A model generated the notes under the pieces. The model worked only from the letters and a program-made list of their open reading frames with translations, did no database searches and was not told where the DNA came from. Shown here one piece after another: positions 1 through 64,000 of a DNA stretch of 64,000 nt. The stretch covers positions 159 through 64,158 of the forward strand of contig JBKPTC010000031.1 of assembly GCA_046735355.1 (NCBI GenBank), written 5' to 3'. The position numbers and the translations under genes are program-made. Within the stretch, counting starts at the first letter, position 1; every line of letters begins with the position of its first letter. The stretch comes from a bacterium. GTDB taxonomy: Bacteria > Actinomycetota > UBA4738 > HRBIN12.

Positions 1-919
1 TGATCACGACGTCGAGTTCGTAGAGCCCGTGTTTTAGGATCGCGATCCCGCATGCGACGGGGACGGCGATGCCGAACCCCAGGATAAGCACGGCGTTGAA
101 GACGGGCTCTGGAACCGCCGCGCCGAAGACGGCGTAGGCGCCGACGGAGGCAGCCAACCCGACGGCCGTGACGATCCCTGCGAAGGCGAACCACCGGAGT
201 TGCTGGCGGAGTTCTCCCGTCGCCCGGCGCATCCGAACGAAGGGCGCCGCCATCGCGCCGACGAGGACTGCGAGCCCGACCAGCCAGATGAGCCCGGGCG
301 CTCCGTTCTCCATGTCCACGACCGCCGCCGGACCGAGCGGGTTCGGCATCGTCGGGGAGCCCGTCAGCGAGATCGACGTCTGGAAGACGAGGAAGACGAA
401 CCCCACGGCCGCGACGAGGACGGCCGCGCGGGCGAGCCACCGCCATCGAGGCGAGGGCAGATGACCGTCGGGGAACAGCATGAAGAAGAACGACGCGAGT
501 CCGGCCGGGAAGACGAGCCACAGGAGCGGACCGTTCACCCAGCCGACCCACTCGGTGAACGGCAGCGGCCCGAAGTGCGAACTGCGGAAGACGTACTCCG
601 TCGAGACCCCGCCGAGCGTGCCGATGACCGGGATGACGAGGAAGATCCAGCCGATCGGGTTGCGCGGCTGGTTCGACGCGAGGAGCGTACCGATGACGGC
701 GAACCCGATCGGCAGGATCAGGTCGACGGGATCCGCCTGGTCGATGTTTCGGAAGGCGGAGCTGTTGGCGATCACGAGTCCCGCCATGACCAGCCACTCG
801 GCGAGCCAGACACCAGCGACAGTCCAGGCCAAGCGCGAACGTCGGTGCACGTGGGCGTCGGGGTCCGACGCGGCATCGTCCTCACGGAGGCGAGGGCGTC
901 GTCCGTGTGTGGCGTCCAT
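1..919 (-). CDS. Sensor histidine kinase, N-terminal multi-TM sensor domain. The 3' part of the gene lies beyond the left window edge. The plus-strand ORFs 200-1045 and 480-1040 are antisense artefacts.
   Basis: Reverse-strand translation from ATG (complement of 917-919) gives MDATHGRR...LVMAGLVIANSS...PIGFAVIGTLLAS...GIAVPVACGIAILKHGLYELDVVI. It is hydrophobic, with several TM segments, and ends in the KHGLYELDVVI-type motif that I recall preceding the dimerisation domain in HisKA_3-type actinobacterial kinases. The open frame continues off the window. Confidence 0.5.
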   Translation of the reverse strand, partial: MDATHGRRPRLREDDAASDPDAHVHRRSRLAWTVAGVWLAEWLVMAGLVIANSSAFRNIDQADPVDLILPIGFAVIGTLLASNQPRNPIGWIFLVIPVIGTLGGVSTEYVFRSSHFGPLPFTEWVGWVNGPLLWLVFPAGLASFFFMLFPDGHLPSPRWRWLARAAVLVAAVGFVFLVFQTSISLTGSPTMPNPLGPAAVVDMENGAPGLIWLVGLAVLVGAMAAPFVRMRRATGELRQQLRWFAFAGIVTAVGLAASVGAYAVFGAAVPEPVFNAVLILGFGIAVPVACGIAILKHGLYELDVVI

Positions 920-1183
920 ACGCGGGATTCTGCAACCTGGCCGTGCCGTTCGAAAATCGGCGCCTCGAGCGTCGTGCCGATCCCCCCGGGCCCGGGTCCC
1001 CACGACCACAGCGTCCGGGACGCGAAACGCAGCGCCGTAGGTTGATGCCGCGAACGGCCCTAGATGTCCCGACGCGAGGGGTTTAGGAAACCCGCGAGGA
1101 TGGCCTCACGTGTCGATCCGCGCACGTTTCCGCAGGTAGTCGACGTGCACGCCGTCAGTCGACGCCGGCGTCCGCCCGCTTGT

Positions 1184-1203
1184 GGCCCCAAGATGGCCCC
1201 AAG
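1184..1203. repeat. 20-bp motif GGCCCCAAG-at-GGCCCCAAG spanning the ATG of a small ORF. A near-identical copy lies at 9104-9122.
   Basis: ggccccaagatggccccaag at 1184-1203, against ggcccaagatggccccaag at 9104-9122. Both are flanked by cgcgtgg, on opposite sides. Confidence 0.6.
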
Positions 1204-1414
1204 CGCGTGGACCGATGCTCGGCTGGCGATGACGAGCAAGCGCCTGACGCCGGAGCAAGTGCACGCCGTCGGCCTAGCGGCAGTCAAGAAGGCGGTCGCA
1301 CTTGTCGAAGAAGGGGCGATCCTCCTCGACGCCGACCGTCCACAGCGGGCGTACGCTCTCGGCGTCGTCGGTGTCGAGAAGCTGTGCAAGTACTGGTCTG
1401 TCTCGACCACCTGA
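1193..1414 (+). CDS. Small hypothetical protein (73 aa; an alternative start at 1064 gives 116 aa).
   Basis: ORF MAPSAWTDARLAMTSKRLTPEQVHAVGLAAVKKAVALVEEGAILLDADRPQRAYALGVVGVEKLCKYWSVSTT. The ATG is embedded in the 20-bp repeat. The next frame downstream (1415-1800) is also coding-like, so this may be a frameshifted longer gene. Confidence 0.3.
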   Translation: MAPSAWTDARLAMTSKRLTPEQVHAVGLAAVKKAVALVEEGAILLDADRPQRAYALGVVGVEKLCKYWSVSTT

Positions 1415-1868
1415 ACGACTGGACTGGCGAGCTCACAGTGGCCGACCTTCGGAGTACGCTTCGACCCGGTCGTGACGCACACGTCGATCGATACAGCGCA
1501 GCGCTCGTGTACCTCACGGTGTTCGCGAGTCTCGTCGTCGTTCCGCGTGAGGTCGCAATTCAGGATATGCGGGCGCGCGAGGCGCTCTGTACATCGACGT
1601 TCACGACTTCGGCGCCGTGGCAACGGACACGAATGCCGCCGAGGCGCGTATGTGGGTCAACGGCGTCGTGGGGCACTTCGCGCAGCGGGTGGCGATCGAG
1701 GCCGGGCCACCGCCGGCGACTCGTCCGCGTATGGCTGCCGCCCGACTTGGCGGTTGATGTGCGTCGAGGGACCTCCCTGAACGCTGGGAAAATGACGGGG
1801 GTCTCGCCTGACTGTCGGGCCGTGACAAGGTTGTCAAGGCATCGACCGGAGAACGAAGAGGAGCGGGT

Positions 1869-2240
1869 ATGCCGATCGTTCGAGGATCTGAAGCGCCCGA
1901 GTTCCCGCTCCCGGGTGCCGTCGTGGTCGGTCTCGCCGCGCGCAGCCGCGGTTCAGCTGAGATCACGACCTACCGGGTTCGCCTCGATCCTCGCGCGTCC
2001 ATGCCCCCGCATCGTCACGATCACGAGGAGGTGTTTACGCTCCTCGCTGGCGACGCCACGGCGGTCCTGGATGCAACACAGATCCCCACGGAGCCCGGTG
2101 ACACCGTCATAGTGCCCCCAGGAACGCAACACTATGTCGTCGCTGGGGACGCAGCCGTTGACATCGTCGCAGCGGTCCCCACGGGTACCGTCTTCATCAC
2201 GCCCGACGGCGAGGAGCGGATCGCCGACTGGGCGAAGTAA
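1869..2240 (+). CDS. Cupin-domain protein.
   Basis: RBS gaggagcgggt before the ATG. The PPHRHDHEEVFTLLAG...GDTVIVPPGTQHYV pattern is the two-His/Glu...His cupin_2 signature. Confidence 0.7.
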   Translation: MPIVRGSEAPEFPLPGAVVVGLAARSRGSAEITTYRVRLDPRASMPPHRHDHEEVFTLLAGDATAVLDATQIPTEPGDTVIVPPGTQHYVVAGDAAVDIVAAVPTGTVFITPDGEERIADWAK

Positions 2241-2324
2241 TACCGTTCCTGTTCAACGTTCATTCGCCGACGCTCGCGCATCCGAGAGTCGAGTCGCTCG
2301 CGTGCCGACGACTGCAACTAGCCG

Positions 2325-2658
2325 TTGACCTTCCCGACAACCTAGGTGTAGGAGGGACGTCGGCAGAGTCGTTTGCGCCCGCGGGGGTGGTTGCGGGAAG
2401 CGACTCATCGCGCTTGCATCGGTCGTCAGTCTGACCGTGCTCGGTCTCCGGACGGGGCAGAGTCTCGCCCAGCCCGGAGCAGGAGCAGACAGCCAGATCG
2501 CGTTTGCCCAGCGGATTGGCGAGGGTGGTCCGACGTTCGTGATCGCGAACCCCGACGGGTCCGACAGGCACGTCGTCCCGATCCGCGCCGAGCCCGACAC
2601 GTTTACGATCCCTGTGTGGTCGCGGCAGCCTGGCTGCCGTGCCTCACTGCCACCATAG
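2325..2658 (+). pseudogene. Truncated TolB/PD40 beta-propeller-like N-terminal fragment: signal peptide plus the first blade only.
   Basis: The frame gives KRLIALASVVSLTVLGLRTGQSLAQPGAGADSQIAFAQRIGEGGPTFVIANPDGSDRHVVPI, then stops after about 110 aa. The IAF..R.G...I..ANPDGS motif is the PD40 repeat start. The only upstream start is TTG 2325. A full PD40 paralogue exists at 38835-39749. Confidence 0.4.
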
Positions 2659-2698
2659 AGGCAATCGATCGACAGGCCGAGCCGCGTCGTATCGTCGG

Positions 2699-3013
2699 CT
2701 AGATAGGGCCGACGACGAACCGCTTGCCGTACCGGCGCGCCAGTGCATCGAGGCATCGGATCGCGTTCTTCAGGCCGTCCGGTGGTCCGTCCGAGAGGAG
2801 GACCGATCCGTCGAGCCGCACCACCTTGACCTCGGGATGCGTCAGCAACTCTTCAGTGGCGGCGACGATCGCGTCGGTGTCTGCCTCGGTCACGGTCTCG
2901 GCCCGCGTGAGGTCGACCCGGACGGTTCCCTCAACTCTGAGGACGTCCCATTGGAAGGCCCCCTGCATATCGAATTGGTACCCACCTTTGGGCGGCCCAA
3001 TGACAGATGACAT
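2699..3013 (-). CDS. Small cytoplasmic protein, possibly STAS-like (anti-sigma-antagonist fold).
   Basis: Only the C-terminal 105 aa of ORF 2699-3523(-) are protein-like: MSSVIGPPKGGYQFDMQGAFQWDVLRVEGTVRVDLTRAE...VKVVRLDGSVLLSDGPPDGLKNAIRCLDALARRYGKRFVVGPI. The upstream part of the ORF is R-rich junk. Confidence 0.35.
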   Translation of the reverse strand: MSSVIGPPKGGYQFDMQGAFQWDVLRVEGTVRVDLTRAETVTEADTDAIVAATEELLTHPEVKVVRLDGSVLLSDGPPDGLKNAIRCLDALARRYGKRFVVGPI

Positions 3014-3229
3014 CCGCGTTCCGGTTACGACCGTCGGACGCTGTTCGCTAGCTCGGGTCAGTTTCGTGCAGGCAGGCCGCGGAAGGGTTGCACACGGAAA
3101 CTGGGCGCGACCGGGAAGGGAGAGCGTCCTCATGCAGGAGTCACGTAGCGAAGCGCGACCACGCGAACGAACGCGGGCAGCGGTCCGTCGAAGACCGTCG
3201 GACGAGCCGCAGTAGCACAGCGGGCCCCC

Positions 3230-3463
3230 GTGATCCTGATCGGCTCGCTCGGCGTCATCGTCGGATCGTTCCTGAATTGGATCGACAGCCGCGACCAGGC
3301 GGGGTCGCCGGCACAGGGCTTTCAGATCTCCGACGGCCGCGTCGCTCTGGATATCGGCGTCGCGCTGCTCGTCGTCGGCATCCTCATAGCCGCGACAGGC
3401 GGGTCGGCACATGGGTTGATGCCGATCCACTCGCGGTCGCGCTTTCGACCGTCGCGCTCGTGA
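3230..3463 (+). CDS. Small membrane protein. A second TM segment continues in the +2 frame to about 3600, so a frameshift is possible.
   Basis: MILIGSLGVIVGSFLNWIDSRDQ...VALDIGVALLVVGILIAATGGSAHG. The adjacent frame reads WVDADPLAVALSTVALVTVVALWVYLGSDQ. Confidence 0.35.
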   Translation: MILIGSLGVIVGSFLNWIDSRDQAGSPAQGFQISDGRVALDIGVALLVVGILIAATGGSAHGLMPIHSRSRFRPSRS

Positions 3464-3728
3464 CCGTTGTGGCGCTGTGGGTCTACCTCGGATCCGACCA
3501 GCGCCCTCCTGATATATCGGCATCTAGTCACCGTGGCTGGGGCACTCAACGTGGCCATGGGCGGTTCCCTGATGGCTCTCCTGCGAAGCGCTTCGGATAG
3601 GGCCACGTGGGACGACGACGCTGAGGGCGATGTCGGTCGGAATCGGCGACTCGCCTGACGATCAAAGCACCGAACGCCGCTTGCGGACGGTGCTAGATTG
3701 CAGGGCCGCGCTGAAGGAGGGAGATCCG

Positions 3729-4436
3729 ATGCGTGTTCGCCTTGCACTCGTCGCCGCGGTTGTAGCGGCCATCCTCGCACCCGGCCCCGCGATTGCTACG
3801 CCGAAGGCCAGTGGCGCCGATTCGGTGCAGCAGCCGACGTGCACGCTGCCGGAGTCTGATGCCGAAGCCCTCGTGATCCTTAGCAACTACTATCCGGGTT
3901 ACTGGTGGGACCACACGCACCTGACGATCGCTGTTCAGGCCTATCCAGGCATCTCGGACGAGTATCGGGAAGCGATCGACGATGCGATCGCCACGTGGGC
4001 CGGTGTTCTCCAGGAGTGCTTCGATGGCCTGATCACCCTGACCCAGGTGGATACTCGGCAGGAAGCCGACATCGTCGTTCACTACGTGCCGCATGCCGGT
4101 GGCGCGGTCTTCTCTGGGTACGCGATCTGTGGTGACCACGGATGTCCCAACATCCTCGTGAGCTCCGAGGCACCGCCGAGCTGGGGACAGGAGCCATATA
4201 GCCCCGAGCTTCTCGGTTGGATCACGCTGCACGAGGTCGGCCACGCTCTCGGCCTCGGCCACGCGACGAACCTGTTGGAAAGCACCGACCTGATGGGGTA
4301 CGGCTGGCCCGATCTCGGTGATCCGGTCCTATCTGATTGCGATGTCGATGCGCTCGCATTCGTGTTCGCTTGGGCACTTGCCGGTGAGGAACCACACCCA
4401 CCGGCTGAGGGTCCGTACGACTGTTCCATCAGCTAG
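3729..4436 (+). CDS. Secreted zinc metalloprotease, metzincin/matrixin-like.
   Basis: RBS aggaggga before ATG 3729. Signal peptide MRVRLALVAAVVAAILAPGPAIATPKA. HEVGHALGLGH matches the HExxHxxGxxH zinc-binding motif. Confidence 0.75.
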   Translation: MRVRLALVAAVVAAILAPGPAIATPKASGADSVQQPTCTLPESDAEALVILSNYYPGYWWDHTHLTIAVQAYPGISDEYREAIDDAIATWAGVLQECFDGLITLTQVDTRQEADIVVHYVPHAGGAVFSGYAICGDHGCPNILVSSEAPPSWGQEPYSPELLGWITLHEVGHALGLGHATNLLESTDLMGYGWPDLGDPVLSDCDVDALAFVFAWALAGEEPHPPAEGPYDCSIS

Positions 4437-4488
4437 GGGAGCGCCTCTTCGGCAGACGCCGTGAGGGCGTGCGAGATCGAACGGACGC

Positions 4489-4520
4489 GGCGGGGCCCGG
4501 CCGACGCCGGCCCCGCCGTC
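4489..4520. terminator. GC-rich imperfect hairpin between the convergent metalloprotease and mgtC genes; a candidate bidirectional terminator.
   Basis: ggcggggcccgg-ccgacg-ccggccccgcc inverted repeat with one bulge and weak flanking T content. Confidence 0.25.
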
Positions 4521-4671
4521 CGTCTTCCGGTGCTGGCCGGCCCGCAGACTAGAGGAGAGGCCACCGGCCGCGCGGCGGTCCCGGGCGCTCGACGTTCGCC
4601 CGGGAACGTCAGACTTCTGGCTCAGGACCGCTGAACAGGAGGGGTCGCATGCAGCCCCACGGCGGGTCCTC

Positions 4672-5343
4672 TTAACCAGAAGTCCTGACCTCGACAACGC
4701 CGTCCAAAGACTGCAAACGCTCAACTAGCCCCTCGACGGAGCGGGAACCCTCAACGTCGAACCGAAGTCCGACGAGGTTCCGATCCGTATCCGAACGAGT
4801 CACATCGAGGTCTGAAATCACGTAGCCGATTGCGGTCGCTTCCGCCAAGACACGTCGCAGCACGCCCTCACGGTCGCGGTAGGATAGGTCGATGGGCGTG
4901 AGTGAACGCCTCGATTGGGGGAGGGCGCGTCCCAGCGGCGTGTAGACATACGCGACGAACAAGTGCGCCACGGTCGCTCCGATCGCGAGCGCGATCAAGC
5001 CAGCTCCAGCGGCCATCCCGACGGCCGCGGTGAGCCAGATCGCGGCAGCGGTGGTAAGGCCTCGCACACCGGCGCGTTTGACGAAGATTAGACCCGCCCC
5101 GATGAATCCGATGCCCGAGACGACCTGTGCGGCGACCCGTGAGGGGTCGAGGTTGACCGTTCCGGCCGATACCACGTCGCTAAAGCCGTACTTGCTGACG
5201 AGGACGAAGACAGCCGCTCCAACGCCGACGAGCGTGTGCGTGCGCAGTCCTGCGCTCTTCTGCCGCAGCTCCCGCTCTACCCCGATCACCGAGGAAAGCG
5301 CCAAGGCCAGGGCGAGGAGAGCGAGCTGGTGAAGCCAACCCAT
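4672..5343 (-). CDS. mgtC: MgtC/SapB family membrane protein.
   Basis: MGWLHQLALLALALALSSVIGVERELRQKSAGLRTHTLVGVGAAVFVLVS...GIGFIGAGLIF is the typical MgtC N-terminal membrane domain. A C-terminal soluble ACT-like tail follows. Confidence 0.85.
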   Translation of the reverse strand: MGWLHQLALLALALALSSVIGVERELRQKSAGLRTHTLVGVGAAVFVLVSKYGFSDVVSAGTVNLDPSRVAAQVVSGIGFIGAGLIFVKRAGVRGLTTAAAIWLTAAVGMAAGAGLIALAIGATVAHLFVAYVYTPLGRALPQSRRSLTPIDLSYRDREGVLRRVLAEATAIGYVISDLDVTRSDTDRNLVGLRFDVEGSRSVEGLVERLQSLDGVVEVRTSG

Positions 5344-5599
5344 CTGCGAAGCCTATCGTCGCACCAGGTGGCAGCGTCGTCGCGTGCCCGAGGGCCGTTA
5401 CGTCCCTGGGGTTGCCCTCGCCGGCGTCATACACCAGAGCCAAAGGGCGATCGACGGCACGTACAAAAGCCCTGACCGCCGATGAGTGACACGACCGCCG
5501 TAAGGGCGGTCACGGATGCGGCGACCCCCAAGACGGCTCGATGCTCGGGCCGCCACACCGCGAGATTGCCCCGGCGATTGCCGGATCAGGATGACCATG

Positions 5600-6027
5600 A
5601 CCGCTCGGGCTATCGCATTGAGGAGGCGATGGATCCACGACCGTGAGGATACCGAGCTCGAGCGCAGATCCCTCAAGGTACGTCCGGTCGCGCCGGATCG
5701 CAGCTCGACATTCCGCGAGTTCATTGGCCGTCACAAGCTCGGCTCGTACCTCTTCGGAGCGTGCGTGATCTCGTGGACAGGTGTCGTGCTGGCCGCAATC
5801 GCGCAGCCTTCCACTTTCGACGCGATACGAGCACCATTCCGATCCTGCTCGCGATGCTTCCCGGTCGGACCCTGTCCGCCCTCGCGGTGACCGCGATCTC
5901 CGACGGGAAAGCGGGGCTGCGGCAGCTGGCGGTCCGGCCCTTGTACTCCGGGACGGGTGACTCATGCACCCCTTTTGTCGTGCCCCGACGATGCCATCTG
6001 AACTCAGTTCGCGCCGTGCCGTGTTGA
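5600..6027 (+). pseudogene. Disrupted membrane-protein gene: two consecutive coding-like frames.
   Basis: Frame A reads MTARAIALRRRWIHDREDTELERRSLKVRPV...YLFGACVISWTGVVLAAIAQPSTF. Frame B continues IPILLAMLPGRTLSALAVTAISDGKAGLRQLAVRPLY. The frame changes near 5815-5835. Confidence 0.25.
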
Positions 6028-6057
6028 GGCGGCGCCCCCGTAGAAAGGAGAGGCGCC

Positions 6058-6498
6058 ATGGATGCAACGTTGCGACGCAGGCGCTCGTCGGCGCACATCG
6101 TTCGGCCAGTTGCCGTCGCAGCAGCCATCGGGGCGATCGTGGAGGCCGGTTTTCAGGCGGCGCTGGCAGTTGGGGCTCCGTTTGGCCGAGCATCGTGGGG
6201 CGGGCAGCCAACCCATCTTGCGACGGACCTTCGCGTGGCGAGCGGCATCGTAGCGTTCGTCTGGCTGTTCGTCGCGGCCGTAATACTGAAGCGCGGCGGG
6301 TTCGACGTGCGAGGAATGTCAACGACGTTGGCGTATCGCGCGACGTGGGTGATCTTCGCGTTCCTTGCGCTCGGGACCGTCATGAACCTCGCCTCCCAAA
6401 GCGCGCTCGAGCGTGCGATCTGGACGCCGTTCACGCTCGTTCTCGCAATCCTTACGTTCGTAATCGCTCGAAGTGAGCAGACTCGGACGCCACGGTAA
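6058..6498 (+). CDS. Hypothetical integral membrane protein (4 TM).
   Basis: Strong RBS aaaggagagg before ATG 6058. Hydrophobic segments VAVAAAIGAIVEAGF, IVAFVWLFVAAVIL, WVIFAFLALGTVM, FTLVLAILTFVIA. Confidence 0.65.
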   Translation: MDATLRRRRSSAHIVRPVAVAAAIGAIVEAGFQAALAVGAPFGRASWGGQPTHLATDLRVASGIVAFVWLFVAAVILKRGGFDVRGMSTTLAYRATWVIFAFLALGTVMNLASQSALERAIWTPFTLVLAILTFVIARSEQTRTPR

Positions 6499-6909
6499 GC
6501 GGGCCAGAGGAGCGATGCGCCTCCTCGATTTCCCGGAAGCGTCGTCACCTCGGCGACCGTACACGACGTGTGAACGCTGTCCCTAGCTCGCGAGCCGAAA
6601 CGGCGGGTGGTCGTCGACGATCCAACTCGTCGAGAATGCGCTTCGCCTTGGCGTGGGCCACCGGCCGCTCGCGCTTGTTGAACCAAAGGGCCGGGAATCG
6701 GCGAGACCTCCGGTTGGTCCGACGGGGCGCAAAGCTATCGACGCTCTCTTGCCGGCCTCAGTCGTCCGGAGGTCTCGTCTCGACCTGATCCTGGCGTCGT
6801 GTAACGCGTCGCGATCGGGTCTCTAGTCCTGCTCGTCATGGGTCCTTGCACCCGCGCTACGGAACCGGCTCAGCGAGAGGCTGACCCAGTTCTGCACGTG
6901 GAGGGCAAC

Positions 6910-7116
6910 ATGACACTAGGGCACAGCGTCGGCCACATGAACATCGCGATCACGGACTTCTCGCCGGTCGTTCAGGCGCCAGTGCGTCGATGCCCGAGGT
7001 GCGACGCCCATCTGTCCGCCCACAACACGGACAAGGTCTGCTATCCCTGTCAGCGAACGGAGATGCGAACGCGATGGGAGAACGGATCCCTGTCGCGCCG
7101 AGGTGCGATCCACTAG
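6910..7116 (+). CDS. Small zinc-ribbon protein (CxxC...CxxC).
   Basis: RBS ggaggg before ATG 6910. MTLGHSVGHMNIAITDFSPVVQAPVRRCPRCDAHLSAHNTDKVCYPCQRTEMRTRWENG. Confidence 0.35.
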   Translation: MTLGHSVGHMNIAITDFSPVVQAPVRRCPRCDAHLSAHNTDKVCYPCQRTEMRTRWENGSLSRRGAIH

Positions 7117-8295
7117 CGTCGGTGCCGCTTGTCGATCCGCGGCTGGACAACCGCGTCGGGCCGCACACGAGCCGCTACATCTGGTTGGACAATCTGCGCG
7201 TCGCGCTAATCGCAGCGGTCATCGTCGCACGTCGCAAGCACGTACGTCATAGACTCCGATTGGTACTACATGGAACGGACCACGGACCGGGTGACGCAGC
7301 TCGTCGTCGGCGTCGTCGTCCTCGTGGGCGGGCTATTCGGCATGGGGCTTCTGTTCCTCGTCGCGGGGCTTCTGACGCCATCTGCGCTCGACCGGAAAGG
7401 GGCCGCTCGGTTCGTCCGTGACAGGGCCGTGCGGCTCGGGATTCCGCTCGTGATCTTCGTCGCCGTCATCGACCCCCTCACCGATTACGTCGGTCATCGT
7501 GGCATGGGCGAAGCAACAGGCTTCGGACAGTACATGCACCTCTGGCTGGCTCGGGATGCGGACGCAGGACCGGCGTGGTTCATCGCCGACCTGCTCGTGT
7601 TCTCAATCGTGTACGCGCTCATCCGCGGAGTTCGACCAGCCACTCGGAGGTCTCGTGAACCGTTCGAACCCCGCCGCCTCCTCGCCGTCGGCGCCCTCAT
7701 CGCGGGCGGTTCCTTCTTGATTCGCATCGTGTGGCCGTTCATGTCCGACACGTTCTTCGGTCTCAACTTGTGGGAGTTCCCGCAGATGATCGGGATGTTC
7801 GCGCTCGGCGTGCTGGCCGCCGAGGCAGGCTGGAATGCGACATCGCTGCCGGTGAACCGGAAGAAAACCGTGGTGCAGGTGGCGATTGCGTCCCTCGTTG
7901 CGTTGCTCTGTTTTGCTGTTCTCGGAGCGTCCGCGGACGATGCCGGTCCGCTCCTGGGCGGCCTTCACATCCAGGCTCTGCCGTTGCCGATCATCGAAGC
8001 CGCCTGGGCTATCTCGATGTCGCTCGTCACCCTGGAGTACTTCCGACGCCGGGCCACCGTTTCGAGTCAGACCCTCGCCGGCGCTTCTCGAGCGTCATAT
8101 GACGCATATCTGCTGCACCCGCCTCTGATCGTCGTCCTCGCCGTCGCGTTGCGGACGTCGGGATTTTCCATTGGAACGAAGTTCGTCCTTGTCAGCATCG
8201 TCGGTGTTTCCTTGGCGTTCGTGATTGGGTGGATCCTGGCTCACGCCCGGAGCGACCACCTTTGGAGTCGCTCTCGAGTCGCTGGTCCGACGTGA
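7071..8295 (+). pseudogene. Acyltransferase family 3 (OatA/OpgC-like) membrane protein, with an apparent 1-nt frameshift near 7236-7245.
   Basis: Frame 1 (from ATG 7071) gives the family N-terminal motif RYIWLDNLRVALIAAVIVA. The next frame continues with HVASTYVIDSDWYYMERTTDRVTQLVVGVVVLVGG and runs to 8295 with about 9 more TM segments. Confidence 0.5.
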
Positions 8296-8389
8296 TGTCG
8301 TGGCGCGTGGCGTCGGATGGTCGTACCGAGCGAGCCCTTCCGCGCGTGGCTCGATGATCAGTGAAGCGCCGGAACCGCTGTCGCGGAGC

Positions 8390-8911
8390 TCACGTTGACG
8401 CGCTGGGCCGAACGAAGCTCGACGCGAGCTCAAGCGCTCTGCCGAACGACTCCACGAACCGCCGCTGCTGACCCGACCCCGGGAACGGAACCCGCTCGTT
8501 AACGACCGGGAGACGCGCCCGCTTCAGCGGCCAATAGGCCGCGTCGAACACCGTCGCCTTGATGACGATGATCGCGCGAGGATCGAGCTCCTGACACCGG
8601 ATGACGAGATCCGCGGCAAGGGACTCCAGCGACGCGCGACCGACAGGGTTGGGGCTCAAGTCGATCAAGAAAACGCCCCGGTCGCGCAGCTTCCCGAGAA
8701 GCGCGGCCTTGTTCGATCGAGTCGGCTCGTCGTTCAGTACTCCCCGTGCGACGTACCGGAACAGCGAGTCCTGCTCGGTCACGTTGTCGAAGTAGAAGTA
8801 GCGGTCGAGTGCGCTGGGTGGACCCTCGGCAACGAGGAGCAGATCGATCTCGGCCGGGCGGTATCGGGTCGCTGCTTCTTCTCGCCGTCGCCTGGCGTCA
8901 GCTCCGTCCAT
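8390..8911 (-). CDS. Conserved-looking hypothetical protein (173 aa); family not recognised.
   Basis: Non-repetitive, protein-like ORF: EIDLLLVAEGPPSALDRYFYFDNVTEQDSLFRYVARGVL...GVFLIDLSPNPVGRASLESLAADLVIRCQELDPRAIIVIKATVFDAAYWPLKRARLPVVNE. Confidence 0.5.
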   Translation of the reverse strand: MDGADARRRREEAATRYRPAEIDLLLVAEGPPSALDRYFYFDNVTEQDSLFRYVARGVLNDEPTRSNKAALLGKLRDRGVFLIDLSPNPVGRASLESLAADLVIRCQELDPRAIIVIKATVFDAAYWPLKRARLPVVNERVPFPGSGQQRRFVESFGRALELASSFVRPSAST

Positions 8912-9103
8912 CTCGCCCTGCCCTCTGCTCTGTCCTCGGCAACGTCTGGCGACCCCGACGCGGTCGCCTCATCACGGATACGTCTGGCGCCTCGATGAGG
9001 CACACGAATCCATCACGAAGCAGGACGGGCGCGAAGACGCGCTGGACCCCAGGTGCGATCAAGAAGAGGAGACGCCGTGGAGGACATCCTCGGCTGAGCG
9101 CGT

Positions 9104-9122
9104 GGCCCAAGATGGCCCCAAG
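9104..9122. repeat. Second copy of the GGCCC(C)AAG-at-GGCCCCAAG motif, spanning the ATG of the zinc-ribbon gene.
   Basis: ggcccaagatggccccaag preceded by cgcgtgg; compare 1184-1203. Confidence 0.6.
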
Positions 9123-9417
9123 AGCCGCGCTCGCCATTCTCGCCGATGAGTGGACGATCAAGGAACGACCCAGCGACGACCTCGTCGCTGCCCCGCGGGG
9201 GGTAAAGGATTGGCTGCTCCGGCAGCCCGCTGTCCTTCGTTCCAGTGACACGATCGTGATAGCGGCGGCCGGCTTCAAGGCTCAAACGTGGACGACGAGC
9301 CCCGGGACCGACTCGTGCGCATGCGGGGGTCAATGGGTCCGAAGGACACGCAGGAGCGACGGACACGAGTTCTTCGGGTGCTCCCGCCTCCCCGCATGCC
9401 GACGCACAAAAGCCTGA
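9112..9417 (+). CDS. Small protein (101 aa) with a C-terminal topoisomerase-type C4 zinc ribbon.
   Basis: MAPRAALAILADEWTIKERPSDD...DSCACGGQWVRRTRRSDGHEFFGCSRLPACRRTKA. The C-x-C...(F)FGCS..P.C pattern matches the zf-C4_Topoisom ribbon. The start lies inside the 20-bp repeat. Confidence 0.5.
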   Translation: MAPRAALAILADEWTIKERPSDDLVAAPRGVKDWLLRQPAVLRSSDTIVIAAAGFKAQTWTTSPGTDSCACGGQWVRRTRRSDGHEFFGCSRLPACRRTKA

Positions 9418-9718
9418 GCTTCGGATCACGCTTCGGCTGCCAACCATCTTGTACCTGGCCGGAGAGCTGGACATGGCCTCGGCCGACGAGCTCGTGAACG
9501 ACGTACTGGCTCGTGTGGACGGACAGCGCGACGTCGTGCTGGACCTGTCGGATCTGGAATTCGTCGACTCGACCGGCATGCGGGCCTTCTTGACGGTCGC
9601 CAAGTCAGTCGAGCCGCGCCCGGTCGTGCTTCGCGACCCACGACCTCATGTCGAGTATGTGCTCGATATCGTTCGGATCGAGACGTTCGGATTGCGGATA
9701 CAGCGGCCAGACGAGTGA
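9396..9718 (+). CDS. STAS-domain anti-sigma-factor antagonist, with an apparent frameshift near 9420 or an atypical start.
   Basis: C-terminal frame: ELRITLRLPTILYLAGELDMASADELVNDVLARVDGQRDVVLDLSDLEFVDSTGMRAFLTVAKSV, a canonical STAS fold. No ATG, GTG or TTG exists in this frame upstream of TTG 9449, although the conserved beta-1 strand is encoded upstream. ATG 9396 (MPTHKSLSF) is in the -1 frame. Confidence 0.5.
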
Positions 9719-9858
9719 TCGCCGTCGCTATGTGGCACTTCAGCCCCGATCGGCATATCGGGCACGACGAATGGGTGTCGCCCGTCGCGAAACGACTGGA
9801 CCATGGTGCCCCGGCAGGAAACGAACGAGCCGCTGCCGGTCCCGACACCTATGTCTGA

Positions 9859-11055
9859 TCATCTTTCTGAACTCACCGTTTCGACGAGCGGGCGAGCCAT
9901 CCCGCCGATGTTGTCGAACCCGTGGTTGCTTAGCACGACGACGACTGCGTGCGCGTCGGGGACGCACCCTGCCCACGCGACGTAGGCAGAGCCGGTGATG
10001 AACCCACCGGTATGCCCCACTGCCTCTGCGTACGGATCGGCCACGTTGTACAGCCCGAGCCCGTACCCCTCGTGGGTTGCCATCTCGGTCAGCGAAGCTT
10101 GGGAGACGATCTCGCCGGTGCAGAACGCCCGCCACCAGCGCGCCAGCGAAGGCGCGTCCGAGGCCAGGGCACCACCTGCTGCGCCGTCAGCGGATGCAGC
10201 AGCGAGGGATGGCAGGTAGCCTCCACCCTTCCTTAGCGCAGCCGCCGAGCGCCCGCTGGGCATCGCTATGGGCGGGGTCGGCTTCTCATCCGGTTGATAG
10301 ATGAGCCGGTCCGTCCCCTCGACGTCCAGGACGCCGTCGCGCAGGACGTCGCCCACCGGCCGCCCGCGGATGTGTTCGATGACCAGCCCGAGGAGCTGGT
10401 AGTTGGCGTTCGCGTACTCGAACGACTCACCGGCGGGAGCGCGCTCCGCGGGGACGAGCTTCAGCGCGTCGGCGGGGGTCCAGAACCGTCGCGGATGCGC
10501 AGACAGACGGGGGTCTTCGATCTCGAAGTTGGTCTCAGGGATGCCACTGCGCTGGCCGAGCAGCTGACGGATCGTCGCCCCATTCGTGTCGAAGTGGAGG
10601 TCGGCAGGGAGGTGCTCACTCGCCGGGTCGTCGAGGTCGAGTTCACCGGCCTCGACCATCTGCATCACTTGGGCCGCGATCACGGACTTCACGACGCTGT
10701 GGATCGCGAACTGATCGTCGACCCGTACGTCTCGGACGCCGTCGGCCTTGCCGGTCGCTCCGCTCCAGGTTCCGTCGGCGGACATCACCGTGGCCGCCAT
10801 CCCGGTTCCGCGGGCCATCTCGTTCAAGGCCGCCTGGAACTCCGACGCCGCCTTGGGAGAGACCGCGTCCTCGCTGATGTCGGCGAACGCCTCGGTCGGG
10901 AAGCTCTCGACCGCTTCACTCGGGAGGTCCGAGGCAACCGGGGTCGCCGACGGCTCCGCCGGGACTGTCGTGCCGGTGTCGTTCGAGGTCGACGTGCACG
11001 CGCCCAGCGTGACAACGAGGGCCAACCCCAAGACGCTCCCGAGAAGATTCTTCAT
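9859..11055 (-). CDS. Serine hydrolase of the beta-lactamase/transpeptidase superfamily; lipoprotein.
   Basis: RBS ggtggagg before ATG (complement of 11053-11055). Lipobox MKNLLGSVLGLALVVTLGAC. SxxK (HSVVKSV), YxN (YANANY) and HTG motifs are present. Confidence 0.8.
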   Translation of the reverse strand: MKNLLGSVLGLALVVTLGACTSTSNDTGTTVPAEPSATPVASDLPSEAVESFPTEAFADISEDAVSPKAASEFQAALNEMARGTGMAATVMSADGTWSGATGKADGVRDVRVDDQFAIHSVVKSVIAAQVMQMVEAGELDLDDPASEHLPADLHFDTNGATIRQLLGQRSGIPETNFEIEDPRLSAHPRRFWTPADALKLVPAERAPAGESFEYANANYQLLGLVIEHIRGRPVGDVLRDGVLDVEGTDRLIYQPDEKPTPPIAMPSGRSAAALRKGGGYLPSLAAASADGAAGGALASDAPSLARWWRAFCTGEIVSQASLTEMATHEGYGLGLYNVADPYAEAVGHTGGFITGSAYVAWAGCVPDAHAVVVVLSNHGFDNIGGMARPLVETVSSER

Positions 11056-11102
11056 CCCGGCCTCCACCGCGATCCGGTCACCGTTAGTGGTGCTTCGCCC
11101 GC

Positions 11103-11882
11103 CTAGGGAGATCTGGAAGGGTTCGACGCGTCGAGCGCCTCCTCCGGGCGCAGCTCGACCGTCTTGAGGAGCCCCCCGCGGCCCCAAAACCAGTGCGTGT
11201 CGTAGGTTTCGAGGAGACGCCGCTCGTCCGCGACGTGGAGGTAGATGAAGTAGCCGCGTGTCTCCGTCGCGACGGTCAGGACGATCCCGCGCGCACCGCC
11301 TCCCTCACCGCAGTACTCGAACCATGCTTCGTTGCCTTGGAAACCGTTGCCGCTGCCTCCGCCCCCACCCCGCGTACACATACCGGGCGGGAAATCGGGC
11401 AGGTTTGTCCAGTCCATTGGCGACTTGCCGCCGAGGGGCGCGGAGACCAGGGCGATGTAGAGATCATCCCGAAGCTGCGGGTCGAAGATGACGTCGACGT
11501 CGGACGCGTCGAAGGCGAGTTCGCCGTGACCCCAGGGCTCGGTCGCCGCCCGCGTCCGCCAGCCGGACGGGTAGCCGATGGAGAGACCGTTTAGCGGCGA
11601 GTCGAACCGCTCCGTGAACGAAGACGGCTGCGTGACGGGCGACGATGCCACCGGCGACGGAGACGCCGCGGGACCGATCACCGCTCCGCGTTCGGATGCG
11701 AGCAGCCGGACTAGCCCGACCGCCGCGAAGGCGAACACCGCGATGCCGAGGACGCCTGCCGCAACCCGCTGGTTCCGGCGCTTGTGATCGCGGCGGCGAA
11801 GTAGGGCGTCGTAGGGGTGGTCGGGCGCATCGATGCTCATCGCCGCCCGCTTGGCCCTGTCGAGGATCTCCTGGTCATTCAT
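11103..11882 (-). CDS. Putative anti-sigma factor: single-pass membrane protein with an extracytoplasmic domain.
   Basis: Start overlaps the sigma gene stop by 8 bp. Cytoplasmic N-terminus, TM segment VAAGVLGIAVFAFAAVGLV, then a Gly-rich extracellular domain. Confidence 0.5.
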   Translation of the reverse strand: MNDQEILDRAKRAAMSIDAPDHPYDALLRRRDHKRRNQRVAAGVLGIAVFAFAAVGLVRLLASERGAVIGPAASPSPVASSPVTQPSSFTERFDSPLNGLSIGYPSGWRTRAATEPWGHGELAFDASDVDVIFDPQLRDDLYIALVSAPLGGKSPMDWTNLPDFPPGMCTRGGGGGSGNGFQGNEAWFEYCGEGGGARGIVLTVATETRGYFIYLHVADERRLLETYDTHWFWGRGGLLKTVELRPEEALDASNPSRSP

Positions 11883-12399
11883 CGCCGGTCTCCCTTGCGA
11901 AATGCGCTCTCGCCTGAGCCACGAGGGATCGGACGGTAGACTCCTTCACACCGAGCACGGCTCCCGCGTCGTGATAGGCGAATCCCTGGATACCTGTGAG
12001 GACGATCGCTTCGCGTTGACGCATGGTCAGTCCTAGCAGGAGACGCACGGCGCTCTCGCGTTCAGCGAGCTGTTCGAACGGGTCGCTCCCGGCTCGACCT
12101 GGCGCGAGCACGCGCTTGGCGGCGAGCCGTGATCGACGGTAGAGGCTGCGGTAGGCGTTTAGGGCCGTGCGATACAGGTAGCCCTCGAGGTCCGCCACGC
12201 CGTCCAGCTGGTCCCATCGCTCGAGCATCTTGAGGAACGCTGCCTGAGCCACGTCCTCCGCCTCCTCCTTGCTCCCCGAGAGAAGGAGCAGCGACCTGAA
12301 GAGCTGGTCCCATTCGGCGGCGAAGAACGCCTCGAACGAGGTCTCCTCGGCGTCCTCTGCATCGTGGGTCAACGGGATCTGCCTTGGCTGGGTTTCCAT
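11875..12399 (-). CDS. ECF (sigma-70 family) RNA polymerase sigma factor.
   Basis: FEAFFAAEWDQLFRSLLLLSGSKEEAEDVAQAAFLKMLERWDQL matches region 2. TMRQREAIVLTGIQGFAYHDAGAVLGVKESTVRSLVAQAR matches region 4. RBS ggagtg before ATG 12399. Confidence 0.8.
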   Translation of the reverse strand: METQPRQIPLTHDAEDAEETSFEAFFAAEWDQLFRSLLLLSGSKEEAEDVAQAAFLKMLERWDQLDGVADLEGYLYRTALNAYRSLYRRSRLAAKRVLAPGRAGSDPFEQLAERESAVRLLLGLTMRQREAIVLTGIQGFAYHDAGAVLGVKESTVRSLVAQARAHFARETGDE

Positions 12400-12430
12400 C
12401 ACTCCATGGACGCTCGAGCGACACCTCATG

Positions 12431-12460
12431 TGTAGAGCGTCCGGTGGTTTCTTGGTCCTA
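12431..12460 (-). promoter_or_regulatory. Candidate ECF-type promoter (GGACCA-N15-CTCTAC) about 35 bp upstream of the sigma gene start.
   Basis: Minus-strand reading gives aGGACCAagaaaccaccggacgCTCTACacatg. The same CTCTAC hexamer with a GG-rich -35 sits upstream of the second ECF sigma gene at 42311-42340. Confidence 0.3.
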
Positions 12461-13021
12461 TTCGCGCGGATTTGCGTGAGCGTGCGTCAGTACCGGCTCG
12501 CGTTCGGGTGGACTCGGCGGGCCTATTCCTTGTCGTAAACGCCCTGGTGGCCGCTCTGACCACTCCTCCGCCTCGTTGTAAAGCTGTCCGATCAGAACGG
12601 CGATCTCGCTGACCACGGCCCTGCGCCACGGAGAGCGCTGCCGCCACGTCTCTGCCAACGTCACACTCGACGGCGGTGAGCCCGAAGGAACGAGCCGACA
12701 GCGCGGACCCTAGACCGTTCGCCGTCTCGCGGCGATGACCGACGTGGCTGTCGACCGAACCAACGGCCGACGGGCTCGGATCTGGACGGGTCTGACGCGG
12801 TCATGATCGCCGACGCCCCCTACGGCGGGTGTCAGGGAACCAACGTGGACCGATCTACGAGTCGCCGTCGTGGTCGCCGGACGGAAGCGAGGACGAGTAC
12901 TCGTTCGAGTTCGTGAACCAGTCCGACATGACGATCGACGAGGGCGGGCCGGTGATGTGCAACGCGAGAGCGGGCGAGGCGTGGCCCCGTCGAGCCGCCA
13001 CGCCTCGCGTCGAAGGACACC

Positions 13022-13318
13022 TCACCGCTGCCGTGACGCGTCGCGGAGCGCCTTCGAGTAACCGGACAGGTGCTGGCGAACCGGCGGAGCCAGACGGTTC
13101 ATCGCGGGGAACACCTTCGATCCGACGCCCGGGTTGGCTAGACCGCTCACGGACAGCACCCGCGCGTTCGAATGCGCCGGCGCGGTGGCCGTACTCGTCG
13201 CGCGGCCCGCGAAAACCCCGGCGGCGACCGACAGGACGAGCAGCATTACGACCGCGATCAGGTGCGAGCGCCGCACCACCGAACCTCCGACACCAATCGT
13301 CGCGCCCTGTGCGCTCAT
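13022..13318 (-). CDS. Small membrane-anchored or secreted protein (98 aa).
   Basis: Strong RBS ggaagggggg before the ATG. MSAQGATIGVGGSVVRRSHLIAVVMLLVLSVAAGVFAG signal-anchor. The overlapping plus ORF 12829-13359 is coding-like only in its first ~200 nt. Confidence 0.5.
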   Translation of the reverse strand: MSAQGATIGVGGSVVRRSHLIAVVMLLVLSVAAGVFAGRATSTATAPAHSNARVLSVSGLANPGVGSKVFPAMNRLAPPVRQHLSGYSKALRDASRQR

Positions 13319-13447
13319 GGCTCCCCCCTTCCGTCTCGAGCTACCTGCGCGCAGGTTGACGACCGCCCCTCAACCGACACGCAAGGACGGCTCAAGCCCG
13401 GGCTTGAGGCATGGCGTCGAGCGTGAGGCTGGTGCATCCTGTCGACA

Positions 13448-16400
13448 ATGCCCACCGCCGGAACCGCCGCTGACGTGGAGTTTCGCCTCCTCGGGCCGCT
13501 GGAGGCCGCGGCCGACGGCGGCGCCCCGATCGCGCTCGGCAGCGCCAAACCGCGGGCGTTCCTGACGATCCTGCTGCTGCGGGCCGGCGAGCTCGTCTCG
13601 CGCGACCGCCTGATCGAGGACATCTGGGGCGAGGACGCGCCGGCGACGGCGGGACACAGCCTCGAGGTGTACGCGTCGGGGATCCGCAAGGCGCTCGGGC
13701 CCGGCGGTGCGGCACTCGTCGCGCGTTCGGGCGCCTACGTCCTCGACGTCGAGCGCGACGCGATCGACGTCACGCGGTTCGAGCGCCTGGCCGCCGAGGG
13801 GCGGGTCGCGCTCGGCGAGGGCGACGCATCACGCGCGCTCGAGCGCCTGGCGGCAGCACTCGCGCTGTGGCGGGGGCCGGCGCTCGCCGACGTCGCGTAC
13901 GAGTCGTTTGCGCAGGCCGAGATCGCTCGGCTGGATGAGCTGCGGCTCTCCGCGATCGAGGACCGCATCGAGGCCGAGCTCCGGCTCCGACGCCACGCCG
14001 AGCTCGTCGGCGAGCTCCGCGCCCTGGCCGCGGCCAACCCGGTCCGCGAACGACTGACGGGGCAGCTGATGCTCGCGCTATATCGGACGGGCCGCCAGGC
14101 CGAAGCACTCGACGTGTACCGCTCGGCGCGCGATCGGCTCGCGGACGAGCTCGGGATCGACCCCTCGCCCGAGCTCCGTGCGCTCGAGACGGCGATCCTG
14201 CGGCAGGCGGACGAGCTCGACGTCCCGGACGCCGCCGGGGCCGGGGCCGCCGGCGCTCGCGAGGCGCCCGGCGAGGACGACGTTCCACACGCACGCGAGG
14301 TCCGCAAGGTGGTGTCGGCGTTGTCGATCCACCTCGATATGCGCGCGGCGGACGGTGGCGCCCTCGATCCCGAACGCCGGCGGAGCGTCTCGGCGAGCGT
14401 GAGCGAGATCGTTTCCAGGGCGGCCGAGCGCGCAGGCGGCCACACCACGACGAAAGCGGGCGCGTCCGTCCTCGTATTCGGCGTCCCGCGCGTACACGAG
14501 GACGATGCGCGCCGGGCGCTCGTCGCGGCGTTCGCGATCCGGGATGGCGTGCGCGGCGCCGCGGCTGACGCGGCGAGCGTCCTCGCGCTCGATGTCCGGA
14601 TCGGCGTCGACACGGGCGAGGTGATCGCCTCGCCGAACGACCAGGGGATGCTCGACAGCGACGTCGTCGTATCGGCGGGTGATCTGGCGCGCGCCGCGCC
14701 GCCCGACGAGATCGCGATCGGCGACCGGACGCGCCGGATGCTGGCCGACGACGTCGTCGTCGACGAGGCGGCCATGGAGGGTGGTTCCAGGCCCCCGTTT
14801 CTCGTCCGATCGGTTTCGCCGGTGCCGCGACGTCCGACGCCGGGCGGCGCGCGGTCGGACATCGTCGATCGGACCGAGGAGCTCGCGCTCGTCCTCGGCG
14901 TGCTCGAGCGCGCGCGGGCCAACGCGTTGAGCCACCTGTTTACGATCCTCGGGTCCCCTGGGATCGGGAAGAGCCGGCTGATCGACGAGGTCGTTGGGCG
15001 GGCGCGCGACTCGGCGAAGGTCCTGACCGGACATTGCCTGCCGTTCGGCGACGGCATCACGTTCTGGCCGGTCGCCGAGGCCGTTCGCGAGGCGGCCTCG
15101 ATCACCGACGCCGACGACGCCGGGCAGGCGATCGAGAAGATCCGGGCGCTTGTCGCGTCACAGCCGGACGCGCAGATGATCACCGACGCGATCGCGCGGT
15201 TGCTCGGTCTGTCGGCCGAGCCGTCCTCGGCCGGCGAGGCGCAACGCGCCGTCCGCCGGCTGCTCGAGACGCTAGCGCTCGACCGGCCGTTGGTATTCGT
15301 CATCGAGGACCTGCATTGGGCCGAGCCGACACTGCTCGATCTGCTGACGAACGTCGTCGACCGCGCGACGGATTCGGCGTTGCTCGTGCTGTCCACCGCG
15401 CGGCCGGAGTTCCTCGACGCGCATCCGGAGTGGGGCGCTCGCCGGGCGAACGCCGCGAGCGTGCTGCTGGAGCCGCTCTCCGCCGACGACAGTTCGGAGC
15501 TGCTCGGCCGGCTGCTCGAGGGATCCGACCTGCCGTCCGACGTGGCGCAGCAGGTCCTCGCCGCCGCCGACGGCAACCCGCTGTTCATCGAGCAGATCCT
15601 GTCGATGCTGATCGACACCGGCGTGCTCTCACGCACCGACGGCGGCTGGCGAGTGTCCGGCATCGTCGCGCCGATCCCGATCCCGCCGACCCTCCAGTCC
15701 CTGCTCGCGTCGCGGCTGGACCGGCTGACGCCGCATGAGCGCGAGGTGGTGCAGCTGGCCGCCGTGATCGGCAAGGAGTTCCGGGCCGACGACGTTCTGG
15801 CGCTCGCCGAGCGGGGCACCGGAGCCGATCTCGACGACGTCCTCGCCTCGCTCGTCGACAAGGAGTGGCTGCGCCGCGACCGGGTGGCTCGCGCCGACGG
15901 CGCGTACCGCTTCCGCCACGTGCTGATGCAGGTCGCCGCGTACGACGCCATGCCGAAGGCGGAGCGGAGCGAACTGCACGAGCGGCTCGGCTCCTGGCTC
16001 GAGCACACGGCGGGCGAGCGGATCGCCGAGCTCGAGGATCTCGTCGGCCACCACCTTGCGCAGGCGGCGCGCTATCGACTCGAACTCGGCCTCGACGACG
16101 ACGCGACGCGCTCGCTGTCCGATCGCGCGGCCAGACGCCTGCGCGCCGCGGGTGATCGAGCGTTCCTGCGCGGCGACATGCCGGGCGCCGTCGCGCTGCT
16201 GTCGGCGGCCGCCGACCTGTTCGCGCCCGACGACGCCGAGCGGATCACGCTGCTGCCCAGACTCGGGACGGCGCTCGTCGAGATCGCGCGGTTCGACGAC
16301 GCGCTCCGGACGCTCGACGAGGCGTGGGAGCGGTCAACGGCGGCGGGCGACATCGCAACGAGGGCCGACACGCTCTTCTACCGGACGGAGCTCCGCTCGT

Positions 16401-17326
16401 GGTTCGGCACCGTTGACCACGACGAGACCAGGGCGTACGCGCGGTCGATGCTTGCGGAGCTCGACCCGCGGATGGACGGAGCGATCGCCCGCTGCCACAG
16501 GATCCTGGCGATCTTCGCGAGCGACGTGCGGACCTACGGTCGGGAAGCGGAGCTCGCGATGTTCCATGCGCACCGCGCGGGAGACCGGCTTCACGAACTC
16601 GAGATTCTCCAGAACCTCGCCGACGTGGCGTCGGCGCTGAACCATCCGATCGGGACCGCGCTCGAGGCGTGCGACACGCTCCTCGACATCGCCGGACAGG
16701 ACGCCGTCGCCGGCAATGCCGTGCGCGTCATCGCCCTCGGCCCACTGCTAGCCTTCGCCGGGCGTTTCGACGAGGCCCGAGCTGCGATCCGAACGGCGCT
16801 CGACGCGTTCGAGGAGCTGGGGCTCGAGCTTTGGGCGGCGGACAGCGGCGCCGGCGGCGCGGCCGACGTCGAATGGCTCGCCGGGGACCTTCGGGCGGCC
16901 GCCGGTTTCGCGGAGGCCGGTGTGCGAGCACTCGATGCGATGGGCGCGCACGGCTCGACCCGCCGGCACCTGGCTCGAGCCGCCCGCGTGGCGTACGCGG
17001 ATGGACGCCTGCGCGACGCCGAGGAGCACGTGCGCCTCGGACGCGAACGGGAGGCCAGATCCGCGCTCGGCGTGGACGCGATGCTCCGGGCGCGGCGCGG
17101 CGATCCGAGCGGCGAGGCTCCGCTCCGTTTCTGGCTCGACGGGTACGGCCGGATGCCCGAGGGTGAACGCCTCGAGACGATGATGGAGCTCGCCGAGGTC
17201 CTCCACCTCACCGGGAGATATGGCGAGGCGCGTACCATCGTGCGCGACGTCGTCGAACGTGCAGAGAGGCGTGGGGACGTTGCGACCCCGCGCCTCATCG
17301 CGCGCTGGATCGAGCGCTGGCGCTAG
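13448..17326 (+). CDS. Large AfsR/SARP-family regulator: OmpR-type winged helix plus BTAD, a cyclase-homology-like domain, an NB-ARC/AAA P-loop ATPase, and TPR repeats.
   Basis: N-terminus RLLGPLEAAADGG...AFLTILLLRAGELVSRDRLIEDIWGE (DNA-binding) then the BTAD helices. RKVVSALSIHLDMRAA...VLVFGVP...RIGVDTGEVIA matches a class III cyclase fold (second metal Asp absent). ILGSPGIGKSRLIDEV is a Walker A. A long TPR-like helical C-terminus follows. Confidence 0.85.
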   Translation: MPTAGTAADVEFRLLGPLEAAADGGAPIALGSAKPRAFLTILLLRAGELVSRDRLIEDIWGEDAPATAGHSLEVYASGIRKALGPGGAALVARSGAYVLDVERDAIDVTRFERLAAEGRVALGEGDASRALERLAAALALWRGPALADVAYESFAQAEIARLDELRLSAIEDRIEAELRLRRHAELVGELRALAAANPVRERLTGQLMLALYRTGRQAEALDVYRSARDRLADELGIDPSPELRALETAILRQADELDVPDAAGAGAAGAREAPGEDDVPHAREVRKVVSALSIHLDMRAADGGALDPERRRSVSASVSEIVSRAAERAGGHTTTKAGASVLVFGVPRVHEDDARRALVAAFAIRDGVRGAAADAASVLALDVRIGVDTGEVIASPNDQGMLDSDVVVSAGDLARAAPPDEIAIGDRTRRMLADDVVVDEAAMEGGSRPPFLVRSVSPVPRRPTPGGARSDIVDRTEELALVLGVLERARANALSHLFTILGSPGIGKSRLIDEVVGRARDSAKVLTGHCLPFGDGITFWPVAEAVREAASITDADDAGQAIEKIRALVASQPDAQMITDAIARLLGLSAEPSSAGEAQRAVRRLLETLALDRPLVFVIEDLHWAEPTLLDLLTNVVDRATDSALLVLSTARPEFLDAHPEWGARRANAASVLLEPLSADDSSELLGRLLEGSDLPSDVAQQVLAAADGNPLFIEQILSMLIDTGVLSRTDGGWRVSGIVAPIPIPPTLQSLLASRLDRLTPHEREVVQLAAVIGKEFRADDVLALAERGTGADLDDVLASLVDKEWLRRDRVARADGAYRFRHVLMQVAAYDAMPKAERSELHERLGSWLEHTAGERIAELEDLVGHHLAQAARYRLELGLDDDATRSLSDRAARRLRAAGDRAFLRGDMPGAVALLSAAADLFAPDDAERITLLPRLGTALVEIARFDDALRTLDEAWERSTAAGDIATRADTLFYRTELRSWFGTVDHDETRAYARSMLAELDPRMDGAIARCHRILAIFASDVRTYGREAELAMFHAHRAGDRLHELEILQNLADVASALNHPIGTALEACDTLLDIAGQDAVAGNAVRVIALGPLLAFAGRFDEARAAIRTALDAFEELGLELWAADSGAGGAADVEWLAGDLRAAAGFAEAGVRALDAMGAHGSTRRHLARAARVAYADGRLRDAEEHVRLGREREARSALGVDAMLRARRGDPSGEAPLRFWLDGYGRMPEGERLETMMELAEVLHLTGRYGEARTIVRDVVERAERRGDVATPRLIARWIERWR

Positions 17327-17968
17327 TCCGCGTCGGGAACTCGGCCTCGTCCGCCATGATGCCACGGGGCAACCCGGCCGACCGCAACGGTGCGAACGAC
17401 GTCCTGCAATCCCACAGCCCGAGTCGAGCGAGCTACCGGTCTCCGGAGACACGTCCCGACGACGGCGCCCGCTCACGCCAACCAGCCGAACAAGCGTCCG
17501 ATCGAGCAGTCCTCAAGGCGATTGGCGGAGCACCGTCCGGAGCCGATCCTCGAGCGTGCGATCAGGACGGAGGCCGTCACGCCGGTACCGCTCGGCGTCT
17601 TCGACCAACGACGCGCGCTTGGAGCGGATCAGCTCGCGGGCTGTCAGAGCGGCGCGTGTCCGGGCGTAGAAGTCTCCACCGCCGGCGGCGTCGAGCCAGA
17701 CGGGGTGCTTTGCATCGCCTCGGTCGACGCGAACCGGAGACCGCACGGCGCGGCGAGCAGGCGGAGCGGGATTTCCATGGGTGATGCCGATCGCTCACAC
17801 GAACGGCTGCCGCTCTCGATCGAAGAGCAGCTCCATTCGACGCGATCGCCCAAGAACGTCACGCTGAAACGTGATCACCGCGACGTTCGTTCAAAGGAGC
17901 GCAATCAGCGACGGCCAGTCGGCCACTCGTCGTTGTCGAGCGGCACCGGGCGAGCGGTGTCCGGCGTC

Positions 17969-18013
17969 GTGCCCCCGGCAGGAATCGAACCTGCGACACG
18001 CGGTTTAGGAAAC
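17969..18013. repeat. 45-nt near-perfect direct copy of the 3' end (T-arm, acceptor, anticodon arm) of the tRNA-Arg gene at 38596-38667. Putative distal att site of a ~20.5-kb island.
   Basis: gtgcccccggcaggaatcgaacctgcgAcacgcggtttaggaaac matches 38595-38638 at 44/45 with a 1-nt insertion. Same orientation as the tRNA. Confidence 0.7.
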
Positions 18014-18199
18014 GGCATTGCGCCGTGCGCCGCTTGCGCCGCATCAGGCACTGCGCAACCCGAGGGGCGCTTCGAACATACGTTCGGTTTCGCTCTGACT
18101 TGCAAAAAATGCTCCACGCGCGGTGACGCGGTGCTTCCACGCGGTCGACCGACGCATCGACCGTCGCGCGGTGGAGAATGCACCGGCGTGGGCGAGACG

Positions 18200-19204
18200 A
18201 TGCTGGCGGCCCGGTTCCTGGGTGACCGGAAGGTGCGGATCGAGGACGTCGACCGTCCTCGGCCCGGCGACGGGGAGGTGCTCGTGCGCGTCGACACGTG
18301 CGCGCTCTGCGGGACCGACCGCCGGACCTGGCTCGAGGGGTCGGAGCAGATCCCGGGCCACGAGGTGTCGGGAACCGTCGCCGCGGTCGGTCGCGGCGTT
18401 CCCGAGGCGATCGCCGAGGGCGCCCGCGGGGTGGTGTATCTCGTTGCCTCGTGCGGCGGGTGCGCGGCCTGCGCGATCGGCGCGCCCAATACCTGCCTAC
18501 GGAAGCGGGCGACGTACGGGTTCAGCGCGCCTGGCGGGTTCGCGGAGTACGTCGCCGTTCGCGCCGATTGCTTCCTCCCGGTGGACGAGGCGATCCCCCT
18601 CGACGCCGCGACGAGCCTGCTCGACCTCTTCGGAACCACGACGCATGCGTTCGTCCGGGCGGGGCGCTCCGCGATCGGGTCCGTCGCGGTGATCGGATGC
18701 GGACCGATCGGCCTCGGTGCCATCGCCGTCGCCAGGAGGCTGCGCGTGCCCGTGATCCTCGGCGTCGACACGTCCGGGTACCGCCTCGACCTCGCCGCGA
18801 GGCTCGGCGCGGCGCCGCTCGACGTCGGTCTGGCCGATCGGGAGGTCTCGGCCCGTCGCGTCTCACCGGACGGCTTCGACGTGGTGATCGAGGCGGCAGG
18901 AACGACCTCGTCCCAACGAGCCGCCATCGACGCCTGCGGTCCCGGGGGCGTCGTCGTGGCGGTCGCCCACAGCGACCGGCCTCTCGAGCTCTGGACGTCG
19001 TCGGATCTCATCTCGGTCGAGCGAGCGATCGTCGGCTCCGAGTACTTCCCGCCGACCGTGTTCGCGGGGGTGCACGAGGCGCTTCGCACCGGCGCGCTCG
19101 ACCCGGCGCCGATCCTGACGCACCGGTTCCCGCTCGAACGGATCGCCGAGGCGTGCGAGACGTTCTTCGGAGGCGAGAGCGGGAAGGTGTTGGTCCGTCC
19201 GTGA
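18200..19204 (+). CDS. Zn-dependent alcohol dehydrogenase (MDR family).
   Basis: MLAARFLGDRKVRIEDVDRPRPGDGEVLVRVDTCALCGTDRRTWLEG...GHEVSGTV shows the catalytic Zn motif GHE. CGGCAACAIGAPNTC is the structural Zn site. AVIGCGPIGLG is the Rossmann motif. Confidence 0.85.
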   Translation: MLAARFLGDRKVRIEDVDRPRPGDGEVLVRVDTCALCGTDRRTWLEGSEQIPGHEVSGTVAAVGRGVPEAIAEGARGVVYLVASCGGCAACAIGAPNTCLRKRATYGFSAPGGFAEYVAVRADCFLPVDEAIPLDAATSLLDLFGTTTHAFVRAGRSAIGSVAVIGCGPIGLGAIAVARRLRVPVILGVDTSGYRLDLAARLGAAPLDVGLADREVSARRVSPDGFDVVIEAAGTTSSQRAAIDACGPGGVVVAVAHSDRPLELWTSSDLISVERAIVGSEYFPPTVFAGVHEALRTGALDPAPILTHRFPLERIAEACETFFGGESGKVLVRP

Positions 19205-20199
19205 CCGATCGGTCGCTCACGGCAGCCGTCATCGGTGCCGGCCCCGTCGGCGAGATGCACGCCCGCGCGCTCGCCGCCCATCCGTCCGTACGCCTCGTCG
19301 CCGTCTGTGCGCGCTCGAAGGGGCGGGTGAACACGCTCGCCGAGCGGTACGGCGCGCGCACGGCGATCGGGATCGACGAGCTGCTCGCGGACCCGCCGGA
19401 TCTCGTGTGCGTCGCGACGGGGAACTCCGAGCACGTCGAGCCGACGCTCGCCGCGATCGACGCCGGGTGCCACGTCTTCGTCGAGAAGCCCATCGCGTGG
19501 CGCCCGGAGGAGGCGAGGCGGATGGTCGCTGCGGCGGCGTCCCGGAACTCGCGCCTGGGCGTGAACCTCAACCATCGGTTCTCGGAGCCGTACGGGCGCG
19601 CGCTCGCCTACGTTCGCGACGGGCTGCTCGGGACGCCGGCCTATCTCGCGATGCGGTTCACCGGCGACCTCTATCCCGTGCTCGGCGACCCGTACTGCAT
19701 GCTCATCGAGACGCAGGGACACAGCTTCGACACCATGGAGCTGTTCGGGGGCGAGATCGAGGAGATATCGGCGTTCCTCGCGGATCCTCGCGGGCTGGGC
19801 GTGTTCACGAGCGCCGCGGTCGCCGTCCGGTTCGCGAGCGGCGCCGTCGGAACGCTCCTCGGGAGCTGGGACGCGTCGTATGACCAGCCGCAGGCCGTGA
19901 CCCTCGAGGTGGCCGGAATCGACGGACGCGTTCAGGTGGACAACATCGTGGACGCGGTCCGGATCTACCGCGCGGGCCGGGACGGATACGAGGAGTGGCG
20001 GCCCGGCATCTTCCGCACGGATCGCCGCGACTTCTGGTCGACGATCGATCGCCACATCTTCGCCTTCGTCGATGCGCTTCTCGCCGGGGATGAACCGCCC
20101 GTGACGGGCGAGGACGGCCTCCGCGCGCTCGAGCTGACGTACGCGACCATCCGCTCGTTCGAGGAGGGCGCTCCGGTCCGAATGGGGCGCCCCGCATGA
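19201..20199 (+). CDS. Gfo/Idh/MocA family NAD(P)-dependent oxidoreductase.
   Basis: The GTG overlaps the ADH stop (GTGA). AAVIGAGPVGEMHARAL...VRLVAVCARS...DLVCVATGNSEHVEPTLAAIDAGCHVFVEKP is the canonical N-terminal Rossmann region. Confidence 0.85.
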   Translation: MTDRSLTAAVIGAGPVGEMHARALAAHPSVRLVAVCARSKGRVNTLAERYGARTAIGIDELLADPPDLVCVATGNSEHVEPTLAAIDAGCHVFVEKPIAWRPEEARRMVAAAASRNSRLGVNLNHRFSEPYGRALAYVRDGLLGTPAYLAMRFTGDLYPVLGDPYCMLIETQGHSFDTMELFGGEIEEISAFLADPRGLGVFTSAAVAVRFASGAVGTLLGSWDASYDQPQAVTLEVAGIDGRVQVDNIVDAVRIYRAGRDGYEEWRPGIFRTDRRDFWSTIDRHIFAFVDALLAGDEPPVTGEDGLRALELTYATIRSFEEGAPVRMGRPA

Positions 20200-21467
20200 G
20201 CGCGTCGTTCCGGTGGGCCACCGGGATCGAGGACACGTTCATCCCGCAGGAGGGGCCGGGGCGCCGGCGACTCGACGAGTACGAGCTCGTGCAGCACTAC
20301 CGCTGCTGGCGCGAGGACGTAGACATCGCCGCGGACATCGGCCTCGACGCGATGCGGTACGGCATCCCGTGGTACCGGGTCGAGCCCGAGCCGGGACGAT
20401 ACGACTGGTCGTTCACCGACGCGGTCGTTCCCTACCTCGTGGAACGCCGGATCGAGCCCATCGTCGATCTCGTCCACTACGGCACGCCGACATGGCTGGA
20501 GGGCGAGTTCTCGAACGCCGAGTACCCCGAGCGCGTCGCCGCGTACGCGTCCGCGTTCGCCGAGCGTTACCGGGACCTCGTGCGTTGGTACACCCCGCTC
20601 AACGAGCCGTTCGTGAACGCCGAGCTCTGTGGGTACACGGGCCACTGGCCACCGTACCTGCGCGGCGACGTCGGATTCACGAAGCTCGTGCGGCAACTCG
20701 CCCGCGGGATCGTGCTGACGCAGCGGGCGTTGAAGGAAGTGCGGCCCGACGCGATCTGCGTGCACGTCGAGGCGATCGGCTACGGGACGACGGACGATCC
20801 GGCCCTCCGTGAACGACTCGACCTCGACCTGGAGCGGATGTACGCGGCGATCGAGCTCGTGCGGGGTGGCGTCGCACCCGGCTCGACGTTGGACCGGTAC
20901 CTCCGTGCCAACGGGATGGCCGAGCGCGACCTGGCCTGGTTCGCCGACCATGCCGTCGAGATCGACGTCGTCGGCGTGAACTACTACCCGTTCATGAGCG
21001 TGTGGCGTCGGTGGGTAGAGGGCGATGCCGTGCGTCAGGAGGGCGTGTGGGGGGGCGGCGAGGCCCTGGCGCGCGTCGTGCGCGACTACCACGAGCGTTA
21101 CGGCCGTCCGATCTTCATCACCGAGTGCAGCCTCAACGAGGGCGCGCTGCGAGGAAGCGGCTTCGGCGTGCCGCCGTATCCCGTCGACGGTCGGGAGGGA
21201 TCGCGCCGGGCCAGGTGGCTCGACGAGGCGGTGAAGACCGTCGCCGACCTTCGCGCCTGCGGGGTCCCGGTCGTCGGCTTCTGTTGGTGGCCGCTGTACG
21301 ACCTCGTCAACTGGGAGTACCGCGAGGGCACCGGGCCGGTCGAGCGGTACCTCGAGCCGATGGGGCTGTACGCGCTTCGCCCGGGATCCGACGGCCGGCT
21401 GCGCCGGGAGCGCCTTCCGGTCGCCGACCGGATGGCGGAGATCATCGCGACCCGTTCGGAGCCGTGA
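20196..21467 (+). CDS. Glycoside hydrolase family 1-like (beta-glycosidase).
   Basis: ATGA overlap with the upstream stop. FRWATGIEDTFIPQ, YTPLNEPFV (acid/base Glu) and IFITECSLNEG (nucleophile region) fit the GH1 (beta/alpha)8 pattern. Confidence 0.75.
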   Translation: MSASFRWATGIEDTFIPQEGPGRRRLDEYELVQHYRCWREDVDIAADIGLDAMRYGIPWYRVEPEPGRYDWSFTDAVVPYLVERRIEPIVDLVHYGTPTWLEGEFSNAEYPERVAAYASAFAERYRDLVRWYTPLNEPFVNAELCGYTGHWPPYLRGDVGFTKLVRQLARGIVLTQRALKEVRPDAICVHVEAIGYGTTDDPALRERLDLDLERMYAAIELVRGGVAPGSTLDRYLRANGMAERDLAWFADHAVEIDVVGVNYYPFMSVWRRWVEGDAVRQEGVWGGGEALARVVRDYHERYGRPIFITECSLNEGALRGSGFGVPPYPVDGREGSRRARWLDEAVKTVADLRACGVPVVGFCWWPLYDLVNWEYREGTGPVERYLEPMGLYALRPGSDGRLRRERLPVADRMAEIIATRSEP

Positions 21468-22636
21468 TCTCGGACGCGCCCGACGAGCGGCTCCGCGACC
21501 AGATCCGGCGAGCGGCGGCCGTCTTCGAGGACCGGACGGGGCGACGGCCGGACGGCGTGTGGGCGGCGCCCGGCCGCGTCAACCTCGTCGGCGAGCACAC
21601 CGACTACAACGACGGGTTCGTGCTCCCGTTCGCGATCGATCGCCACGCCGTCGTCGCGATCGGGCTTGCGCGCGATCGCCGGCTGCGTCTGTGGTCGGCG
21701 CAGGAAGAGACGACGGTCGACGTCGCGGCGGAGGACGTCAGGCCCGGGATGCCGGGCGGGTGGGGGGCCTATCCGGCGGGCGTGTTCTGGGCGCTCGCCC
21801 GGGCGGGCATCGAGGTTCCGGGCTTCGACCTCGTCGTCGACGGCTCGGTCCCGATCGGGTCGGGCGTGTCCTCGAGCGCCGCGCTCGAATGCGCGGTGGG
21901 CCTCGGCCTCGCCGAGCTCGCGGGATCGGCGCCGGATCGCGTGGAACTGGCGCTCGTGGCGCAGCGCGCCGAGGTCGAGGCGGTCGGGATGCCGTGCGGC
22001 GTCATGGACCAGATGGCGTCGATGCTGTGCCGTGCCGGTCACGGGCTCTTCCTCGACGCGCGCGATCTGTCGTTCGAGCACATCCCGCTCGAGGCTCCAG
22101 GCCTGTCGATGCTCGTCGTCGACACGCGGGTCGCACGACGGTTGACGGATGGCCGCTACGCGGAGCGCCGGGCCGAATGCGAGAGCGCGGCGGAGATCCT
22201 GCGCGTTCCGGCGTTGCGCGACGCCTCGGCCGCCGACGTCGACGGGGCGCGTGAAGCGCTCGGACCGATCCGGTACCGACGCGCTCGCCACGTCGTGAGC
22301 GAGAACGCCCGTGTGCTCGCGGTCGTCGACGCGGCCCGGGCGGGACGGTGGGACGAGATCGGCCCGGTGCTCTCGGCGTCACACGCGTCCCTGCGGGACG
22401 ACTTCGAGGTCTCGAGCCCGGAGCTCGATGCCGTCGTCGACGCGGCACAGGCGGCGGGCGCGCTCGGCGCGCGGATGACCGGCGCTGGATTCGGGGGGTC
22501 CGCGCTCGTCCTGGCGCGGGCCTCGACGGTCGAGGACGTCGTACGCGAGATCGAGACGGGGTTCGGGCGTCGCGGGTTCGAGCGGCCGACCACCGCCGAG
22601 GTGCGGCCGGTGGACGGCGCCCGCCGCGTCCGGTGA
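21464..22636 (+). CDS. galK: Galactokinase (GHMP kinase).
   Basis: The GTG overlaps the GH1 stop. APGRVNLVGEHTDYNDGFVLPFAID is the galactokinase signature. PIGSGVSSSAALECA is the GHMP ATP-binding motif. Confidence 0.85.
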   Translation: MISDAPDERLRDQIRRAAAVFEDRTGRRPDGVWAAPGRVNLVGEHTDYNDGFVLPFAIDRHAVVAIGLARDRRLRLWSAQEETTVDVAAEDVRPGMPGGWGAYPAGVFWALARAGIEVPGFDLVVDGSVPIGSGVSSSAALECAVGLGLAELAGSAPDRVELALVAQRAEVEAVGMPCGVMDQMASMLCRAGHGLFLDARDLSFEHIPLEAPGLSMLVVDTRVARRLTDGRYAERRAECESAAEILRVPALRDASAADVDGAREALGPIRYRRARHVVSENARVLAVVDAARAGRWDEIGPVLSASHASLRDDFEVSSPELDAVVDAAQAAGALGARMTGAGFGGSALVLARASTVEDVVREIETGFGRRGFERPTTAEVRPVDGARRVR

Positions 22637-22734
22637 GCCGGGGGGCGCGTTCCCGGCGGCCACGCGACAACGGTCGGCTCCCGCTCGGAGCAAGGCGGGA
22701 GTATCATCCGAGACCGTCTCGGGAGGGGGTTCCG

Positions 22735-24024
22735 ATGTCGGGTGTTCGAACCGTCGCGGCCGCGATCGCCATCACGATGCTCGTCGCCGTCGGGTGCAGT
22801 GGCGGGGGAACCGAGAACGCGCCGGGAACGATCGTGGTGATGCTGCCGAGCGACAATCCAGGAGACATCCAGCTGCGCCGGGCGCAGGCCGAAGCGTTCA
22901 TGAAGTCGCATCCGAAGATCAAGGTGCAGGTGCAGGTCATCCCGTCGGAGGGGTACAACGAGCGGGTCTTCACCAGCATCGGTGGGGGGAACGCCCCCGA
23001 CATCTTCAACTCCGGCGACGTCGTGATCCCGTCGATCGTGCAGCGACACGTCGCCCTGGACCTCAACCAATTCGTCAAGAGAGACAACTACGACCTGGGG
23101 CAGTTCTACCCGCAGGTGATCCAAGGGCTGACGCTCGACAACCAGCTCGTCGGGCTCACCGACAACTGGGACACACAGGTCATGTACTACAACCGCGATC
23201 TGTTCCAGAAGGCGGGCGTGCCGGAGCCGACGGCGGACTGGACGTGGGACGACGTCGTGTCGGCGGCGCAGAAGATCACGTCGGGGTCCGGGGGCAGCAA
23301 GACATGGGGGCTGCTGTACGAGACGTGGTTCGCACCGCTCGATGATCAGGTCTACTCCTTCGGGGGACAGGTGTTCAGCGACGACGGCAAGCAGTGTCTG
23401 CTCGACGAGCCGCAGAGCGTCGCGGCGCTACAATCGATCGTCGACGTGATGAAGGCCGGGTACGCGCCCCAGCCGCAGGTCTTCGAGCAGGAGGGCCAGG
23501 ACCCGTTCTCGATCTTCGCTGCGGGTCACGCCGGGATGTGGATCGGTTCCGGCCGGTGGTCGGCGTTCGACCTGCAGGGCGTGAAGGACCTGGACTGGGC
23601 GATCGCGCCGCGGCCGAACGGGCCCGATAGCCCGCGGAGCAACTTCTTCCACCTCGCGATGTACGCGATCACCTCGGCCAGCAACGACAAGAACAACGCC
23701 TGGGAGTTCCTGAAGTACATGGTGAGCCCGGAGGGCATCACGCAGGCGTTCGAGAGCATGCAGGGTATCCCGTCGCGGCCGGCTCTCGCCGAGGATCCGA
23801 AGATCACCAACACGGATATCGTTCAGCAGCACGACGCGTTCCAGCCGTTCGTGGAGTCGCTGCCCACCGTGCGGGCGGCCCCGTTCCTCTCGAATTTCTT
23901 CGAGGTCGATGACGCGATCGGAAACGGCCTCGATCCGATGTGGCGGGGCGAGGCCGACGTCCAATCCACGGCCACGAAGGTATGCCAGCGCGTCGACGAG
24001 CTGCTGTCCGAGCAGCAGTCGTAG
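22735..24024 (+). CDS. ABC transporter extracellular solute-binding protein (family 1, carbohydrate); lipoprotein.
   Basis: RBS gggagggggt before ATG 22735. Lipobox MLVAVGCSGGG. Overall family-1 SBP pattern. Confidence 0.8.
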   Translation: MSGVRTVAAAIAITMLVAVGCSGGGTENAPGTIVVMLPSDNPGDIQLRRAQAEAFMKSHPKIKVQVQVIPSEGYNERVFTSIGGGNAPDIFNSGDVVIPSIVQRHVALDLNQFVKRDNYDLGQFYPQVIQGLTLDNQLVGLTDNWDTQVMYYNRDLFQKAGVPEPTADWTWDDVVSAAQKITSGSGGSKTWGLLYETWFAPLDDQVYSFGGQVFSDDGKQCLLDEPQSVAALQSIVDVMKAGYAPQPQVFEQEGQDPFSIFAAGHAGMWIGSGRWSAFDLQGVKDLDWAIAPRPNGPDSPRSNFFHLAMYAITSASNDKNNAWEFLKYMVSPEGITQAFESMQGIPSRPALAEDPKITNTDIVQQHDAFQPFVESLPTVRAAPFLSNFFEVDDAIGNGLDPMWRGEADVQSTATKVCQRVDELLSEQQS

Positions 24025-24051
24025 CACCGTCCAGGCACCGGGGAGTGGTCG

Positions 24052-25038
24052 ATGTCGGACCAGGCACCTGACGCGATCGCGAGGCCGCTCGGCGATCAAA
24101 CCGGCGGGCTCCCGGCCGTCGCGATCCCCGTCCCGCCGCGCCCGAGTCTCCGCGAGCGATGGCTCAGTCGCGACACGCTCGCCGCGTATCTGTTCCTGGC
24201 GCCGGCGCTCGTCCACTTCTTGGTCTTCTTCCTCGGCCTCGTCGTGATCTCGCTCGGCCTGTCGTTCATGAGCTGGGATCTGTTCAGTCCTGCGAAGTTC
24301 GTCGGTCTCGCGAACTACAAGCGCCTGCTGTTCGAGGACCCGGACTTCTGGCCGACGTTCTGGCGGACGACCTACTACGTCGTTCTCGTCATCCCGACGG
24401 CCGTCGCCGCGGAGCTTCTGCTCGCGCTCGCGGTGAACACGCGGCTGCGGGCGATCAAGTTCTTCCGCGCCACCTACTTCATCCCCGTGGTGGCGTCGGC
24501 GGTGGCCGTCGCCCTCGTCTGGGGCTGGATCCTCAACACGCAGAGCGGGATCCTCAACTGGTTCCTGGGCTTCTTCGGGATCGGATCGATCGACTGGTTG
24601 GGCAGTCCGCGGCTCGCGATGCCGTCCGTCGCGCTCGTCCAGGTCTGGCGCGGCCTCGGCGAGGGGATGATCATCTTTCTCGCGGGCCTACAGGCGATCC
24701 CGCAGCACCTGTACGAGGCGGCCGAGCTCGACGGCGCCGGTCGGTGGGCCAAGTTCCGGAGCGTCACCTGGCCGCTGCTCGCGCCGACGACCTTCTTCGT
24801 GACGGTGCTCGAGGTCATCGGGTCGTTCCAGGTGTTCGACATGATCTACCTGCTGACGCGCGGTGGCCCGGCGCAGGCGACCACGGTGTACAACTACGAG
24901 CTTTACCAGCAGGCGTTCCGCGACTTCCGGATGGGGTACGCGGCGGCGATGACGTGGCTCTTGTTCGTCGTCATCGGCGTCCTCACGCTCATCCAGTTCC
25001 GCGTGATCAACCGGCGGGTGCAGTATGAGCTCGGCTAG
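24052..25038 (+). CDS. ABC sugar transporter permease (MalF/UgpA-like).
   Basis: Six TM helices. EAA-loop region IFLAGLQAIPQHLYEAAELDGAGRWAKFRSVTWPLL. Confidence 0.85.
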   Translation: MSDQAPDAIARPLGDQTGGLPAVAIPVPPRPSLRERWLSRDTLAAYLFLAPALVHFLVFFLGLVVISLGLSFMSWDLFSPAKFVGLANYKRLLFEDPDFWPTFWRTTYYVVLVIPTAVAAELLLALAVNTRLRAIKFFRATYFIPVVASAVAVALVWGWILNTQSGILNWFLGFFGIGSIDWLGSPRLAMPSVALVQVWRGLGEGMIIFLAGLQAIPQHLYEAAELDGAGRWAKFRSVTWPLLAPTTFFVTVLEVIGSFQVFDMIYLLTRGGPAQATTVYNYELYQQAFRDFRMGYAAAMTWLLFVVIGVLTLIQFRVINRRVQYELG

Positions 25039-25927
25039 CGCCGTCGAGTCGACGACGCCCCCGCAGGCGCAGCGCGTCGCCCCATCCCCGGACCAGGAGG
25101 AGCGCAGCCCGGCGTCCCGGCGGACGGTCGCCTACCTCGGCCTGGCCGCACTCGCGATCGTGTGCGTCCTCCCGTTCGTCTGGATGCTCGCGACGTCGCT
25201 GAAGACCGTCGACGAGGTGATCCGCGAGCCGCACAAGCTGATCCCGTCGGACCCGCAGGTCTCGAACTACACGACCCTCTGGCGCGACTTCCCGATGTCG
25301 GCGTGGATCTGGAATTCGTTCAAGGTCAGCGCGCTCGTGACGGTCGGCGTGGTCGCGACGTCGGCGCTCGCCGCGTACGCCTTCGCCCGGATCGAGTTCC
25401 CTGGCCGCAACCTCATCTTCCTCGCGTTCCTGGCGACGCTGATGATCCCGGGCATGGTGTACCAGGTCCCGAAGTTCGCGCTGATCCAGAGGATCGGGTG
25501 GCAGAACACGCACACCGCGCTCATCGTGCCGGCGCTGTCGAGCGCGTTCGGTGTCTTCCTGCTTCGCCAGTTCTTCCTCACGTTGCCGCGGGAGCTCGAG
25601 GAGGCGGCGCGGATGGACGGCGCCGGCCACATCCGGATCTTCACGCGCATCATCCTGCCGTTGTCCGGCCCTGCGCTGGCCACCCTCGCGGTCTTCACGT
25701 TCGTCGGGACGTGGAATGACTTTCTGAACCCGTTGCTGTTCATCGACGACTATCAGAAGTACACGCTCCAGATCGGTCTCAGCTTCCTGAACGAGCAGCA
25801 TCGGAGTGTCGTGAACTTCAACCGGCTGATGGCGGGCGACGTGATCGCGCTCGTTCCGATGATCGTCGTCTTCATCGTCGCGCAGCGGTATTACGTCCGC
25901 GGCATCGCGCTCACGGGGATCAAGTGA
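25025..25927 (+). CDS. ABC sugar transporter permease (MalG/UgpE-like).
   Basis: Overlaps the upstream permease. EAA loop LPRELEEAARMDGAGHIRIFTRIILPLSGPAL. Confidence 0.85.
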   Translation: MSSASAVESTTPPQAQRVAPSPDQEERSPASRRTVAYLGLAALAIVCVLPFVWMLATSLKTVDEVIREPHKLIPSDPQVSNYTTLWRDFPMSAWIWNSFKVSALVTVGVVATSALAAYAFARIEFPGRNLIFLAFLATLMIPGMVYQVPKFALIQRIGWQNTHTALIVPALSSAFGVFLLRQFFLTLPRELEEAARMDGAGHIRIFTRIILPLSGPALATLAVFTFVGTWNDFLNPLLFIDDYQKYTLQIGLSFLNEQHRSVVNFNRLMAGDVIALVPMIVVFIVAQRYYVRGIALTGIK

Positions 25928-25961
25928 GGCGCGTCGCGGTCGGGACGCTTGTTCGCTGACG

Positions 25962-27017
25962 ATGGGGTACGCCGTCACGTTCGACGCGCCCGGCGTGGTC
26001 GGCTTCGCCGAGGAGGAGGATCCGGCCCTCGAAGGCGCGCAGGTCAGGCTGCGGACGCTGTTCTCGGGTATCTCGGCCGGGACCGAGCTCACCGGGTACC
26101 GGGGGACGAACCCGTACCTCGACAAGCGGTGGGACCCGGAGCGGCGTCTGTTCGTTCCCGAGACCGGGGCGTCGTTGAGCTACCCCGTGGTCGGCTGGGG
26201 CTACGAGGAGGTCGGCGAGGTCGAGGAGGTGGGCCCCGGGGTGACCTCATTGTCCCCCGGACAGGTGGTGTGGGGGACGTGGGGACACCGTTCGCACGTC
26301 GTCGTCGACGAGGCGTGGGCGGTCGCTCGCGTCCTCGCCGATCCGGCCGACCCGATCGTGGGCGTGTTCTCGCAGATCGGCTCGATCGCGCTCAATGCGG
26401 TCCTCGACGCGAACGTTCACGTCGGCGAGACCGTCGCGGTGTTCGGTCAGGGGGTGCCGGGTCTTCTCGTGATGCAGCTCGTGCGGGCCAACGGGGGGAC
26501 GGTCGTCGCCGTCGACGGCATCGCGTCGCGCCTCCGGCTCTCACGCGAGCTCGGCGCGGACCACGTCGTCGATGTGGGCGCCGATCGCCCCGCCCAGGTG
26601 GTGAAGCGGCTGACCGACGGGCGCGGCGCCGACGTGTCGATCGAGATCAGCGGATCGGCGGCCGCCCTCCACGAGGCGATCCGGTCGACGGCGTACAACT
26701 CCCGCGTCGTCGCCTCAGGCTTCTTTCAGGGGCCGGCCGCATCGCTGTTCCTCGGAGAGGAGTTCCATCACAATCGGGTGCACATCGTGTGCTCGCAGAT
26801 CTCGGGCGTGAGCCCATCGCTCGACCACCGGTGGAACGAACACCGGCTCCAGCGAACGTTCATGAGTCTCGTCGCCGGAGGTCGGATCGAGGTCCGTCCC
26901 CTGATCTCGCACGTCGTCCCGGTCCGTCGCGCGGCCGACGCGTTCCGTCTGCTCGACGAGCGGCCGGAGGACGCGGTCCAGGTCGTGCTCGACTTCACGG
27001 ACGGCGAGGCACCATGA
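25962..27017 (+). CDS. Zn-dependent dehydrogenase/oxidoreductase, MDR superfamily.
   Basis: GxGxxG-like VAVFGQGVPGLLVMQL. MDR catalytic-domain pattern AGTELTGYRG...VVGWGYEEVGEV. Confidence 0.7.
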   Translation: MGYAVTFDAPGVVGFAEEEDPALEGAQVRLRTLFSGISAGTELTGYRGTNPYLDKRWDPERRLFVPETGASLSYPVVGWGYEEVGEVEEVGPGVTSLSPGQVVWGTWGHRSHVVVDEAWAVARVLADPADPIVGVFSQIGSIALNAVLDANVHVGETVAVFGQGVPGLLVMQLVRANGGTVVAVDGIASRLRLSRELGADHVVDVGADRPAQVVKRLTDGRGADVSIEISGSAAALHEAIRSTAYNSRVVASGFFQGPAASLFLGEEFHHNRVHIVCSQISGVSPSLDHRWNEHRLQRTFMSLVAGGRIEVRPLISHVVPVRRAADAFRLLDERPEDAVQVVLDFTDGEAP

Positions 27018-27811
27018 GGCTCGCCTGCCAGGAGCAGCTGATCCCGGGGGATTCGCTCGAGGAGAAGTGGGAACTCGTTGCCACCGCGGGCTTCGACGGC
27101 ATCGAGGTGCTCGGACGCGGGGACGGCGAGTTCGCTCGCCGACGGCTCGAACTGTCTGGCGCGCGCGACCGCGGCGTCGTGATCTCGAGCGTCTGCGTCG
27201 CCATGGACCATTTCATCGGCGATTTCGACGACGCCCTGCGGCGCGATGCCATGGACCAGATGAAGATCCTGCTCTCGGTGATCGCTGAGGCGGGAGGGGT
27301 CGGGGCGGTCACGCCCGCCGCGTTCGGGCTCTGGTCCAACGCGCTCCCACCGTGGCGGCCGCCCGCGCGGACGCCGGAGGAGGACCGGCGGATCCTGGTG
27401 GACGCGCTCGCGGAGCTGGCCGGGCACGCCGAGCGGGAGGGGACGGCCGTGTTCCTCGAGCCGCTCAATCGATACGAGGATCACATGGTGAACACGGTCG
27501 GCGACGCTGCCGACATCGTGCGCCAGATCGGACGGCCGTCGGTCAAGGTCATGGCCGACACGTTCCACATGAGCATCGAGGAGGACGACCTCGCGGCCTC
27601 GATCCGCTCGGTGGGCGAGCTGATCGGACACGTGCAGCTGGGCGACAGCGGTCGCCTGCAGCCGGGCGTTGGTCACCTCGACTGGCCGCCGCTTATGGCG
27701 GCGCTCCGCGATGTCGGCTACGACGGCTGGCTCGCGATGGAGTGCGGGATCCGAGGGGATCCGCGGACCGAGCTGCCGAAGGTCGCGGAGCTGCTCAGGC
27801 CGCTGATGTGA
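27013..27811 (+). CDS. Sugar phosphate isomerase/epimerase (xylose isomerase-like TIM barrel).
   Basis: ATGA overlap with the upstream gene. AGFDGIEVLG...VFLEPLNRYEDHMVNTV...HVQLGDSGRLQPGVGHLDW are conserved barrel metal-site motifs. Confidence 0.8.
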
Positions 27812-27848
27812 GCGTCCCGGCTCGCGCCGCCGATGTGAGGGTTCCCGC

Positions 27849-28817
27849 TCAAGCCCACCACATCTGGCCGACCGGCTCGGCGAACAGGATCGACCGCAGC
27901 AGCTCCACGCCGCGTCGAAGCCCCTCGTCGATCGACATGTAGCCGTCCTCGTGCTCGATCGAGAGCACGTAGTCGTATCCGACCGCGCGAAGCGTGCTGA
28001 TGATGTCGCGCCACACCTTCTCGCCCTGGCCGTATCCGACGGTTCGAAAGACCCACGACCGATCGAGCAACTGCCCGTAGTGCTTGGTGTCGAGCACGCC
28101 GTTGATCGCCGTGTTCCGGCGGTCGATCTGCGTGTCCTTGGCGTGGAGGTGGACGATCGCGTCCTCGGCGGCCAGGGCCTTGATCACCTCGACGGGGTCC
28201 ATCCCCTGCCAGAACAGGTGACTCGGATCGAGGTTCGCGCCGACCGCGGAACCGCACGCGGCGCGCAGCTTCAGAAGCGTCTCGGTGTTGTAGACGACGA
28301 AGCCCGGGTGCATCTCGAAGCCGATCCTCACGCCGTGCGCCTTGGCGAAGGCGGCCTCGGCGCTCCAGTAGGGAACGACCTTCTCGTCCCACTGCCACTC
28401 GAGGATCTCGAGGAAGTCGTCGGGCCAGGGACACGTCACCCAGTTCGGATACCGTGAGCCCTCGCTGTCGCCGGGGCATCCGGAGAACGCGTTCACGACG
28501 GGCACCTCGAGCTGCTCGGCGAGGCGGACGGTCATGCGCCACGTCTCGTGCGCCCGCTCCGCGATCTCGCGCTGGGGATGAAGCGGGTTCCCGTGCTGGC
28601 TGAGCGCGCTGATGATCATCCCCCGGCCGTCGACGGCCTTCCGGAAGGCCTCCGCCGCCTGGCGATCCGATAACAGCGCGTCGGGATCGCAGTGGGCCGA
28701 CCCCGGGTAGTTTCCGGTACCGATCTCGACGGCCTCCACACCGAGTTCTTGCAGCCTGTCGAGCGCCTCCTCGAACGGCGCCTTCTGATACAGAACGCTG
28801 AACACTCCAAGCTTCAT
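27849..28817 (-). CDS. Sugar phosphate isomerase/epimerase (xylose isomerase-like TIM barrel).
   Basis: MKLGVFSVLYQKAPFEEALDRLQELGVEAVEIGTGNYPGSAHCD...RIGFEMHPGFVVYN...YVLSIEHEDGYMS. Confidence 0.85.
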   Translation of the reverse strand: MKLGVFSVLYQKAPFEEALDRLQELGVEAVEIGTGNYPGSAHCDPDALLSDRQAAEAFRKAVDGRGMIISALSQHGNPLHPQREIAERAHETWRMTVRLAEQLEVPVVNAFSGCPGDSEGSRYPNWVTCPWPDDFLEILEWQWDEKVVPYWSAEAAFAKAHGVRIGFEMHPGFVVYNTETLLKLRAACGSAVGANLDPSHLFWQGMDPVEVIKALAAEDAIVHLHAKDTQIDRRNTAINGVLDTKHYGQLLDRSWVFRTVGYGQGEKVWRDIISTLRAVGYDYVLSIEHEDGYMSIDEGLRRGVELLRSILFAEPVGQMWWA

Positions 28818-28913
28818 GCGACGCCCCCTCGGATCGGCCTTCGGCGAGCATAGTGCGTGCCTCCGGCGCAGGCGTTCGCCGCCTTCGGTCCGTCGCTGGA
28901 CCGGGCGCGGCCG

Positions 28914-29723
28914 TCAGGACGTCTTGCGTGCGAGGAACACGACGGTACGCGTCTCGGCGGTGGGCTCCGCACCGGTGTAGTCGGCCGTCAGCCGGACCGA
29001 GAAGCCCTCCCGCTCGATCAGCATCTCGAGCTCGTGTGTGAAGAACACCGTCATGCTGAGCCGATGCTCGTCGCGCTCGACGAGCTCGTCACCGACCCAT
29101 CGGTATCCGCGGATGTCCGCGACGACGCGCTGCTCGAGCGGGTCGACGTCGACTAACCGTCCGCCGAGCGCGTAGTCAGAGCCATCCGATGCTCGACGCC
29201 GCTCGCCCGGTTCGCTCCACGGACCGGGGAGCTCGCGCCGCTCCTCGCTCCTCCAGAAGCGCCACCCGTCGTCGGCGTAGGGGACGTCGTTGTCCAGGAT
29301 CAGCAGGCCGCCGGGCTCCAGGTGCTCGTGAAATCGTCGGAGCGCCGTCTCGGCCTGGCGCCGGTCGCTCCCGAGGCCGAAGCCTCCACAGACGTAGATC
29401 GTCCGATAGGGCCGCCCGATGTCCAGCTCGTGCATCGCTTGCCGGTACAGCCGTGGGGACAGCCCCTCCCGCTCCGCGCGTTCCCGACAGAGCGACAGCA
29501 TGTCTTCCGACACGTCGCAGCCATCCACATCCAGGCCGGACGCGAGGTAGGGGATCAGCAGCCGTCCGGTCCCGCACGCGACGTCGAGCGCGGGCTGGCC
29601 GGCCTCGACGAAGGTCCTCACGTAGTCGATCTCCGGGCCGGAGGTGTTGAACTCGGCCCACCACTTCGCGATGACGCCGTGATGCCAGGTCGGGTGATCC
29701 GGCGGGCCCCCGGTGGACGTCAC
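28914..29723 (-). CDS. Class I SAM-dependent methyltransferase.
   Basis: ALDVACGTGRLLIPYLASGLDVDGCDVSEDML matches motif I. Confidence 0.8.
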   Translation of the reverse strand: MTSTGGPPDHPTWHHGVIAKWWAEFNTSGPEIDYVRTFVEAGQPALDVACGTGRLLIPYLASGLDVDGCDVSEDMLSLCRERAEREGLSPRLYRQAMHELDIGRPYRTIYVCGGFGLGSDRRQAETALRRFHEHLEPGGLLILDNDVPYADDGWRFWRSEERRELPGPWSEPGERRRASDGSDYALGGRLVDVDPLEQRVVADIRGYRWVGDELVERDEHRLSMTVFFTHELEMLIEREGFSVRLTADYTGAEPTAETRTVVFLARKTS

Positions 29724-29732
29724 CGTTCGAGC

Positions 29733-32405
29733 CTAGTCGCGACGGTCGAGGCGTGTGACCGGCGCGAACGCCGCGCCCGCCGCGATCTGGCGCAACCGGT
29801 CCACGAGCGCCTCCGCCAGCGGATCCGCATGAGCGGATCCGAGGAGCGGGAACGTGCACAGGATCCCGGCGCCGCCGCCGTGGGCGAACGCCGCGACGGT
29901 CGCGCGCATCCGATGCAGCCACCCGAGGTAGTGGCCGGCGAGCACGTCGGCGCGCTGCGCCGGCGTGTATCCGTCGATGACGAACCGTGGTGTCAGGCCG
30001 TCGAAGGCGAGGTCGACGGCGGGGCCGACCGCGAGGTTCCGGGTGAGCGCCGGCGAGAGCCATCCCATACCGGCCGCGAGCGCCCAGCCGCTGCCGTAGA
30101 GGGAGCTCGCATCGCCGTTCTCGCACCCGAACGCCTCGAGATGCACGGCACCGTCCGCGGGCAGGGCGTCCTCGTCCATCGCGACGATGACGGCCCGTCC
30201 GCCGCCCCGGAGGTGCGCCTCGACGTCGCCCCACCGGGTGGCGACCGGGATGTCTCCGAGCGGATGCTCGCTCGCCGCGGGGAACAGCCAGATTGGTGCG
30301 TCGTTCGTCGCGACGATCCGATCGCCGTCGACCCACCGGGTGAGGAGGGTCGTCCTCGTCGGATGCTCGACGCCCGGCGCCTCGATCTCGATCCGCTCTC
30401 CGGACGGCGTACTCCCGCCGATGTCGAGCGGTTCCAACCGCCACCGGACCTCGCCCCTCGCGGCGCCGTCGCGCGCCATGGTCATCACACCCACGAGGAT
30501 CCGTTCGCCCGACCGGTACCGGTTGCGTTCGGGGAGCGCGATCACCACGTCCGGCGCGTTCACGCGGCGGAGCCGTTCGAGTCCGGCCTTCGGGCGCCGG
30601 CGCATGTCGAGCAGGCCGTTCGCCTCCCAATGCACGTCGGTGAACTCCGTCACGACGTATCCGGCGATCTGCGGATGGGAGCGCAGGTCCTCGATCTGCA
30701 GGCTCAGCCCGTCCACCTCGTGCCGCTGACTGACATCGACGAACGCCTCGAACGAGCCGAAGACCTCCGCGAGACCCCACTCGTCGAACCGCTCGCGAAC
30801 GCCGGCGGGACGCACGATCCCCGCGCTGGTATCCCCGCCGGTCTCGAACCACCAGGGTTCCCGGCCGTCGGCGTCCTGCAAGCCCTCGGGATCCGGAAGT
30901 CCCCACATCCCGAACTCGGAGAGGATCAGCGGCTCCGATCCGCGCCGGCTCGCGTCGCGGAAAGGGCTGTACGTCGCCGACGGATCGGACACCCAGCCGG
31001 CCGTCCAGTCGCGCCAGGACGCGGTCTGTTCGGGGACCGAGCGGTAGAGGTGGAAGTCGTTGAGATCGGACTCGACATGGAAGCTCGGCGGACAGGCCGA
31101 GTTGTCGACGACGAGCCGCGTCGGATCGAGCGATCGCGCCCAGCGATACGTCTCGCGGAGCCATTCGCGATCGCCCGGGTCGGTCGCGAGGTCCGTTCCC
31201 CAGTCCTCGTTGACGATGCTCCGGATGACCAGCGACGGGTGGTTCGCGTCGCGCCGCACCATCCCCTCGAAGGTCTCGCGGGCGCGCCGCCTCGCGTCCT
31301 CGGTCGAACGGCTCCAGCTCGGCGGCTCCTCCCACACCAGCACGCCGCCCCGATCGGCGGCGTCGAGGTAGCGCGGGTCCGGCGGCTTGATGTGGCAGCG
31401 AAGCAGGTTGAGGCCGAGCTCTCGGGCGCGCCGCATCTGCTCGGCGAGCTCGGTCGTCGTTCCGGGCGTGCAAACGTCCCCCATCCAATAGTCCTGATCC
31501 AACGCGCCCAGCAGGTACACGGGCTCGTCGTTGAGGACGACCCTTCCGTCGCGCACGCCCACCGTCCGGAAGCCGAACGAGTCGGCAGCGCGGTCGACGA
31601 CGCGATCGCCCTCGAGAACCTCGAGGTCGAGCTCGTACAGATGCGGTGCGCCGGGCGACCACGGCTGCGGGTCCGGTACGATCGCCCGCACCGCGAGCTC
31701 CCCGGGCTCGGCGACGCCCGCCGCGCGCTCGTGCCCATCGTCGTCGAGGACAAGCCACCGCAGCCGGCGCTCGGCCGGCGCGCCGCCGAGCTGCACGCGC
31801 GCCGACAGCTCCGCCGACGCGGGGTCCGCCCGGATCTCGATGCGCTCGACGAACGTCTCGCCGCGCCGCTCGAGCCACACGGACTGCCAGATGCCGCCGA
31901 TCGGCCCGTACCAGCTCTGCTTGCCGTGCGGGATCTCGGCGAACGGGAACGGGCCGGCGTCGTCGTCCGGCCCGACGTCGAGTACGCGGACGGTCACCGT
32001 GTTCGCCGCGTTCGGTTGGATCAGCTCGGTGACGTCGAGGACGAACGGGAGATAGCCACCCTCGTGCTCGCCGGCGAGCCGGCCGTTCACCCACACCGAG
32101 GCGAAGTAGTCCACGGCTCCGAAGCCCAGGTGGATCCGGCCGCGGACCGGACCCAGCGGTTCGAGCACGCGCTCGTACCATGCGGTGCCGGCCCAGAGGC
32201 GGAGGTCGTCGAACTGCGCCTGCCACGGCGCCGGGACGCGCACGCGCCTGGGGGCGCCGCACGCTCGGTTGCGTTCCTCGACAGCGACGAAGCGCGCACC
32301 CGGTCCGGTCGGGAGCGCGCCGACGAGGTCGGGCCAGAACGACCAGTCCCCGTCGAGCGATGCACGGAACCGTTCTCGGGCAGAGGGAACGTTCCCGCGA
32401 ATCAC
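29733..32405 (-). CDS. Glycoside hydrolase family 2 (beta-galactosidase/beta-mannosidase-like), about 890 aa.
   Basis: The GTG start overlaps the AKR stop (GTGA at 32402-32405). N-terminal RASLDGDWSFWP...VPAPWQAQF sugar-binding domain. GH2 TIM-barrel region NLLRCHIKPPDPRYLDAADRGGVLVWEEPPSW...IVNEDWG. The ORF upstream of 32405 is R-rich junk. Confidence 0.8.
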   Translation of the reverse strand: MIRGNVPSARERFRASLDGDWSFWPDLVGALPTGPGARFVAVEERNRACGAPRRVRVPAPWQAQFDDLRLWAGTAWYERVLEPLGPVRGRIHLGFGAVDYFASVWVNGRLAGEHEGGYLPFVLDVTELIQPNAANTVTVRVLDVGPDDDAGPFPFAEIPHGKQSWYGPIGGIWQSVWLERRGETFVERIEIRADPASAELSARVQLGGAPAERRLRWLVLDDDGHERAAGVAEPGELAVRAIVPDPQPWSPGAPHLYELDLEVLEGDRVVDRAADSFGFRTVGVRDGRVVLNDEPVYLLGALDQDYWMGDVCTPGTTTELAEQMRRARELGLNLLRCHIKPPDPRYLDAADRGGVLVWEEPPSWSRSTEDARRRARETFEGMVRRDANHPSLVIRSIVNEDWGTDLATDPGDREWLRETYRWARSLDPTRLVVDNSACPPSFHVESDLNDFHLYRSVPEQTASWRDWTAGWVSDPSATYSPFRDASRRGSEPLILSEFGMWGLPDPEGLQDADGREPWWFETGGDTSAGIVRPAGVRERFDEWGLAEVFGSFEAFVDVSQRHEVDGLSLQIEDLRSHPQIAGYVVTEFTDVHWEANGLLDMRRRPKAGLERLRRVNAPDVVIALPERNRYRSGERILVGVMTMARDGAARGEVRWRLEPLDIGGSTPSGERIEIEAPGVEHPTRTTLLTRWVDGDRIVATNDAPIWLFPAASEHPLGDIPVATRWGDVEAHLRGGGRAVIVAMDEDALPADGAVHLEAFGCENGDASSLYGSGWALAAGMGWLSPALTRNLAVGPAVDLAFDGLTPRFVIDGYTPAQRADVLAGHYLGWLHRMRATVAAFAHGGGAGILCTFPLLGSAHADPLAEALVDRLRQIAAGAAFAPVTRLDRRD

Positions 32406-33328
32406 GCCGGGCCCGGCGCGACCTTGTCGATGAGCCGCCGCTCCTCGTCGGAGAGCTGAGTGCCCGCCGCAGCCGCGTTCTGCTCGACCTGTCGGGGATC
32501 CTTCGCACCCGGGATGGTCGTCGACACGGCCGGGTCCGAGAGGACGAACGAGAGCGCGATCTGGGACAGCGGTCGATCGTCGCTCTGGAGCCGTCGCAGC
32601 CGCTCGGTCTGCTCGAGCTGGTCGGCGTACCATGCCTCGCCTAGCCATCCACGCCTGATGTCGCCCTGGGGGAACGTCGTCTCGGGTGTGAACTTGCCGG
32701 TGAGAATCCCCATGCGCAGCGATCCGCGTGCGAGCGTCCCGATCTGGTGCTCGAGGGCGTACGGGAGAAGCTCGGCCTCGGGCGAGCGGTTGAGGATCGA
32801 GTAGTCGAACTGAAGAACCTCGCATGTCCCGTTCCGATCGAAATGCCGGAGGTGATCGATCTCGTTCGTGCTCACGCCGTAGGAGCGGATCTTGCCGTCG
32901 GCCCGCAGCTTGTCGAACGCCTCGACGAACACCTCGGTGTTCTCGTCCCACCAGAGATGACACTGATAGACGTCGATGCGGTCCGTCCGCAACCGACGCA
33001 GCGATCCCTCGCAGCTCTCGATCACCATTGCGGGATCGGTGTATGCGTTCGGCCGCTCGCCACCGCTGTGCCACAGGCCGACCTTCGTCGCGATCACCGC
33101 ATCGTCCCGCCGCCCCTGGAGCGCTCGGCCGACGATCTCCTCGCTCCGGCCGCGCCCGTACACGTCCGCCGTGTCGAACAGGTTGATCCCAAGGTCGACC
33201 GCGCGGCGGATCGCGGCATCGGACGTCCGGTCATCCACCGGGCCCCAGGCATCCCCGCCGATCGCCCAGCACCCCATGCCGACCTCCGACACGCGGATGC
33301 CCGTTCGCCCCAGCCCCCGGTACTGCAT
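32402..33328 (-). CDS. Aldo/keto reductase.
   Basis: RBS aggaagaaagggg before ATG (complement of 33326-33328). MQYRGLGRTGIRVSEVGMGCWAIGG...NLFDTADVYGRGRSEEIVGRAL. Confidence 0.85.
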   Translation of the reverse strand: MQYRGLGRTGIRVSEVGMGCWAIGGDAWGPVDDRTSDAAIRRAVDLGINLFDTADVYGRGRSEEIVGRALQGRRDDAVIATKVGLWHSGGERPNAYTDPAMVIESCEGSLRRLRTDRIDVYQCHLWWDENTEVFVEAFDKLRADGKIRSYGVSTNEIDHLRHFDRNGTCEVLQFDYSILNRSPEAELLPYALEHQIGTLARGSLRMGILTGKFTPETTFPQGDIRRGWLGEAWYADQLEQTERLRRLQSDDRPLSQIALSFVLSDPAVSTTIPGAKDPRQVEQNAAAAGTQLSDEERRLIDKVAPGPA

Positions 33329-33365
33329 CGAATCGACCCCTTTCTTCCTGGTCCCGGCTCGGCTT

Positions 33366-34292
33366 TCAGGTGCTCTCGGGCACGCCCCAGTGCGACAGGC
33401 CGAGGAACGGATAGCGGCTCGCGTCGGCCATTCCGAGCGCGTCGAGGAACTTCGCGAACCCCCACCGCGGCCGATACCCCAACACCCGCTTGGCCTTTTC
33501 GACGGGCCACAGGAAGCGCGCCCAGATGTGCTCTCGCGGGTCGATGCCCCTGCGTTCGAAGACCTCAGTGCATCCGGGCCAGTGGCGCTCGAGGACCGCG
33601 ACCGGATCATCGTGCATGGCGCGCGCGTCGGCCTGCACGAACGGGGTGTCGGCCATGATGTCGAACGCGTCGAAGCCGCCGTCCGGGTCGTGATCGAGGG
33701 CCACGAGCACCGAGTGTGCGACGTCCCGCTCGTCGACGCCGCCGAAGAGCAGGCGAAACCCGTAGTGCTCGAACGAGGCCGGCACGTACATCCCGAACCG
33801 CAAGGCGACGACGCGCATTCGGCCGATCCGACCGTTGTACCGTCCGAGCTCCTCAGCGAGAACCTTCGAGGCGCCGTAGACGTCCGTCGGCAGCGTCGGC
33901 AGGCCCTCGTGCACCCACGCCCACGCGTCGGAGGGTGCCTCGAGACTGCGACCGTAGACGCCCATCGTGCTCGCGAGCACAACGCGGTCGATGCTGGCGC
34001 CGGCGGCCGCCTCGAACACGTTGAACGCACCGTCGACGTTGATCGAGAAGAAATCGCGCGCGGGCCAGTGGGCGAGATGAATGCCGTGCAGGGCCGCCGC
34101 GTGGACTACCGCGTCACAGCCGTCGACCGCCTTCGCGACCGCGTCGGCGTCGCGGACGTCGCCGACGATGGACTCGACCGATTCGTCGATCGGGCGGAAG
34201 TCGAACGCGACGGGCTCGTGACCGGCCTCCCGCAGCGCAGGGATCGTCGCCCGTCCGAGGTTCCCGCCGGCGCCGGTGATCAGGACGCGCAC
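33366..34292 (-). CDS. NAD-dependent epimerase/dehydratase family protein.
   Basis: MRVLITGAGGNLGRATIPALREAGHEPVAFD Rossmann motif. Catalytic-region Y..ASK (VYGASKVLAEE). Confidence 0.85.
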   Translation of the reverse strand: MRVLITGAGGNLGRATIPALREAGHEPVAFDFRPIDESVESIVGDVRDADAVAKAVDGCDAVVHAAALHGIHLAHWPARDFFSINVDGAFNVFEAAAGASIDRVVLASTMGVYGRSLEAPSDAWAWVHEGLPTLPTDVYGASKVLAEELGRYNGRIGRMRVVALRFGMYVPASFEHYGFRLLFGGVDERDVAHSVLVALDHDPDGGFDAFDIMADTPFVQADARAMHDDPVAVLERHWPGCTEVFERRGIDPREHIWARFLWPVEKAKRVLGYRPRWGFAKFLDALGMADASRYPFLGLSHWGVPEST

Positions 34293-34296
34293 GTCG

Positions 34297-35313
34297 TCAT
34301 CCCCCTGTTCCGACCGCCGGCGCCTCGTCGGACTCGACCGAGGGTCCCGACCCGCCGTTGACGACCGGCCACCCGTTCACCCACTCGATCGGATCGATGA
34401 AGAGGTAGCGGTAATTCGTGAAGTCTCCTCGAATCATCGCGTGGTACACGATCCAGTCGCGGCCGTCGCCGTCCCGGATCGTCGAGTTATGGCCCGGGGC
34501 GTTCACGCTCGCGTTCGCGGCGAGGATCGGGTTGTTGGGGTCGCGCTCGAATGGTCCCGTCGGGGACGAGGAGCGGGCCACCATCACCGCGTAGTGCGCC
34601 TCGGTCCCACAGCACGCGTCTCCCGAGTACATCAGGTAGAAGAAGCCGCCGTGCCGCAGCACCCAGGCACCCTCGACGAGACCCTCGTACGGCCGGTCCG
34701 ACGGCTCGAGGACGTCCGTCCGCTCGCCCTCGAGCGCGAGGCCGTCGTCCGAGAGCCGCTGGACGTGGATCGGCACACCGTCGGAGCCCCAGTAGATGTA
34801 CTTCGTCCCGTCGGCCTGCATGACGAACGGATCGATCGCGTCGAATCCCTTCTCGCCGACGATGAGTGGCTTTCCGATCGCGTCCTCGAACGGACCGGAG
34901 GGGCTCGCGGAGGTCGCGACCCCGATCGCCATCCGCGCCGTCTCGAGGTAGCGCGCGGAGAAGTAGAGGTAGTAGGTCGCCCCGAACCGGACGATGTGCG
35001 GCGCCCAGATGTCGCCGTTGTCCGTGCCCGGCGGCGTCCAGTCAGGGCGCTCGCTGAACGCGTCGCCGACGAGCCTCCAATGGACGAGGTCGGTCGAGTG
35101 CAGCACCGGGACGTTGTAGAAGACCGCGTCGTGATACGACTGCGTCGTGTACGCGTAGTAGGACCCGTCGTCGGCCCGGATGATCGACGGGTCGGGAGCA
35201 TCGTTGTGCAGGACGGGGTTCCGGTACGCGGGGTCTCGTGATTGCACGAACCAGACGGCCACGGCGCCGACCAAGGCGACGACGGCGACCGCGACGAGGA
35301 GCCGGCGCGTCAC
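34297..35313 (-). CDS. Glycoside hydrolase family 43, membrane-anchored or secreted.
   Basis: N-terminal TM/signal MTRRLLVAVAVVALVGAVAVWF. NPVLHNDAPDPSIIRADDGSYYAYTTQS...STDLVHWRLVGDAF...WAPHIVRFGATYYLYFSA are the GH43 blade motifs. Confidence 0.85.
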   Translation of the reverse strand: MTRRLLVAVAVVALVGAVAVWFVQSRDPAYRNPVLHNDAPDPSIIRADDGSYYAYTTQSYHDAVFYNVPVLHSTDLVHWRLVGDAFSERPDWTPPGTDNGDIWAPHIVRFGATYYLYFSARYLETARMAIGVATSASPSGPFEDAIGKPLIVGEKGFDAIDPFVMQADGTKYIYWGSDGVPIHVQRLSDDGLALEGERTDVLEPSDRPYEGLVEGAWVLRHGGFFYLMYSGDACCGTEAHYAVMVARSSSPTGPFERDPNNPILAANASVNAPGHNSTIRDGDGRDWIVYHAMIRGDFTNYRYLFIDPIEWVNGWPVVNGGSGPSVESDEAPAVGTGG

Positions 35314-35368
35314 GTCGGTCCGCCGCCTCGCGTGGCGTTTCGCATGCGGGCGAGTCTAGCGATGGCCT

Positions 35369-35427
35369 GCCGGCCGTTCCGGCCGGCTCGCTCCGGCTCT
35401 GCCGGCCGTTCCGGCCGGCTCGCTCCG
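35369..35427. repeat. Two direct repeats (32-bp period), each holding the GC-rich palindrome gccggccg-ttc-cggccggc, in the divergent promoter between GH43 (-) and the ABC ATPase (+). Candidate operator sites.
   Basis: gccggccgttccggccggctcgctccg at 35369-35395 and again at 35401-35427. Stem gccggccg / cggccggc. Confidence 0.55.
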
Positions 35428-35480
35428 CTCGGGCGGCCATCGTAGAGTCCGGTTACCCAACGTTGGTGGCCGGAGGTGCG

Positions 35481-36743
<1,263 letters not shown>

Positions 36744-37196
36744 GCAGCGCGTTCGGCGTCGGACGCGACGTCCGGCTCTGGCGATCTGACGGTCACGGCG
36801 ATCCGACGACCCCGGTCGCGACCCGTACTCCTGTCCGTCGCGTCTGGCGCGACCCGGGGAACCTTGACCCGCACGCCGAGCGGGCGGATAGTTCGAGGGT
36901 CGCCGTTTCGCGGGGGCGCAATTGGTTGCGTCGAAGCCTCGACCCCTTCCGAACCTTCCGCGAAACGTGTGGGTGCTCGGCCGTGCGTCCTGGGAGTTAG
37001 CCCCGTGTTTCGGTTCCCTACGCCTGCCGGGAGGCGCTCAGCAATCTCGGCGGTTTAACGATGGGCGCGGAGGACAAGCCGTTGGCGCTCCGATCGTTCA
37101 CGGATCGATCGGTCTAACGGACGCGCACTCGAGCGTGAGGAAATCTTCGGACCAACGTCTGGTTGGAAGCTGAGACATGACCCTGGCCGGAAGGTC

Positions 37197-38378
37197 CTAG
37201 GGCGTATAGCCCACGGCGGTGGCCCAGGCGAGGTCCACGTGGAGGGTGCCCGAGGCATCGGACGTATCCACCGTCACCGTGGACGGCACGCGGTTGCCGG
37301 TCGGCGACAGGATCGTGGCCGACCCGGTCCAGCCGATGAAGTTCTTGGTGGAGTAAAGCACTCTCGCGAGCGGCACCTGCTGGAAGTTGTGGGCCTTGAT
37401 CGCGCTCTGCACAAGGAGGTTGACCGAGTCGAAGGTGTAGGGACTCCACAGGCCGGGTGCCGAGTGGAATTTGGCCTCGAAGGCGGACAGGAAGGGGGCC
37501 GAGCCCGCGAAGTCGGACGGGGCGGGCACGCCGAGCACGGGGCAGTTTTGGACGGCAGGGATCCCGGCGTCGGTCACGTAGCCAACCGAGGCCGAGGCGT
37601 AGTCAGACAGGCAGTTCGTGCCCGCGCCGACCTCAAGCATCTGGTCGGCCACCAGCGCGCCCTCGGGGTAGTACAGGTCGGCGTAGACCCCGGTCGGATG
37701 GGTTGCCAGGGCCTGGGCCACGGCTGCCTGGATCACGGCGGGATCGTTGGTGGCGCTGGGGATGATCGGGATGTTGGCGGATACGGTGACTCCAGCGGCC
37801 TGGAGCCCGGCCACGAGCGAGGCGTCTGCCCCCTGGGTATAAGCGGTGGAGTTGTCATAGACGACGGCCACCGAGGTGTTCTTCTGCCAGGTAGTCAAGG
37901 CCTGCACGGCGATCGGCGAGATCTGGTCGTTCATGGGCTGGAGCGTGACACCGTAGCCTTCGGTCGAGGTCGACGAGGTGAGGCGGATCGGGACCAGCTT
38001 GTCCTTGATGAACAGCGGCAATGTCTGCAGGCCTACCCCCGAGTTGTACGGACCCACCACCCCGTCGAGTCCGGCCCGGATGGCAGCCTTGGCTGCAGCC
38101 ACGCCGACGGTAGGATCGGCCGCATCGTCGATCGGGACGATCTGGACCTGACGTCCGAGCACCCCACCGGCCGCGTTGATCTGGTCGGCGGCTAGTTGAG
38201 CACCCTCGAGCATGCCGATGCCGACATCGGACTGGCTTCCGGTGAGCGGTCCCTCGAGGCCGATCTTCCAGACCTTGGGCTGGGATGCTCGGACCGTGCC
38301 CTGGGCTGCCGCATCAAAAGAGGTGATGAACAAGGCCACGCCCAGGGTGAAGGCGAGCTTCTTGGCGAGATGACGCAT
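37197..38378 (-). CDS. ABC transporter substrate-binding protein, Leu/Ile/Val-binding (LivJ-like) family.
   Basis: Signal peptide MRHLAKKLAFTLGVALFITSFDAAAQG, then a periplasmic-binding-protein type I pattern (IGLEGPLTGSQSDVGIGMLEGAQLAADQINAAGGVLGRQV). Confidence 0.8.
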   Translation of the reverse strand: MRHLAKKLAFTLGVALFITSFDAAAQGTVRASQPKVWKIGLEGPLTGSQSDVGIGMLEGAQLAADQINAAGGVLGRQVQIVPIDDAADPTVGVAAAKAAIRAGLDGVVGPYNSGVGLQTLPLFIKDKLVPIRLTSSTSTEGYGVTLQPMNDQISPIAVQALTTWQKNTSVAVVYDNSTAYTQGADASLVAGLQAAGVTVSANIPIIPSATNDPAVIQAAVAQALATHPTGVYADLYYPEGALVADQMLEVGAGTNCLSDYASASVGYVTDAGIPAVQNCPVLGVPAPSDFAGSAPFLSAFEAKFHSAPGLWSPYTFDSVNLLVQSAIKAHNFQQVPLARVLYSTKNFIGWTGSATILSPTGNRVPSTVTVDTSDASGTLHVDLAWATAVGYTP

Positions 38379-38444
38379 TGAAGCTCCATTTTAGGTCGAG
38401 GTGGGGCCGGAGTGTCCAGGATGACCCCGAACACGACAGTGGAT

Positions 38445-38488
38445 GGTCGCCGGGCAGGAATCGATCCTGCGACACGCGGTCAGGAACC
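38445..38488. repeat. Degenerate second copy of the tRNA-Arg 3' end (about 80% identity), 107 bp from the intact tRNA. Likely an older att remnant or a tRNA pseudogene fragment.
   Basis: ggtcgccgggcaggaatcgatcctgcgAcacgcggtcaggaacc shares the same 1-nt insertion as the copy at 17969-18013. It lacks a D-arm and 5' acceptor, so it is not a functional tRNA. Confidence 0.5.
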
Positions 38489-38595
38489 TGATGGCCACCG
38501 CTGTCCGCTTACCTTGTACGCCAGCGGTTATGTGCTGGGTCCGTCGAGTCTGGACGAGACCGGTCCGATCAGCGACGCAAAGCCGCTGGTGGAGG

Positions 38596-38667
38596 TGCCC
38601 CCGGCAGGAATCGAACCTGCGCACGCGGTTTAGGAAACCGCTGCTCTATCCACTGAGCTACGAGGGC
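38596..38667 (-). tRNA. tRNA-Arg (anticodon CCT).
   Basis: Reverse complement GCCCTCG-TA-GCTC-AGTGGATA-GAGC-A-GCGGT-TTCCTAA-ACCGC-GTGC-GCAGG-TTCGATT-CCTGC-CGGGGGC-A folds into a canonical cloverleaf. The 7-bp acceptor has one G-U pair. T-loop TTCGATT. Anticodon loop T-T-CCT-A-A. Confidence 0.85.
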
Positions 38668-38738
38668 CACCGTCGCAGGATAACGAGCGGCGCGCAGAGG
38701 ATCGCGCAGGGCTCTAGTCCTCCGCGTCCGAAGCGTTA

Positions 38739-38780
38739 CACAAAGAGATCGGTGCGGCCGCTTGGGGAAACAGCCGCACC
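38739..38780 (-). terminator. Rho-independent terminator candidate downstream of the PD40 gene.
   Basis: Hairpin ggtgcggc-N14-gccgcacc (38751-38780), followed on the minus strand by the T-rich tract gatcTcTTTgTgT. Confidence 0.45.
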
Positions 38781-38834
38781 CATCTCGTCACCTATGGCCG
38801 GTCGAGTTGACTGGCCCAGGTAGTCAGCGTCCTC

Positions 38835-39749
38835 CTACGACGTCGTGTCGGCGTCCGCGATCTTGTAGATGCCTCCCGAGGCGTCGGGACAGTGGTTCCG
38901 GATGAGGTACGCGGTCGTCGACCCGCCCGGCTCGTCGAACGCGAACGTCACGAACGCGTCGAACCCGCGGCGAATCCTCGCGATGACGGTGCCCGGACCG
39001 CCGACCGGGTAGCGGACGATGCGCGCCCGCAGCCCGCAACGCCAGACGTCATGACCGCCCGCCCGAGTCATGTAGACGGTTCCGTCGACGTCGATGCCGC
39101 CCGCGTACTGTTGCAGGTCCGGATTCTCGATCTTCTCGAGGCCCTCCGTCGAGATCTGATACCGGAATAGGTTGCATCTCCGAAGCGCACCGCGCCGCAC
39201 CGCACATGTCTCGAAGGTGGCCCAGTCGCCGTTCACCTGGTCCGACACGACGTATCCCCGCCCCTTGTGCAGGATCCGCTGCTCGTCGGTCGTGAGGTTG
39301 TACAGGATCACCTTCGTGCGACGGCCGAGCCTCGTGAAGAGCAGCCAGTCACCGGAAAGGGACGGCCGGTTCTCGAACTTGTCCGAGTTAACCGCCGCTG
39401 GAAGCGCAGAACCAGTGTCCGTCGCAGCGTCGTACAGCGCGAGGTTTCCGTGGCCGTGCCGTGACACCTGATACACGACGGTCGAGCCGTCGATCCCGAC
39501 GCTGTAGCTTCGCGTACCGCGCGGATTGACGCGTACGGGGTCGCCGCCGCCGACCGGGCGAACGAAGCTGTTGTAGTGGCTCGGATGCGCGATCGAGTTC
39601 TGCGACCACGCGAAGTAGGTGCCGGAAACGGCAACCGACCCCTCGTCGACGTCCCGGTCGTCCGTCACCTTCGTGAGGGTGGCGGCTTCGGCGGTCGGCA
39701 TGACGCCGAGCGTCAGAACGCCGATCAGCACGAGCGCGATGCGCTTCAT
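38835..39749 (-). CDS. Secreted PD40/WD40-like beta-propeller protein.
   Basis: Signal peptide MKRIALVLIGVLTLGVMPTAEA. Repeated beta-propeller blade motifs (GSVAVSGTYFAW, DGSTVVYQVS, SGDWLLFTR, NGDWATFE). Confidence 0.7.
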   Translation of the reverse strand: MKRIALVLIGVLTLGVMPTAEAATLTKVTDDRDVDEGSVAVSGTYFAWSQNSIAHPSHYNSFVRPVGGGDPVRVNPRGTRSYSVGIDGSTVVYQVSRHGHGNLALYDAATDTGSALPAAVNSDKFENRPSLSGDWLLFTRLGRRTKVILYNLTTDEQRILHKGRGYVVSDQVNGDWATFETCAVRRGALRRCNLFRYQISTEGLEKIENPDLQQYAGGIDVDGTVYMTRAGGHDVWRCGLRARIVRYPVGGPGTVIARIRRGFDAFVTFAFDEPGGSTTAYLIRNHCPDASGGIYKIADADTTS

Positions 39750-39836
39750 GAGGGCCTCCCTTCCCCGCGGGCACCGTAGTTCGGCTTTCTTTCGGGCGCA
39801 ACTCGATGGTCGTTTGGTCGTTCGAGAGAACGCCGG

Positions 39837-41018
39837 CTAGCCGCGCGCCCGCGCGAACTCGCGCAGACGGTCGCCGGCGGCCTCGAGCGTCTCGAGCCTC
39901 TTCGGGAACGCGAACCGGAGGAGCCGGTGGCCGTCCGCCGGGTTCGAGAAGAAGGACGAGCCCGGAACCGTCGCCACGCCGGCGTGCTCGACGAGGTGCA
40001 GGGCGGCCTCCGTGTCGTCCTCGAACCCGAGATGCCCGATCTCTGCCATCACGTAGTACGCGCCCTCGGGTGCACGGGCGTCGAAGCCGACGTCACCGAG
40101 GATCCGAAGCATCGTCTCGCGCCGCCTGGCGTAGTCGATCTTCATGCGGTCGTAATACGTCTGCGGCATCTTCAGGGCGGCGATACCCGCGTGCTGCAAC
40201 GGCGCCGCGGCGGCGACGGTGAGGAAGTCGTGGACCACGCGGATGCCCTGCGTGAGACGAGCGTCCGCGACCGTCCATCCGACGCGCCATCCGGTGACGG
40301 CGTACGTCTTCGAGAGCGCGCTGATCGTGACGGTTCGATCGTGCATGCCGGCGATCGTGGCGATCGGGATGTGCTCGCGATCGTCGAACGTGATGTGTTC
40401 GTAGATCTCGTCGGTGATCGCGATCGCGTCCCACTTGATGCAGAGCCTCGCGATGGCCTCGAGCTCCCCGCGCGTGAACACCTTGCCGGTCGGGTTGTTG
40501 GGCGAGTTGAGGACGATCGCGCGCGTTCGGTCGTTGAACGCCGCCTCCAGCTCGCCCTCGTCGAGGCTCCAGTCGGGCGCGTGGAGTTGCACGATCCTCG
40601 GTGTCGCACCGGTCAGGATCACGTCGGGGCCGTAGTTCTCGTAGAACGGCTCGAGGATCACGATCTCGTCGCCCGGGTCCACGAGGCCGAGCATGGCGGC
40701 GATCATCGCCTCGGTCGAACCGCACGTGACGCAGATGTCCGTCTCGGGATCGACGTCCATCCCGTACCGACGGCGATACGTCTGGGCGAGCGCCTCGCGG
40801 AGCTCCGGCACGCCGAACGTGACGGGGTACTGGTTGTGGTCCTCGTTGATCGCGCGGGCCGCCGCCTCCTTGAGCTCGAACGGCGCCGGGAAGTCGGGAT
40901 AGCCCTGTCCGAGGTTGATGGCGCCGTGCGCGTCGGCCAGACGCGTCATCTCGCGGATCACCGACTCGGTGAAGGAGGCCGCCTTGACGGAGGTCGCACG
41001 CCGGCTCTCGGTGCTCAC
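39837..41018 (-). CDS. PLP-dependent aminotransferase, class I/II. The GTG start is uncertain.
   Basis: INLGQGYPDFPAP...ICVTCGSTEAM...LNSPNNPTGKVF...TISALSKTYAVTGWRVGW. The SxxK lysine is present. Confidence 0.8.
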   Translation of the reverse strand: MSTESRRATSVKAASFTESVIREMTRLADAHGAINLGQGYPDFPAPFELKEAAARAINEDHNQYPVTFGVPELREALAQTYRRRYGMDVDPETDICVTCGSTEAMIAAMLGLVDPGDEIVILEPFYENYGPDVILTGATPRIVQLHAPDWSLDEGELEAAFNDRTRAIVLNSPNNPTGKVFTRGELEAIARLCIKWDAIAITDEIYEHITFDDREHIPIATIAGMHDRTVTISALSKTYAVTGWRVGWTVADARLTQGIRVVHDFLTVAAAAPLQHAGIAALKMPQTYYDRMKIDYARRRETMLRILGDVGFDARAPEGAYYVMAEIGHLGFEDDTEAALHLVEHAGVATVPGSSFFSNPADGHRLLRFAFPKRLETLEAAGDRLREFARARG

Positions 41019-41113
41019 GCCCGAAGGATAGTCGGGGTTCGCGTCCGTATCCCCAGACGCGCTATCGGCCGTCGACCGTGGAAGCGCCCGAACGTCGCAA
41101 CGAGCGTACGAAG

Positions 41114-41767
41114 TCAGCCCGCGCTGACGAACGGGGCCGGATCGAAGATCGCCGTCTGCGCGACGAGATCGCCCGGGCCGCATTCCGCGCTCGAGCCGGT
41201 TTCGCCTATCACGTGGAGGTACAACGTTCGACCCGAGACCGAGAACGAATACGTGATCGTGCAGCCGTAGCCCTTCGCCTGAACGGTATGCGGTCCCGTT
41301 ACGGTGAAGCTCCCGCTCCAGCCCGCCTCCCGCTTGCCCGTGTCGCTCTCCGCCGTCTGGAACCAGAATCCGTCCTGCACCACGAGGCCCTGCCGGATCC
41401 AGCGGTCGAACCTCAGGCCCGGACCGAAGTAGTAGCGAGCCGCCTGCCGACGCGAGAAGCCGGCCTCGCGCAACGTCGACTCGATCGTCGAGCGCGTGAT
41501 CGGATGTGTCCAGTAGACGCCGTCCGGGATCGTCGCGACGGCCTCGCGCGACGGCGTTGGTCCCGTCGCCGCGGCCGACCGCCCGCGAGGCAGCGCGGAC
41601 AACCCGGCGGCTAGGCCGCCGATGCCGACGGCGAGCGCGACGACCGCCGTTCCGATCCGGCGGCGCGCGCGACGGCGCGTCCCCCGGTCGAGCGTCCGTT
41701 GGAGCGCGTCGGGCGGAAGCTCGAAGTGCTCGGAGCGCCGTTCGAGCCGCTCGCGCAGATCACTCAT
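41114..41767 (-). CDS. Putative anti-sigma factor (single TM, extracytoplasmic C-terminal domain).
   Basis: ATG 41767 is coupled to the sigma gene stop (atgagtga). MSDLRERLERRSEHFELPPDALQR, then TM segment IGTAVVALAVGIGGLAAGL. Confidence 0.5.
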   Translation of the reverse strand: MSDLRERLERRSEHFELPPDALQRTLDRGTRRRARRRIGTAVVALAVGIGGLAAGLSALPRGRSAAATGPTPSREAVATIPDGVYWTHPITRSTIESTLREAGFSRRQAARYYFGPGLRFDRWIRQGLVVQDGFWFQTAESDTGKREAGWSGSFTVTGPHTVQAKGYGCTITYSFSVSGRTLYLHVIGETGSSAECGPGDLVAQTAIFDPAPFVSAG

Positions 41768-42246
41768 CGATCGATCCGATCGTCTCGCGCATCGCCGCGC
41801 GCGCCTGCGACGCAAGCACGCGAACGGTGACGTCCCGGATGCCCATCATCGAAGCGGCCTCGCCCGACGTGCAGCCGAGGACGTCGAGGAGGACGAGCGC
41901 GGCTCGTTGCCGAGGCGTCAGATCGGCCAGCGCGCGGTCGATCGAATATCGGTCATCGACGACACCGAACGCGTCGGGCGAGAACTCGCTCGACGTCGAT
42001 GCGAGGCCCGCGACGGCACGGAAGTGGCGTGCGAGCTTCCGCGTCCTCTTCTTCCACCGGTTGAACGCCGCTCGATACAGATAGCCGACGGGATCGTCCA
42101 TCACGGAGACGCGGTCCCAGCGCTCTAGGAGCGCGAGGAACGCGTCCTGGACCATCTCCTCGGCCTCCTGCCGGTTGCCCGTGATGACGCACATGCGACG
42201 GTACAGGGTGGGCGCGTGGTCCTCGAAGAACGTCTCGAACGCCATC
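41760..42246 (-). CDS. ECF sigma-70 family sigma factor, paralogous to 11875-12399.
   Basis: FETFFEDHAPTLYRRMCVITGNRQEAEEMVQDAFLALLERW matches region 2. LTPRQRAALVLLDVLGCTSGEAASMMGIRDVTVRVLASQAR matches region 4. Confidence 0.75.
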
Positions 42247-42310
42247 ACAGACGCGCCGTCGGTCGCGCGGTCGCGCGTCGCGGCGACGAGCCTCAGGCGG
42301 GCCGACATCC

Positions 42311-42340
42311 AGTAGAGAACCCCCCTCGAGGTGGAACCGT
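42311..42340 (-). promoter_or_regulatory. Candidate ECF-type promoter (GGTTCC-N15-CTCTAC) upstream of the second ECF sigma gene.
   Basis: Minus-strand reading cGGTTCCacctcgaggggggttCTCTACtgg. The same -10-like hexamer and spacing occur at 12431-12460. Confidence 0.3.
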
Positions 42341-42455
42341 TTAGCCGGCGGCCCGAAGATCCAGAACATCGCGCCAACCCCGCGGATCGCTAAACGGATG
42401 AGCCACGGCGAGCCTTCTCCTCCCATCGGCATTCGAATCGAAGGAGGCGCTCATC

Positions 42456-42956
42456 ATGACACATCGGATCCGGATCGCGTTGACCGTCCGTCTCGCCGCC
42501 GGGGCCGCGATCGTGGGGGTGCTCGCATCGATCTTCGTCGCGCAGCCGGCGTTCGCGTCCACCGTCGTGCCGGTGCAGATGACGTTCACGGAGCAGGAGT
42601 TCTCGCCGAACTGCTCGCTTCCGGATGGCTTCTGCGGAACGGGCGTCGTGCTGCCGTACGGGAAGGTGACGGAGACGATCCGCTTCGAGGCAGGGTGCGG
42701 CGGTGGATGTGATCTTCGAACGATCTATCTCCCCGGCGGCTCGATTGTCGTCAACGAGCCGTTCAACACGGCGGTGTGCCCGGGAACGTGCGCTCCGGCG
42801 GGTCGTGGAGAGCCCGTCTACGCGGCTCTGTCCGACACGATCATCGCCGGGACTGGCGTCTTCGGGGGCGCGAGCGGGCATCTCGACGGTTCGGTGCGCG
42901 CGTCCGGCGACGCAAGTCTGATCCAGCTATCGGGATCGATCGTGCTGACCGGCTGA
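42456..42956 (+). CDS. Secreted cysteine-rich hypothetical protein.
   Basis: Strong RBS gaaggagg before ATG 42456. Signal peptide MTHRIRIALTVRLAAGAAIVGVLASIFVAQPAFAS. Eight Cys in the mature part. Divergent from the ECF sigma gene. Confidence 0.65.
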   Translation: MTHRIRIALTVRLAAGAAIVGVLASIFVAQPAFASTVVPVQMTFTEQEFSPNCSLPDGFCGTGVVLPYGKVTETIRFEAGCGGGCDLRTIYLPGGSIVVNEPFNTAVCPGTCAPAGRGEPVYAALSDTIIAGTGVFGGASGHLDGSVRASGDASLIQLSGSIVLTG

Positions 42957-43167
42957 GGGATCAGGCGTCGGAAGCGCCGCTTCTTTGAACCCTCGACGAC
43001 CTCGATCAGCTCGACGATGCTGTCGTTGAACGCGTCGAGCTCCTCGGCCGGGATCCAGTACTCGACGGTGCTCGGACGAGCCGACCTGATGCGTCCGTAG
43101 CGGCGAAGGTGGGCGTCGAGCACATCGAACCTCGTGACATAGCCGTCGAAATCGGACGCGTCGCGCG

Positions 43168-43680
43168 TTGCAGTCTCTGGCGATCCTCGCCGCGTACGCC
43201 TGGGGAACCCGATTGGCCGCGATCTTCGACTGGGAGAGCGTGAAGCGCGCGATCTTCGACTGGGAGAGCGTGAAGCGGTGCCCCGAGGCGGCGCTCGTCG
43301 GCATGGCGGCCGCGGTTTTCTCGGCCGTTTGGAGCGGTCACGACCCGTATCCAACGCCCGAGGAGTCGCGTTCGTTCGTCGAGGACTACGCGAATGCACG
43401 AGGCGTTCCCATGGGCGCCGACGAACGATCCCTCGTCGATGCCGCGTACTCGTACGCCGTCGCGTACGGCGCGCGCTGCGAGTACTCGGACGAAGCGCTC
43501 GGGATCTTCGGCGACGCAGCGGCACCGAGCGGTCGGCAGACTCTTCTGCGCCGTCGGCTCCTTACCAGTTTCGATGTGGCTGGTAGAACCGGAGCCCGAC
43601 TCAACCAGGTCTGCGACGTCCAGTTAACGGCCCGACGCTCCAGCCGACGCCGGCGCCGCATAGGTGCGGTCCAGCGATGA
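43168..43680 (+). CDS. Hypothetical protein containing an in-frame 10-aa tandem duplication (AIFDWESVKR x2). Coding status uncertain.
   Basis: High GC3 in the first two thirds. ERSLVDAAYSYAVAYGARCEYSDEALGIFGDAA is protein-like. The opposite strand at 42960-43175 is also coding-like, so the call is ambiguous. Confidence 0.3.
   Translation: MQSLAILAAYAWGTRLAAIFDWESVKRAIFDWESVKRCPEAALVGMAAAVFSAVWSGHDPYPTPEESRSFVEDYANARGVPMGADERSLVDAAYSYAVAYGARCEYSDEALGIFGDAAAPSGRQTLLRRRLLTSFDVAGRTGARLNQVCDVQLTARRSSRRRRRIGAVQR
43219..43278. repeat. Tandem duplication of a 30-bp unit (59/60 identical).
   Basis: gcgatcttcgactgggagagcgtgaagcgc at 43219-43248, then gcgatcttcgactgggagagcgtgaagcgg at 43249-43278. Confidence 0.9.
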
Positions 43681-43710
43681 GTCGGGGCGGACGTTCGGCG
43701 CCGCGGTTGG

Positions 43711-44556
43711 TTAACTGCGGTCGAGCGGCCGGGTGAGGCAGGTCGGGCCCCCGTCGCCCTTGCGTGAGATCTCGTCGCCCTCATACGTCCGGACGTCGAC
43801 GCCCGCGGCTTCCATCCGGCGGCGCGTCTCGTCGTTGCCCTCGAGCGCGAGGGCGACGCGCGGACCGAGCGCGAGCACGTTCGGCCCCATCGTCTCGAAC
43901 TCGTCCGTCGGCACCTCGACGATCCCGATGCTGCGCACGCGGAGGAGCTCGACGAGATGGCTCGGCATCAGCGGGGGATAGCCGACGACGAGGTCGACGT
44001 CGAGCGGGCTCAGCAGCGACAGGAGATGGAGGCATTCGCCGGGCCCGTTCAGATGCGGAAGGTCGAACGCGACAACGTCCGTGTCGGGAAGGAGCGATCG
44101 GAGACCTGCGATCCCCGCGTCGTTCGTTCGATACGAGCGGCCGACGACGAGCGTTCGCTCGTCGAGCCAGAACATGTCGCCGCCCTCGGCGGTAGCCGGC
44201 TCCTCGAGCCGCCCGACCACCGCAACGCCCGCGTCGGACAGGTCCTCGGCGAGGGCGGCGGGCTCCTCGCGGCGGCCGGGCTTGCCGGGGCGGAGCAGGA
44301 TCGCGCCGCGATCCGTCATCAGGACCGGGTCGTACGCGTAGATCGCGTCGGGATCACCCTCGACCGGCGTGGTGCCGACGACGACCTCGGCGCCCGCGAC
44401 CTCGAGCTCGGCTCGGAACGCCTCGTGTTCTGCCGCGGCGCGCATCGGATCGGGCTCGGCTCGCCATCCGTAGTCGCGCCACGCGAGGTGGTCGTTTGGT
44501 TGCGGCGCGCGGACGAGCACGCGCTTGAGCGTCCCGGTCTGATCTTGTGCGGCCAC
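43711..44556 (-). CDS. Amidinotransferase-superfamily enzyme (DDAH / arginine deiminase-like).
   Basis: C-terminal catalytic motif GGPTCLTRPL (Cys nucleophile), preceded by the family His/Asp positions (FDLPHLNGPGECLHLLSLLSPLD). Confidence 0.75.
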   Translation of the reverse strand: MAAQDQTGTLKRVLVRAPQPNDHLAWRDYGWRAEPDPMRAAAEHEAFRAELEVAGAEVVVGTTPVEGDPDAIYAYDPVLMTDRGAILLRPGKPGRREEPAALAEDLSDAGVAVVGRLEEPATAEGGDMFWLDERTLVVGRSYRTNDAGIAGLRSLLPDTDVVAFDLPHLNGPGECLHLLSLLSPLDVDLVVGYPPLMPSHLVELLRVRSIGIVEVPTDEFETMGPNVLALGPRVALALEGNDETRRRMEAAGVDVRTYEGDEISRKGDGGPTCLTRPLDRS

Positions 44557-44581
44557 GCGCGCAGGCTACCGGACGACGTCG

Positions 44582-44965
44582 CTACCGGTTCCGGAGCGCC
44601 GGCGCCGCCATCGCGAAGTACTCGAGGAGCTCGCCCTTGTACGGCTCCGGCGGATCGAGCTCGTCGACCGCCTCGCGCATCTGCGCGAGCCATCGGCCGG
44701 CGACGTCCTCGTTGATCCCGAACGGCGCGTGTCGCATCCGGAGCGCGGGATGCCCGCGTTCCTCGTGGTACGTGCTCCGGCCGCCCCAATACTGAGCGAG
44801 GAACAACGTGAGCTTTCGGCGCGCGTCGGACAGGTCGTTCGGATCGGGATACGTGGCGAGCAGGACGTCGTCCCGCTCGACGCCGGCGTAGAAGCGTTCG
44901 ACGAGCCGTTCGAAGAACGGCATGCCGCCGACGGCGTCGTACAGCGTTTCCGGAGCGTCGCGCAC
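44582..44965 (-). CDS. Truncated (2/2) haemoglobin, group II-like.
   Basis: TLYDAVGGMPFFERLVERFYAGVERDDVLLATYP...RKLTLFLAQYWGGRSTYHEERGHPALRMRHAPFGI shows the trHb signature with the proximal His. Confidence 0.85.
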   Translation of the reverse strand: MRDAPETLYDAVGGMPFFERLVERFYAGVERDDVLLATYPDPNDLSDARRKLTLFLAQYWGGRSTYHEERGHPALRMRHAPFGINEDVAGRWLAQMREAVDELDPPEPYKGELLEYFAMAAPALRNR

Positions 44966-45004
44966 GGATCGAGTGTAGAAGCCGAGGGCAGCGTGTCGGC
45001 CGAC

Positions 45005-45945
45005 TCACCTCGAGACGACGGGAGCCTCCCGCGGTTCCGAGGACGGGCGTCCGATGCGCGGCCATCCGTCCCGCCACTCGACCGGATCGAGCAGCATGAC
45101 GCGCGGGCCGAGCCGCCTCGAGCGCATCGCGTGGTAAAGCATCCAGTCGGTGCCCGCGTCGTCGCGGACGATCGCGCAGTGGCCGGGCGCGATCCACCGA
45201 CCGTCCGTCGATTCGAGGATCGGGTTTCCGGCGAACCGTTCGAAGTCCTCGAGCGGCGACGCGGCGCGGGACACCGCGACGGCGTAGTGCGGGTCGGCGT
45301 ACATGCAACACACGTCGCCGGAGGTGAACAGGTAGATCCGGCCGTCGCGCTCGAGCATCCAGGGGCCCTCGACCACGCTGTCGTAGCCCGTGCCCTCCTC
45401 GCCGATCGGGAGCAGCACCGCGCGACCGTCGCCGGCGGGGCGCACCCCGTCTCGATCGATCGGCGCGACCTTGACCTGGTTCTCCTCGCTCCAGACGAAG
45501 AACCGCTCGCCGCGCGCACGCGTGAGCACGTTGGCGTCGATGCGTTCGTGCTCGCCGTCGATCAGGTGAGCCGGCTCGGGCTCGAACGGTCCCTCCGGTC
45601 GATCGGCGACGGCGAGGCCGAGCTGCATCTTTTGCGTGGCTCGATCCTCGATCGACAGATACAGCACGTATCGGCCGCGGACGAGCTCGATGTGCGGCGC
45701 CCACGACGCTCGTCTGCCCCACGGCGGCAGTCGCGGAAGTGCGTCGCCGACGAACGTCCACTCGACGAGGTTCTCGGAGCGAAGGACGGGCACCCAGACG
45801 CGGCGCCGGCGGTAGTACGTCATCGTCGTGTAGCACCAGAACACGCCGTTCGGATCGCGGACCACGGACGGGTCGGGTGCTACGTGGTCGAAGACCGGGT
45901 TCGTGTACGTTCGCCCGCCTCGCGCCGAAGCCGCGACTACTGGTT
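45005..45945 (-). CDS. Glycoside hydrolase family 43. No canonical start codon sits upstream of the conserved N-terminus.
   Basis: TYTNPVFDHVAPDPSVVRDPNGVFWCYTT...SENLVEWTFVGDAL...WAPHIELVRGRYVLYLS...SVVEGPWMLERDGRIYLFTS. The in-frame region upstream of NPVF has no ATG, GTG or TTG before the upstream gene's stop. Confidence 0.65.
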
Positions 45946-47079
45946 CGAGCTCCAGCGGAGCAGTGCGCCGACGCCGTCCGTGAGACCGGTCCCGGCGGGC
46001 ACCAGCCGGATGCCGGCCGCCGTGCCGATCGCCGCGCGGATCACCGCGTCGATGCGACGGACCTCGATCGGCCGCTCGACGCCGAGCGCCTCGAGGTCCT
46101 CGCGCCGAGCCGCGACGGGTACGGCCTCGGACCCGACCCACACGGTCGCGCCGTCCTCGAGGTCCTCGTGCAGCAGGAGCACCGCGACCTGCGACGACGA
46201 CAGCGCGGTCAGCATCGCGTCCGCGCCCTCGGTCGCCAGGTCGCGCTGCCCGCTCTCCTCGCGGAACCGCTCGACGATCGCGCGCGTCTCGCCCTCGACG
46301 AACCGGTCGAGGACCTCCTGGGCCTCGGCCGGCATCATCGGCCCCGAGCCCTCCCACGGGCGCTCGCCGGGAACGATCTCGACCGGCAGATCGAACTCGG
46401 ACGGCCACGAGTCCTGGATCAGCGTCACGGCGCGGACGTCGCCGGCGAGCATCACGAGACGCGCCTCGATCCGACCGGCGAGCCGCGCGATCGCCTGCGC
46501 AACGTCCTGCGCGTTCTCCTGCCACGTGTTCTCGGCGCGTTCCTGGTACCGGCGCTGCGACCAGCCGCCCGGCCCGACCTTGCTGATCGTCGAGTCGTCG
46601 CCCTTCACCTCGCGCTCGACGTCAGGCGTGTCCTCTCCCGCGCGCTCGAAGCCGTACAGGGTCGCTCCGGTTCGATCGGCGAGCGCGACGACGAACGGGA
46701 CCGACGTCTGCCGCCATCGCAACACCTGCTCCAGACGAGGGAGCGGCTCCCAGAACGCCTCATCGGTCGGTCCGGGGAGCGAGCCGTGCTCGACGTGCCG
46801 GACCCCCGAGGCGTCGGCGATCACCACGAGGCCGTCGCCGGACAGATGGGCATCCGGGATGACCGGGTCGACCGCGGCGAGCACGTCCTCGGGGACGTCG
46901 CAGTTGTCGGCGAGGTCCGAGCGCAGCGTGCGCCATCGCTGGTCGCTCCGCTGTTGGGCGTTCTCGATGCCGCTCTCGGTCGTCATCACGACGGTGAGGA
47001 ACGGACCCTCGCCCGAGGCGAGGTCCGACAGATCGGCCGGCGCGACGGCGCCGGCGGGCAGAGCTTCGGAGGTCTCCAT
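45937..47079 (-). CDS. Bacterial eRF1/Pelota-like (release-factor-like) domain protein, with GGW in place of the GGQ motif.
   Basis: N-terminal GPFLTVVMTTESGIENAQQR. Central SKVGPGGWSQRRYQERAEN aligns with eRF1 domain-2 HGRGGQSALRFARLR. Divergent from the MFS gene. Confidence 0.6.
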   Translation of the reverse strand: METSEALPAGAVAPADLSDLASGEGPFLTVVMTTESGIENAQQRSDQRWRTLRSDLADNCDVPEDVLAAVDPVIPDAHLSGDGLVVIADASGVRHVEHGSLPGPTDEAFWEPLPRLEQVLRWRQTSVPFVVALADRTGATLYGFERAGEDTPDVEREVKGDDSTISKVGPGGWSQRRYQERAENTWQENAQDVAQAIARLAGRIEARLVMLAGDVRAVTLIQDSWPSEFDLPVEIVPGERPWEGSGPMMPAEAQEVLDRFVEGETRAIVERFREESGQRDLATEGADAMLTALSSSQVAVLLLHEDLEDGATVWVGSEAVPVAARREDLEALGVERPIEVRRIDAVIRAAIGTAAGIRLVPAGTGLTDGVGALLRWSSNQ

Positions 47080-47192
47080 GCGGCACCCGTTCCCGAAGAG
47101 GGCCGCGGCGAACCGCGCCTCGCGTGCGACGGGCCACGATCGCATGGGTCGTCCGACCGCGCGCAGCGCGACGCGGCTGCGATGCTGTCGCT

Positions 47193-48407
47193 ATGGCGAC
47201 GACCGGCGAGCCCGCGCGACACGCCGGCGATCCCGCCGCCGGGCTGGCGGGCGATCCTGCGCTCCGGTGGCTGTATGTCCTCCAGGGCCTCGAGGGCGCG
47301 GCGTTCATCCCGTTCTACGTGCTCTTACTCCGCGATCGAGGGCTCCCGGCCGACCGCATCGGCCTCGTGCTCGCGGTGACGTCGCTCGCCGGCGTCGCGG
47401 CGACGCCGTTCTGGAGCCACGCGGCCGACATGCGCCTCGGCAGCGTGCACACGCTCCAGCTCGCCTGCACGATCGCGTGCGTCGGCGGGCTGGCGCTCAT
47501 GACGACCGGCTCGAGCCCGCTCGCGATCGGGGCGGTCGCCGTCGTGCTCGGCGCTGCGCAGGGACCGCAGACAGCCATCACCGACGCGCTGGCGCTCACC
47601 GAGCTCGGTCCGGCGCGTCTGATCGAGTACGGGACGTTCCGCGTCTGGGCGAGCGTCGGCTGGGGGATCGGCGCGGTCGGCTTCGGTGCCCTGTTCGCGG
47701 CGGCCGGGCTCGGCGTCCTGCTCCCGGTGTACGCGGTCGCGCTCGGGGTGTTCGCGCTGTTCGTCGCCCGCTTCCCGAGCCGTCACGCCGCCGGGGCGGC
47801 TTCGAGCGGCCGCTTCGGCGCGGTCGGCGACGCGTTCGGCTCGGCGCGCGTCCCGGTGTTCCTCCTCGGCGTGCTGGTGCTCGCGACGTCGACGCACGCG
47901 GCGTGGGACTTCGTGCCGCTCCGGATCGTCTCGGGCGGCGGCGGTCCGTTCCTCGTCGGCGTCTCGAGCGGCGTGAGCGCGTTCGTCGAGATCCCGTTCA
48001 TGCGGTCGACGCCGAGCCTGGTGGAGCGGTTCGGGCTCGAGCGGGTGTTCCTCGCCGGCGCGATCGTGTACGCCGCCGCCTCGGTCGCGTGGTCGCTCAC
48101 GGCCAACGCGGTCGTCGTGACGGTGATCCGCATCGCGATCGGCGTCGGGTTCGGGCTGGTGTATCCGTCGCTCGTGGTGATCACCGGGCGCCTCGTCCCG
48201 GCGCGCGTCCGCAACAGCGGTCAGGCGTTGCTGGCGATCTGCTCGTTCGGGCTGGCGCCCGTGATCGGCGGCGCGGTCGGGGGGTTCGTGTACCAACACG
48301 TCGGACCGGCGCAGCTGTTCGCCGGCTCGGCGGTCGGCATCGCGGCCGGCGCCGCCGTCGTGTGGAGCGTCGCCCGAGGACCCGAGGTGCGTTCGGATTC
48401 CGACTGA
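47193..48407 (+). CDS. MFS transporter.
   Basis: 12 predicted TM segments, two 6-TM halves. The exact start is uncertain (47124 or 47193). Confidence 0.8.
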   Translation: MATTGEPARHAGDPAAGLAGDPALRWLYVLQGLEGAAFIPFYVLLLRDRGLPADRIGLVLAVTSLAGVAATPFWSHAADMRLGSVHTLQLACTIACVGGLALMTTGSSPLAIGAVAVVLGAAQGPQTAITDALALTELGPARLIEYGTFRVWASVGWGIGAVGFGALFAAAGLGVLLPVYAVALGVFALFVARFPSRHAAGAASSGRFGAVGDAFGSARVPVFLLGVLVLATSTHAAWDFVPLRIVSGGGGPFLVGVSSGVSAFVEIPFMRSTPSLVERFGLERVFLAGAIVYAAASVAWSLTANAVVVTVIRIAIGVGFGLVYPSLVVITGRLVPARVRNSGQALLAICSFGLAPVIGGAVGGFVYQHVGPAQLFAGSAVGIAAGAAVVWSVARGPEVRSDSD

Positions 48408-48422
48408 TCGCGGCCGGGTGGA

Positions 48423-50534
48423 CTAGTCGAGCCTGTACACCCGCTCCTCGTACTCACGCATCATGCGCGTCGCGCCGAACCGAGGGCCGACGGTGCGCAT
48501 CGACGCCCGCACCTTCTCGAGCCAGGCGCGAGGAACGCCGTCGTCGTCTCGGTCGCAGAACAACGGAACGACCTCTCGCTCGATGAGGTCGAACAGCGTC
48601 GCGCAGTCCCGCTCGTCCTGCTCCCACCACGGAAGCGACGAGTCGCTGTCGATCCCCCAGCCGTTCTGCCCGTCGAACGCCTCGGCCCACCATCCGTCGA
48701 GCACGGAGAGGTTGATGCCGCCGTTCATGGACGACTTCATGCCGCTTGTGCCGCTCGCCTCCATCGGCGGTCGGGGCATGTTGACCCAGACGTCGCATCC
48801 GGCGACGAGTCGTCGGGCCATCGCCATGTCGTAGTCCTCGAGGAACACGAGCCGCGCGCCGACCTCCGCCGGCCAGCCCTCGCGGAACAGCCGGGCCAGG
48901 GTGCCCTTCGCCTCCGCGTCCTTCGGGTGCGCCTTGCCGGCGATCACGAACTGCACGGTGTCCGGTTTGGCGAGCAGCGCCGAGACGCGGTCGACGTCGG
49001 AGAACAGCAGAAAGAGGCGCTTGTACGTCGCGACGCGCCGCGCGAACCCGAGCGTGAGGCGTTCCTCCTCGAGCCCGGACAACACCGTGTCGAGGCTGTC
49101 GCGCGACTCGTACCGCGACAGCCGCGCCGAGAGGTCCTGGTCGCGCGCGTATCGGACCAGTTGCCGCCGGAGCTCCTGCCGCACCGCCCACAGTTCGACG
49201 TCCGGCACGTCGTCGATCGGGGTCCACGCGGCCGGATCGTCCGGACGCGAACGCCAGTCGGCCGGGAGGTACGCGTCGAGCAGGGCGCGCATCTCCGGCG
49301 ACATCCAGGTGGGCACGTGCACGCCGTTCGTGACGTGTCCGATCGGAACGTCGTCGACCGCCCGGTCCGGCCACACGCGCTGCCACATCGATCTCGCGAC
49401 CTGTCCGTGGAGCCGGCTGACCGCGACGGACGATCTCGACATCCGAAGCGCCAGCGACGTCATCCCGATCTCGTCCGTCGAATCGACGCGTCCGAGCTCG
49501 GATATCCGCCCACGCCAGCCGGAGAACGACTCACCGAGCACGTCGACCACCTCATCCGTCGCGTACGCCTCGTTGCCGGCCGGCACGGGTGTGTGCGTGG
49601 TGAAGACGGTCGCGCGTCTCGCGCGGTCGATCGCGTCCTCCACCGAGCTTCCGGCGACGACGTGCTCACGCGCGAGCTCCAGCGGCGCGAACGCTCCGTG
49701 GCCCTCGTTCACGTGGATCACGTCCGGCGAGACGCCGAGCGCCCGCAGCGCGCGCATGCCGCCCACGCCGAGCATCGCGTACTGCTCGAGCCGGATGGCC
49801 GGATCGCCGACGTAGAGCCGGCCGGTGATCCAGCGCTCGAGCGTCCCGTTCTCCGCAACCTGCGCGTCGAGCAGATACAGCGGCACGCGCCCGATCCTCG
49901 CGCACCAGATCTGCGCCACGACGTCCCGATCGCGGATCGGGACCGAGATCCGCAGCGGCGACCCGCCCCGTGTGACGAGCGCCAACGGAAGGGCGTTCGC
50001 GTCGACGTCCGTCCAGAACTCCTGCTGCCACCCGTTCGGGTCGATCCGCTGACGGAACACGCCCTTGCCGTACAGGATCCCGACGCCGACGACCGGAAGG
50101 CCTCGGTCCGACGACTCCTTCAGGATGTCTCCCGCCAGGACGCCGAGGCCGCCCGAGTAGATCGGGAGCGACCTGTGGACGCCGAACTCCGCGCAGACGA
50201 ACGCGACGGCGGGCACGTCCGCATCGGACCGTTCGCGATTGGCGCGGACACGCTCGGCGAGCGCCCGCGCCCGTGCGAGGAACTCGTCATCCGAGGCGAG
50301 CTCGCGAAGTCGCGCACCGGGCGTTTGCTCCAGCACCTGGACGGGGTTGCCGCTGTAGAACCAGTAGCGCCCCGGGTCGATCGACTGGAACACCTCGCGA
50401 CCGTCGGGCATCCACGACCACGCGAAGTCGTACGCGGCGTGCGCGAGCGGCGCCAACTCGGCCGGGATCTTGGCGGCGAGCGACTCCGCGGCGCGCTCGA
50501 GGTCGTCGTCGCCCGGGTACGGCATGCGACGCAT
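48423..50534 (-). CDS. glgP: Alpha-glucan phosphorylase (GT35, GlgP/MalP-like).
   Basis: PLP-lysine motif EASGTSGMKSSMNGG. HVNEGHGAFAPLELAREH. About 700 aa. Confidence 0.9.
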   Translation of the reverse strand: MRRMPYPGDDDLERAAESLAAKIPAELAPLAHAAYDFAWSWMPDGREVFQSIDPGRYWFYSGNPVQVLEQTPGARLRELASDDEFLARARALAERVRANRERSDADVPAVAFVCAEFGVHRSLPIYSGGLGVLAGDILKESSDRGLPVVGVGILYGKGVFRQRIDPNGWQQEFWTDVDANALPLALVTRGGSPLRISVPIRDRDVVAQIWCARIGRVPLYLLDAQVAENGTLERWITGRLYVGDPAIRLEQYAMLGVGGMRALRALGVSPDVIHVNEGHGAFAPLELAREHVVAGSSVEDAIDRARRATVFTTHTPVPAGNEAYATDEVVDVLGESFSGWRGRISELGRVDSTDEIGMTSLALRMSRSSVAVSRLHGQVARSMWQRVWPDRAVDDVPIGHVTNGVHVPTWMSPEMRALLDAYLPADWRSRPDDPAAWTPIDDVPDVELWAVRQELRRQLVRYARDQDLSARLSRYESRDSLDTVLSGLEEERLTLGFARRVATYKRLFLLFSDVDRVSALLAKPDTVQFVIAGKAHPKDAEAKGTLARLFREGWPAEVGARLVFLEDYDMAMARRLVAGCDVWVNMPRPPMEASGTSGMKSSMNGGINLSVLDGWWAEAFDGQNGWGIDSDSSLPWWEQDERDCATLFDLIEREVVPLFCDRDDDGVPRAWLEKVRASMRTVGPRFGATRMMREYEERVYRLD

Positions 50535-50535
50535 C

Positions 50536-51471
50536 CTACGAAGCTCGGATCGGCGCGCCCGACCGGGCTCCGGGCAACCGCTGCTCGAGCGTCAGGACGT
50601 CCGCGAACCGATCGCCATCGCGCTCGATCCGCGCGAGCGCCTCGTCCGGGCCGGGCAGCAGCTGTGCCACCTCGCCGGCGGCCGCTCGTTCGACGTCCTC
50701 CCACGCGACCGGCATCGAGACCGTCGGCACCGGCGTGGCGCGCAGCGAGTACGGCGCGACGGTCGACCGGAACGCGTCGTTCTGGAGCCAGTCGAGCAGG
50801 ATCTTGCCGTGCCGGATCGACCGGCTCTGCCGGTCCACGACGTCGTCGCGGGCGCGCACGAGGAACGAGGCGAACGTTCGCGCGAAGGCCTTCGTCTCCT
50901 CGAACGTGTGCGGCGTGTTCAACGGAACGACGACGTGGAGGCCCTTCGACCCGGAGCTCTTCGCGAACGCGCGCAGCCCCGCCGCCTCGAGGAGCTCGCG
51001 CACCTGGCTTCCGACGGCGCAGGCATCGGCCAGCGTGGCCGGCTCGCCCGGATCCAGATCGAACACGACCACCGGCGCGAGCGCCGGCTCCTCGGCGCGG
51101 AACAGGAACGGATGGAGCTCGATCGTTCCCTGGTTGCCCACCCACAGCAACGTCGCGGCGTCGTCGACGACGCAGTGCCGATGGTGGCGTCCGTCCGCGC
51201 CGTCGTACTCGTACAGCGGCATCCAGTCCGGTGCGCCGCGGCACTCGTTCTGCCACCAGCCCTTCGCCTCGACGCCCTCCGGATACCGCCACATCGTGAG
51301 CGGCCGGCGGCGAAGATGGGGCAGGAGCACGGGGGCAACGCGGGCGTAGTACTCGAGCATCGCGCCCTTCGTGAACCCGGTCGACGGCCACAGGACGCGG
51401 TCCAGATGCGTCAGCCGGACGACACGTCCGTCGACCTCGACATGCCGGGCTGCCTCGGCTCCCGCGCTCAT
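50536..51471 (-). CDS. LigD-type primase-polymerase (NHEJ polymerase domain) as a stand-alone ORF.
   Basis: VDGRVVRLTHLDRVLWPSTGFTKGAMLEYY...LLWVGNQGTIELHPF...VVFDLDPGEP...SSGSKGLHVVVPL shows the LigD Pol catalytic motifs. Confidence 0.85.
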   Translation of the reverse strand: MSAGAEAARHVEVDGRVVRLTHLDRVLWPSTGFTKGAMLEYYARVAPVLLPHLRRRPLTMWRYPEGVEAKGWWQNECRGAPDWMPLYEYDGADGRHHRHCVVDDAATLLWVGNQGTIELHPFLFRAEEPALAPVVVFDLDPGEPATLADACAVGSQVRELLEAAGLRAFAKSSGSKGLHVVVPLNTPHTFEETKAFARTFASFLVRARDDVVDRQSRSIRHGKILLDWLQNDAFRSTVAPYSLRATPVPTVSMPVAWEDVERAAAGEVAQLLPGPDEALARIERDGDRFADVLTLEQRLPGARSGAPIRAS

Positions 51472-52571
51472 CCGTTCGCGGCCGCGACTTCGACCGCGAC
51501 CGTGGCCGCCGAACCCGCCTCACCGGAGGCGAGCTGGTCGAGCGTGCATGATCGCGCGTCCCGGTCGGGGCGCCAGCGGACCAGGCGAGCCGGATGGCGG
51601 AACCGCGCCCCGTCGACCTGATCGAACGCGACCTCGACGACGCGCTCGGGCCGGAGCGGCACCCAGTCGTGCTCCATCTCGGGGGTCCACCTCGCGGCCG
51701 ATCCCTTCAGGCGCCCCGTCGGACTTCTGCCGATGAGGAAGCCGTTCGCCCACGGATGGCCCCGGAGCGGCACACGGAGCGGCGCGAGGTCCTCGACGAG
51801 GTCGACCCGTTCACGGTCGGAGAACGCCTGCACGACACCGACGTGGTGCAACGCACCGCGGTCGTCGTACAACGCGAGCAGCAGCGAGCTGAGCGCCGGT
51901 GTATCGACGTACGGCCGGTAGCCCGCGACGACGCAGTCGATCGTGTGCAGCGTCTTGACCTTCATCATCGCGCGCTTGCCGGGCCGATACGTGAGCCCGA
52001 CCTCCTTGGCGATGACGCCGTCGATGCCCTCGCCGGGCGGCCGCTCGAGCCAGCCGCGAGCCACTGCGGGATCGGTCGTCGCGGGCGTCAGGGCGACCCT
52101 CGGCGGCGCCGACCGCAGCAGCGCCTCGAGGCGGGCGCGCCGTTCCGCGAAGCCTCGCTCCCGGAGGTCCTCGCCGCCGACGGCGAGCACGTCGAACGCG
52201 ACGAACGTGGCCGGCGTCTCGTCGGCGAGGCGACGCACACGCGACGCCGCGGGATGCAGTCGAGCCATCAAGGCGTCGAAGTCGAAGCCTCCGTCGCGCC
52301 GCACCACGATCTCGCCGTCGAGCACGACCGACGAGGGATCCATCGAGCGGAGCGCCTCGACCAGCTCCGGGAAGTACCGCGAGAGCGGCCGGTCGTGCCT
52401 GCTCCGGAGATCGACGTCGTCGCGCTCGCAGAAGGCGAGGCACCGGAAGCCGTCCCACTTCGGCTCGAACAGATGCTCGCCCTCGGCCGGGAGCTCGCGC
52501 GTCAGGCGGGCGAGCATCGGCCGAACGGGAGGACGCACGACGGAGGCGGCGGCGGTTCCGACCGAGCGCAT
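51468..52571 (-). CDS. ATP-dependent DNA ligase (LigD ligase domain) as a separate ORF, 4-bp overlap with the Pol ORF.
   Basis: ATG at the complement of 52569-52571. FEPKWDGFRCLAF is the KxDG adenylation motif. LDGEIVV, FVAFDVL and GIDGVIAKE are motifs III to V. The long ORF 51468-54956 is artefactual beyond 52571. Confidence 0.85.
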   Translation of the reverse strand: MRSVGTAAASVVRPPVRPMLARLTRELPAEGEHLFEPKWDGFRCLAFCERDDVDLRSRHDRPLSRYFPELVEALRSMDPSSVVLDGEIVVRRDGGFDFDALMARLHPAASRVRRLADETPATFVAFDVLAVGGEDLRERGFAERRARLEALLRSAPPRVALTPATTDPAVARGWLERPPGEGIDGVIAKEVGLTYRPGKRAMMKVKTLHTIDCVVAGYRPYVDTPALSSLLLALYDDRGALHHVGVVQAFSDRERVDLVEDLAPLRVPLRGHPWANGFLIGRSPTGRLKGSAARWTPEMEHDWVPLRPERVVEVAFDQVDGARFRHPARLVRWRPDRDARSCTLDQLASGEAGSAATVAVEVAAANG

Positions 52572-52610
52572 CAGCACTGTGTACCCGATGTCCTCCGATA
52601 CCCTCGACCC

Positions 52611-53663
52611 ATGACGGTCTTCGACCTCTCGTTCGACGCACTCTCCGAGCGACTCGCCTCGTGGGGCGAGCCGCCGTTCCGAGCGAGGCAGGTGCACGAC
52701 GGCATCTGGAAGCGCGGCAAGAGGTTCGAGGAGATGAGCGACGTTCCGGGTCCGCTCCGTGCGCGTCTGGCCGAGGAGCTCCCGCTCGGCCTCGAGGTGG
52801 TCGAGGAGCGGACCGCCGACGACGGCTCGACACGCAAGGCGCTCCTTCGTCTCGGCGGCCGTCACCTCGTCGAGGTGGTGCTGATGGGCTATCCGGACCG
52901 AGTGACCGCGTGCGTCTCGTCGCAGTCGGGCTGCGCGATGGGATGCGGCTTCTGCGCGACCGGACAGATGGGGCTTCGAAACAACCTGACGGCCGGCGAG
53001 ATCGCCGTCCAGGCTTGGTGGGCACGACGCGAGGCCAACGCGCTTCCGGCGTCGACGCCGAGACGTCTCACAAACGTCGTGTTCATGGGGATGGGCGAGC
53101 CGCTCGCCAACGAGCGGAACACCTTCGCGTCGCTCGAGCGACTGACGCAGCCCGACGGGTTCGGCCTCGGCGACCGCCACATCACGGTGTCGACCGTCGG
53201 CGTCGCACCCGCGATCCACCGGCTCGGCGAGCGATTCCCGCAGATCGGCCTCGCCGTGAGCCTGCACGCGGCCGACGACGACCTGCGGAACCGGCTCGTG
53301 CCGGTCAATCGGTTGTGGCCCCTCGCCGAGCTCGAGGCCGCCGTCCTTGCCTGGCGCCGAGCGACGCGCCGGCGGCCATCGATCGAGTGGGCGATGATCG
53401 GCCGGACGAACGACGGTGACGACCAGGCGCGCAAGCTGTCCGCGATCGCGCACCACCTCGGCGCGCACGTCAACCTCATCCCGCTCAACCCGACGCCCGG
53501 CTGGCCGACCCGGCCGAGCCCTCGCGAGCGCATCGAGCGGTTCGCGGCCGTGCTCCGGCGCTCCGGCGTCAACGTGACGGTCCGCGACACGCGCGGCCGC
53601 GAGATCGAGGCCGCCTGCGGTCAGCTGCGGTCCGAGCACGACCGCGCCTCGGCCATCGTCTGA
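52611..53663 (+). CDS. rlmN: 23S rRNA/tRNA adenine C2-methyltransferase RlmN (radical SAM).
   Basis: CVSSQSGCAMGCGFCATG radical-SAM cluster. MGMGEPLAN. C-terminal ACGQL catalytic Cys. Confidence 0.9.
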   Translation: MTVFDLSFDALSERLASWGEPPFRARQVHDGIWKRGKRFEEMSDVPGPLRARLAEELPLGLEVVEERTADDGSTRKALLRLGGRHLVEVVLMGYPDRVTACVSSQSGCAMGCGFCATGQMGLRNNLTAGEIAVQAWWARREANALPASTPRRLTNVVFMGMGEPLANERNTFASLERLTQPDGFGLGDRHITVSTVGVAPAIHRLGERFPQIGLAVSLHAADDDLRNRLVPVNRLWPLAELEAAVLAWRRATRRRPSIEWAMIGRTNDGDDQARKLSAIAHHLGAHVNLIPLNPTPGWPTRPSPRERIERFAAVLRRSGVNVTVRDTRGREIEAACGQLRSEHDRASAIV

Positions 53664-53738
53664 CGCCGGGCGCCCGCGGTGCCCATCTGAGCGCCGGTTC
53701 GTTTCCGCAGGTCGTGGCTCGGGAACCGTTGGGCGGAG

Positions 53739-55004
53739 GTGGGAGATCTGGCATCGCTGCGCCCCGAACCACGCCCCGGCGGGCCGCAGCCGGATCCCGT
53801 CGAGCACCCGACGGGTCCGGCCGCCGTACCGCGAGCGACCCCGGCCGCCGCCGGCACCGTGCCGGCCGCCGCGGCGCGTCCAACGGTGACCACCCGTGCC
53901 CCCGTGAGCTACTGGATGCGGGTCGCCGCGGGCGTCGTGGTCGTCGTCGCGTCGGCGATGCTCGTCGTCGCACTGCGCCACATCCTGATCTTGGTGCTCG
54001 CCTCGCTCGTGTTGGCGATCGGCCTGCAACCGGCGGTGCGATGGCTCGCGGCCCGCGGCGTCCGTCGAGGGCTGGCCGTCGCGATCTTGTTCGGCGTCGG
54101 CCTGTTGGTCGTCGGCGCGTTCCTGTCGGTCGTCATCCCGATCGTCGCGCGCCAGGTCACGGAGCTCGTCCAGACCGCCCCGCAGTACCTCGAGCGGGCG
54201 CAGGCGCGAAGCTCGCTCATCGGCAGGCTCGACCGGCAGTTCAACCTGATCGACCGGGTGCGCCATCTCGGCACGCAGGTTCCCTCGTTCGCGCTGACGT
54301 TCGCGAGGGGGCTCACCGTCTTCGTCTTCGACGTCGTGACGGTCGCGATCCTGACCGCGTACTTCGCGACTGGGCTTCCGTCGATGCAGCGCTCGGTCGC
54401 GCGTCTGCTGCGGCGCGAACACCGCGAGGAGCTCGAGGTCATCCTCGAGCGCGCGACGCAGCGGATCGGCGGCTACGTGACCGGCAACGCGATCGTCAGC
54501 CTGATCGCGGGCGTCGCGACGTTCGTCGCGCTGGTGTCGATCGGCGTTCCGTACACGCTCGCGCTCGCCGTCTGGGTCGCGCTCACCGATCTGATCCCGA
54601 CCGTCGGTGCACTGCTCGGCGCGGCCGTGGTCTGCCTCGTCGCCGCGTTCGTGAGCGTGCCGGTGCTGCTCATGACGATCGCGTTCTTCGTCGTCTACCA
54701 GCAGATCGAGAACTACGTGATCGCCCCGCGCGTGATGCGCCGGACGATCGCCATCGCCCCGGCCGCGGTGATCGTCGCCGTTCTGATCGGCGGAAAGCTC
54801 GCCGGCTTCTTCGGCGCCCTGCTGGCGCTGCCGATCGCCGCGACGATCCAGATCGTGATCGAGGAGCTGTACGTCAAGGACCGGATCGAGGAGGTTCGCG
54901 CGGTCGATGCGGAGGACGCGCGTCTGCGGTGGTGGCACGCACGCCGGCGAGCGCACGCCGCCGCGGCGGGCGCCGATCCGGCCGAGCGCTCGCGGGTAGG
55001 CTGA
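53739..55004 (+). CDS. AI-2E family transporter (PerM/YhhT-like). The N-terminal approximately 60 aa are low-complexity; the true start may be later.
   Basis: 8-TM pattern with conserved C-terminal ...GGKLAGFFGALLALPIAATIQIVIEE. Confidence 0.8.
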   Translation: MGDLASLRPEPRPGGPQPDPVEHPTGPAAVPRATPAAAGTVPAAAARPTVTTRAPVSYWMRVAAGVVVVVASAMLVVALRHILILVLASLVLAIGLQPAVRWLAARGVRRGLAVAILFGVGLLVVGAFLSVVIPIVARQVTELVQTAPQYLERAQARSSLIGRLDRQFNLIDRVRHLGTQVPSFALTFARGLTVFVFDVVTVAILTAYFATGLPSMQRSVARLLRREHREELEVILERATQRIGGYVTGNAIVSLIAGVATFVALVSIGVPYTLALAVWVALTDLIPTVGALLGAAVVCLVAAFVSVPVLLMTIAFFVVYQQIENYVIAPRVMRRTIAIAPAAVIVAVLIGGKLAGFFGALLALPIAATIQIVIEELYVKDRIEEVRAVDAEDARLRWWHARRRAHAAAAGADPAERSRVG

Positions 55005-55064
55005 ACGCGTGCCGCCGTGCGCCGGAGGCGCAACCGCGGAACGTAGGAGCCAAGGAGGATCTCC

Positions 55065-55271
55065 GTGAACGTGACCGAGATGGGCAAGGTCGGCCTCGGC
55101 GGCTGGCGTGGCCGCGCCGCGGACGTCGTGGCGCGTCCGATCGCCGAGCGGTCGGGATTCAACGAGGACGAGATCAAGGCGATCATCGGCGCGATCTTCC
55201 TCGCGTACACGATCTACCGGCTCGTTCGCGCGCTGTATCGCGCGGCGAAGACCGAGAAGATCATCGACTGA
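55065..55271 (+). CDS. Small hypothetical protein (68 aa) with a C-terminal TM or amphipathic helix.
   Basis: RBS aaggagga before GTG 55065. MNVTEMGKVGLGGWRGRAADVVARPIAERSGFNEDEIKAIIGAIFLAYTIYRLVRALYRAAK. Confidence 0.5.
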   Translation: MNVTEMGKVGLGGWRGRAADVVARPIAERSGFNEDEIKAIIGAIFLAYTIYRLVRALYRAAKTEKIID

Positions 55272-55286
55272 GGAGCCGCCGCCGCG

Positions 55287-56882
55287 TCATCCCGCCGTCG
55301 ACCCGCTCGGCGTCGGCGTCGCGGACGCCAGGGTCGTCGTCGTTCCGCCCGAGCCGGTCGTTGCGCTCGGCGTCGCCGACGTCGGAACCGGGCTCGGCGT
55401 CAGCGCCCCGAACTCCGATGCGATCGTGTGTCGGGTGACGGTCAGCGAGCCCGTCTTGATCGACTGCTCGATGACGTCGTAGGCGATCAGCGTCGGCGGC
55501 GATCCCGGCGCGAAGTAGAGCACCTCGGCCGTCAGCGGGATGTGCACGTCCGGCTCGAACGTCGTCAGCGCCGACCCACCGGTCGTTCCGACCCGCACGA
55601 ACAGCGTGCCGTCGACGACGCGCGCCGCTTCCTGGTGGAAATGCCCCGACAGCACGAGCGGCACGCGGCCGGCGGCCGCCTCCGCCATCCGGTCGTCGTG
55701 CACTGCGACGGTGTCGACGGGTGGAAGTCGTTCGATGTCGGACAGCACCCGCTCGCCCTGCGCCCGCACGCGCGCCTCGAACTCCTCGTCCGGGATGTCG
55801 CGGGTGATCGAGGGCGGGATCGGATCGCCGAGGCCGTAGATACGAAGCCCGTCGAGGAGCACGGACGTGCCGTCGAGCACGCGGACGTTCGGCAGGCGCG
55901 ACAGCTCGCGTTGCAGCTGCTCCGAGTCGTGGTTGCCGCGCACCCAGACGTAGGGCCGGCCGAAGGCCTTGATGTCCTGCACGACGAAGTTCTCCGGCTC
56001 CGTTCCGTAGGACGTCGTGTCGCCGGTGTCGATGACGAGGTCGACGTCGAATCCGTCCGCGATCTGTTCGGCGAAGTCGAATCCGAACGGCGAGAGGTGG
56101 ATGTCCGAGATGTGCAGGACCCGGATCTCGCCGCTCGTTCCGAGCTGGTTCGTCTGGATCGTTGTGTAGGCGCCGACCGCTCCGTCGATGACGCGAGCGA
56201 GCTGTTCCTTGTAGGCGTCGATGCGCTCGACGGTTCGAACGGGTGGGATCACGCGAGCTGCGAGCGCGAGCGACCCGGAGAAGCGCGGCGAGCCGAACGC
56301 GTCGCGATCGAACGTCGCGACCGTCCCGATCTCGATCGCCCCGATCGCCACGACGGCCGCCAGCACCGCGATGCCGATCGATCGCCGGTCGGTCCGGAAC
56401 GCGATGACGGCGAGCACGAACGCGGCGACCACGCCGACCAGCAGGATGCGGATCGCGAGGTACCGGACCTCTCGCTCGGCCTGCGCACCGACGTCGTCGA
56501 CGAGCCGTGAGACGGATCCGGACGTGACGGCGTCGCTCAACTGCTGGATGCGGACGTTCAGGAGTGTCGCCTGCAGCGTCAGCGGGGCGACGTGCGTGTC
56601 CGCCGTGAGCGTGCCGAGCGGCGGCAGCGCGATCTCCGTCTCGCCCGGCCCGATCCGGGTCTGCAGCTCGACGTCGAACGGTCCCATCGACGACGTCGTG
56701 GAGCCCCACACGGCGACCCCGACCCACGCCCCGGACAGGCCGAGCACGATCGCGACCACCACGCGGGCGACCGGGTGCGCCGCGGGCGACCACGTTCGGC
56801 CATCGGGCGCGCGGGCGGCGGCGCCGCCCGAGGCATCGGGCGACGAGGCGGCGGGCGGGCCAGACGTCGAGCGATCCGTCAC
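55287..56882 (-). CDS. Membrane-anchored metallophosphoesterase (calcineurin-like).
   Basis: GTG start at the complement of 56880-56882. Two N-terminal TM segments. IRVLHISDIHLSP...VIDTGDTTSYG...VWVRGNHDS...VLSGHFHQ matches the MPE metal-binding motifs. Thr/Ser/Pro-rich C-terminal tail. Confidence 0.75.
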   Translation of the reverse strand: MTDRSTSGPPAASSPDASGGAAARAPDGRTWSPAAHPVARVVVAIVLGLSGAWVGVAVWGSTTSSMGPFDVELQTRIGPGETEIALPPLGTLTADTHVAPLTLQATLLNVRIQQLSDAVTSGSVSRLVDDVGAQAEREVRYLAIRILLVGVVAAFVLAVIAFRTDRRSIGIAVLAAVVAIGAIEIGTVATFDRDAFGSPRFSGSLALAARVIPPVRTVERIDAYKEQLARVIDGAVGAYTTIQTNQLGTSGEIRVLHISDIHLSPFGFDFAEQIADGFDVDLVIDTGDTTSYGTEPENFVVQDIKAFGRPYVWVRGNHDSEQLQRELSRLPNVRVLDGTSVLLDGLRIYGLGDPIPPSITRDIPDEEFEARVRAQGERVLSDIERLPPVDTVAVHDDRMAEAAAGRVPLVLSGHFHQEAARVVDGTLFVRVGTTGGSALTTFEPDVHIPLTAEVLYFAPGSPPTLIAYDVIEQSIKTGSLTVTRHTIASEFGALTPSPVPTSATPSATTGSGGTTTTLASATPTPSGSTAG

Positions 56883-56899
56883 GGCGCGTCGAGCGTACC

Positions 56900-58448
56900 G
56901 GTGATACCGTCGGCTGCCGTGCAGCCGGCCGTTCTGCGACGCCTCGCGCCGGCGGCGTCCGTCGTCTCGATCTCGCTCCTGGCGCTCGTCGCCGCGACGC
57001 CCGGTTCGCCGTTCCAGCCGCTCCTTCCCGACGGCGCCGGGCCCTCGGGACCGCTTCGCGAGCTGGCCGGCCTCGTCGGGCTCGACGCGATCGGTCAGAC
57101 GTCGCTCGCGATCGTCGGCGTCGTCTCGGTCGTCCTGGCGGCCGCGGGGTTCGTGCTGCTCGCGTGGGCGGCGTGGCGGAACCTCGTCAGCCTTCGAACG
57201 GTCCTCGCCATCGCGATCGGCGGGCACGTCCTCGTCGCGATGCTGCCGCTGCTCTTCTCGCGCGACGTGTACTCGTACGCGTATTACGGCCGGATCGCCG
57301 CCGTGTACCACGCCAATCCGTACGTCGCGACGCCGGCGGACTTCCCGAACGACGTCCTCGCGCCGCTCGTCGGGCCGAAGTGGGTCGACACGCCGGCCGT
57401 CTACGGCCCCCTGTGGGTCCTGATCTGCGCGGCCGTCGTCCGCGTGGCGACGACGGTCCCGGCGATGATCGCGGCCTTCCGGTGGATCGCGATCGCCGCG
57501 AGCCTCGCGACGCTCGGCACGATCGTGTGGACCGTCCGCGAGCGCCGACCGGCTCGAACGGCCTTCGCGGCGGCCGCGTTCGGAGCGAACCCGGTGATCC
57601 TGTTCCACTCGGTCGCGAGCGGGCACAACGACGTGCTGGTCGCTGTCTCGATCGCGGGGGCGTTCGCGCTCGTCGTCCGCGAACGCGCGCGCCTGGCGCT
57701 CGTGGTGTTGGCGCTCGGCGCGCTGATCAAGGTCACCGCCGGACTTCCGCTGCTGTTGCTGGTGATCGCGCTCGTCGTCCGCCGTCCGCCGGGCGCGCGA
57801 CTCCGAGAGGCGATCGCCGACGTAGCGATCCCCGCCGCGATCGTCGTCGCGTTCTCGAGCCCGTTCCTACAGGCGAGCGATCCGACGCTCGGGATGGTCG
57901 AGCTCGCCGGCCACGAGGGGTGGCTCGCGCCGTCGAGGTTCTTCCACCGGCTGTTCGACCTGGTGTCGCTCGGATGGCTCGCTCGCGGGGTGTTCGCCGT
58001 CGCGCTCGTCGCCGTCGTCGTCGCGATCGCACGCGATCTCGTTCGCCGGCGAGGGCGTCCCGACGAGGAGGTCGGCGCGGCGTGGGGCTGGGGCCTGTTT
58101 TTCCTCGTGCTCCTCGGGCCGGTGCTGCTGCCGTGGTACGTCGCGTGGGTGCTGCCCCTCGTCTGGCTGCTCCCGCGCGTGCCGCGGATCGTGTCGATCG
58201 GTCTGTCCGCCGCGCTGATCGTGTCGCAGCTCCGAACGGAGCCGTCGGACCTACCGCAGCTCTATCGAACGAGCCTCATCATCGGGCACTACGTGATCAC
58301 GCCGTTCGTCATCGCGATGCTCGGGTGGCTCGGCTGGGACCTATGGCGTCGCGTCCGAACGTCGACGGCGCTCGAACAGGAGTCCGTATCCGGCGATCGC
58401 GGCGAGCCCGAGCACGAGCCATCCCGCGCCGGGCCGCGACAGGCGTAG
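56900..58448 (+). CDS. GT-C-type polyprenyl-phosphate-sugar-dependent glycosyltransferase-like membrane protein (DUF2029 / mannosyltransferase-like).
   Basis: Multi-TM. The SRDVYSYAYYGRI motif in the first extracytoplasmic loop is, as I recall it, the signature of DUF2029 / GT87-like mannosyltransferases. The start (GTG 56900 or 56918) is uncertain. Confidence 0.6.
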
Positions 58449-60194
58449 CCCGAGCCGGTCGGCCGCGATCGCGAACAGCTCGATTGCCGCCGCTCCAAAG
58501 GCCGGCGCGAGGACGACCGCGATCACGGCGTCTTCGACCGACGCGAGCCCCCATCCGAGCCCGGCGACGAACAGCACCGCGAGCACGAGCGGCGCGGCGA
58601 CGAGCACCCGACCGGTCGACGAGTCGAGCGTCGTGTCCGGCGCAGTCGATCCGCCCGCCGACGCGACGACGGCGGCGGAGACGGCCACGCCGTCCCCGAC
58701 GCGCGTCGTCGGCGCGGCCAGCGCGTTGCACAGCGGGGCGACGCACACCGGTGTTCGGTCCGCACCCCGGGGCCGGAACGCGTCGATGTCGATCACGACC
58801 GCCGCTCCGTTCGACCGCGAGACGGCCGCGTCGGCGTCGGAGGCGTACAGCCGCGCGAGCGCGGACCACTCGCGGCGGTGCGCGACGTCCAGGCCGCCCG
58901 GCGGCGGCGGAACGACGACGTAGACGTCCTCGATCCGGTCGGGGGGCACGGACGCGCGGATCACGTTCGCCAGTCGCGTCGCGAGGAACGAGACCGTGTC
59001 GGACGGTGAGTCGACCGGAAAGATCCACGGCGTTCCCGCGTCGGACGCGGAGGCCCACCGCGCGGCGAGCGTCACGTCGTCGACGGCGGGCGTCCCGAGG
59101 TACGGCTTCTCGCGCAGCCACGCCATGCCGGAGCCCGCGAGCATCGCGACGGTCAGCGCGCCGGCGACGCCGAGCACCATCGCGTGCGGCGCGCGCCATC
59201 GCTCGACGAGGACGACGAGCCCGAACGCGGCGAGGATCGGGATCGCGTAGCAGAACGTGATGAACCGATCCGGCGGAAACCATCCCGTCGCCGCGCCGCC
59301 CGCGACGCCGAGCACCGTGACCGCGACCCAGGCCCACAGCGCGCGTCGCGGCCATCCGGTCGGCCGCCCCGCGCCGGCCATCGCGAGCGGGAGCGAGACG
59401 AACTCCACGTACCGCGTCCACCGGTGGATCAGCCGGTCCCGATACGCGTGCGCGAGCGAGCCGGTCAGGCCGGCGCGACGCAGGAACGCGTCCTGCGACG
59501 TGTCGACGCGCAGCACCGGTGGCCCGCCGAGCAGCGTGAGGAGCCCGATCCCGAGCACCGCGCCGCCGCCGCCGCACGCGAGCACGGCGCGCGTCGCCTC
59601 GGCGCGATCGGATCCGTAGGCCAGCGCGCCGGCGAGCACCAGCACGCCGACGCCCACGGCGAAGAACGGCGGATGCGCGAGCGCGCCCGCCCCGAGCAGC
59701 AGCGCGGCCGCCACGACCGAACGACGATCGGCGCCGCCGAGCGCGACGATCGCGCCGAGGAACACGACCGCGAACGCGAGGTTCGACACGTAGCCGGAGG
59801 CGAGATGGGTTGCGAACGTCCCAGCGAGCGCGCCTGCGACGAGCCATCCGGAGCGCGACGCGCCGGCCGCGCGCGCGAGCGCCGCCGATCCGAGCCCGAC
59901 GGCCACGCCGAGCGCGCATTCGGCCCCGGCCACGGCGGCGGGCAAGCCGACGCCGGTCCACCGCAGCACCTCGAGCAGCGCGATCGCTCCGGGGCGCTCG
60001 ACGCGCGACAGTCCGTCGAGCCCGGCGAGCCGTGTCCACCACAGATACACCGGCGCGTCCGGGCCGACCGGGAACCGGTAGCCGCGGAGCGCGAACAGGC
60101 CGCCGAACCACACGAGCAGGCCGAGCGCGAGGCCGAGCATCGCCCACGCGTCCGCGCCGAGGCGCGACCCGCCGGCGGGTGCCCGGGACGACAT
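58341..60194 (-). CDS. Large polytopic membrane protein (617 aa), possibly an envelope glycosyltransferase.
   Basis: ATG at the complement of 60192-60194 (MSSRAPAGGSRLGADAWAMLGLALGLLVWFGG). More than 12 hydrophobic segments. Convergent 108-bp overlap with the upstream gene. Confidence 0.55.
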   Translation of the reverse strand: MSSRAPAGGSRLGADAWAMLGLALGLLVWFGGLFALRGYRFPVGPDAPVYLWWTRLAGLDGLSRVERPGAIALLEVLRWTGVGLPAAVAGAECALGVAVGLGSAALARAAGASRSGWLVAGALAGTFATHLASGYVSNLAFAVVFLGAIVALGGADRRSVVAAALLLGAGALAHPPFFAVGVGVLVLAGALAYGSDRAEATRAVLACGGGGAVLGIGLLTLLGGPPVLRVDTSQDAFLRRAGLTGSLAHAYRDRLIHRWTRYVEFVSLPLAMAGAGRPTGWPRRALWAWVAVTVLGVAGGAATGWFPPDRFITFCYAIPILAAFGLVVLVERWRAPHAMVLGVAGALTVAMLAGSGMAWLREKPYLGTPAVDDVTLAARWASASDAGTPWIFPVDSPSDTVSFLATRLANVIRASVPPDRIEDVYVVVPPPPGGLDVAHRREWSALARLYASDADAAVSRSNGAAVVIDIDAFRPRGADRTPVCVAPLCNALAAPTTRVGDGVAVSAAVVASAGGSTAPDTTLDSSTGRVLVAAPLVLAVLFVAGLGWGLASVEDAVIAVVLAPAFGAAAIELFAIAADRLGLRLSRPGAGWLVLGLAAIAGYGLLFERRRRSDATP

Positions 60195-60270
60195 CAGCGA
60201 CGACCCTCCACCGGACGGCTCGGGCGACACGATCGGACGTTCACAGGGTCGTTGATAGCATCGCGCACCG

Positions 60271-61656
60271 GTGCTCGATCGAGATCTGGCCTCCGAAGTC
60301 CTCCGCGCCGCGCGCACGCGCGGCGGTTCCTTCGCCGAACTGTTCGTCGAGGAGCGGACCTCGGTCTCGATCCGGCTGGACGACGGCAAGGTCGAGGAGC
60401 TCACGACCGGGCTCGACCGGGGGGCCGGCGTCCGCGTCGCGCGCGGCACCTCGTACGGCTACGCGTTCTCGAACCGCCTCGACCGTGAGGCGCTGCTCCA
60501 GGCCGCCGATGCCGCGGCCGCCGCGCTCCAGGGCGACGCGCCCGGCGACGTCGTCGACCTGCGCGAGCAGACGCCGTCGGTCGTGCATCGGGCCCGCGAG
60601 GCGGCCGACTCCGTGCCGGCCGCCGAGAAGGTCGCCTGGCTGCGGGAGGCGGACGACACCGCGCGCGCGTTCGGCGACGAGGTCCGGCAGGTCACCGCGA
60701 GCTACGGCGACTCCCTGCAGCGCGTCCTGATCGCGACGAGCGACGGACGCTTCGTGCAGGAGGAGCGGCCGAGGATCCGCCTCGTCGTGCAGGTCGTCGC
60801 CGCGCGGGGCGACGTCATCCAGACCGGCTTCCACGGTCCGGCCGCGCTCGCCGGCGTGGAGTTCGTCCGCGCGAACCCGCCGTCCGAGGTCGCCACCGTG
60901 GCCGCGCGGCGAGCCGTGACGATGCTCGACTCCGGACCGGCGCCCGCCGGCGAGATGCCGGTCGTCCTGGCTCCGGGCATGGGCGGCGTGCTGTTCCACG
61001 AGGCGGTCGGCCATCCGCTCGAGGCCGACATCGTCGACAAGGAGGCGAGCGTGTATCGGGGCAAGATCGGCGAGACGGTCGCCTCGACGCTCGTGAACGG
61101 GGTCGACGACGCGACGGTGCCGAACGGATGGGGCTCGTTCTCGTTCGACGACGAGGGAGCGCCGGCGCAGCGAACGGTGCTGTTCGAGGACGGCGTCCTC
61201 CGCGGGCTGCTCTACGACCGGCTCCGAGCCGACAAGGACGGCGTTCCGTCGACGGGCAACGGCCGCCGGCAGTCGTACGCGAGCCCGCCGATCGCGCGCA
61301 TGACGAACACGTACATCCTGAACGGCGGTGCCAAGCCCGACGACATCCTGTCGTCGACCGAGCGCGGCGTGTTCGTCACGGCCCTCGGCGGCGGGCAGAC
61401 TAACCCCGCGAGCGGCGACTTCGTGTTCGGCGTGTCCGAGGGCTATCTGATCGACAACGGGAAGGTCGGCAAGCCGGTCCGCGGCGCGAACCTCATCGGC
61501 AGGGCGATGGAGGTCATGTCGAGCATCGACGCGGTGGCCGACGACTTCGAGTCGTGGCAGGGGGTCTGCGGCAAGGACGGCCAGAGCGTCCCGGTCGACA
61601 GCGGTTCGCCGACGCTTCGGATCGCGCGGATGACGGTGGGCGGGACCGGTGCCTGA
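60271..61656 (+). CDS. tldD: TldD/PmbA family metallopeptidase (TldD-like).
   Basis: N-terminal LRAARTRGGSFAELFVEERTSVSIRLDDGKVEEL. C-terminal HExxxH-like region FHEAVGHPLEADI. GGGQTNPASGDFVF. Confidence 0.85.
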   Translation: MLDRDLASEVLRAARTRGGSFAELFVEERTSVSIRLDDGKVEELTTGLDRGAGVRVARGTSYGYAFSNRLDREALLQAADAAAAALQGDAPGDVVDLREQTPSVVHRAREAADSVPAAEKVAWLREADDTARAFGDEVRQVTASYGDSLQRVLIATSDGRFVQEERPRIRLVVQVVAARGDVIQTGFHGPAALAGVEFVRANPPSEVATVAARRAVTMLDSGPAPAGEMPVVLAPGMGGVLFHEAVGHPLEADIVDKEASVYRGKIGETVASTLVNGVDDATVPNGWGSFSFDDEGAPAQRTVLFEDGVLRGLLYDRLRADKDGVPSTGNGRRQSYASPPIARMTNTYILNGGAKPDDILSSTERGVFVTALGGGQTNPASGDFVFGVSEGYLIDNGKVGKPVRGANLIGRAMEVMSSIDAVADDFESWQGVCGKDGQSVPVDSGSPTLRIARMTVGGTGA

Positions 61657-62986
61657 TCTCGGCGAGTTGGTGCGTGCGGCCGTCGAGGGGGCCCAGGGCG
61701 ACGAGGCGGTCGAGGCGTACGCCGAGGAATCGCGCCACACCGAGGTGCGTGCGCATCGCGCCGAGGTCGAGGGGCTCGAGTTCTCCGAGGCGCGCGGGGT
61801 CGGCGTCCGGCTGATCGCGGGCGGACGCCTCGGGTATGCGTACGCGGCCGACCCGTCCGTCGACGAGGTCAGGCGAACCGTCGCACGCGCGAGGGAGAAC
61901 GCGGGGTTCGCGACCGAGGACGAGCACAACGTCCTCGCGACCGGCGAGCGCGCCGAGCCGTTGCCGTCGCTGTTCCGCGAATCGCTCGCGTCGACGGCGA
62001 CCGACCGGAAGGTCGAGATCGCGCTGGAGCTCGAGCGGCTCGCGACCTCGTCAGACGAGCGCGTCCGCAAGGTCGACCACACCGAGGTTGGCGACGCGGT
62101 GTCGCGCGTGGCGATCGCCTCGACGTCGGGCGTCGACGCCGAGTACGCGCGGACCGATTGCTGGGCCGTCGTGGAGGCGCTCGCCGAGGACGGCGAGGAG
62201 ACGCAGGCGGGCTGGTCGTTCCGCGTCGGCCGGGACCTCGACGAGCTCGGCTGGCGCGACGTCGCCGCCGAGGCGGTCGAGCGCGCCGCCCGGATGCTCG
62301 GCGCCACGAAGCCGAACTCCGAGAAGGTCCCCGTCGTCCTCGATCCGTTCGCGGCCTCCAGCTTCCTCGGCGTGCTGGCGGGCGCGTTGTCGGCCGAGGC
62401 GGTCCAGAAGGGACGATCGCTGTTCGCGCAGCTCGTCGGCGAGCGCGTCGGGTCCGAGCTTTTCACGCTCGTCGACGACGGCCGCCTGCTCGACGGTCCC
62501 GCGGCGGCACCGTTCGACGACGAGGGCGTGCCGACCGGACGGACGGAGCTGTTCTCGGGGGGAGTCCTGCGAGGGTTCCTGCACAACAGCTACACAGCGC
62601 ATCGTGGCGGAACGCGCTCGACCGGCAACGCTCGGCGTGCCGGCTACAAGAGCGCGCCCGGCGTCGGGACGTCGAACTTCTATCTGCAGGCCGGCGAGAC
62701 GGCCGTCGAGGAGCTGTTCGAGCGGGCGGACGGCGGCGTCCTCATCCAGGACGTGTCGGGGGTCCACTCGGGCGCGAACCCCATCAGCGGCGAGTTCAGC
62801 GTAGGCGCGACCGGCCTTCGGATCCGCGACGGGTCGCCCGGGGAGCCGCTGCGCGAGATGACGGTCGCGAGCACGCTGCCCGAGATGCTCGCCGGCATCG
62901 CCGCCGTCGGGAACGACCTTCGCTTCTTCACCTCTGTCGGCGTTCCGACCGTCCTCGTCGCCGAGATGACGGTCGCCGGCGTCTGA
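61649..62986 (+). CDS. pmbA: TldD/PmbA family protein (PmbA-like partner).
   Basis: Overlaps tldD by 8 bp. EARGVGVRLIAGGRLGYAYAADPS...GGVLIQDVSGVHSGANPISGEFSVGATG. Confidence 0.85.
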   Translation: MPDLGELVRAAVEGAQGDEAVEAYAEESRHTEVRAHRAEVEGLEFSEARGVGVRLIAGGRLGYAYAADPSVDEVRRTVARARENAGFATEDEHNVLATGERAEPLPSLFRESLASTATDRKVEIALELERLATSSDERVRKVDHTEVGDAVSRVAIASTSGVDAEYARTDCWAVVEALAEDGEETQAGWSFRVGRDLDELGWRDVAAEAVERAARMLGATKPNSEKVPVVLDPFAASSFLGVLAGALSAEAVQKGRSLFAQLVGERVGSELFTLVDDGRLLDGPAAAPFDDEGVPTGRTELFSGGVLRGFLHNSYTAHRGGTRSTGNARRAGYKSAPGVGTSNFYLQAGETAVEELFERADGGVLIQDVSGVHSGANPISGEFSVGATGLRIRDGSPGEPLREMTVASTLPEMLAGIAAVGNDLRFFTSVGVPTVLVAEMTVAGV

Positions 62987-63083
62987 CGCTCTCGCGTCCC
63001 CCGAACGGACCCACCGGTTCGGCCGATTGCCGCGGCCGGTTCGTCGGCGCACCCTTGCCGCACTTCCTCGTCGCGAGGCTTCG

Positions 63084-63707
63084 ATGTCCGTTCACAGCAT
63101 GCCCGACACCGTTCGGGAGGCGATCGAGCCCGGCGAGCCGCTGCTCGTATACCGGCCGCGAGCCTCGGTCGTCGTGTCCGCCTCGGCGCTGTCCATCCTG
63201 CTGGGGATCCTCGCCGGAGCCGGGATCGCGGTCGCCGTCGGTTCGGCCGACGAGACCGTGGTCACCGCCGCGCTCCTGGAGGTGCTCCTCGTCGTTCCGT
63301 TCGCCGTCCTGCTGTGGCGACAGTCGCGCGTGCGGCTGGACGTCGGCGCGTCGTCGATCCGCGCGGTGAACTATTTCTCGTCGTTCGTCCTGGACTGGCG
63401 CGAGATCGCCCGGTTCGAGCCGGGGCGCTCGTCGATCGGCATCGTCGCCGAGCTTCGCGACGGTTCGAGCGTTCGGCTGAGCGCCGTCCAGCGGCCGAGG
63501 TTCGCATCGTGGCTCGGGTCGCCCACCGAGGCGGACGCCGCCGTCCACGAGCTCAACCGGTGGCTGTACCGCCTGCGGTGGGAGACGACGTCCCGTCGCG
63601 CCTCACAGGCCGCCCGCCGGACGGATCCCGAGCGCGATGACCGCGAAGACCAACGCCGCGATCGCGAGCCGGTACCACATGAAGATCGCGAAGTCTCGCC
63701 GTCGTAG
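63084..63707 (+). CDS. Membrane protein with a bacterial PH-like domain. The C-terminus overlaps uppP antisense; the end is uncertain.
   Basis: MSVHSMPDTVREAIEPGEPLLVYRP, then two TM segments (ALSILLGILAGAGIAVAV; LLEVLLVVPFAVLLW), then a soluble ...SVRLSAVQRP region. Confidence 0.45.
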   Translation: MSVHSMPDTVREAIEPGEPLLVYRPRASVVVSASALSILLGILAGAGIAVAVGSADETVVTAALLEVLLVVPFAVLLWRQSRVRLDVGASSIRAVNYFSSFVLDWREIARFEPGRSSIGIVAELRDGSSVRLSAVQRPRFASWLGSPTEADAAVHELNRWLYRLRWETTSRRASQAARRTDPERDDREDQRRDREPVPHEDREVSPS

Positions 63708-64000
63708 GTAGCCGAGCAGGAACCAGATCACCAGGAACCCGCTGACCGCGCTCGCGACCATCCCCCACAGGAACGGCGCCGCCATCCCCGTCGGCATCCC
63801 GTTCCGCACGAGATCGAGCCCCTTGAACACACCCGCGCCGGCGATGATCGGGATCGAGAGCAGGAACGAGAACCGTGCGGCGCCCGTCCGGTCGAACCCC
63901 ATGCCGCGTGCCGCGGTGATCGTCACGCCCGAGCGCGACACGCCGGGCTGCAGCGCGACCGCCTGGGCGACGCCGAGCACGAGTCCGTCGCGAACGGTGA
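63603..64000 (-). CDS. uppP: Undecaprenyl-diphosphate phosphatase (UppP/BacA), C-terminal part. The gene continues past the window end.
   Basis: ...VSRSGVTITAARGMGFDRTGAARFSFLLSIPIIAGAG...FLWGMVASAVSGFLVIWFLLGYL matches the conserved UppP C-terminal motifs. Confidence 0.8.
   Translation of the reverse strand, partial: TVRDGLVLGVAQAVALQPGVSRSGVTITAARGMGFDRTGAARFSFLLSIPIIAGAGVFKGLDLVRNGMPTGMAAPFLWGMVASAVSGFLVIWFLLGYLRRRDFAIFMWYRLAIAALVFAVIALGIRPAGGL

Follow-up and report, generated by a model that had tools for sequence, protein, structure and literature searches.

Does the cluster of split and shortened genes at the left end of a high-GC actinobacterial contig reflect genes that are decaying in the organism itself, or does it reflect indel errors of the assembly that happen to concentrate there? 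The window, which is the whole stretch of 64,000 nucleotides that was analysed, contains frameshifted or truncated gene remnants within about 9 kb (window positions about 1.06-9.72 kb), interspersed with intact small genes. The initial annotation had named five broken-gene candidates between 2325 and 9718; homologues or profiles bear out four of them, the PD40/TolB label of the fifth found no support, and there are remnants beyond these five, the whole number in the patch being at least five and probably seven. The features of the patch are as follows:

1064..1700, + strand, possible remnant of an AbiV-like (HEPN) gene with a weak PF18728 match, lying outside 2325-9718
1869..2240, + strand, intact cupin gene (PF07883 Cupin_2, E=1e-13)
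2329..2658, + strand, short open frame, signal-peptide-like at its beginning and containing a single PD40-like motif (ORF with modest coding signal, start scan)
3132..3658, + strand, small membrane-protein gene (four TM segments), now a pseudogene (homologue P0071, frameshift-aware alignment)
3630..4436, + strand, intact gene of a secreted M10-type metallopeptidase (PF00413; HEVGHALGLGH in the translation)
4672..5343, - strand, intact MgtC-ACT gene (PF02308 positions 1-119 of 121, E=9e-39)
5633..6027, + strand, about 100 codons left from the N-terminal part of a CPBP/Rce1-like membrane protease gene (HMMER, tblastn, frameshift-aware alignment)
7074..8295, + strand, frameshifted acyltransferase-3 gene (PF01757 match of the joined frames, homologue, frameshift-aware alignment, motif)
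8390..8911, - strand, intact ORF of 173 aa, family unassigned (coding score 39; no Pfam or NCBIfam match)
9004..9417, + strand, 5'-truncated gene with NERD and Top1-type zinc-ribbon parts (homologues, Pfam), not among the five candidates
9263..9718, + strand, STAS-domain open frame lacking a usable start (Pfam, start-codon scan, structure alignment)

A lower-GC patch in an otherwise intact window

The G+C content of the patch is 64-66% vs 70-75% for most of the remaining contig, and its coding scores are also weaker; its composition and its gene content are the grounds on which the patch is regarded here as putatively accessory. The scans for tRNA, Rfam families and repeats gave nothing near the patch that could serve as an island border, the sole tRNA of the window being located at 38594-38667, the patch is not flanked by significant repeats, and neither integrase or transposase domains nor an IS element were seen among the ORFs scanned; as a genomic island or a mobile element the patch does not qualify. 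The scan of GTDB species representatives returned only one locus (L001, 54% identity), and the loci that carry P0071 (L002-L010) and P0005 (L011) have no gene order in common with the window.

The lesions are unevenly distributed, with four shifts in one gene of 0.5 kb and about 5.5 kb of patch neighbours unbroken, such as a beta-lactamase-like gene (domain 11-311 of 329) and an ECF sigma factor gene besides those listed above. Two small membrane or zinc-ribbon proteins are also intact among the remnants. Elsewhere in the window 20 genes were tested, and those with a Pfam match were unsplit, several being covered nearly end to end (GH43 1-288 of 288, AKR 1-289 of 291, LigD Prim-Pol 1-252 of 254, for example), while the longest uninterrupted ORFs of this remaining sequence reach 1261 codons. 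No split genes occurred among those examined in its about 50 kb, including the interval 13.4-64 kb with its 68 homopolymers of at least 5 nt. Thus, the frame breaks and truncations, as seen directly against homologues, are restricted to the patch.

Anatomy of the broken genes

The acyltransferase-3 gene had been described as split across two frames, and this holds: once the frames are joined, the product matches PF01757 at profile positions 2-325 of 326 with 109 bits (Pfam gathering cut-off 31), which places it in the family, and the homologue P0002, 75% identical and with the same domain, runs uninterrupted through the junction (...RFVWLDNLRVALIAGVIVAHVASTYVIDSDWYYMERT). Among JGI proteins, a search gave at most 58% identity to the acyltransferase. 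Nucleotides 7221-7239 are ATC GTC GCA C GTC GCA AGC, and the frameshift-aware alignment puts the shift at 7227; the lesion fits a 2-nt deletion at 7227-7230 (GCA|CAC to GCAC), that is, the loss of a CA dinucleotide outside any homopolymer. The joined sequence carries in TMH1 an R-X10-H motif (RVALIAAVIVA-H), and the corresponding R/K-X10-H motif is essential in OafA (PMC7448272). The residues from Arg to the last Ala of the motif are encoded in the frame of 7221-7229; the His (CAC 7228-7230) belongs to the next frame, upstream of the first start of the 3' frame, ATG 7270. No single frame holds the motif, and because the Arg and the His are in different frames and the His precedes ATG 7270, no product with the complete motif can be made. 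The largest remaining ORF, of 341 aa from ATG 7270, is devoid of TMH1. In the public record it figures as a predicted gene (P0001).

The membrane protein that had been reported as split across frames at 5600-6027 is split indeed, since its homologues align through the junction, and it was further identified as a truncated CPBP/Rce1-like gene. In phmmer, P0074, P0082 and P0085 matched it as single stretches over the junction (E=2.8e-8 to 6e-4), which establishes the N-terminal homology; in tblastn of the homologues (271-295 aa), residues 13-55 fell in frame 2 and residues 63-98 in frame 1, these segments with the two N-terminal helices being 42-56% identical to the homologues, and the frameshift-aware alignment located the shift near 5798-5801. 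Beyond residue about 100 of the homologues tblastn detected nothing in the whole window, and a Pfam search of the remnant gave no match. The PF02517 domain, which in the homologues occupies about residues 125-245, is absent together with its Glu-Glu and His motifs; the gene is therefore truncated as well as frameshifted, with a loss of about 190 codons, the 3' two-thirds, including the catalytic domain.

The small protein at 3230-3600, for which two TM segments and a split across frames had been suggested, is split; its gene, however, encodes four TM segments, switches frame four times (near 3171, 3223, 3395 and 3523) and ends at 3658 instead of 3600. Its homologue P0071 (228 aa, present on 14 JGI contigs) has four hydrophobic segments in a single frame; the frameshift-aware alignment with it gives 122 identical of 181 aa and five shifts, one of which lies upstream of the likely start, and the nucleotide identity is 68% across 523 positions.

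In the case of the NERD and zinc-ribbon gene, similarity between the window and the homologues P0090-P0100 (214-255 aa) sets in only at residue 110-174; it is weak from about residue 117 and becomes convincing at about residue 154, and the alignment upstream of 9014 is at noise level. In P0090 the NERD domain (PF08378) takes residues 56-159, and most of this domain is absent from the whole window; what is left is the C-terminal half, with the zinc ribbon kept (Pfam) and the NERD core missing, a loss of about 115-150 codons. The 173-aa ORF at 8390-8911 on the - strand stands where the NERD 5' half would be.

For the STAS frame, the observation that its beta-1 strand has no in-frame start, ATG 9396 being in another frame, was reproduced by the start-codon scan, by Pfam and by the SpoIIAA alignment. 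The frame is open from 9263 on, and its first ATG, GTG or TTG codon is TTG 9449; the domain scores well (STAS, PF01740, 53.2 bits with cut-off 22.6; STAS_2, PF13466, 53.7 bits with cut-off 29.2), with the Pfam STAS alignment beginning at 'LRITL'. In the structure alignment with SpoIIAA/RsbV, TTG 9449 corresponds to about residue 16 of SpoIIAA, within strand beta-2, and a product started there is not a complete fold, lacking beta-1 and half of beta-2. An A4 run is found nearby at 9408-9411, and the TGA stop of the upstream gene at 9415-9417. A search among 5.8 billion proteins retrieved as the only match a multidomain protein (35% identity, E=5.6) and no close orthologue.

The remaining two cases are less certain. 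The frame at 2329-2658 had been taken for a PD40/TolB-like gene cut to its signal peptide and first blade; the open frame and the signal-peptide-like start are there, and the family label was not upheld. The first canonical start codon of the frame is GTG 2437, within the hydrophobic core, and near the beginning of the frame there are AGGAGG at 2350-2355, TTG 2373 in another frame and the G5 run 2383-2387. No PD40/TolB match was obtained in Pfam or NCBIfam (E up to 1), in PDB (E up to 10) or in plasmid tblastn (E up to 1), nor was there any match in word-indexed protein searches, including that of 5.8 billion proteins, and a hypothetical repair in which TTG 2373 is linked to the ORF via the G5 run matched nothing either; with all these searches empty the identity was dropped as unsupported, and only the by-eye resemblance to an IAF...DGS...P.WS pattern speaks for it. 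The ORF 1064-1414 matches PF18728 HEPN_AbiV at profile positions 8-46 of 155 (E=0.008), and joined to the next frame at positions 8-82 of 155 (E=4e-4, 20.9 bits, below the 27.1-bit cut-off). This weakly suggests an AbiV-like identity for 1064-1700, with a likely continuation in the next frame. Large parts are missing from at least two genes of the patch (CPBP-like and NERD) and probably from four, with the PD40-like and AbiV-like frames as the doubtful candidates.

Decay, assembly error or recoding

The reading that accounts best for these data, and that we consider likely with fairly high confidence, is a real and ordinary mutational decay of dispensable accessory genes in a lower-GC patch. 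Under relaxed selection, small indels and larger deletions would inactivate the genes of the patch one by one: the acyltransferase would have suffered one recent lesion, the CA loss that leaves every translatable product without the catalytic His, the STAS gene would have lost its start, the four-TM gene would be an older pseudogene with four accumulated indels, and deletions would have taken large parts of the CPBP-like and NERD genes and probably also of the PD40-like and AbiV-like frames. The lesions would then be present in the organism and not in the assembly, with relaxed selection as their presumable cause. Between the two explanations that the initial annotation had offered, decaying accessory DNA is thus favoured over concentrated indel errors by the large truncations, the gene-specific lesions and the unsplit rest of the window.

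Local indel errors of assembly or consensus, at a place of the metagenome assembly with low coverage or strain variation where the genes are intact in the organism, are an unlikely explanation, although one with several points on its side. The source contig apparently comes from a MAG without a replicate, its proteins being singletons from one NCBI contig, and a strain-restricted accessory region could have lower coverage and hence a locally worse consensus. Short homopolymers are typical sites of long-read consensus errors, and three of the inferred shifts are at or beside such runs (G5 2383-2387, G3-C5 3223-3229, A4 9408-9411); the acyltransferase and the STAS gene need one small correction each, and the restored frames are free of stops and still 67-69% identical to homologues. 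Since the restored acyltransferase and four-TM frames contain no stop codons, their lesions must be either recent or artefactual, and isolated single-base lesions at homopolymers, such as that proposed for STAS, may possibly be consensus errors. However, base-calling or consensus indel errors are unable to remove about 190 CPBP-like codons or the NERD core, and in the acyltransferase two nucleotides are lost with no homopolymer involved. Four breaks in 0.53 kb would require errors to be locally far more frequent than anything nearby suggests. The intact genes next to the remnants (about 5.5 kb) and about 50 kb of the remaining window are free of breaks; with 68 homopolymers of at least 5 nt there and no split gene among those examined, a systematic homopolymer error is improbable.

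Functional recoding, whether by programmed frameshifting, by non-canonical starts (ATC/CTG) or with working truncated products, is very improbable, even though in-frame near-cognate codons do lie upstream (ATC 9425, CTG 9437 and ATC 9446 for STAS; ATC 2407 and CTG 2431 for the PD40-like frame) and the acyltransferase ORF from ATG 7270 is long and publicly called. Comparison with intact relatives, which the initial annotation had proposed, found P0002, P0003-P0005, P0071 and P0074 to be single-frame at the corresponding positions; the breaks are not conserved, contrary to what a programmed frameshift shared by orthologues, also envisaged there, would entail. Moreover, the break in the acyltransferase takes the essential His out of both possible products, no slippery heptamer is apparent around 7221-7239, a STAS product from TTG 9449 loses beta-1 and half of beta-2, and four shifts that alternate within so small a gene are not known from any case of recoding. 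With single-frame homologues and lesions that destroy essential motifs, programmed frameshifting was rejected. The chance is slimmer still that the patch represents the ruins of a defence or stress island, a view suggested by the NERD nuclease and AbiV-like HEPN pieces among the remnants, in which the STAS and truncated acyltransferase ORFs would be expressed via non-canonical or internal starts and have acquired new roles; in a weaker variant of it, the breaks at homopolymers (G5 2383, A4 9408) would act as on/off switches.

Under the preferred reading of gene decay, these loci are to be flagged as pseudogenes or remnants, and the 341-aa 'acyltransferase' P0001 is not to be counted as functional. 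On a small scale, the patch would capture several stages of gene loss in an uncultured actinobacterium: one fresh lesion, pseudogenes hit repeatedly, and stumps left by deletion. The phenomenon would be ordinary gene decay, with no new mechanism, and the patch raises no new biological question.

Parallels among known systems

The joined acyltransferase resembles the OafA/OafB/OpgC-type membrane O-acyltransferases (PF01757) in the coverage of the whole domain and in the R-X10-H motif of TMH1, and it differs from the OafA-type enzymes in having the Arg and His of this motif in separate frames. The CPBP/Rce1-like intramembrane proteases (PF02517) share their N-terminal helices with the window piece, which, unlike them, has no catalytic region and is frameshifted. 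The STAS frame is similar to anti-sigma-factor antagonists of the SpoIIAA/RsbV type by its STAS and STAS_2 matches above threshold and by a DSTG segment at the site of the phosphorylated DSSG in SpoIIAA, but its beta-1 and beta-2 are not preceded by a start codon, and neither a partner kinase nor an anti-sigma gene was seen adjoining it.

Indel errors in long-read assemblies are a familiar cause of frameshifted gene calls, and the patch is comparable to such artefacts in its adjacent ORFs in different frames and in some breaks at homopolymers, whereas its breaks are limited to few genes, are accompanied by large truncations and leave about 50 kb of neighbouring sequence free. Pseudogenes accumulate in dispensable or horizontally acquired bacterial regions, as in decaying islands, Mycobacterium leprae and Salmonella Typhi. 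The patch differs from these cases in that only about 9 kb of one contig are seen, with the rest of the window intact and no sign of genome-wide reduction, and in that neither mobility genes nor borders of an island turned up. With decaying islands and pseudogene-rich genomes it shares the single- and multi-lesion genes and deletion stumps among intact genes, the deviant composition, and the heaping up of lesions in genes that are already dead.

Composition and setting of the left-hand patch

The window is of the high-GC, actinobacterial type, and only one related genomic locus was recovered, from an Actinomycetota MAG; in the protein cluster look-up, the window's own proteins were singletons, all from one NCBI contig. 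The G+C content is 64-69% in the first 13 kb versus 70-75% in most of the remaining window. According to the GC3 frame plot and the codon-usage score, only short and weak coding segments are present at about 1.1-9.7 kb, while from 13.4 kb on the window is densely filled with long ORFs of high score, the largest having 1261 codons. The patch contains small membrane proteins, defence-type fragments, and orphan genes without close relatives. Its designation as accessory is based on this gene content, on the base composition and on the weak codon bias, as no bounding tRNA or flanking repeats were found in the tRNA, Rfam and repeat scans and no integrase or transposase among the ORFs scanned for domains. 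The features located beside the previously listed candidates, in the patch and elsewhere, are as follows.

Additional features of the window
1064-1700, + strand: AbiV-like (HEPN) fragment, weak, just left of the initially annotated region
2699-3013, - strand: ORF of 104 aa with good coding signal and no family match, convergent to the PD40-like fragment
9004-9417, + strand: C-terminal half of a NERD + Top1-type zinc-ribbon protein, a sixth broken gene outside the initial list
11103-12429 and 41117-42317, - strand: two ECF sigma-factor genes, each then followed by a gene without Pfam match
38594-38667, - strand: tRNA-Arg(CCT), the sole tRNA of the window
45940-47121, - strand: bacterial archaeo-eukaryotic release-factor-like domain gene (baeRF family 2 / acVLRF1), an uncommon family
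50548-52883, - strand: LigD primase-polymerase domain gene and ATP-dependent DNA ligase gene, adjoining but separate, an NHEJ-type pair

The genes after the ECF sigma-factor genes (259 aa and at least 214 aa, no Pfam match) possibly encode anti-sigma factors. The tRNA-Arg(CCT) lies within a locally lower-GC stretch at 37-40 kb, distant from the patch. The - strand ORF at 2699 extends mechanically to 3523, with the coding look confined to its 3' 300 nt.

Genes broken relative to homologues and profiles

The initial annotation of a cluster of truncated or frameshifted genes was mostly correct, with most of the candidates broken in comparison with homologues or profiles. The acyltransferase-3 gene is split between two frames, as had been proposed: the frame-joined product matches PF01757 with 109 bits over profile positions 2-325 of 326, and the frameshift-aware protein-to-DNA alignment places the shift at 7227, with no further lesion across 412 codons. 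The nearest relative, P0002 (75% identity), is one-frame at the break site, reading ...RFVWLDNLRVALIAGVIVAHVASTYVIDSDWYYMERT, and the other acyltransferase-3 relatives P0003-P0005 are likewise single-frame. The window DNA at 7221-7239 is ATC GTC GCA C GTC GCA AGC, in which GCA (Ala, 7227-7229) and CAC (His, 7228-7230) have two bases in common; the simplest history would be a 2-nt lesion at 7227-7230, with one CA lost from GCACAC. The segment RVALIAAVIVA-H corresponds to the R/K-X10-H motif of TMH1, both residues of which are essential in OafA (PMC7448272). Since the 3' ORF, publicly annotated as P0001 (341 aa), begins only at ATG 7270, the His is absent from both translatable products. P0002 itself, from a 15,029-bp NCBI contig, has 505 aa versus about 360-400 aa in the next members retrieved (P0003-P0005), and its C-terminal tail of ~105 residues, which the window lacks, could reflect a fusion or a stop codon lost in that genome.

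The membrane protein described as split across frames is both split and truncated. The full HMMER search with the remnant gave 18 matches, several being 271-295-aa proteins that span the junction in one stretch; tblastn aligns residues 13-55 of the homologue P0074 with 5663-5797 and, one frame further, residues 63-98 with 5821-5928, and finds no match for homologue residues past ~100 anywhere in the window. Because the Rce1-like/CPBP domain PF02517 of the homologues lies at about residues 125-245, the gene is reduced to its first third, within which the frameshift-aware alignment places a shift near 5798-5801; a second one may lie near 5929. The best short homologue, the metagenome protein P0073 (117 aa), also looks frameshifted or truncated, with arginine-rich, out-of-frame-looking sequence after ...LPGPTVSA, and decay of this kind of gene may extend to other genomes.

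The reading of a split two-TM protein was upheld for the split only. With the fragments as query, the 228-aa homologue P0071 was recovered, which is carried by 14 JGI contigs in genomic contexts different from that of the window gene and has a single frame with four hydrophobic segments. The window copy, ending at 3658, shares 68% nucleotide identity with it over 523 positions, and the whole-length alignment (122/181 identical residues) is obtained only with frame changes near 3171, 3223, 3395 and 3523; the frameshift-aware alignment has a fifth one ahead of ATG 3132, the likely start. The gene is thus of the four-TM type and carries four frameshifts, instead of being a two-TM gene with one.

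The STAS frame (Pfam STAS 53 bits, STAS_2 54 bits) indeed lacks a proper in-frame start. It is open from 9263, and the scan for ATG, GTG and TTG finds TTG 9449 first, with only ATC and CTG codons upstream; in the alignment to the SpoIIAA and RsbV structures this TTG is about residue 16, and a product begun there would be without beta-1 and half of beta-2. ATG 9396 is out of the STAS frame and is followed by an A4 run at 9408-9411, where insertion of a single A would produce an N-terminus normal for STAS, MPTHKKPELRITLRLPTILYLAGELD.... No close orthologue was found among 5.8 billion proteins searched. Just upstream, NERD-type homologues (214-255 aa, NERD at residues 56-159) match the window only from residue 110-174 onward; the NERD core is missing from 9004-9417, the preceding sequence aligns no better than noise, and an intact 173-aa gene on the opposite strand fills the place of the missing part. 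At 1064-1414 the first third of HEPN_AbiV is weakly matched, and with the next frame added it reaches profile positions 8-82 of 155, still below the Pfam threshold.

For the PD40/TolB-like gene, the open frame at 2329-2658 (moderate coding signal) and its signal-peptide-like start were confirmed, while the family label found no match in any search (Pfam, NCBIfam, PDB, plasmid tblastn, large protein searches). The first canonical start, GTG 2437, falls within the hydrophobic core, and no more than ~110 codons fit between the cupin gene and the convergent gene that ends at 2699; a gene fragment is a plausible reading. Upstream of this ORF, AGGAGG at 2350-2355 resembles a strong Shine-Dalgarno sequence. 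The G5 run at 2383-2387, together with TTG 2373 in another frame, hints, speculatively, at a start-proximal frameshift; with one G fewer in the run, the product would begin with a signal peptide of normal type, MRPRGGCGKRLIALASVV....

Decay, indel error and recoding

Between decaying accessory DNA and indel errors, the alternatives set out initially, decay is better supported, because deletions of 100-200 codons cannot arise as indel errors and because the small lesions are gene-specific: four of them are concentrated in a single gene of 0.53 kb, and ~5.5 kb of neighbouring patch genes with full domain coverage is free of them. By our own binomial estimate, the chance that at least four of ~7 small lesions over ~8 kb fall in any one gene of 0.53 kb is <1%. 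Such a pile-up is to be expected where genes already dead go on accumulating mutations. Decay is further favoured because, among 20 genes scanned elsewhere in the window, all those matched by Pfam are unsplit (several are covered nearly end to end), yet 68 homopolymers of at least 5 nt occur there, and because the acyltransferase gene has lost a dinucleotide at a site that is not part of any homopolymer. An assembly or consensus indel error could still account for lesions of a single base, for example at the STAS start, since the sequence rests on a single assembly and three of the inferred shifts fall at or beside short homopolymers. It is very unlikely that frameshifting is programmed here or that the split genes are functional, as the homologues keep to one frame, essential motifs are destroyed by the breaks, and four alternating shifts occur in one gene.

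Judged from its sequence, the patch is an ordinary cluster of predicted pseudogenes and gene stumps in a putatively dispensable region. Such a pseudogene patch is of an already-known kind and presents nothing new, and its worth lies in the annotation.

Follow-up and report, generated by a model that had tools for sequence, protein, structure and literature searches.

Two tested promoters of S. coelicolor are close points of reference for the sigma factors described here. Pecf38 reads TGTACAAC-N15-CGTGTCC and Pecf39 reads TGTCAACC ... CGTCT (PMC3817407 supplement). Two ECF sigma genes, sigma 1 and sigma 2, are found in the window, by which we mean the whole 64,000-nt stretch of DNA that was analysed (Table 1). 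A comparison of their predicted promoters with Pecf38 and Pecf39 shows a -35 that likewise ends in AC, CGT or GTT in the -10 and a spacer of about 16 nt, whereas the -35 itself is CTA(C/A)AC and not GTACAAC or GTCAAC. Like the actinobacterial TIGR02983 and ECF38/ECF39 modules (Staron/Casas-Pastor), both sigma factors consist of sigma-2 and sigma-4 domains only, but unlike in those modules the start codons follow only 8 nt after the -10. As in actinobacterial autoregulated ECF modules, the product of the overlapping downstream gene is a membrane protein with a single span. Among proteins of solved structure, the nearest in sequence are M. tuberculosis SigE and SigL (ECF holoenzymes 9m9d and 6dv9; E about 1e-10 to 1e-9). 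Their similarity to the window sigma factors is weak and their promoter consensus is different. Furthermore, their partners RseA and RslA have recognised anti-sigma domains, whereas none is detected in the partners in the window.

The original prediction of two paralogous ECF sigma genes is confirmed. Sigma70_r2 and r4 are present in both proteins, which are 37% identical (100 bits in BLASTP). Each carries PF04542 and PF08281 with no other domain and is shorter than about 200 aa, as expected for ECF (group IV) factors. With TIGR02937 (sigma70-ECF) they score 55.5 and 59 bits, above its cut-off of 42.9. The best NCBIfam match of both is TIGR02983, at 94.7 and 97.2 bits, which is below the cut-off of 141.55 for membership in this SigE family (Streptomyces-type). 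A phmmer comparison with 33 reference ECFs (PMC3817407) pointed to no clear nearest group, the best scores of 44-50 bits being spread over ECF27, ECF14, ECF38 and ECF39. The ECF38/39 representatives reach 27-44 bits, similar to ECF14 and ECF27.

Table 1. Predicted features of the two sigma loci and their surroundings (window coordinates)
Feature	Position	Strand	Remarks
Beta-lactamase-fold serine hydrolase lipoprotein	9859..11055	-	47 nt downstream of partner 1
Single-pass membrane partner of sigma 1, putative anti-sigma	11103..11882	-	259 aa
ECF sigma factor 1	11875..12399	-	174 aa, METQPRQ... start; Sigma70_r2 + Sigma70_r4_2
Sigma 1 predicted -10, CGTCC	12408..12412	-	motif columns 27-31; invariant T = 12410
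Sigma 1 predicted -35, CTACACA	12429..12435	-	family motif columns 4-10
GGACCA, originally proposed -35-like element	12453..12458	-	present here, not conserved
Single-pass membrane partner of sigma 2, putative anti-sigma	41114..41767	-	217 aa
ECF sigma factor 2	41760..42308	-	182 aa, MSARLRL... start; Sigma70_r2 + r4_2
Sigma 2 predicted -10, GGTTC	42317..42321	-	invariant T = 42319
Sigma 2 predicted -35, CTAAACG	42338..42344	-	family motif alignment
Predicted mirror-image second promoter, CTAAACG-N16-CCTTC	42390..42417	+	faces Cys-rich gene, 45 bp from sigma 2 promoter
Secreted 6-Cys protein, dirigent/allene-oxide-cyclase-like beta-barrel fold	42456..42956	+	likely sigma 2 target

Motif discovery used metagenomic sequences of soil Actinomycetota, from which 47 non-redundant regions upstream of genes of this ECF sigma family were taken. 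It recovered a two-block motif, CCTA[C/A/G]AC[G/A]-N16-[C/G]GT[T/C/A][C/G], with 20.4 bits against 9.2-9.5 in shuffled sets. The motif, with its AAC-like -35 and CGT-like -10 as in other ECF promoters, is present in 44 of the 47 regions, and both window loci align to it, in agreement with the original proposal of an ECF-type promoter directly 5' of each sigma gene. The information profile of the alignment shows conserved blocks at columns 3-10 and 22-33 with a variable spacer between them, as expected for -35 and -10 elements, and no conserved column within the 30 nt 5' of the -35. From the invariant T to the first in-frame start codon there are 10-13 nt in 42 of the 44 regions, and 8-14 nt in all of them. 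Aligned in this way, both window loci are read as -35 CTA(C/A)AC(A/G), a 16-nt spacer, -10 (C/G)GT(C/T)C, N8 and ATG. Sub-clades have their own variants of the motif (CTACACA/CGTAC, CTAAACG/GGTTC, CTAGACA/CATCC and TGTAACA/CGTTT); such variants could stem from common ancestry instead of sigma-promoter co-evolution. No sigma-70-type promoter was found in the sigma 1 or the sigma 2 region, and no terminator in the sigma-1 region. In a weight-matrix scan of the window for additional targets, all scores beyond the known sites were within the random range. From the presence of the motif we infer that it would serve autoregulation of the ECF sigma genes, each copy being read by its cognate sigma.

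The sigma 1 site is the best of the whole window. With a weight matrix from which the window's own sites were left out it scores 19.2; in random sequences the maxima averaged 13.5 and never exceeded 17.5. The -35 CTACACA is kept in all 14 orthologues compared, each of which carries CGT[A/C]C as -10, so that CTACACA-N15/16-CGT[AC]C-N8-ATG is common to the 14. In the window the -10 lies 16 nt past the -35 and 8 nt ahead of ATG 12399. About 70 sigma 1 orthologues with 60-84% identity are found, mostly of 175-176 aa and with the N-terminus MEAQP. The public gene call P0001 is longer, 184 aa from ATG 12429, a codon inside the promoter spacer that is not conserved among the orthologues. With the ATG 11 nt past the invariant T of the -10, the sigma mRNAs are probably leaderless, with a 5' end on the ATG or only a few bases away from it. 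The tetranucleotide GGAG is frequent 2 nt ahead of the ATG in sigma-1 orthologues, where it varies (GCAC, GGAC, GAAA); if the transcript were slightly longer, this sequence could act as a weak ribosome-binding site. Clade-specific regular-expression scans of about 60 kb of orthologous loci revealed no second sigma-1-type site.

For sigma 2 the start had to be revised. The span 41760-42246 of the original prediction is not a whole number of codons; an in-frame ATG is located at 42245, and the start backed by orthologues is ATG 42308. Lengths of 176-182 aa are found for the public gene call P0104 and for orthologues, MSxRxRL is conserved at the N-terminus, and two orthologous loci (L161, L164) offer no alternative in-frame start. 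On the evidence of the orthologues and of the family-wide promoter-to-start spacing, ATG 42308 is assigned as the start. The -10 GGTTC is found 16 nt past the -35 and 8 nt ahead of this ATG. Orthologues carry CTAAACG, CTCAACG, ATCAACG or CTCAGCG at the -35 position and GGTTT, ACTTT, ACTTC or ACTTC at the -10 position. With the family matrix, scores of 12.4 and 13.2 are obtained for the sigma 2 sites, inside the range of random maxima, so that their support comes from position and ortholog conservation.

The same intergenic region contains a mirror-image copy of the motif on the opposite strand. TAAACG-N18-TTC occurs exactly twice in the window against 0.03 expected, both times in this region and on opposite strands. 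All four sigma-2 orthologous loci (L161, L164, L165, L168) have the divergent two-promoter arrangement too; there the divergent copy reads CTAAACG or CTAAGCG, N16 and GGTTC/GCTTC/GCTCC. The gene that it faces had been described in the original prediction as a divergent secreted 8-Cys protein; secretion, Cys-richness and orientation are borne out, and the number of cysteines is six. The protein forms an eight-stranded antiparallel barrel that can be superposed on members of the dirigent/AOC family. Compared with these dirigent/AOC-like proteins it has only about 10-13% identity, three conserved Cys pairs and a signal peptide. Searches of Pfam and NCBIfam returned no match for it, even at E up to 10. 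The conserved promoter copy makes it a likely output of sigma 2.

A second output, the serine hydrolase lipoprotein beyond partner 1, had been proposed as a continuation of the first operon. It matches PF00144 at E 9.7e-37 and has a lipobox (LGAC) and SVVK as the SxxK motif. The basis for co-transcription is the gap of 47 nt without a terminator-like site. This gap has no copy of the motif either, and no homologue of the hydrolase is found in sigma-1 orthologous loci. With neither conserved linkage nor its own motif copy, the hydrolase is not placed in the sigma 1 regulon; its co-transcription with the sigma 1 operon is possible and unsupported by conservation.

As originally proposed, each sigma gene overlaps a single-pass membrane ORF. 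The start of partner 1 overlaps the stop of sigma 1 by 8 nt (ATGAATGA), and the same overlap is found for partner 2 and sigma 2 (ATGAGTGA). A single hydrophobic span is found in each partner, covering about residues 38-64 in partner 1 and 37-60 in partner 2. Conservation of partner 1 in orthologous loci is confined to the N-terminal 53-95 residues, and partner 2 aligns from end to end with its counterparts in four orthologous loci, at 50-63% identity. Between the two partners the first ~70 residues are alike (hhalign probability 63%). A sensor domain common to both was considered and rejected, as these N-terminal residues alone align, and weakly. The extracytoplasmic domains are large and variable, with a PD40 beta-propeller in one orthologous locus (L172) and probably in another (L174). 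A single-sequence AF2 model of partner 2 reached a pLDDT of 43 and could not be used. No known anti-sigma domain and no Pfam or NCBIfam match was detected in either partner even at E up to 10. In particular, the N-terminal ASD of class I anti-sigma factors (~80-90 residues; zf-HC2 or RskA-like) is not seen; the cytoplasmic part ahead of the membrane span has about 37 residues in both partners, which is too short for the four-helix class I domain. This short cytoplasmic part may point to short class II anti-sigma factors of the CnrY type, which we take as a lead only. Judged from context, namely the 8-nt gene overlap, the kept synteny and the conserved N-terminus with a variable C-terminus, the partners most likely act as anti-sigma factors of the adjacent sigmas.

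Taken together, we consider it likely that both loci are ordinary autoregulated modules of an ECF sigma and a putative anti-sigma, each behind its own family-motif promoter. The host would be an uncultured soil actinomycete. Each sigma gene would be translationally coupled to the membrane partner, which would hold the sigma as its anti-sigma. Once freed from the partner, the sigma would have its own operon transcribed, giving positive autoregulation, and under sigma 2 the mirror-image promoter would also drive the divergent gene for the secreted disulfide-rich beta-barrel.

The original prediction had placed the promoters differently, with GG(A/T)(C/T)C(A/C) as -35, CTCTAC as -10 and a leader of some tens of nt. 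The strings do exist on the minus strand, as GGACCA (12458-12453), 15 nt and CTCTAC (12437-12432) at locus 1 and as GGTTCC (42338-42333), 15 nt and CTCTAC (42317-42312) at locus 2. Their identical 15-nt spacing and the (C/A)TCTAC kept in sigma-1 orthologues are in favour of this reading. However, the alignment of the 44 family promoters puts them in the wrong register. At locus 1 CTCTAC overlaps the 5' half of the -35, within TCTACAC; at locus 2 it lies between the -10 GGTTC and ATG 42308, and GGTTCC begins at the last base of the -35 CTAAACG. Thus CTCTAC falls in different promoter elements at the two loci, and the hexamers are not homologous positions. Nor is the distance to the start comparable: CTCTAC ends 3 nt short of the conserved start of sigma 2 and 32 nt short of that of sigma 1 (12399). 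Upstream of orthologous sigma genes, where its absence had been named as evidence against the proposal, the motif as written fails. None of the 14 sigma-1 orthologues has GGACCA, or any GGWYC, at the equivalent position, and GG[A/T][C/T]C is absent at the GGTTCC position in 4 of 4 sigma-2 orthologues, which also lack CTCTAC and carry TTTTCGGT, TTTTCCTT, TTCTTCCT and TTCTTCCA instead. In the window GGWYC-N16-CTCTAC matches both proposed sites alone against 0.10 expected, which is not a fair test since the pattern was defined after both sites were known; with one mismatch there are 4 matches against 3.6 expected. When 100-nt segments of the window were paired at random 20,000 times, 92.5% of the pairs had an exact hexamer in common, 55% also matched in at least 3 of 6 bases of the hexamer that lies 15 nt upstream, and in 2.7% both upstream hexamers also began with GG. 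TCTACAC as a -10 with a leader of ~25 nt was likewise considered, and was rejected since no conservation is seen on its upstream side and the second block suits a -10. We regard the original register as largely refuted and very improbable. As judged from these alignments and counts, GG-rich-N15-CTCTAC is a chance overlay on both predicted promoters.

Accepting the two-block promoter, one may ask whether it is read by a different sigma, in ECF cross-regulation or a cascade and hence with no autoregulation. Many paralogues share similar forms of the family motif, so specificity could overlap in a genome rich in such sigmas, and autoregulation is not universal among ECF groups (PMC7826278). Such regulation is nevertheless unlikely here. 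The sub-clade variants of the motif follow the clade of the adjacent sigma, and of the 47 loci, from many genomes, 44 have the motif ahead of the sigma gene. Its only second copy faces the syntenic divergent gene. Less credible still is a role of the conserved blocks as an operator or at the RNA level, for example in translation control at the start codon. This would suit the conservation of the second block up to the ATG in sigma-1 orthologues (CGTACATGnAnCGATG), but the variable 16-nt spacer, the fixed spacing and the AC/CGT content suit ECF promoters. In addition, the motif is found ~40 nt upstream of the Cys-rich gene's own ribosome-binding site, which indicates that a start-codon context is not required, and an Rfam scan of the whole window matched a tRNA-Arg as its sole hit, with none over the conserved blocks.

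The practical value of autoregulated modules of this kind is modest, and they leave the current understanding of ECF signalling unchallenged. Two likely start-codon errors are corrected, in the public gene call of sigma 1 and in the originally predicted sigma 2, and one clear candidate target gene is provided by the divergent Cys-rich protein. The two sigma/promoter pairs, CTACACA ... CGTCC and CTAAACG ... GGTTC, are probably orthogonal and are candidate genetic switches. It is conceivable, at rather long odds, that both sigmas and their ~1,700 metagenomic relatives constitute an undescribed ECF group of uncultured soil Actinomycetota defined by three joint traits. If true, its sigma operons would be leaderless with the start codon 8-10 nt past the -10, its anti-sigma factors would combine ~37-residue cytoplasmic segments with interchangeable extracytoplasmic sensor domains, and the sigma-2 lineage would have a secreted, divergently encoded dirigent-like barrel as its single conserved target. 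For this large unstudied ECF family of soil Actinomycetota, the gain is a corrected and comparatively supported promoter motif.

Two paralogous ECF sigma modules were correctly spotted in this region by the original prediction. Sigma 1 and sigma 2, each followed by a gene for a single-pass membrane partner (putative anti-sigma), share 37% identity, contain Sigma70_r2 and r4 domains and no others, and are the sole genes of this type in the window. For both, the top NCBIfam model is TIGR02983 (SigE family), with 94.7 and 97.2 bits, below the cut-off of 141.55. The solved relatives SigE and SigL are distant (E about 1e-10), and 33 reference ECFs provide no clear nearest group for either sigma. 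The clade of ECF222, ECF51, ECF38 and ECF39 has one anti-sigma type in common (ECF Hub paper, PMC7826278). Related loci were collected by metagenome and genome scans (160 loci) and further by exact protein sequence look-ups; their sources are MAGs of uncultured Actinomycetota or Actinomycetes and soil metagenomes.

The start of sigma 1 is ATG 12399 (METQ...). Its orthologues, about 70 with 60-84% identity, are mostly 175-176 aa long with the N-terminus MEAQP. In the public annotation, sigma 1 is a 184-aa gene (P0001) starting inside the promoter spacer, at an ATG (12429) not conserved in orthologues; this start is probably mis-called. Sigma 2 had been placed at 41760-42246, a length which is not divisible into codons, with an in-frame ATG at 42245. 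Since its orthologues have 176-182 aa and MSxRxRL in common at the N-terminus, and since no other in-frame start is available for those in loci L161 and L164, the start is assigned to ATG 42308.

Coordinates of the features in the window
Feature	Position	Strand	Remarks
Partner 1	11103-11882	-	outside-domain Cys 169 and 191
Sigma 1	11875-12399	-	
P0001 start codon	12427-12429	-	
CTCTAC, locus 1	12437-12432	-	
GGACCA, locus 1	12458-12453	-	
SARP/AfsR-like regulator	13448-17326	+	1292 aa; Trans_reg_C, BTAD, AAA_16, TPR domains
ECF-like site	17862-17895	+	CTGAAACG-N16-CGTTC
tRNA T-arm-like fragment	~17975-18000	-	plus-strand text ggcaggaatcgaacctgcgac
Partner 2	41114-41767	-	outside-domain Cys 169 and 196
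Sigma 2	41760-42308	-	
CTCTAC, locus 2	42317-42312	-	
GGTTCC, locus 2	42338-42333	-	
Mirror-image second motif, candidate promoter	42390-42417	+	CTAAACG-N16-CCTTC; sigma 2 intergenic region
Divergent Cys-rich gene	42456-42956		

A common promoter motif had been proposed for both sigma genes, composed of a -35-like GG(A/T)(C/T)C(A/C), 15 nt and CTCTAC. These strings are real, reading aataGGACCAagaaaccaccggacgCTCTACacATGagg at locus 1 and aaacGGTTCCacctcgaggggggttCTCTACtggATGtcg at locus 2 on the minus strand. Their agreement by itself is not compelling. GGWYC-N16-CTCTAC has two matches in the window with 0.1 expected, both being the proposed sites, and the pattern was written from the same two sites it then retrieves. 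With one mismatch it has 4 matches vs 3.6 expected, and CTCTAC alone is not enriched in the window (14 vs 12 expected). A fairer control is given by 20,000 random pairs of 100-nt segments drawn from the window. An exact hexamer is shared by 92.5% of the pairs; in 55% the hexamers 15 nt upstream also match at 3/6 positions or more, and 2.7% also have both upstream hexamers beginning with GG.

The orthologues point to a different element. GGWYC is found at the proposed -35 position in none of 14 sigma-1 orthologues, and CTACACA-N15/16-CGT[AC]C-N8-ATG is kept in 14/14. Their upstream regions read (C/A)TCTACACA(T/C)C, about 12 variable bases and C(T)C(G/A)TGCGT(A/C)CATGnnnCGATG. Four sigma-2 orthologous loci (L161, L164, L165, L168) retain neither GGTTCC nor CTCTAC; they share (T/C)(A/C)A(A/G)CG, 16 nt and (G/A)(G/C)TT(C/T), with the ATG 8-10 nt further on. 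The GG-rich-N15-CTCTAC motif is a chance overlay, failing the prediction's own test of presence upstream of orthologous sigma genes. One sub-clade of sigma-1 orthologues (L002, L004, L010, L081, L082, L172) has an additional block in common directly upstream of the -35 at TCTACACA, consisting of GAGCCGnCTTTCTAGCCGAGCA and further GGGCGCACCGGGAGCC. This block is not in the window; an UP-like element and a site for a regulator are two possible roles.

Gibbs sampling (34-nt window) of 47 non-redundant upstream regions of the sigma family yields one two-block motif, CCTACACG-N16-CGTTC, in 44 of them, with 20.4 bits vs 9.2-9.5 in shuffled sets. The information profile has blocks at columns 3-10 and 22-33, a variable spacer and no conservation in the 30 nt upstream of the first block, a profile characteristic of a -35/-10 pair with the first block as the -35. 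In the family alignment, sigma 1 reads GCT-CTACACA-tgaggtgtcgctcgag-CGTCC-atggagtgATG and sigma 2 reads CGG-CTAAACG-gttccacctcgagggg-GGTTC-tctactggATG. At locus 1, CTCTAC makes up the 5' part of the -35; at locus 2 it follows the -10 and precedes the start codon. Because they fall in different places, the two copies are not homologous positions. The approximate place of both promoters was right and the motif as written was not; the corrected predicted motif is CTA(C/A)AC(A/G)-N16-(C/G)GT(C/T)C-N8-start. Under a weight matrix from which the window's own sites had been left out, the sigma 1 site scores highest (19.2) of all window positions on either strand; maxima in random sequence average 13.5 and reach 17.5 at most. 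At 12.4 and 13.2, both sites in the sigma 2 region are inside the random range. The family motif has general ECF promoter features, namely a -35 ending in AC and a -10 containing CGT or GTT. Its nearest tested promoters are S. coelicolor Pecf38 (TGTACAAC ... CGTGTCC) and Pecf39 (TGTCAACC ... CGTCT).

In all 44 aligned promoters, the invariant -10 T is followed at a distance of 8-14 nt by the first in-frame ATG/GTG/TTG; 11 and 13 are the commonest values, and 11 is found at both window loci. The tested Pecf38 construct has CGT at about -13 to -11 (PMC3817407 supplement), and the same placement here would therefore put +1 on or beside the start codon. Judged from this spacing, the sigma operons are probably leaderless. 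The GGAG that precedes the sigma 1 ATG by 2 nt is not constant among orthologues (GCAC, GGAC, GAAA, GCAG) and appears not to be required.

The putative targets differ in their support. TAAACG-N18-TTC has exactly two matches in the window, which are the two sigma 2 intergenic sites (0.03 expected). The plus-strand copy precedes the ribosome-binding site of the divergent Cys-rich gene by about 40 nt, and this gene with its own motif copy is kept in 4/4 sigma-2 orthologous loci. Two of the divergent products (L164:1755-2300, L165:1783-2328) are 23-29% identical to the window protein and lack most Cys; their genes still bear the promoter copy. The sigma-1-type motif is found once per locus, before the sigma gene only, in the window and nine orthologous loci. 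A beta-lactamase-fold lipoprotein (PF00144, E 1e-36), 47 nt downstream of partner 1, had been proposed as a plausible output of the sigma 1 operon. No terminator is found between the two genes, and read-through is possible in this genome. Regulon membership is unsupported, since no lipoprotein counterpart is found in the sigma-1 orthologous loci, where integrase or transposase genes neighbour the partner gene.

Each sigma stop overlaps the partner ATG by 8 nt (ATGAATGA, ATGAGTGA). In both partners a single hydrophobic span separates about 37 cytoplasmic residues from a larger outside domain, and Pfam/NCBIfam searches match no known anti-sigma domain in either. Likeness between the two is weak and confined to the N-terminal ~70 residues (hhalign probability 63%, E 7e-5); BLASTP between them is insignificant. 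The outside domain of each has exactly two Cys, placed almost alike in the two proteins and both invariant among partner 2 orthologues, and this pattern suggests a disulfide. Partners of three sigma-1 orthologues (L172:4524-5744, L174:4527-5855, L173:4503-5417) keep the N-terminal ~60 residues and differ in their outside domains, with lengths of 259-442 aa. A PD40 beta-propeller is present in L172 and probable in L174 (weak precomputed beta-propeller matches). Such a pattern suggests that sensor domains are swapped on a putative sigma-binding head that stays constant.

Phage-integrase/transposase genes adjoin the same three loci (L172:5904-6323, L173:3111-3776, L174:6081-6449), and a related locus, L007, has a tRNA-3'-end-like GGTTCGAGTCC...CCACCA at upstream ~330-365, not called by ARAGORN. 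Together they hint that the sigma-1 module travels on mobile islands. In the window, the SARP/AfsR-like regulator is encoded on the strand opposite to sigma 1, about 1 kb upstream of that gene. The ECF-like site after it, in a stretch without convincing ORF, scores 15.3 with the family matrix, third best in the window and inside the range of random maxima. The T-arm-like fragment gives no tRNA call by ARAGORN or Rfam and may be what is left of an integration site.

Judged by sequence, both modules are built in the standard way for autoregulated ECF sigma factors paired with a membrane protein. They belong to an already-known type of system, and what is new is these members.

Follow-up and report, generated by a model that had tools for sequence, protein, structure and literature searches.

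The DNA analysed here, a stretch of 64 kb (the window), carries the gene of a giant multidomain regulator immediately upstream of a sugar-utilisation island, which raises the question of how this protein is built and whether it governs the neighbouring sugar genes or some other target. The reading frame is real: it extends from ATG to stop at 13448-17326 of the forward strand (ORF list and translation), encodes 1292 amino acids, shows a GC3 of 0.89, as is usual for coding sequence of this DNA, has an identical protein in an NCBI assembly, and is matched by orthologues of 53-78% identity. The gene and the parts of its product are, from N- to C-terminus:

13448-17326, forward strand: regulator gene, stop codon included.
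13541-13705, forward strand: OmpR-type winged-helix DNA-binding domain (aa 32-86 matched).
13763-14200, forward strand: bacterial transcriptional activation domain, BTAD (aa 106-251).
14303-14767, forward strand: degenerate class III cyclase-homology domain, CHD (aa ~286-440).
14870-15388, forward strand: STAND-type P-loop NTPase, AAA_16 (aa 475-647).
15956-17323, forward strand: all-alpha TPR-like solenoid of ~22 helices, the presumed sensor (aa ~837-1292).

A preliminary description of this DNA had proposed an OmpR-type DNA-binding domain plus BTAD in a 1292-aa ORF, followed by a cyclase-like region, an ATPase and a TPR array, and this order agrees with Pfam, profile searches and AF2 models; Pfam returned Trans_reg_C, BTAD and AAA_16, the cyclase-like region being visible to sensitive methods only. 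The N-terminal part (aa ~10-270) has the composition of the SARP family, an OmpR-type winged helix followed by a BTAD, as indicated over about aa 9-272 by Trans_reg_C (E 7.8e-8), a full-length BTAD match (1-146/146; E 6e-49) and the structures of the AfsR SARP domain (8hvr; aa 10-255, E 4.2e-46) and of EmbR (2fez; E 4.6e-38 in the SARP region). The ATPase (Pfam AAA_16, E 1.8e-17) carries the P-loop GSPGIGKSRL (aa 502-511), of which GSPGIGKS (aa 502-509; nt 14951-14974) is the Walker A motif, and the Walker B motif LVFVIEDLHW (aa 615-624). AF2 models this region as an alpha/beta NTPase plus a winged helix, and the best fold matches of modelled aa 473-1292 are 6mfv (STAND-TPR; Foldseek E 2.2e-11), Avs3, CED-4 and plant NLRs. 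With Walker A and B motifs, a helical/winged-helix arm and a repeat sensor, it has the predicted organisation of a STAND NTPase. The label NB-ARC, used in the preliminary description, had to be dropped in favour of the AAA_16/LAL-type STAND clade, since NB-ARC (PF00931) found no match in the regulator at E <= 1 and full-length AfsR chains align with aa 10-272 only, that is, with the SARP region. As to the long TPR array, Pfam gives a single weak TPR (TPR_12, aa 1242-1275), but the AF2 model of the solenoid (pLDDT 92.9, ~22 paired helices) and its fold matches, which include LGN, OGT and the MalT TPR/SUPR domains, speak for its presence.

The cyclase-like region, ~155 residues between the BTAD and the P-loop, falls under the Pfam gathering threshold (Guanylate_cyc, E 0.3), and the regulator sequence by itself reaches E 0.027 against PDB cyclases, whereas a profile built from nine degenerate orthologues and a 25-sequence family profile match class III cyclases in the PDB at E 4.9e-12 and E 4.7e-32, respectively. 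The AF2 model of aa 278-472 (pLDDT 89.6), made from alignments that contain canonical cyclases, retrieves nothing but class III cyclases among its 50 best Foldseek matches in the PDB (E ~1e-10, TM ~0.7), with the beta-alpha-beta-beta-alpha-beta core of the class. We conclude from three lines of support, all of them from sensitive methods, that the cyclase-homology fold is real.

Its catalytic equipment is another matter. In the family alignment and residue census, the six positions that read D-K-D-T-N-R in intact relatives are H295, T335, A339, D403, V408 and D412: the metal aspartates are replaced by H295 and A339, the transition-state Asn and Arg by V408 and D412, the substrate Lys by T335 and the Thr by D403, so that the residues of a competent class III cyclase (two Asp, Asn, Arg and a substrate-specifying Lys plus Asp/Thr) are missing. 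The first metal Asp, thought earlier to be kept in IHLDMRAA, does not survive alignment with the canonical ..VVFIDIAEST.., in which H295 stands at the metal position and D297 two residues downstream; the second was rightly described as absent, G338-A339 standing where GD is expected. All four catalytic positions (metal Asps, Asn and Arg) are lost in the regulator and in all eight close orthologues, and the CHD is therefore almost certainly a non-catalytic pseudo-enzyme, as had been supposed. It is conserved nevertheless, with a mean identity among orthologues of 52%, against 32-33% for the linkers and 61-73% for the other domains; standing well above the linkers, it is under constraint. The class III cyclase fold works as a dimer in every studied case.

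Contrary to the rarity that had been implied, the same SARP-CHD-STAND-TPR architecture was found in all 120 best matches, out of more than 5000 at E <= 1e-10, and judged from these sequences it is common in uncultured Actinomycetota. An intact D-K-D-T-N-R hexad occurs in 10 of the 120 best matches and in 7 of the ~27 SARP-type relatives, drawn from genomes and metagenomes, that could be evaluated. We found no characterised member of this family.

Several known systems share parts of this layout. In Rv0386, Rv1358 and Rv2488c of Mycobacterium tuberculosis, which are built as cyclase, ATPase, TPR and LuxR HTH, the cyclase, the AAA_16-type STAND ATPase and the TPR region come in the same order as here. 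Their DNA-binding module is a C-terminal LuxR/GerE HTH, and Rv0386 is an active cyclase; in our regulator an N-terminal SARP replaces the C-terminal LuxR, and the catalytic residues are lost. A GerE/LuxR HTH is absent from the protein (Pfam), whose solenoid reaches the last residue, and from 120 relatives (precomputed domains), which places the regulator outside the Rv0386 type. The likeness of these mycobacterial giants, already pointed out together with the substitution of the SARP, extends to a common chassis through TIGR03903 (TOMM system kinase/cyclase fusion, NCBIfam), with which aa 280-889 are collinear over model positions 283-900 (E 2e-72), at 244.6 bits against a cut-off of 705.75 and thus outside the family proper. 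Cyclase, ATPase and helical module are common to both, but the TOMM fusions have an N-terminal Ser/Thr kinase where the regulator has its SARP, and no TOMM context surrounds the latter. PH0952 (PDB 6mfv) and MalT, STAND ATPases with TPR sensors, probably follow the same logic, in which sensor repeats gate nucleotide-dependent oligomerisation, although they have neither SARP head nor CHD. AfsR, the large NLR-like SARP of Streptomyces, likewise has a SARP head, STAND NTPase and TPRs in that order.

The Streptomyces SARP-LAL proteins (archetype PimR; SanG, PolR, PteR, FilR) combine an N-terminal SARP with a LAL or "guanylate-cyclase-like" AAA ATPase half, as the regulator does (PMC3367932, PMC5930380, PMC10972967). 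With an N-terminal SARP, a LAL-type ATPase and, like them, no C-terminal LuxR HTH, the regulator has the domain layout of the SARP-LALs. PimR, compared here by its description only, is reported to be without a cyclase signature (PMC3367932), whereas the regulator has a complete, if dead, CHD. The PimR type is moreover cluster-situated, while neither the window nor the orthologous contigs showed a biosynthetic gene or cluster, and the neighbour of PimR is a PAS-LuxR regulator, that of our protein a 98-aa membrane protein.

The gene of this small protein, divergent from that of the regulator across 129 bp, is the only neighbour conserved across the orthologous loci, and the region between the two contains the candidate control elements:

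13022-13318, reverse strand: 98-aa small-protein gene (translation, six-orthologue alignment, conserved adjacency).
13353-13358, reverse strand: -10-like hexamer CAACCT (NANNNT; A and T, alignment columns 44 and 48, invariant).
13368-13396, forward strand: candidate SARP operator, heptamers CCTCAAC, ACGCAAG and GCTCAAG with 4-bp spacers (11-bp phasing).
13431-13442, forward strand: 12-mer GGTGCATCCTGT, invariant in nine aligned loci, with the -10-like CATCCT (13435-13440) 7 nt upstream of the ATG.

The 98-aa protein has a short N-terminal tail, a single hydrophobic helix (RRSHLIAVVMLLVLSVAAGVFAGR) and a C-terminal part of ~60 aa. A search of 5.8 billion proteins yields 17 homologues, all of them lacking Pfam domains, a family about as narrow as the orthologue clade of the regulator; the loci of more distant family members are without the small gene. 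At one locus (L168) a homologue (52% identity) lies behind an ECF sigma/anti-sigma pair with no SARP orthologue alongside, an observation that counts against the pairing of small gene and regulator.

The three heptamers follow the consensus NC(T/G)CAA(G/C). All three keep the core C(T/G)CAA without variation in nine orthologous intergenic regions, of which six are distinct (53-78% protein identity), a number of independent loci that gives the invariance of such short motifs limited weight. The three-heptamer motif occurs once in the 64-kb window, against 0.01 expected by chance, and resembles the CGGCAAG heptamers with 4-bp spacers of PimR, SanG and PolR (PMC3367932, PMC5930380); in PimR, too, there are three, placed between pimR and the divergent pimM, which is activated (PMC3367932). 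We regard 13368-13396 as a candidate operator of the regulator on these grounds of conservation, uniqueness and likeness. In the wider family, 13 of 36 loci carry, in the 200 bp before the regulator gene, a 5-mer repeated three times at a spacing of exactly 11 bp, compared with 0-2 loci for spacings of 7-10 and 12-15 and with 0.6% of background windows, and the heptamer sequences of these repeats differ between many family members, which is the expected look of co-evolving self-operators.

Which promoter the candidate operator serves is ambiguous. Read on the forward strand, the PimR-like heptamers point towards the regulator's own gene, for which the GGTGCATCCTGT 12-mer, judged by its position, is probably the promoter of a leaderless mRNA; a consensus sigma-70 scan reported nothing at 13431-13442. 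A fixed spacing points towards the small gene, of which CAACCT could possibly be the promoter: the hexamer lies 8-9 bp downstream, on the reverse strand, of the promoter-proximal heptamer, with no indels between hexamer and repeats at any locus. This fits the rule that places SARP boxes 8 bp ahead of the -10 element, as with AfsR, two protomers of which bind direct repeats at that distance and activate the small-protein gene afsS (PMC11301090; bioRxiv 10.64898/2026.09.02.748808).

Taken together, these comparisons and models suggest a signal-gated activator in which a SARP head is mounted on a cyclase, AAA_16 STAND ATPase and TPR chassis. The solenoid would sense a ligand or partner, and the ATPase would respond to this signal with oligomerisation that depends on nucleotide, in the manner of NLR-like regulators such as MalT and AfsR; the dead CHD, going by the general biology of its fold, may now serve in dimerisation or allostery. 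Two or three SARP heads would thereby be gathered on the three 11-bp-phased heptamers of the 129-bp region and switch on the promoter of the regulator, the small gene, or the two together. The sugar block is a separate, tRNA-Arg-flanked insertion and no target. We consider this account as a whole reasonably probable; within it, the regulator probably controls the neighbouring small membrane-protein gene and/or itself.

The idea that the regulator controls the adjacent sugar block, put forward in the preliminary description, draws on the distance of ~0.9 kb between its stop (17326) and the first island gene (18191), and on the fact that no LacI, ROK or GntR-type regulator was seen among the scanned ORFs of the island, which comprises a Zn-ADH, a GFO/IDH/MocA oxidoreductase, a GH1-like protein, galactokinase, an ABC sugar transporter, GH2, GH43 and others. 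The block (18014-38593) lies, however, between tRNA-Arg(CCT) (38594-38667) and a 46-nt duplicate of the 3' end of that tRNA gene (17967-18013), so that the regulator lies outside the insertion. Its orthologues (53-78% identity) occur at no fewer than six other distinct loci, none with the island, and the genes downstream of them are unrelated to it in every case (PAP2/BBE/DAGK, an AlkZ-like protein, class III cyclases, a DZR-cyclase-ATPase paralogue, GerE). The island contains no match to the heptamer motif, whether three heptamers are required or two, and no characterised SARP is known to us as a regulator of sugar catabolism (review: PMC10972967). A conserved link to the sugar genes is thus not supported by co-occurrence across genomes, and control of the block is very improbable. 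We also find it improbable, if less so, that the heptamers serve another regulator or are mere promoter elements and that the true targets lie elsewhere in the genome, for instance in a biosynthetic gene cluster, in the manner of cluster-situated or global SARPs. Most characterised SARPs do act on secondary-metabolite clusters (PMC10972967) and AfsR has distant targets; our view of this genome spans the 64-kb window, and the operator was assigned by resemblance and conservation. Such a reading accords poorly with the lack of a biosynthetic cluster in the window and the orthologous contigs, with the phased repeats of varying heptamer sequence upstream of many family members, and with the co-occurrence of the small gene and the orthologue clade.

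A further alternative concerns the CHD, which might keep a pocket for a nucleotide or small ligand (ATP, cAMP or similar) or pair with a true cyclase; the protein would then be a transcription factor linked to cyclic nucleotides. The intact hexads mentioned above imply that the ancestral state was an active cyclase fused to a SARP; at two orthologous loci, L002 and the P0122 contig, genuine cyclases (Ad_Cy_reg plus Guanylate_cyc) flank the regulator, with a cNMP-binding protein nearby in L002; and the motif FG.P..HEDDA.RA varies little or not at all across the 120 sequences, dead ones included. Against this, the canonical pocket is dismantled in our protein by replacement of the two metal Asps, the transition-state Asn and Arg and the substrate Lys, no cyclase or cNMP-binding gene was found near it in the window, and most orthologous loci lack neighbouring cyclases. 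We therefore hold this alternative to be unlikely, though the most serious of the three, and retain the signal-gated activator with a pseudo-cyclase.

Annotators of this window should leave the regulator out of the sugar island, its likeliest local target being the divergent small gene and/or itself. More broadly, large SARPs and SARP-LALs are levers for silent antibiotic pathways, and the role of their non-DNA-binding halves is poorly understood; the present family links the Streptomyces SARP-LALs to the TOMM kinase/cyclase fusions and to the cyclase-ATPase-TPR-LuxR proteins of mycobacteria, as one modular chassis with swappable effector domains. As a tentative proposal, which we would not put at even odds, there may be a large family of activators carrying their own class III cyclase, active-looking in roughly 10-25% of the sampled members, where synthesis of a cyclic nucleotide and activation of transcription would be united in one protein, and in most members, as here, a pseudo-enzyme retained as a switch for dimerisation or allostery. 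The present locus would then be a self-contained circuit for a lineage-specific small membrane protein, run from a PimR-like three-heptamer operator, and the family could be the intermediate behind the Streptomyces SARP-LALs that look "homologous to guanylate cyclases". With its active-looking and dead members, the family offers a natural series for studying the reuse of pseudo-enzymes in transcription control and a possible coupling of some SARPs to cAMP.

The regulator is encoded by an open reading frame (ORF) of 1292 aa, which runs from ATG to stop at 13448-17326 on the forward strand. Its GC content is 0.89 at third codon positions against 0.51 at second, a contrast that is the coding signature of this DNA of about 70% GC; the long antisense ORFs lying over it, such as one of 757 aa at 13735-16008 (-), are devoid of such a codon-position pattern. 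A protein identical to the query is recorded in an NCBI assembly. Pfam identified Trans_reg_C (aa 32-86; 7.8e-8), BTAD (aa 106-251; 6e-49), AAA_16 (aa 475-647; 1.8e-17) and a single weak TPR (aa 1242-1275), with no LuxR/GerE domain. Among the NCBIfam models, AfsR matched aa 4-268, while aa 280-889 ran collinear with the TOMM kinase/cyclase fusion model over its positions 283-900 (2e-72, although the score falls well short of the cut-off). When compared with known structures, the amino-terminal SARP head (winged HTH plus BTAD) matched AfsR (4e-46, the alignment being limited to aa 10-272) and EmbR (5e-38). The preliminary description had named the ATPase as NB-ARC; no NB-ARC match was obtained with Pfam, and the ATPase is therefore assigned to the AAA_16/LAL-type STAND clade, both its Walker A (GSPGIGKS, aa 502-509) and Walker B (VFVIEDLHW) motifs being intact. 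In the AF2 model of aa 473-1292 (pLDDT 92.9), an NTPase of alpha/beta fold leads into a winged-helix arm, and some 22 paired helices then extend to the C-terminus; the best structural matches of this model are 6mfv (STAND-TPR), Avs3, CED-4, plant NLRs, MalT and TPR proteins. The long TPR array proposed earlier is borne out by this model, even if Pfam recognizes just the one weak repeat, and the succession of SARP head, cyclase-homology domain, STAND ATPase and helical solenoid proved genuine on the basis of Pfam, profiles and AF2.

For the cyclase-homology domain (CHD; aa ~286-440), the query alone provided no support with Guanylate_cyc (Pfam, E 0.3) and a marginal phmmer match to PDB cyclases (0.027); profiles and structure were therefore used, starting from alignments of the 120 best homologues and then of a 25-sequence subset over aa 278-472. 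Canonical members read RKIVTVVFIDIAEST...HGGTVEKYIGDAVLAVFGIP..HEDDA.RA...TGNAVNVASRLE, that is, a normal class III cyclase, and the 25-sequence profile retrieved the solved class III cyclases Cya2 (2w01; E 4.7e-32) and CyaB (3r5g; 4.8e-26). A profile restricted to the query and eight degenerate orthologues still found class III cyclases (4.9e-12, positions 285-441), and the match is therefore not borrowed from the canonical members. All 50 of the 50 best Foldseek matches in PDB to the AF2 model of aa 278-472 (pLDDT 89.6, pTM 0.85) were class III cyclases (E ~1e-10, TM ~0.7).

With the register of the six functional positions set by the canonical members and Cya2, the query displays H295, T335, A339, D403, V408 and D412 where intact relatives have D, K, D, T, N and R; the query has thus lost both metal aspartates as well as the transition-state Asn and the Arg. 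The second metal Asp had been correctly described as absent, A339 standing in its place, but the residue taken for a retained first Asp (D297 in IHLD) lies two residues out of register, the true position being H295. The region is degenerate, as had been suspected, with these four catalytic positions lost, and equally so in the close orthologues (8/8). Mean pairwise identity among orthologues is 52% in the CHD, as compared with 61-73% in the rest of the protein and 32-33% in the two linkers that flank it. As its conservation is far above that of the linkers, the CHD is a retained pseudo-enzyme domain and not a decaying spacer. Overall, alignments and model indicate that the cyclase-like region is a real domain, predicted to be catalytically dead. 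All 120 relatives, the catalytically dead ones included, share the motif FG.P..HEDDA.RA (query aa 344-357) with little or no variation, and in the family alignment it is more conserved than the catalytic positions; it may therefore indicate a part needed for structure or for an interface, peculiar to the cyclase-ATPase-TPR chassis.

More than 5000 proteins matched the query at E<=1e-10. The best 120 of these (1191-1498 aa) all carry BTAD and AAA_16; in their precomputed domain lists Guanylate_cyc is present in 39 and GerE in none. The full D-K-D-T/V-N-R hexad is kept in 10 of the 120; of the SARP-type relatives on genome and metagenome contigs, about 27 could be evaluated and 7 of these keep it. 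Intact-hexad relatives include P0011 and the proteins of L088 and L090, whereas the family members of the cultivable Actinoplanes sp. NPDC051861 (L008) and CPCC 206377 (L066) have degenerate CHDs. Scanning these contigs with the orthologue alignment turned up no further orthologue, every relative being 43% identical or less; hosts named in the genome scan were Gaiellaceae, Thermoleophilia, Solirubrobacterales, Actinoplanes, Acidimicrobiales and Chloroflexia, with SARP-less versions in Ensifer. Many of the best 120 bear the JGI name 'SARP family transcriptional activator / class 3 adenylate cyclase', and we found no description of the SARP-cyclase fusion in the literature. The query is one of a widespread actinobacterial family for which we found no characterised member. 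The nearest described class is that of the SARP-LAL regulators (PimR, SanG, PolR), and the query is best classed as a large SARP or SARP-LAL-like regulator that has kept a pseudo-cyclase domain.

Variation on this chassis was seen in several relatives. The homologue P0034 (1482 aa) has two tandem cyclase-homology domains, the first preceded by ELPTGVVTFMLTDIEDSSGLW, and P0051 and P0060, judged by length only, appear to have them as well, the longer members having about 200 aa extra. In one orthologous locus (L004, 8055-11591), the gene 3' of the regulator encodes a 1178-aa zinc-ribbon (DZR)-cyclase-AAA_16-TPR paralogue, which by its predicted domains shows the same chassis with another N-terminal module. 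In a second locus (L002; 505-1713, 3914-4345 and 10884-12080) and on the contig of homologue P0122, genuine class III cyclases (Ad_Cy_reg plus Guanylate_cyc) flank the regulator, L002 also having a cNMP-binding protein nearby, which hints at a link to cAMP signalling.

The genes 3' of the regulator encode a Zn-ADH, a GFO/IDH/MocA oxidoreductase, a GH1-like protein, a galactokinase and an ABC sugar transporter, followed in the same island by xylose-isomerase-like, GH2, epimerase, GH43 and MalK-like ATPase genes. The ends of this sugar block are marked by two tRNA-Arg sequences:

38594-38667, reverse strand: tRNA-Arg(CCT) gene, intact copy
17967-18013, reverse strand: copy of the 3' part of tRNA-Arg(CCT), 46 nt, near-identical, with one indel

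The fragment, first seen in translation and confirmed by alignment, lies 20.6 kb from the intact gene and was not called as a tRNA by ARAGORN. The sugar block (18014-38593) is enclosed in full by these two direct repeats, as an island integrated at a tRNA is by its att sites. Such flanking is what integration at a tRNA classically leaves behind, although none of the scanned ORFs was recognised as an integrase. The regulator gene is outside the bracketed block, and the 864 bp from its stop codon to the first island gene displayed no convincing coding signal. From its position next to the island, the preliminary description had suggested that the regulator might control it. In at least six further distinct loci where the flanks of orthologues (53-78% identity) could be read, the downstream genes are unrelated each time to the sugar block, an observation which that description had itself set against such a link; control of the sugar block by the regulator is now unlikely. 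While largely right in its observations, the description is not supported in this functional suggestion.

Rfam had no match within 12400-18300, and the stretches of about 600 bp that flank the gene pair (12430-13021 and 17327-17966) have neither a convincing ORF nor an Rfam match; a 77-aa ORF at 17513-17746 (-) has a plausible-looking end, ...ARELIRSKRASLVEDAERYRRDGLRPDRTLEDRLRTVLRQSP. Unrelated to the regulator, a baeRF family 2/acVLRF1-type release-factor-like protein is encoded at 45937-47190 (-) beside an MFS transporter.

Every orthologous locus recovered harbors, divergently and 120-140 bp upstream of the regulator, a gene of 92-106 aa without Pfam match. In the window, this gene and the repeats between the pair are:

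13022-13318, reverse strand: small gene, divergently upstream of the regulator
13368-13396: three heptamers, CCTCAAC, ACGCAAG and GCTCAAG

The small proteins align well (MSAQGATIG.GGS.VRR, a single hydrophobic helix, then ...LSGYS...) and form a family of 17 among 5.8 billion proteins. By tblastn of 166 loci, the small protein was found in orthologue loci only and was absent with more distant family members; it is therefore not a family-wide partner. One exception, L168, has a 52%-identical small gene after an ECF sigma/anti-sigma pair, the AAA_16 protein nearby not being an orthologue. There (5324-7315) the small-gene homologue sits directly behind the ECF sigma/anti-sigma-like pair with no SARP orthologue alongside. 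The window too has an ECF sigma gene (11875-12429) with an overlapping 259-aa ORF without Pfam match, downstream of the small gene on the same strand (11103-12429, -). An ECF sigma factor might offer another route to controlling the small gene; this link was dropped, as ECF genes, nearby in the window and L168, are inconsistent in the other loci.

Alignment of the intergenic region from nine loci, six of them distinct, revealed three invariants: (i) the start codon and Shine-Dalgarno sequence of the small gene, (ii) three heptamers with the core C(T/G)CAA at a spacing of exactly 11 bp, and (iii) a 12-mer, GGTGCATCCTGT, whose CATCCT lies 7 nt before the regulator ATG, which suggests a leaderless regulator transcript. 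Chance would predict 0.01 occurrences of the triple heptamer motif in the 64-kb window; there is one, and the island lacks even a match to two heptamers. The heptamers resemble the PimR/SanG/PolR consensus CGGCAAG, and in both cases there are three copies with 4-bp spacers; those of PimR lie in the intergenic region common to its divergent target pimM (PMC3367932). The proximal heptamer is followed on the minus strand, after 8-9 bp, by a -10-like NANNNT (CAACCT, 13358-13353), with no indels in any locus; this fits the rule that places SARP repeats 8 bp ahead of the -10 (PMC11301090). From the regulator's own presumed -10, the repeats are 38 to 41 bp away, as counted from alignment gaps. A consensus sigma-70 promoter scan gave no match in the intergenic region; an activator-dependent high-GC promoter is not expected to fit that consensus.

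Two further symmetries were noted. At 13391-13408, heptamer 3 and its inverted copy form a perfect 18-bp palindrome (CTCAAGCCC/GGGCTTGAG); this inversion is specific to the window. At that position most orthologous loci continue the direct repeats with a fourth heptamer-like element (GCTCACG, or GCTCAAG in L003), spaced 10-11 bp. On the small-gene side of the heptamers, an inverted repeat (ACCTGCG/CGCAGGT, 13343-13356) overlaps the -10-like hexamer proposed for that gene and might serve as another operator or form a hairpin in the 5' UTR; L002 and L004 have one too at the equivalent position, its sequence differing per subgroup (AGGGGGA...TCCCCCT in L002).

Taking the domains, the residue losses, the conserved gene pair and the conserved repeats as established, we infer a mechanism in which the TPR-like solenoid would sense a signal, upon which the AAA_16 NTPase would exchange nucleotide and oligomerise in a STAND-type switch. 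The class III cyclase fold functions as a dimer, and the dead cyclase domain may add a further means of dimerisation or of allosteric control. The phased heptamers would thereby receive two or three SARP heads, which would recruit RNA polymerase to the promoter of the small gene, of the regulator itself, or of both. Alternatively, the CHD might still bind nucleotide or pair with real cyclases, such as those adjoining the regulator in two orthologous loci, or the true targets might lie elsewhere in the genome.

Binding of the SARP heads upstream of the regulator's own gene would extend beyond the orthologues. In the wider family, the 200 bp preceding the regulator gene held a triple 5-mer repeat at 11-bp spacing in 13 of 36 loci, while the other spacings from 7 to 15 bp gave 0-2 loci each and background windows 0.6%. 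In five loci (L018, L033, L087, L097 and L098), the boxes abut a TANNNT just ahead of the regulator start codon; these five, together with L090 and L094, have 3-4 direct repeats at 11-bp spacing within 100 bp upstream. The repeat sequences of distant members are clade-specific (GGCTTCC, GCTTCAG, GCCAAAG, GTAACG). As phased repeats stand upstream of the regulators' own genes, own-upstream binding looks like a family trait, which suggests that autoregulation is widespread and that operators co-evolve in the family.
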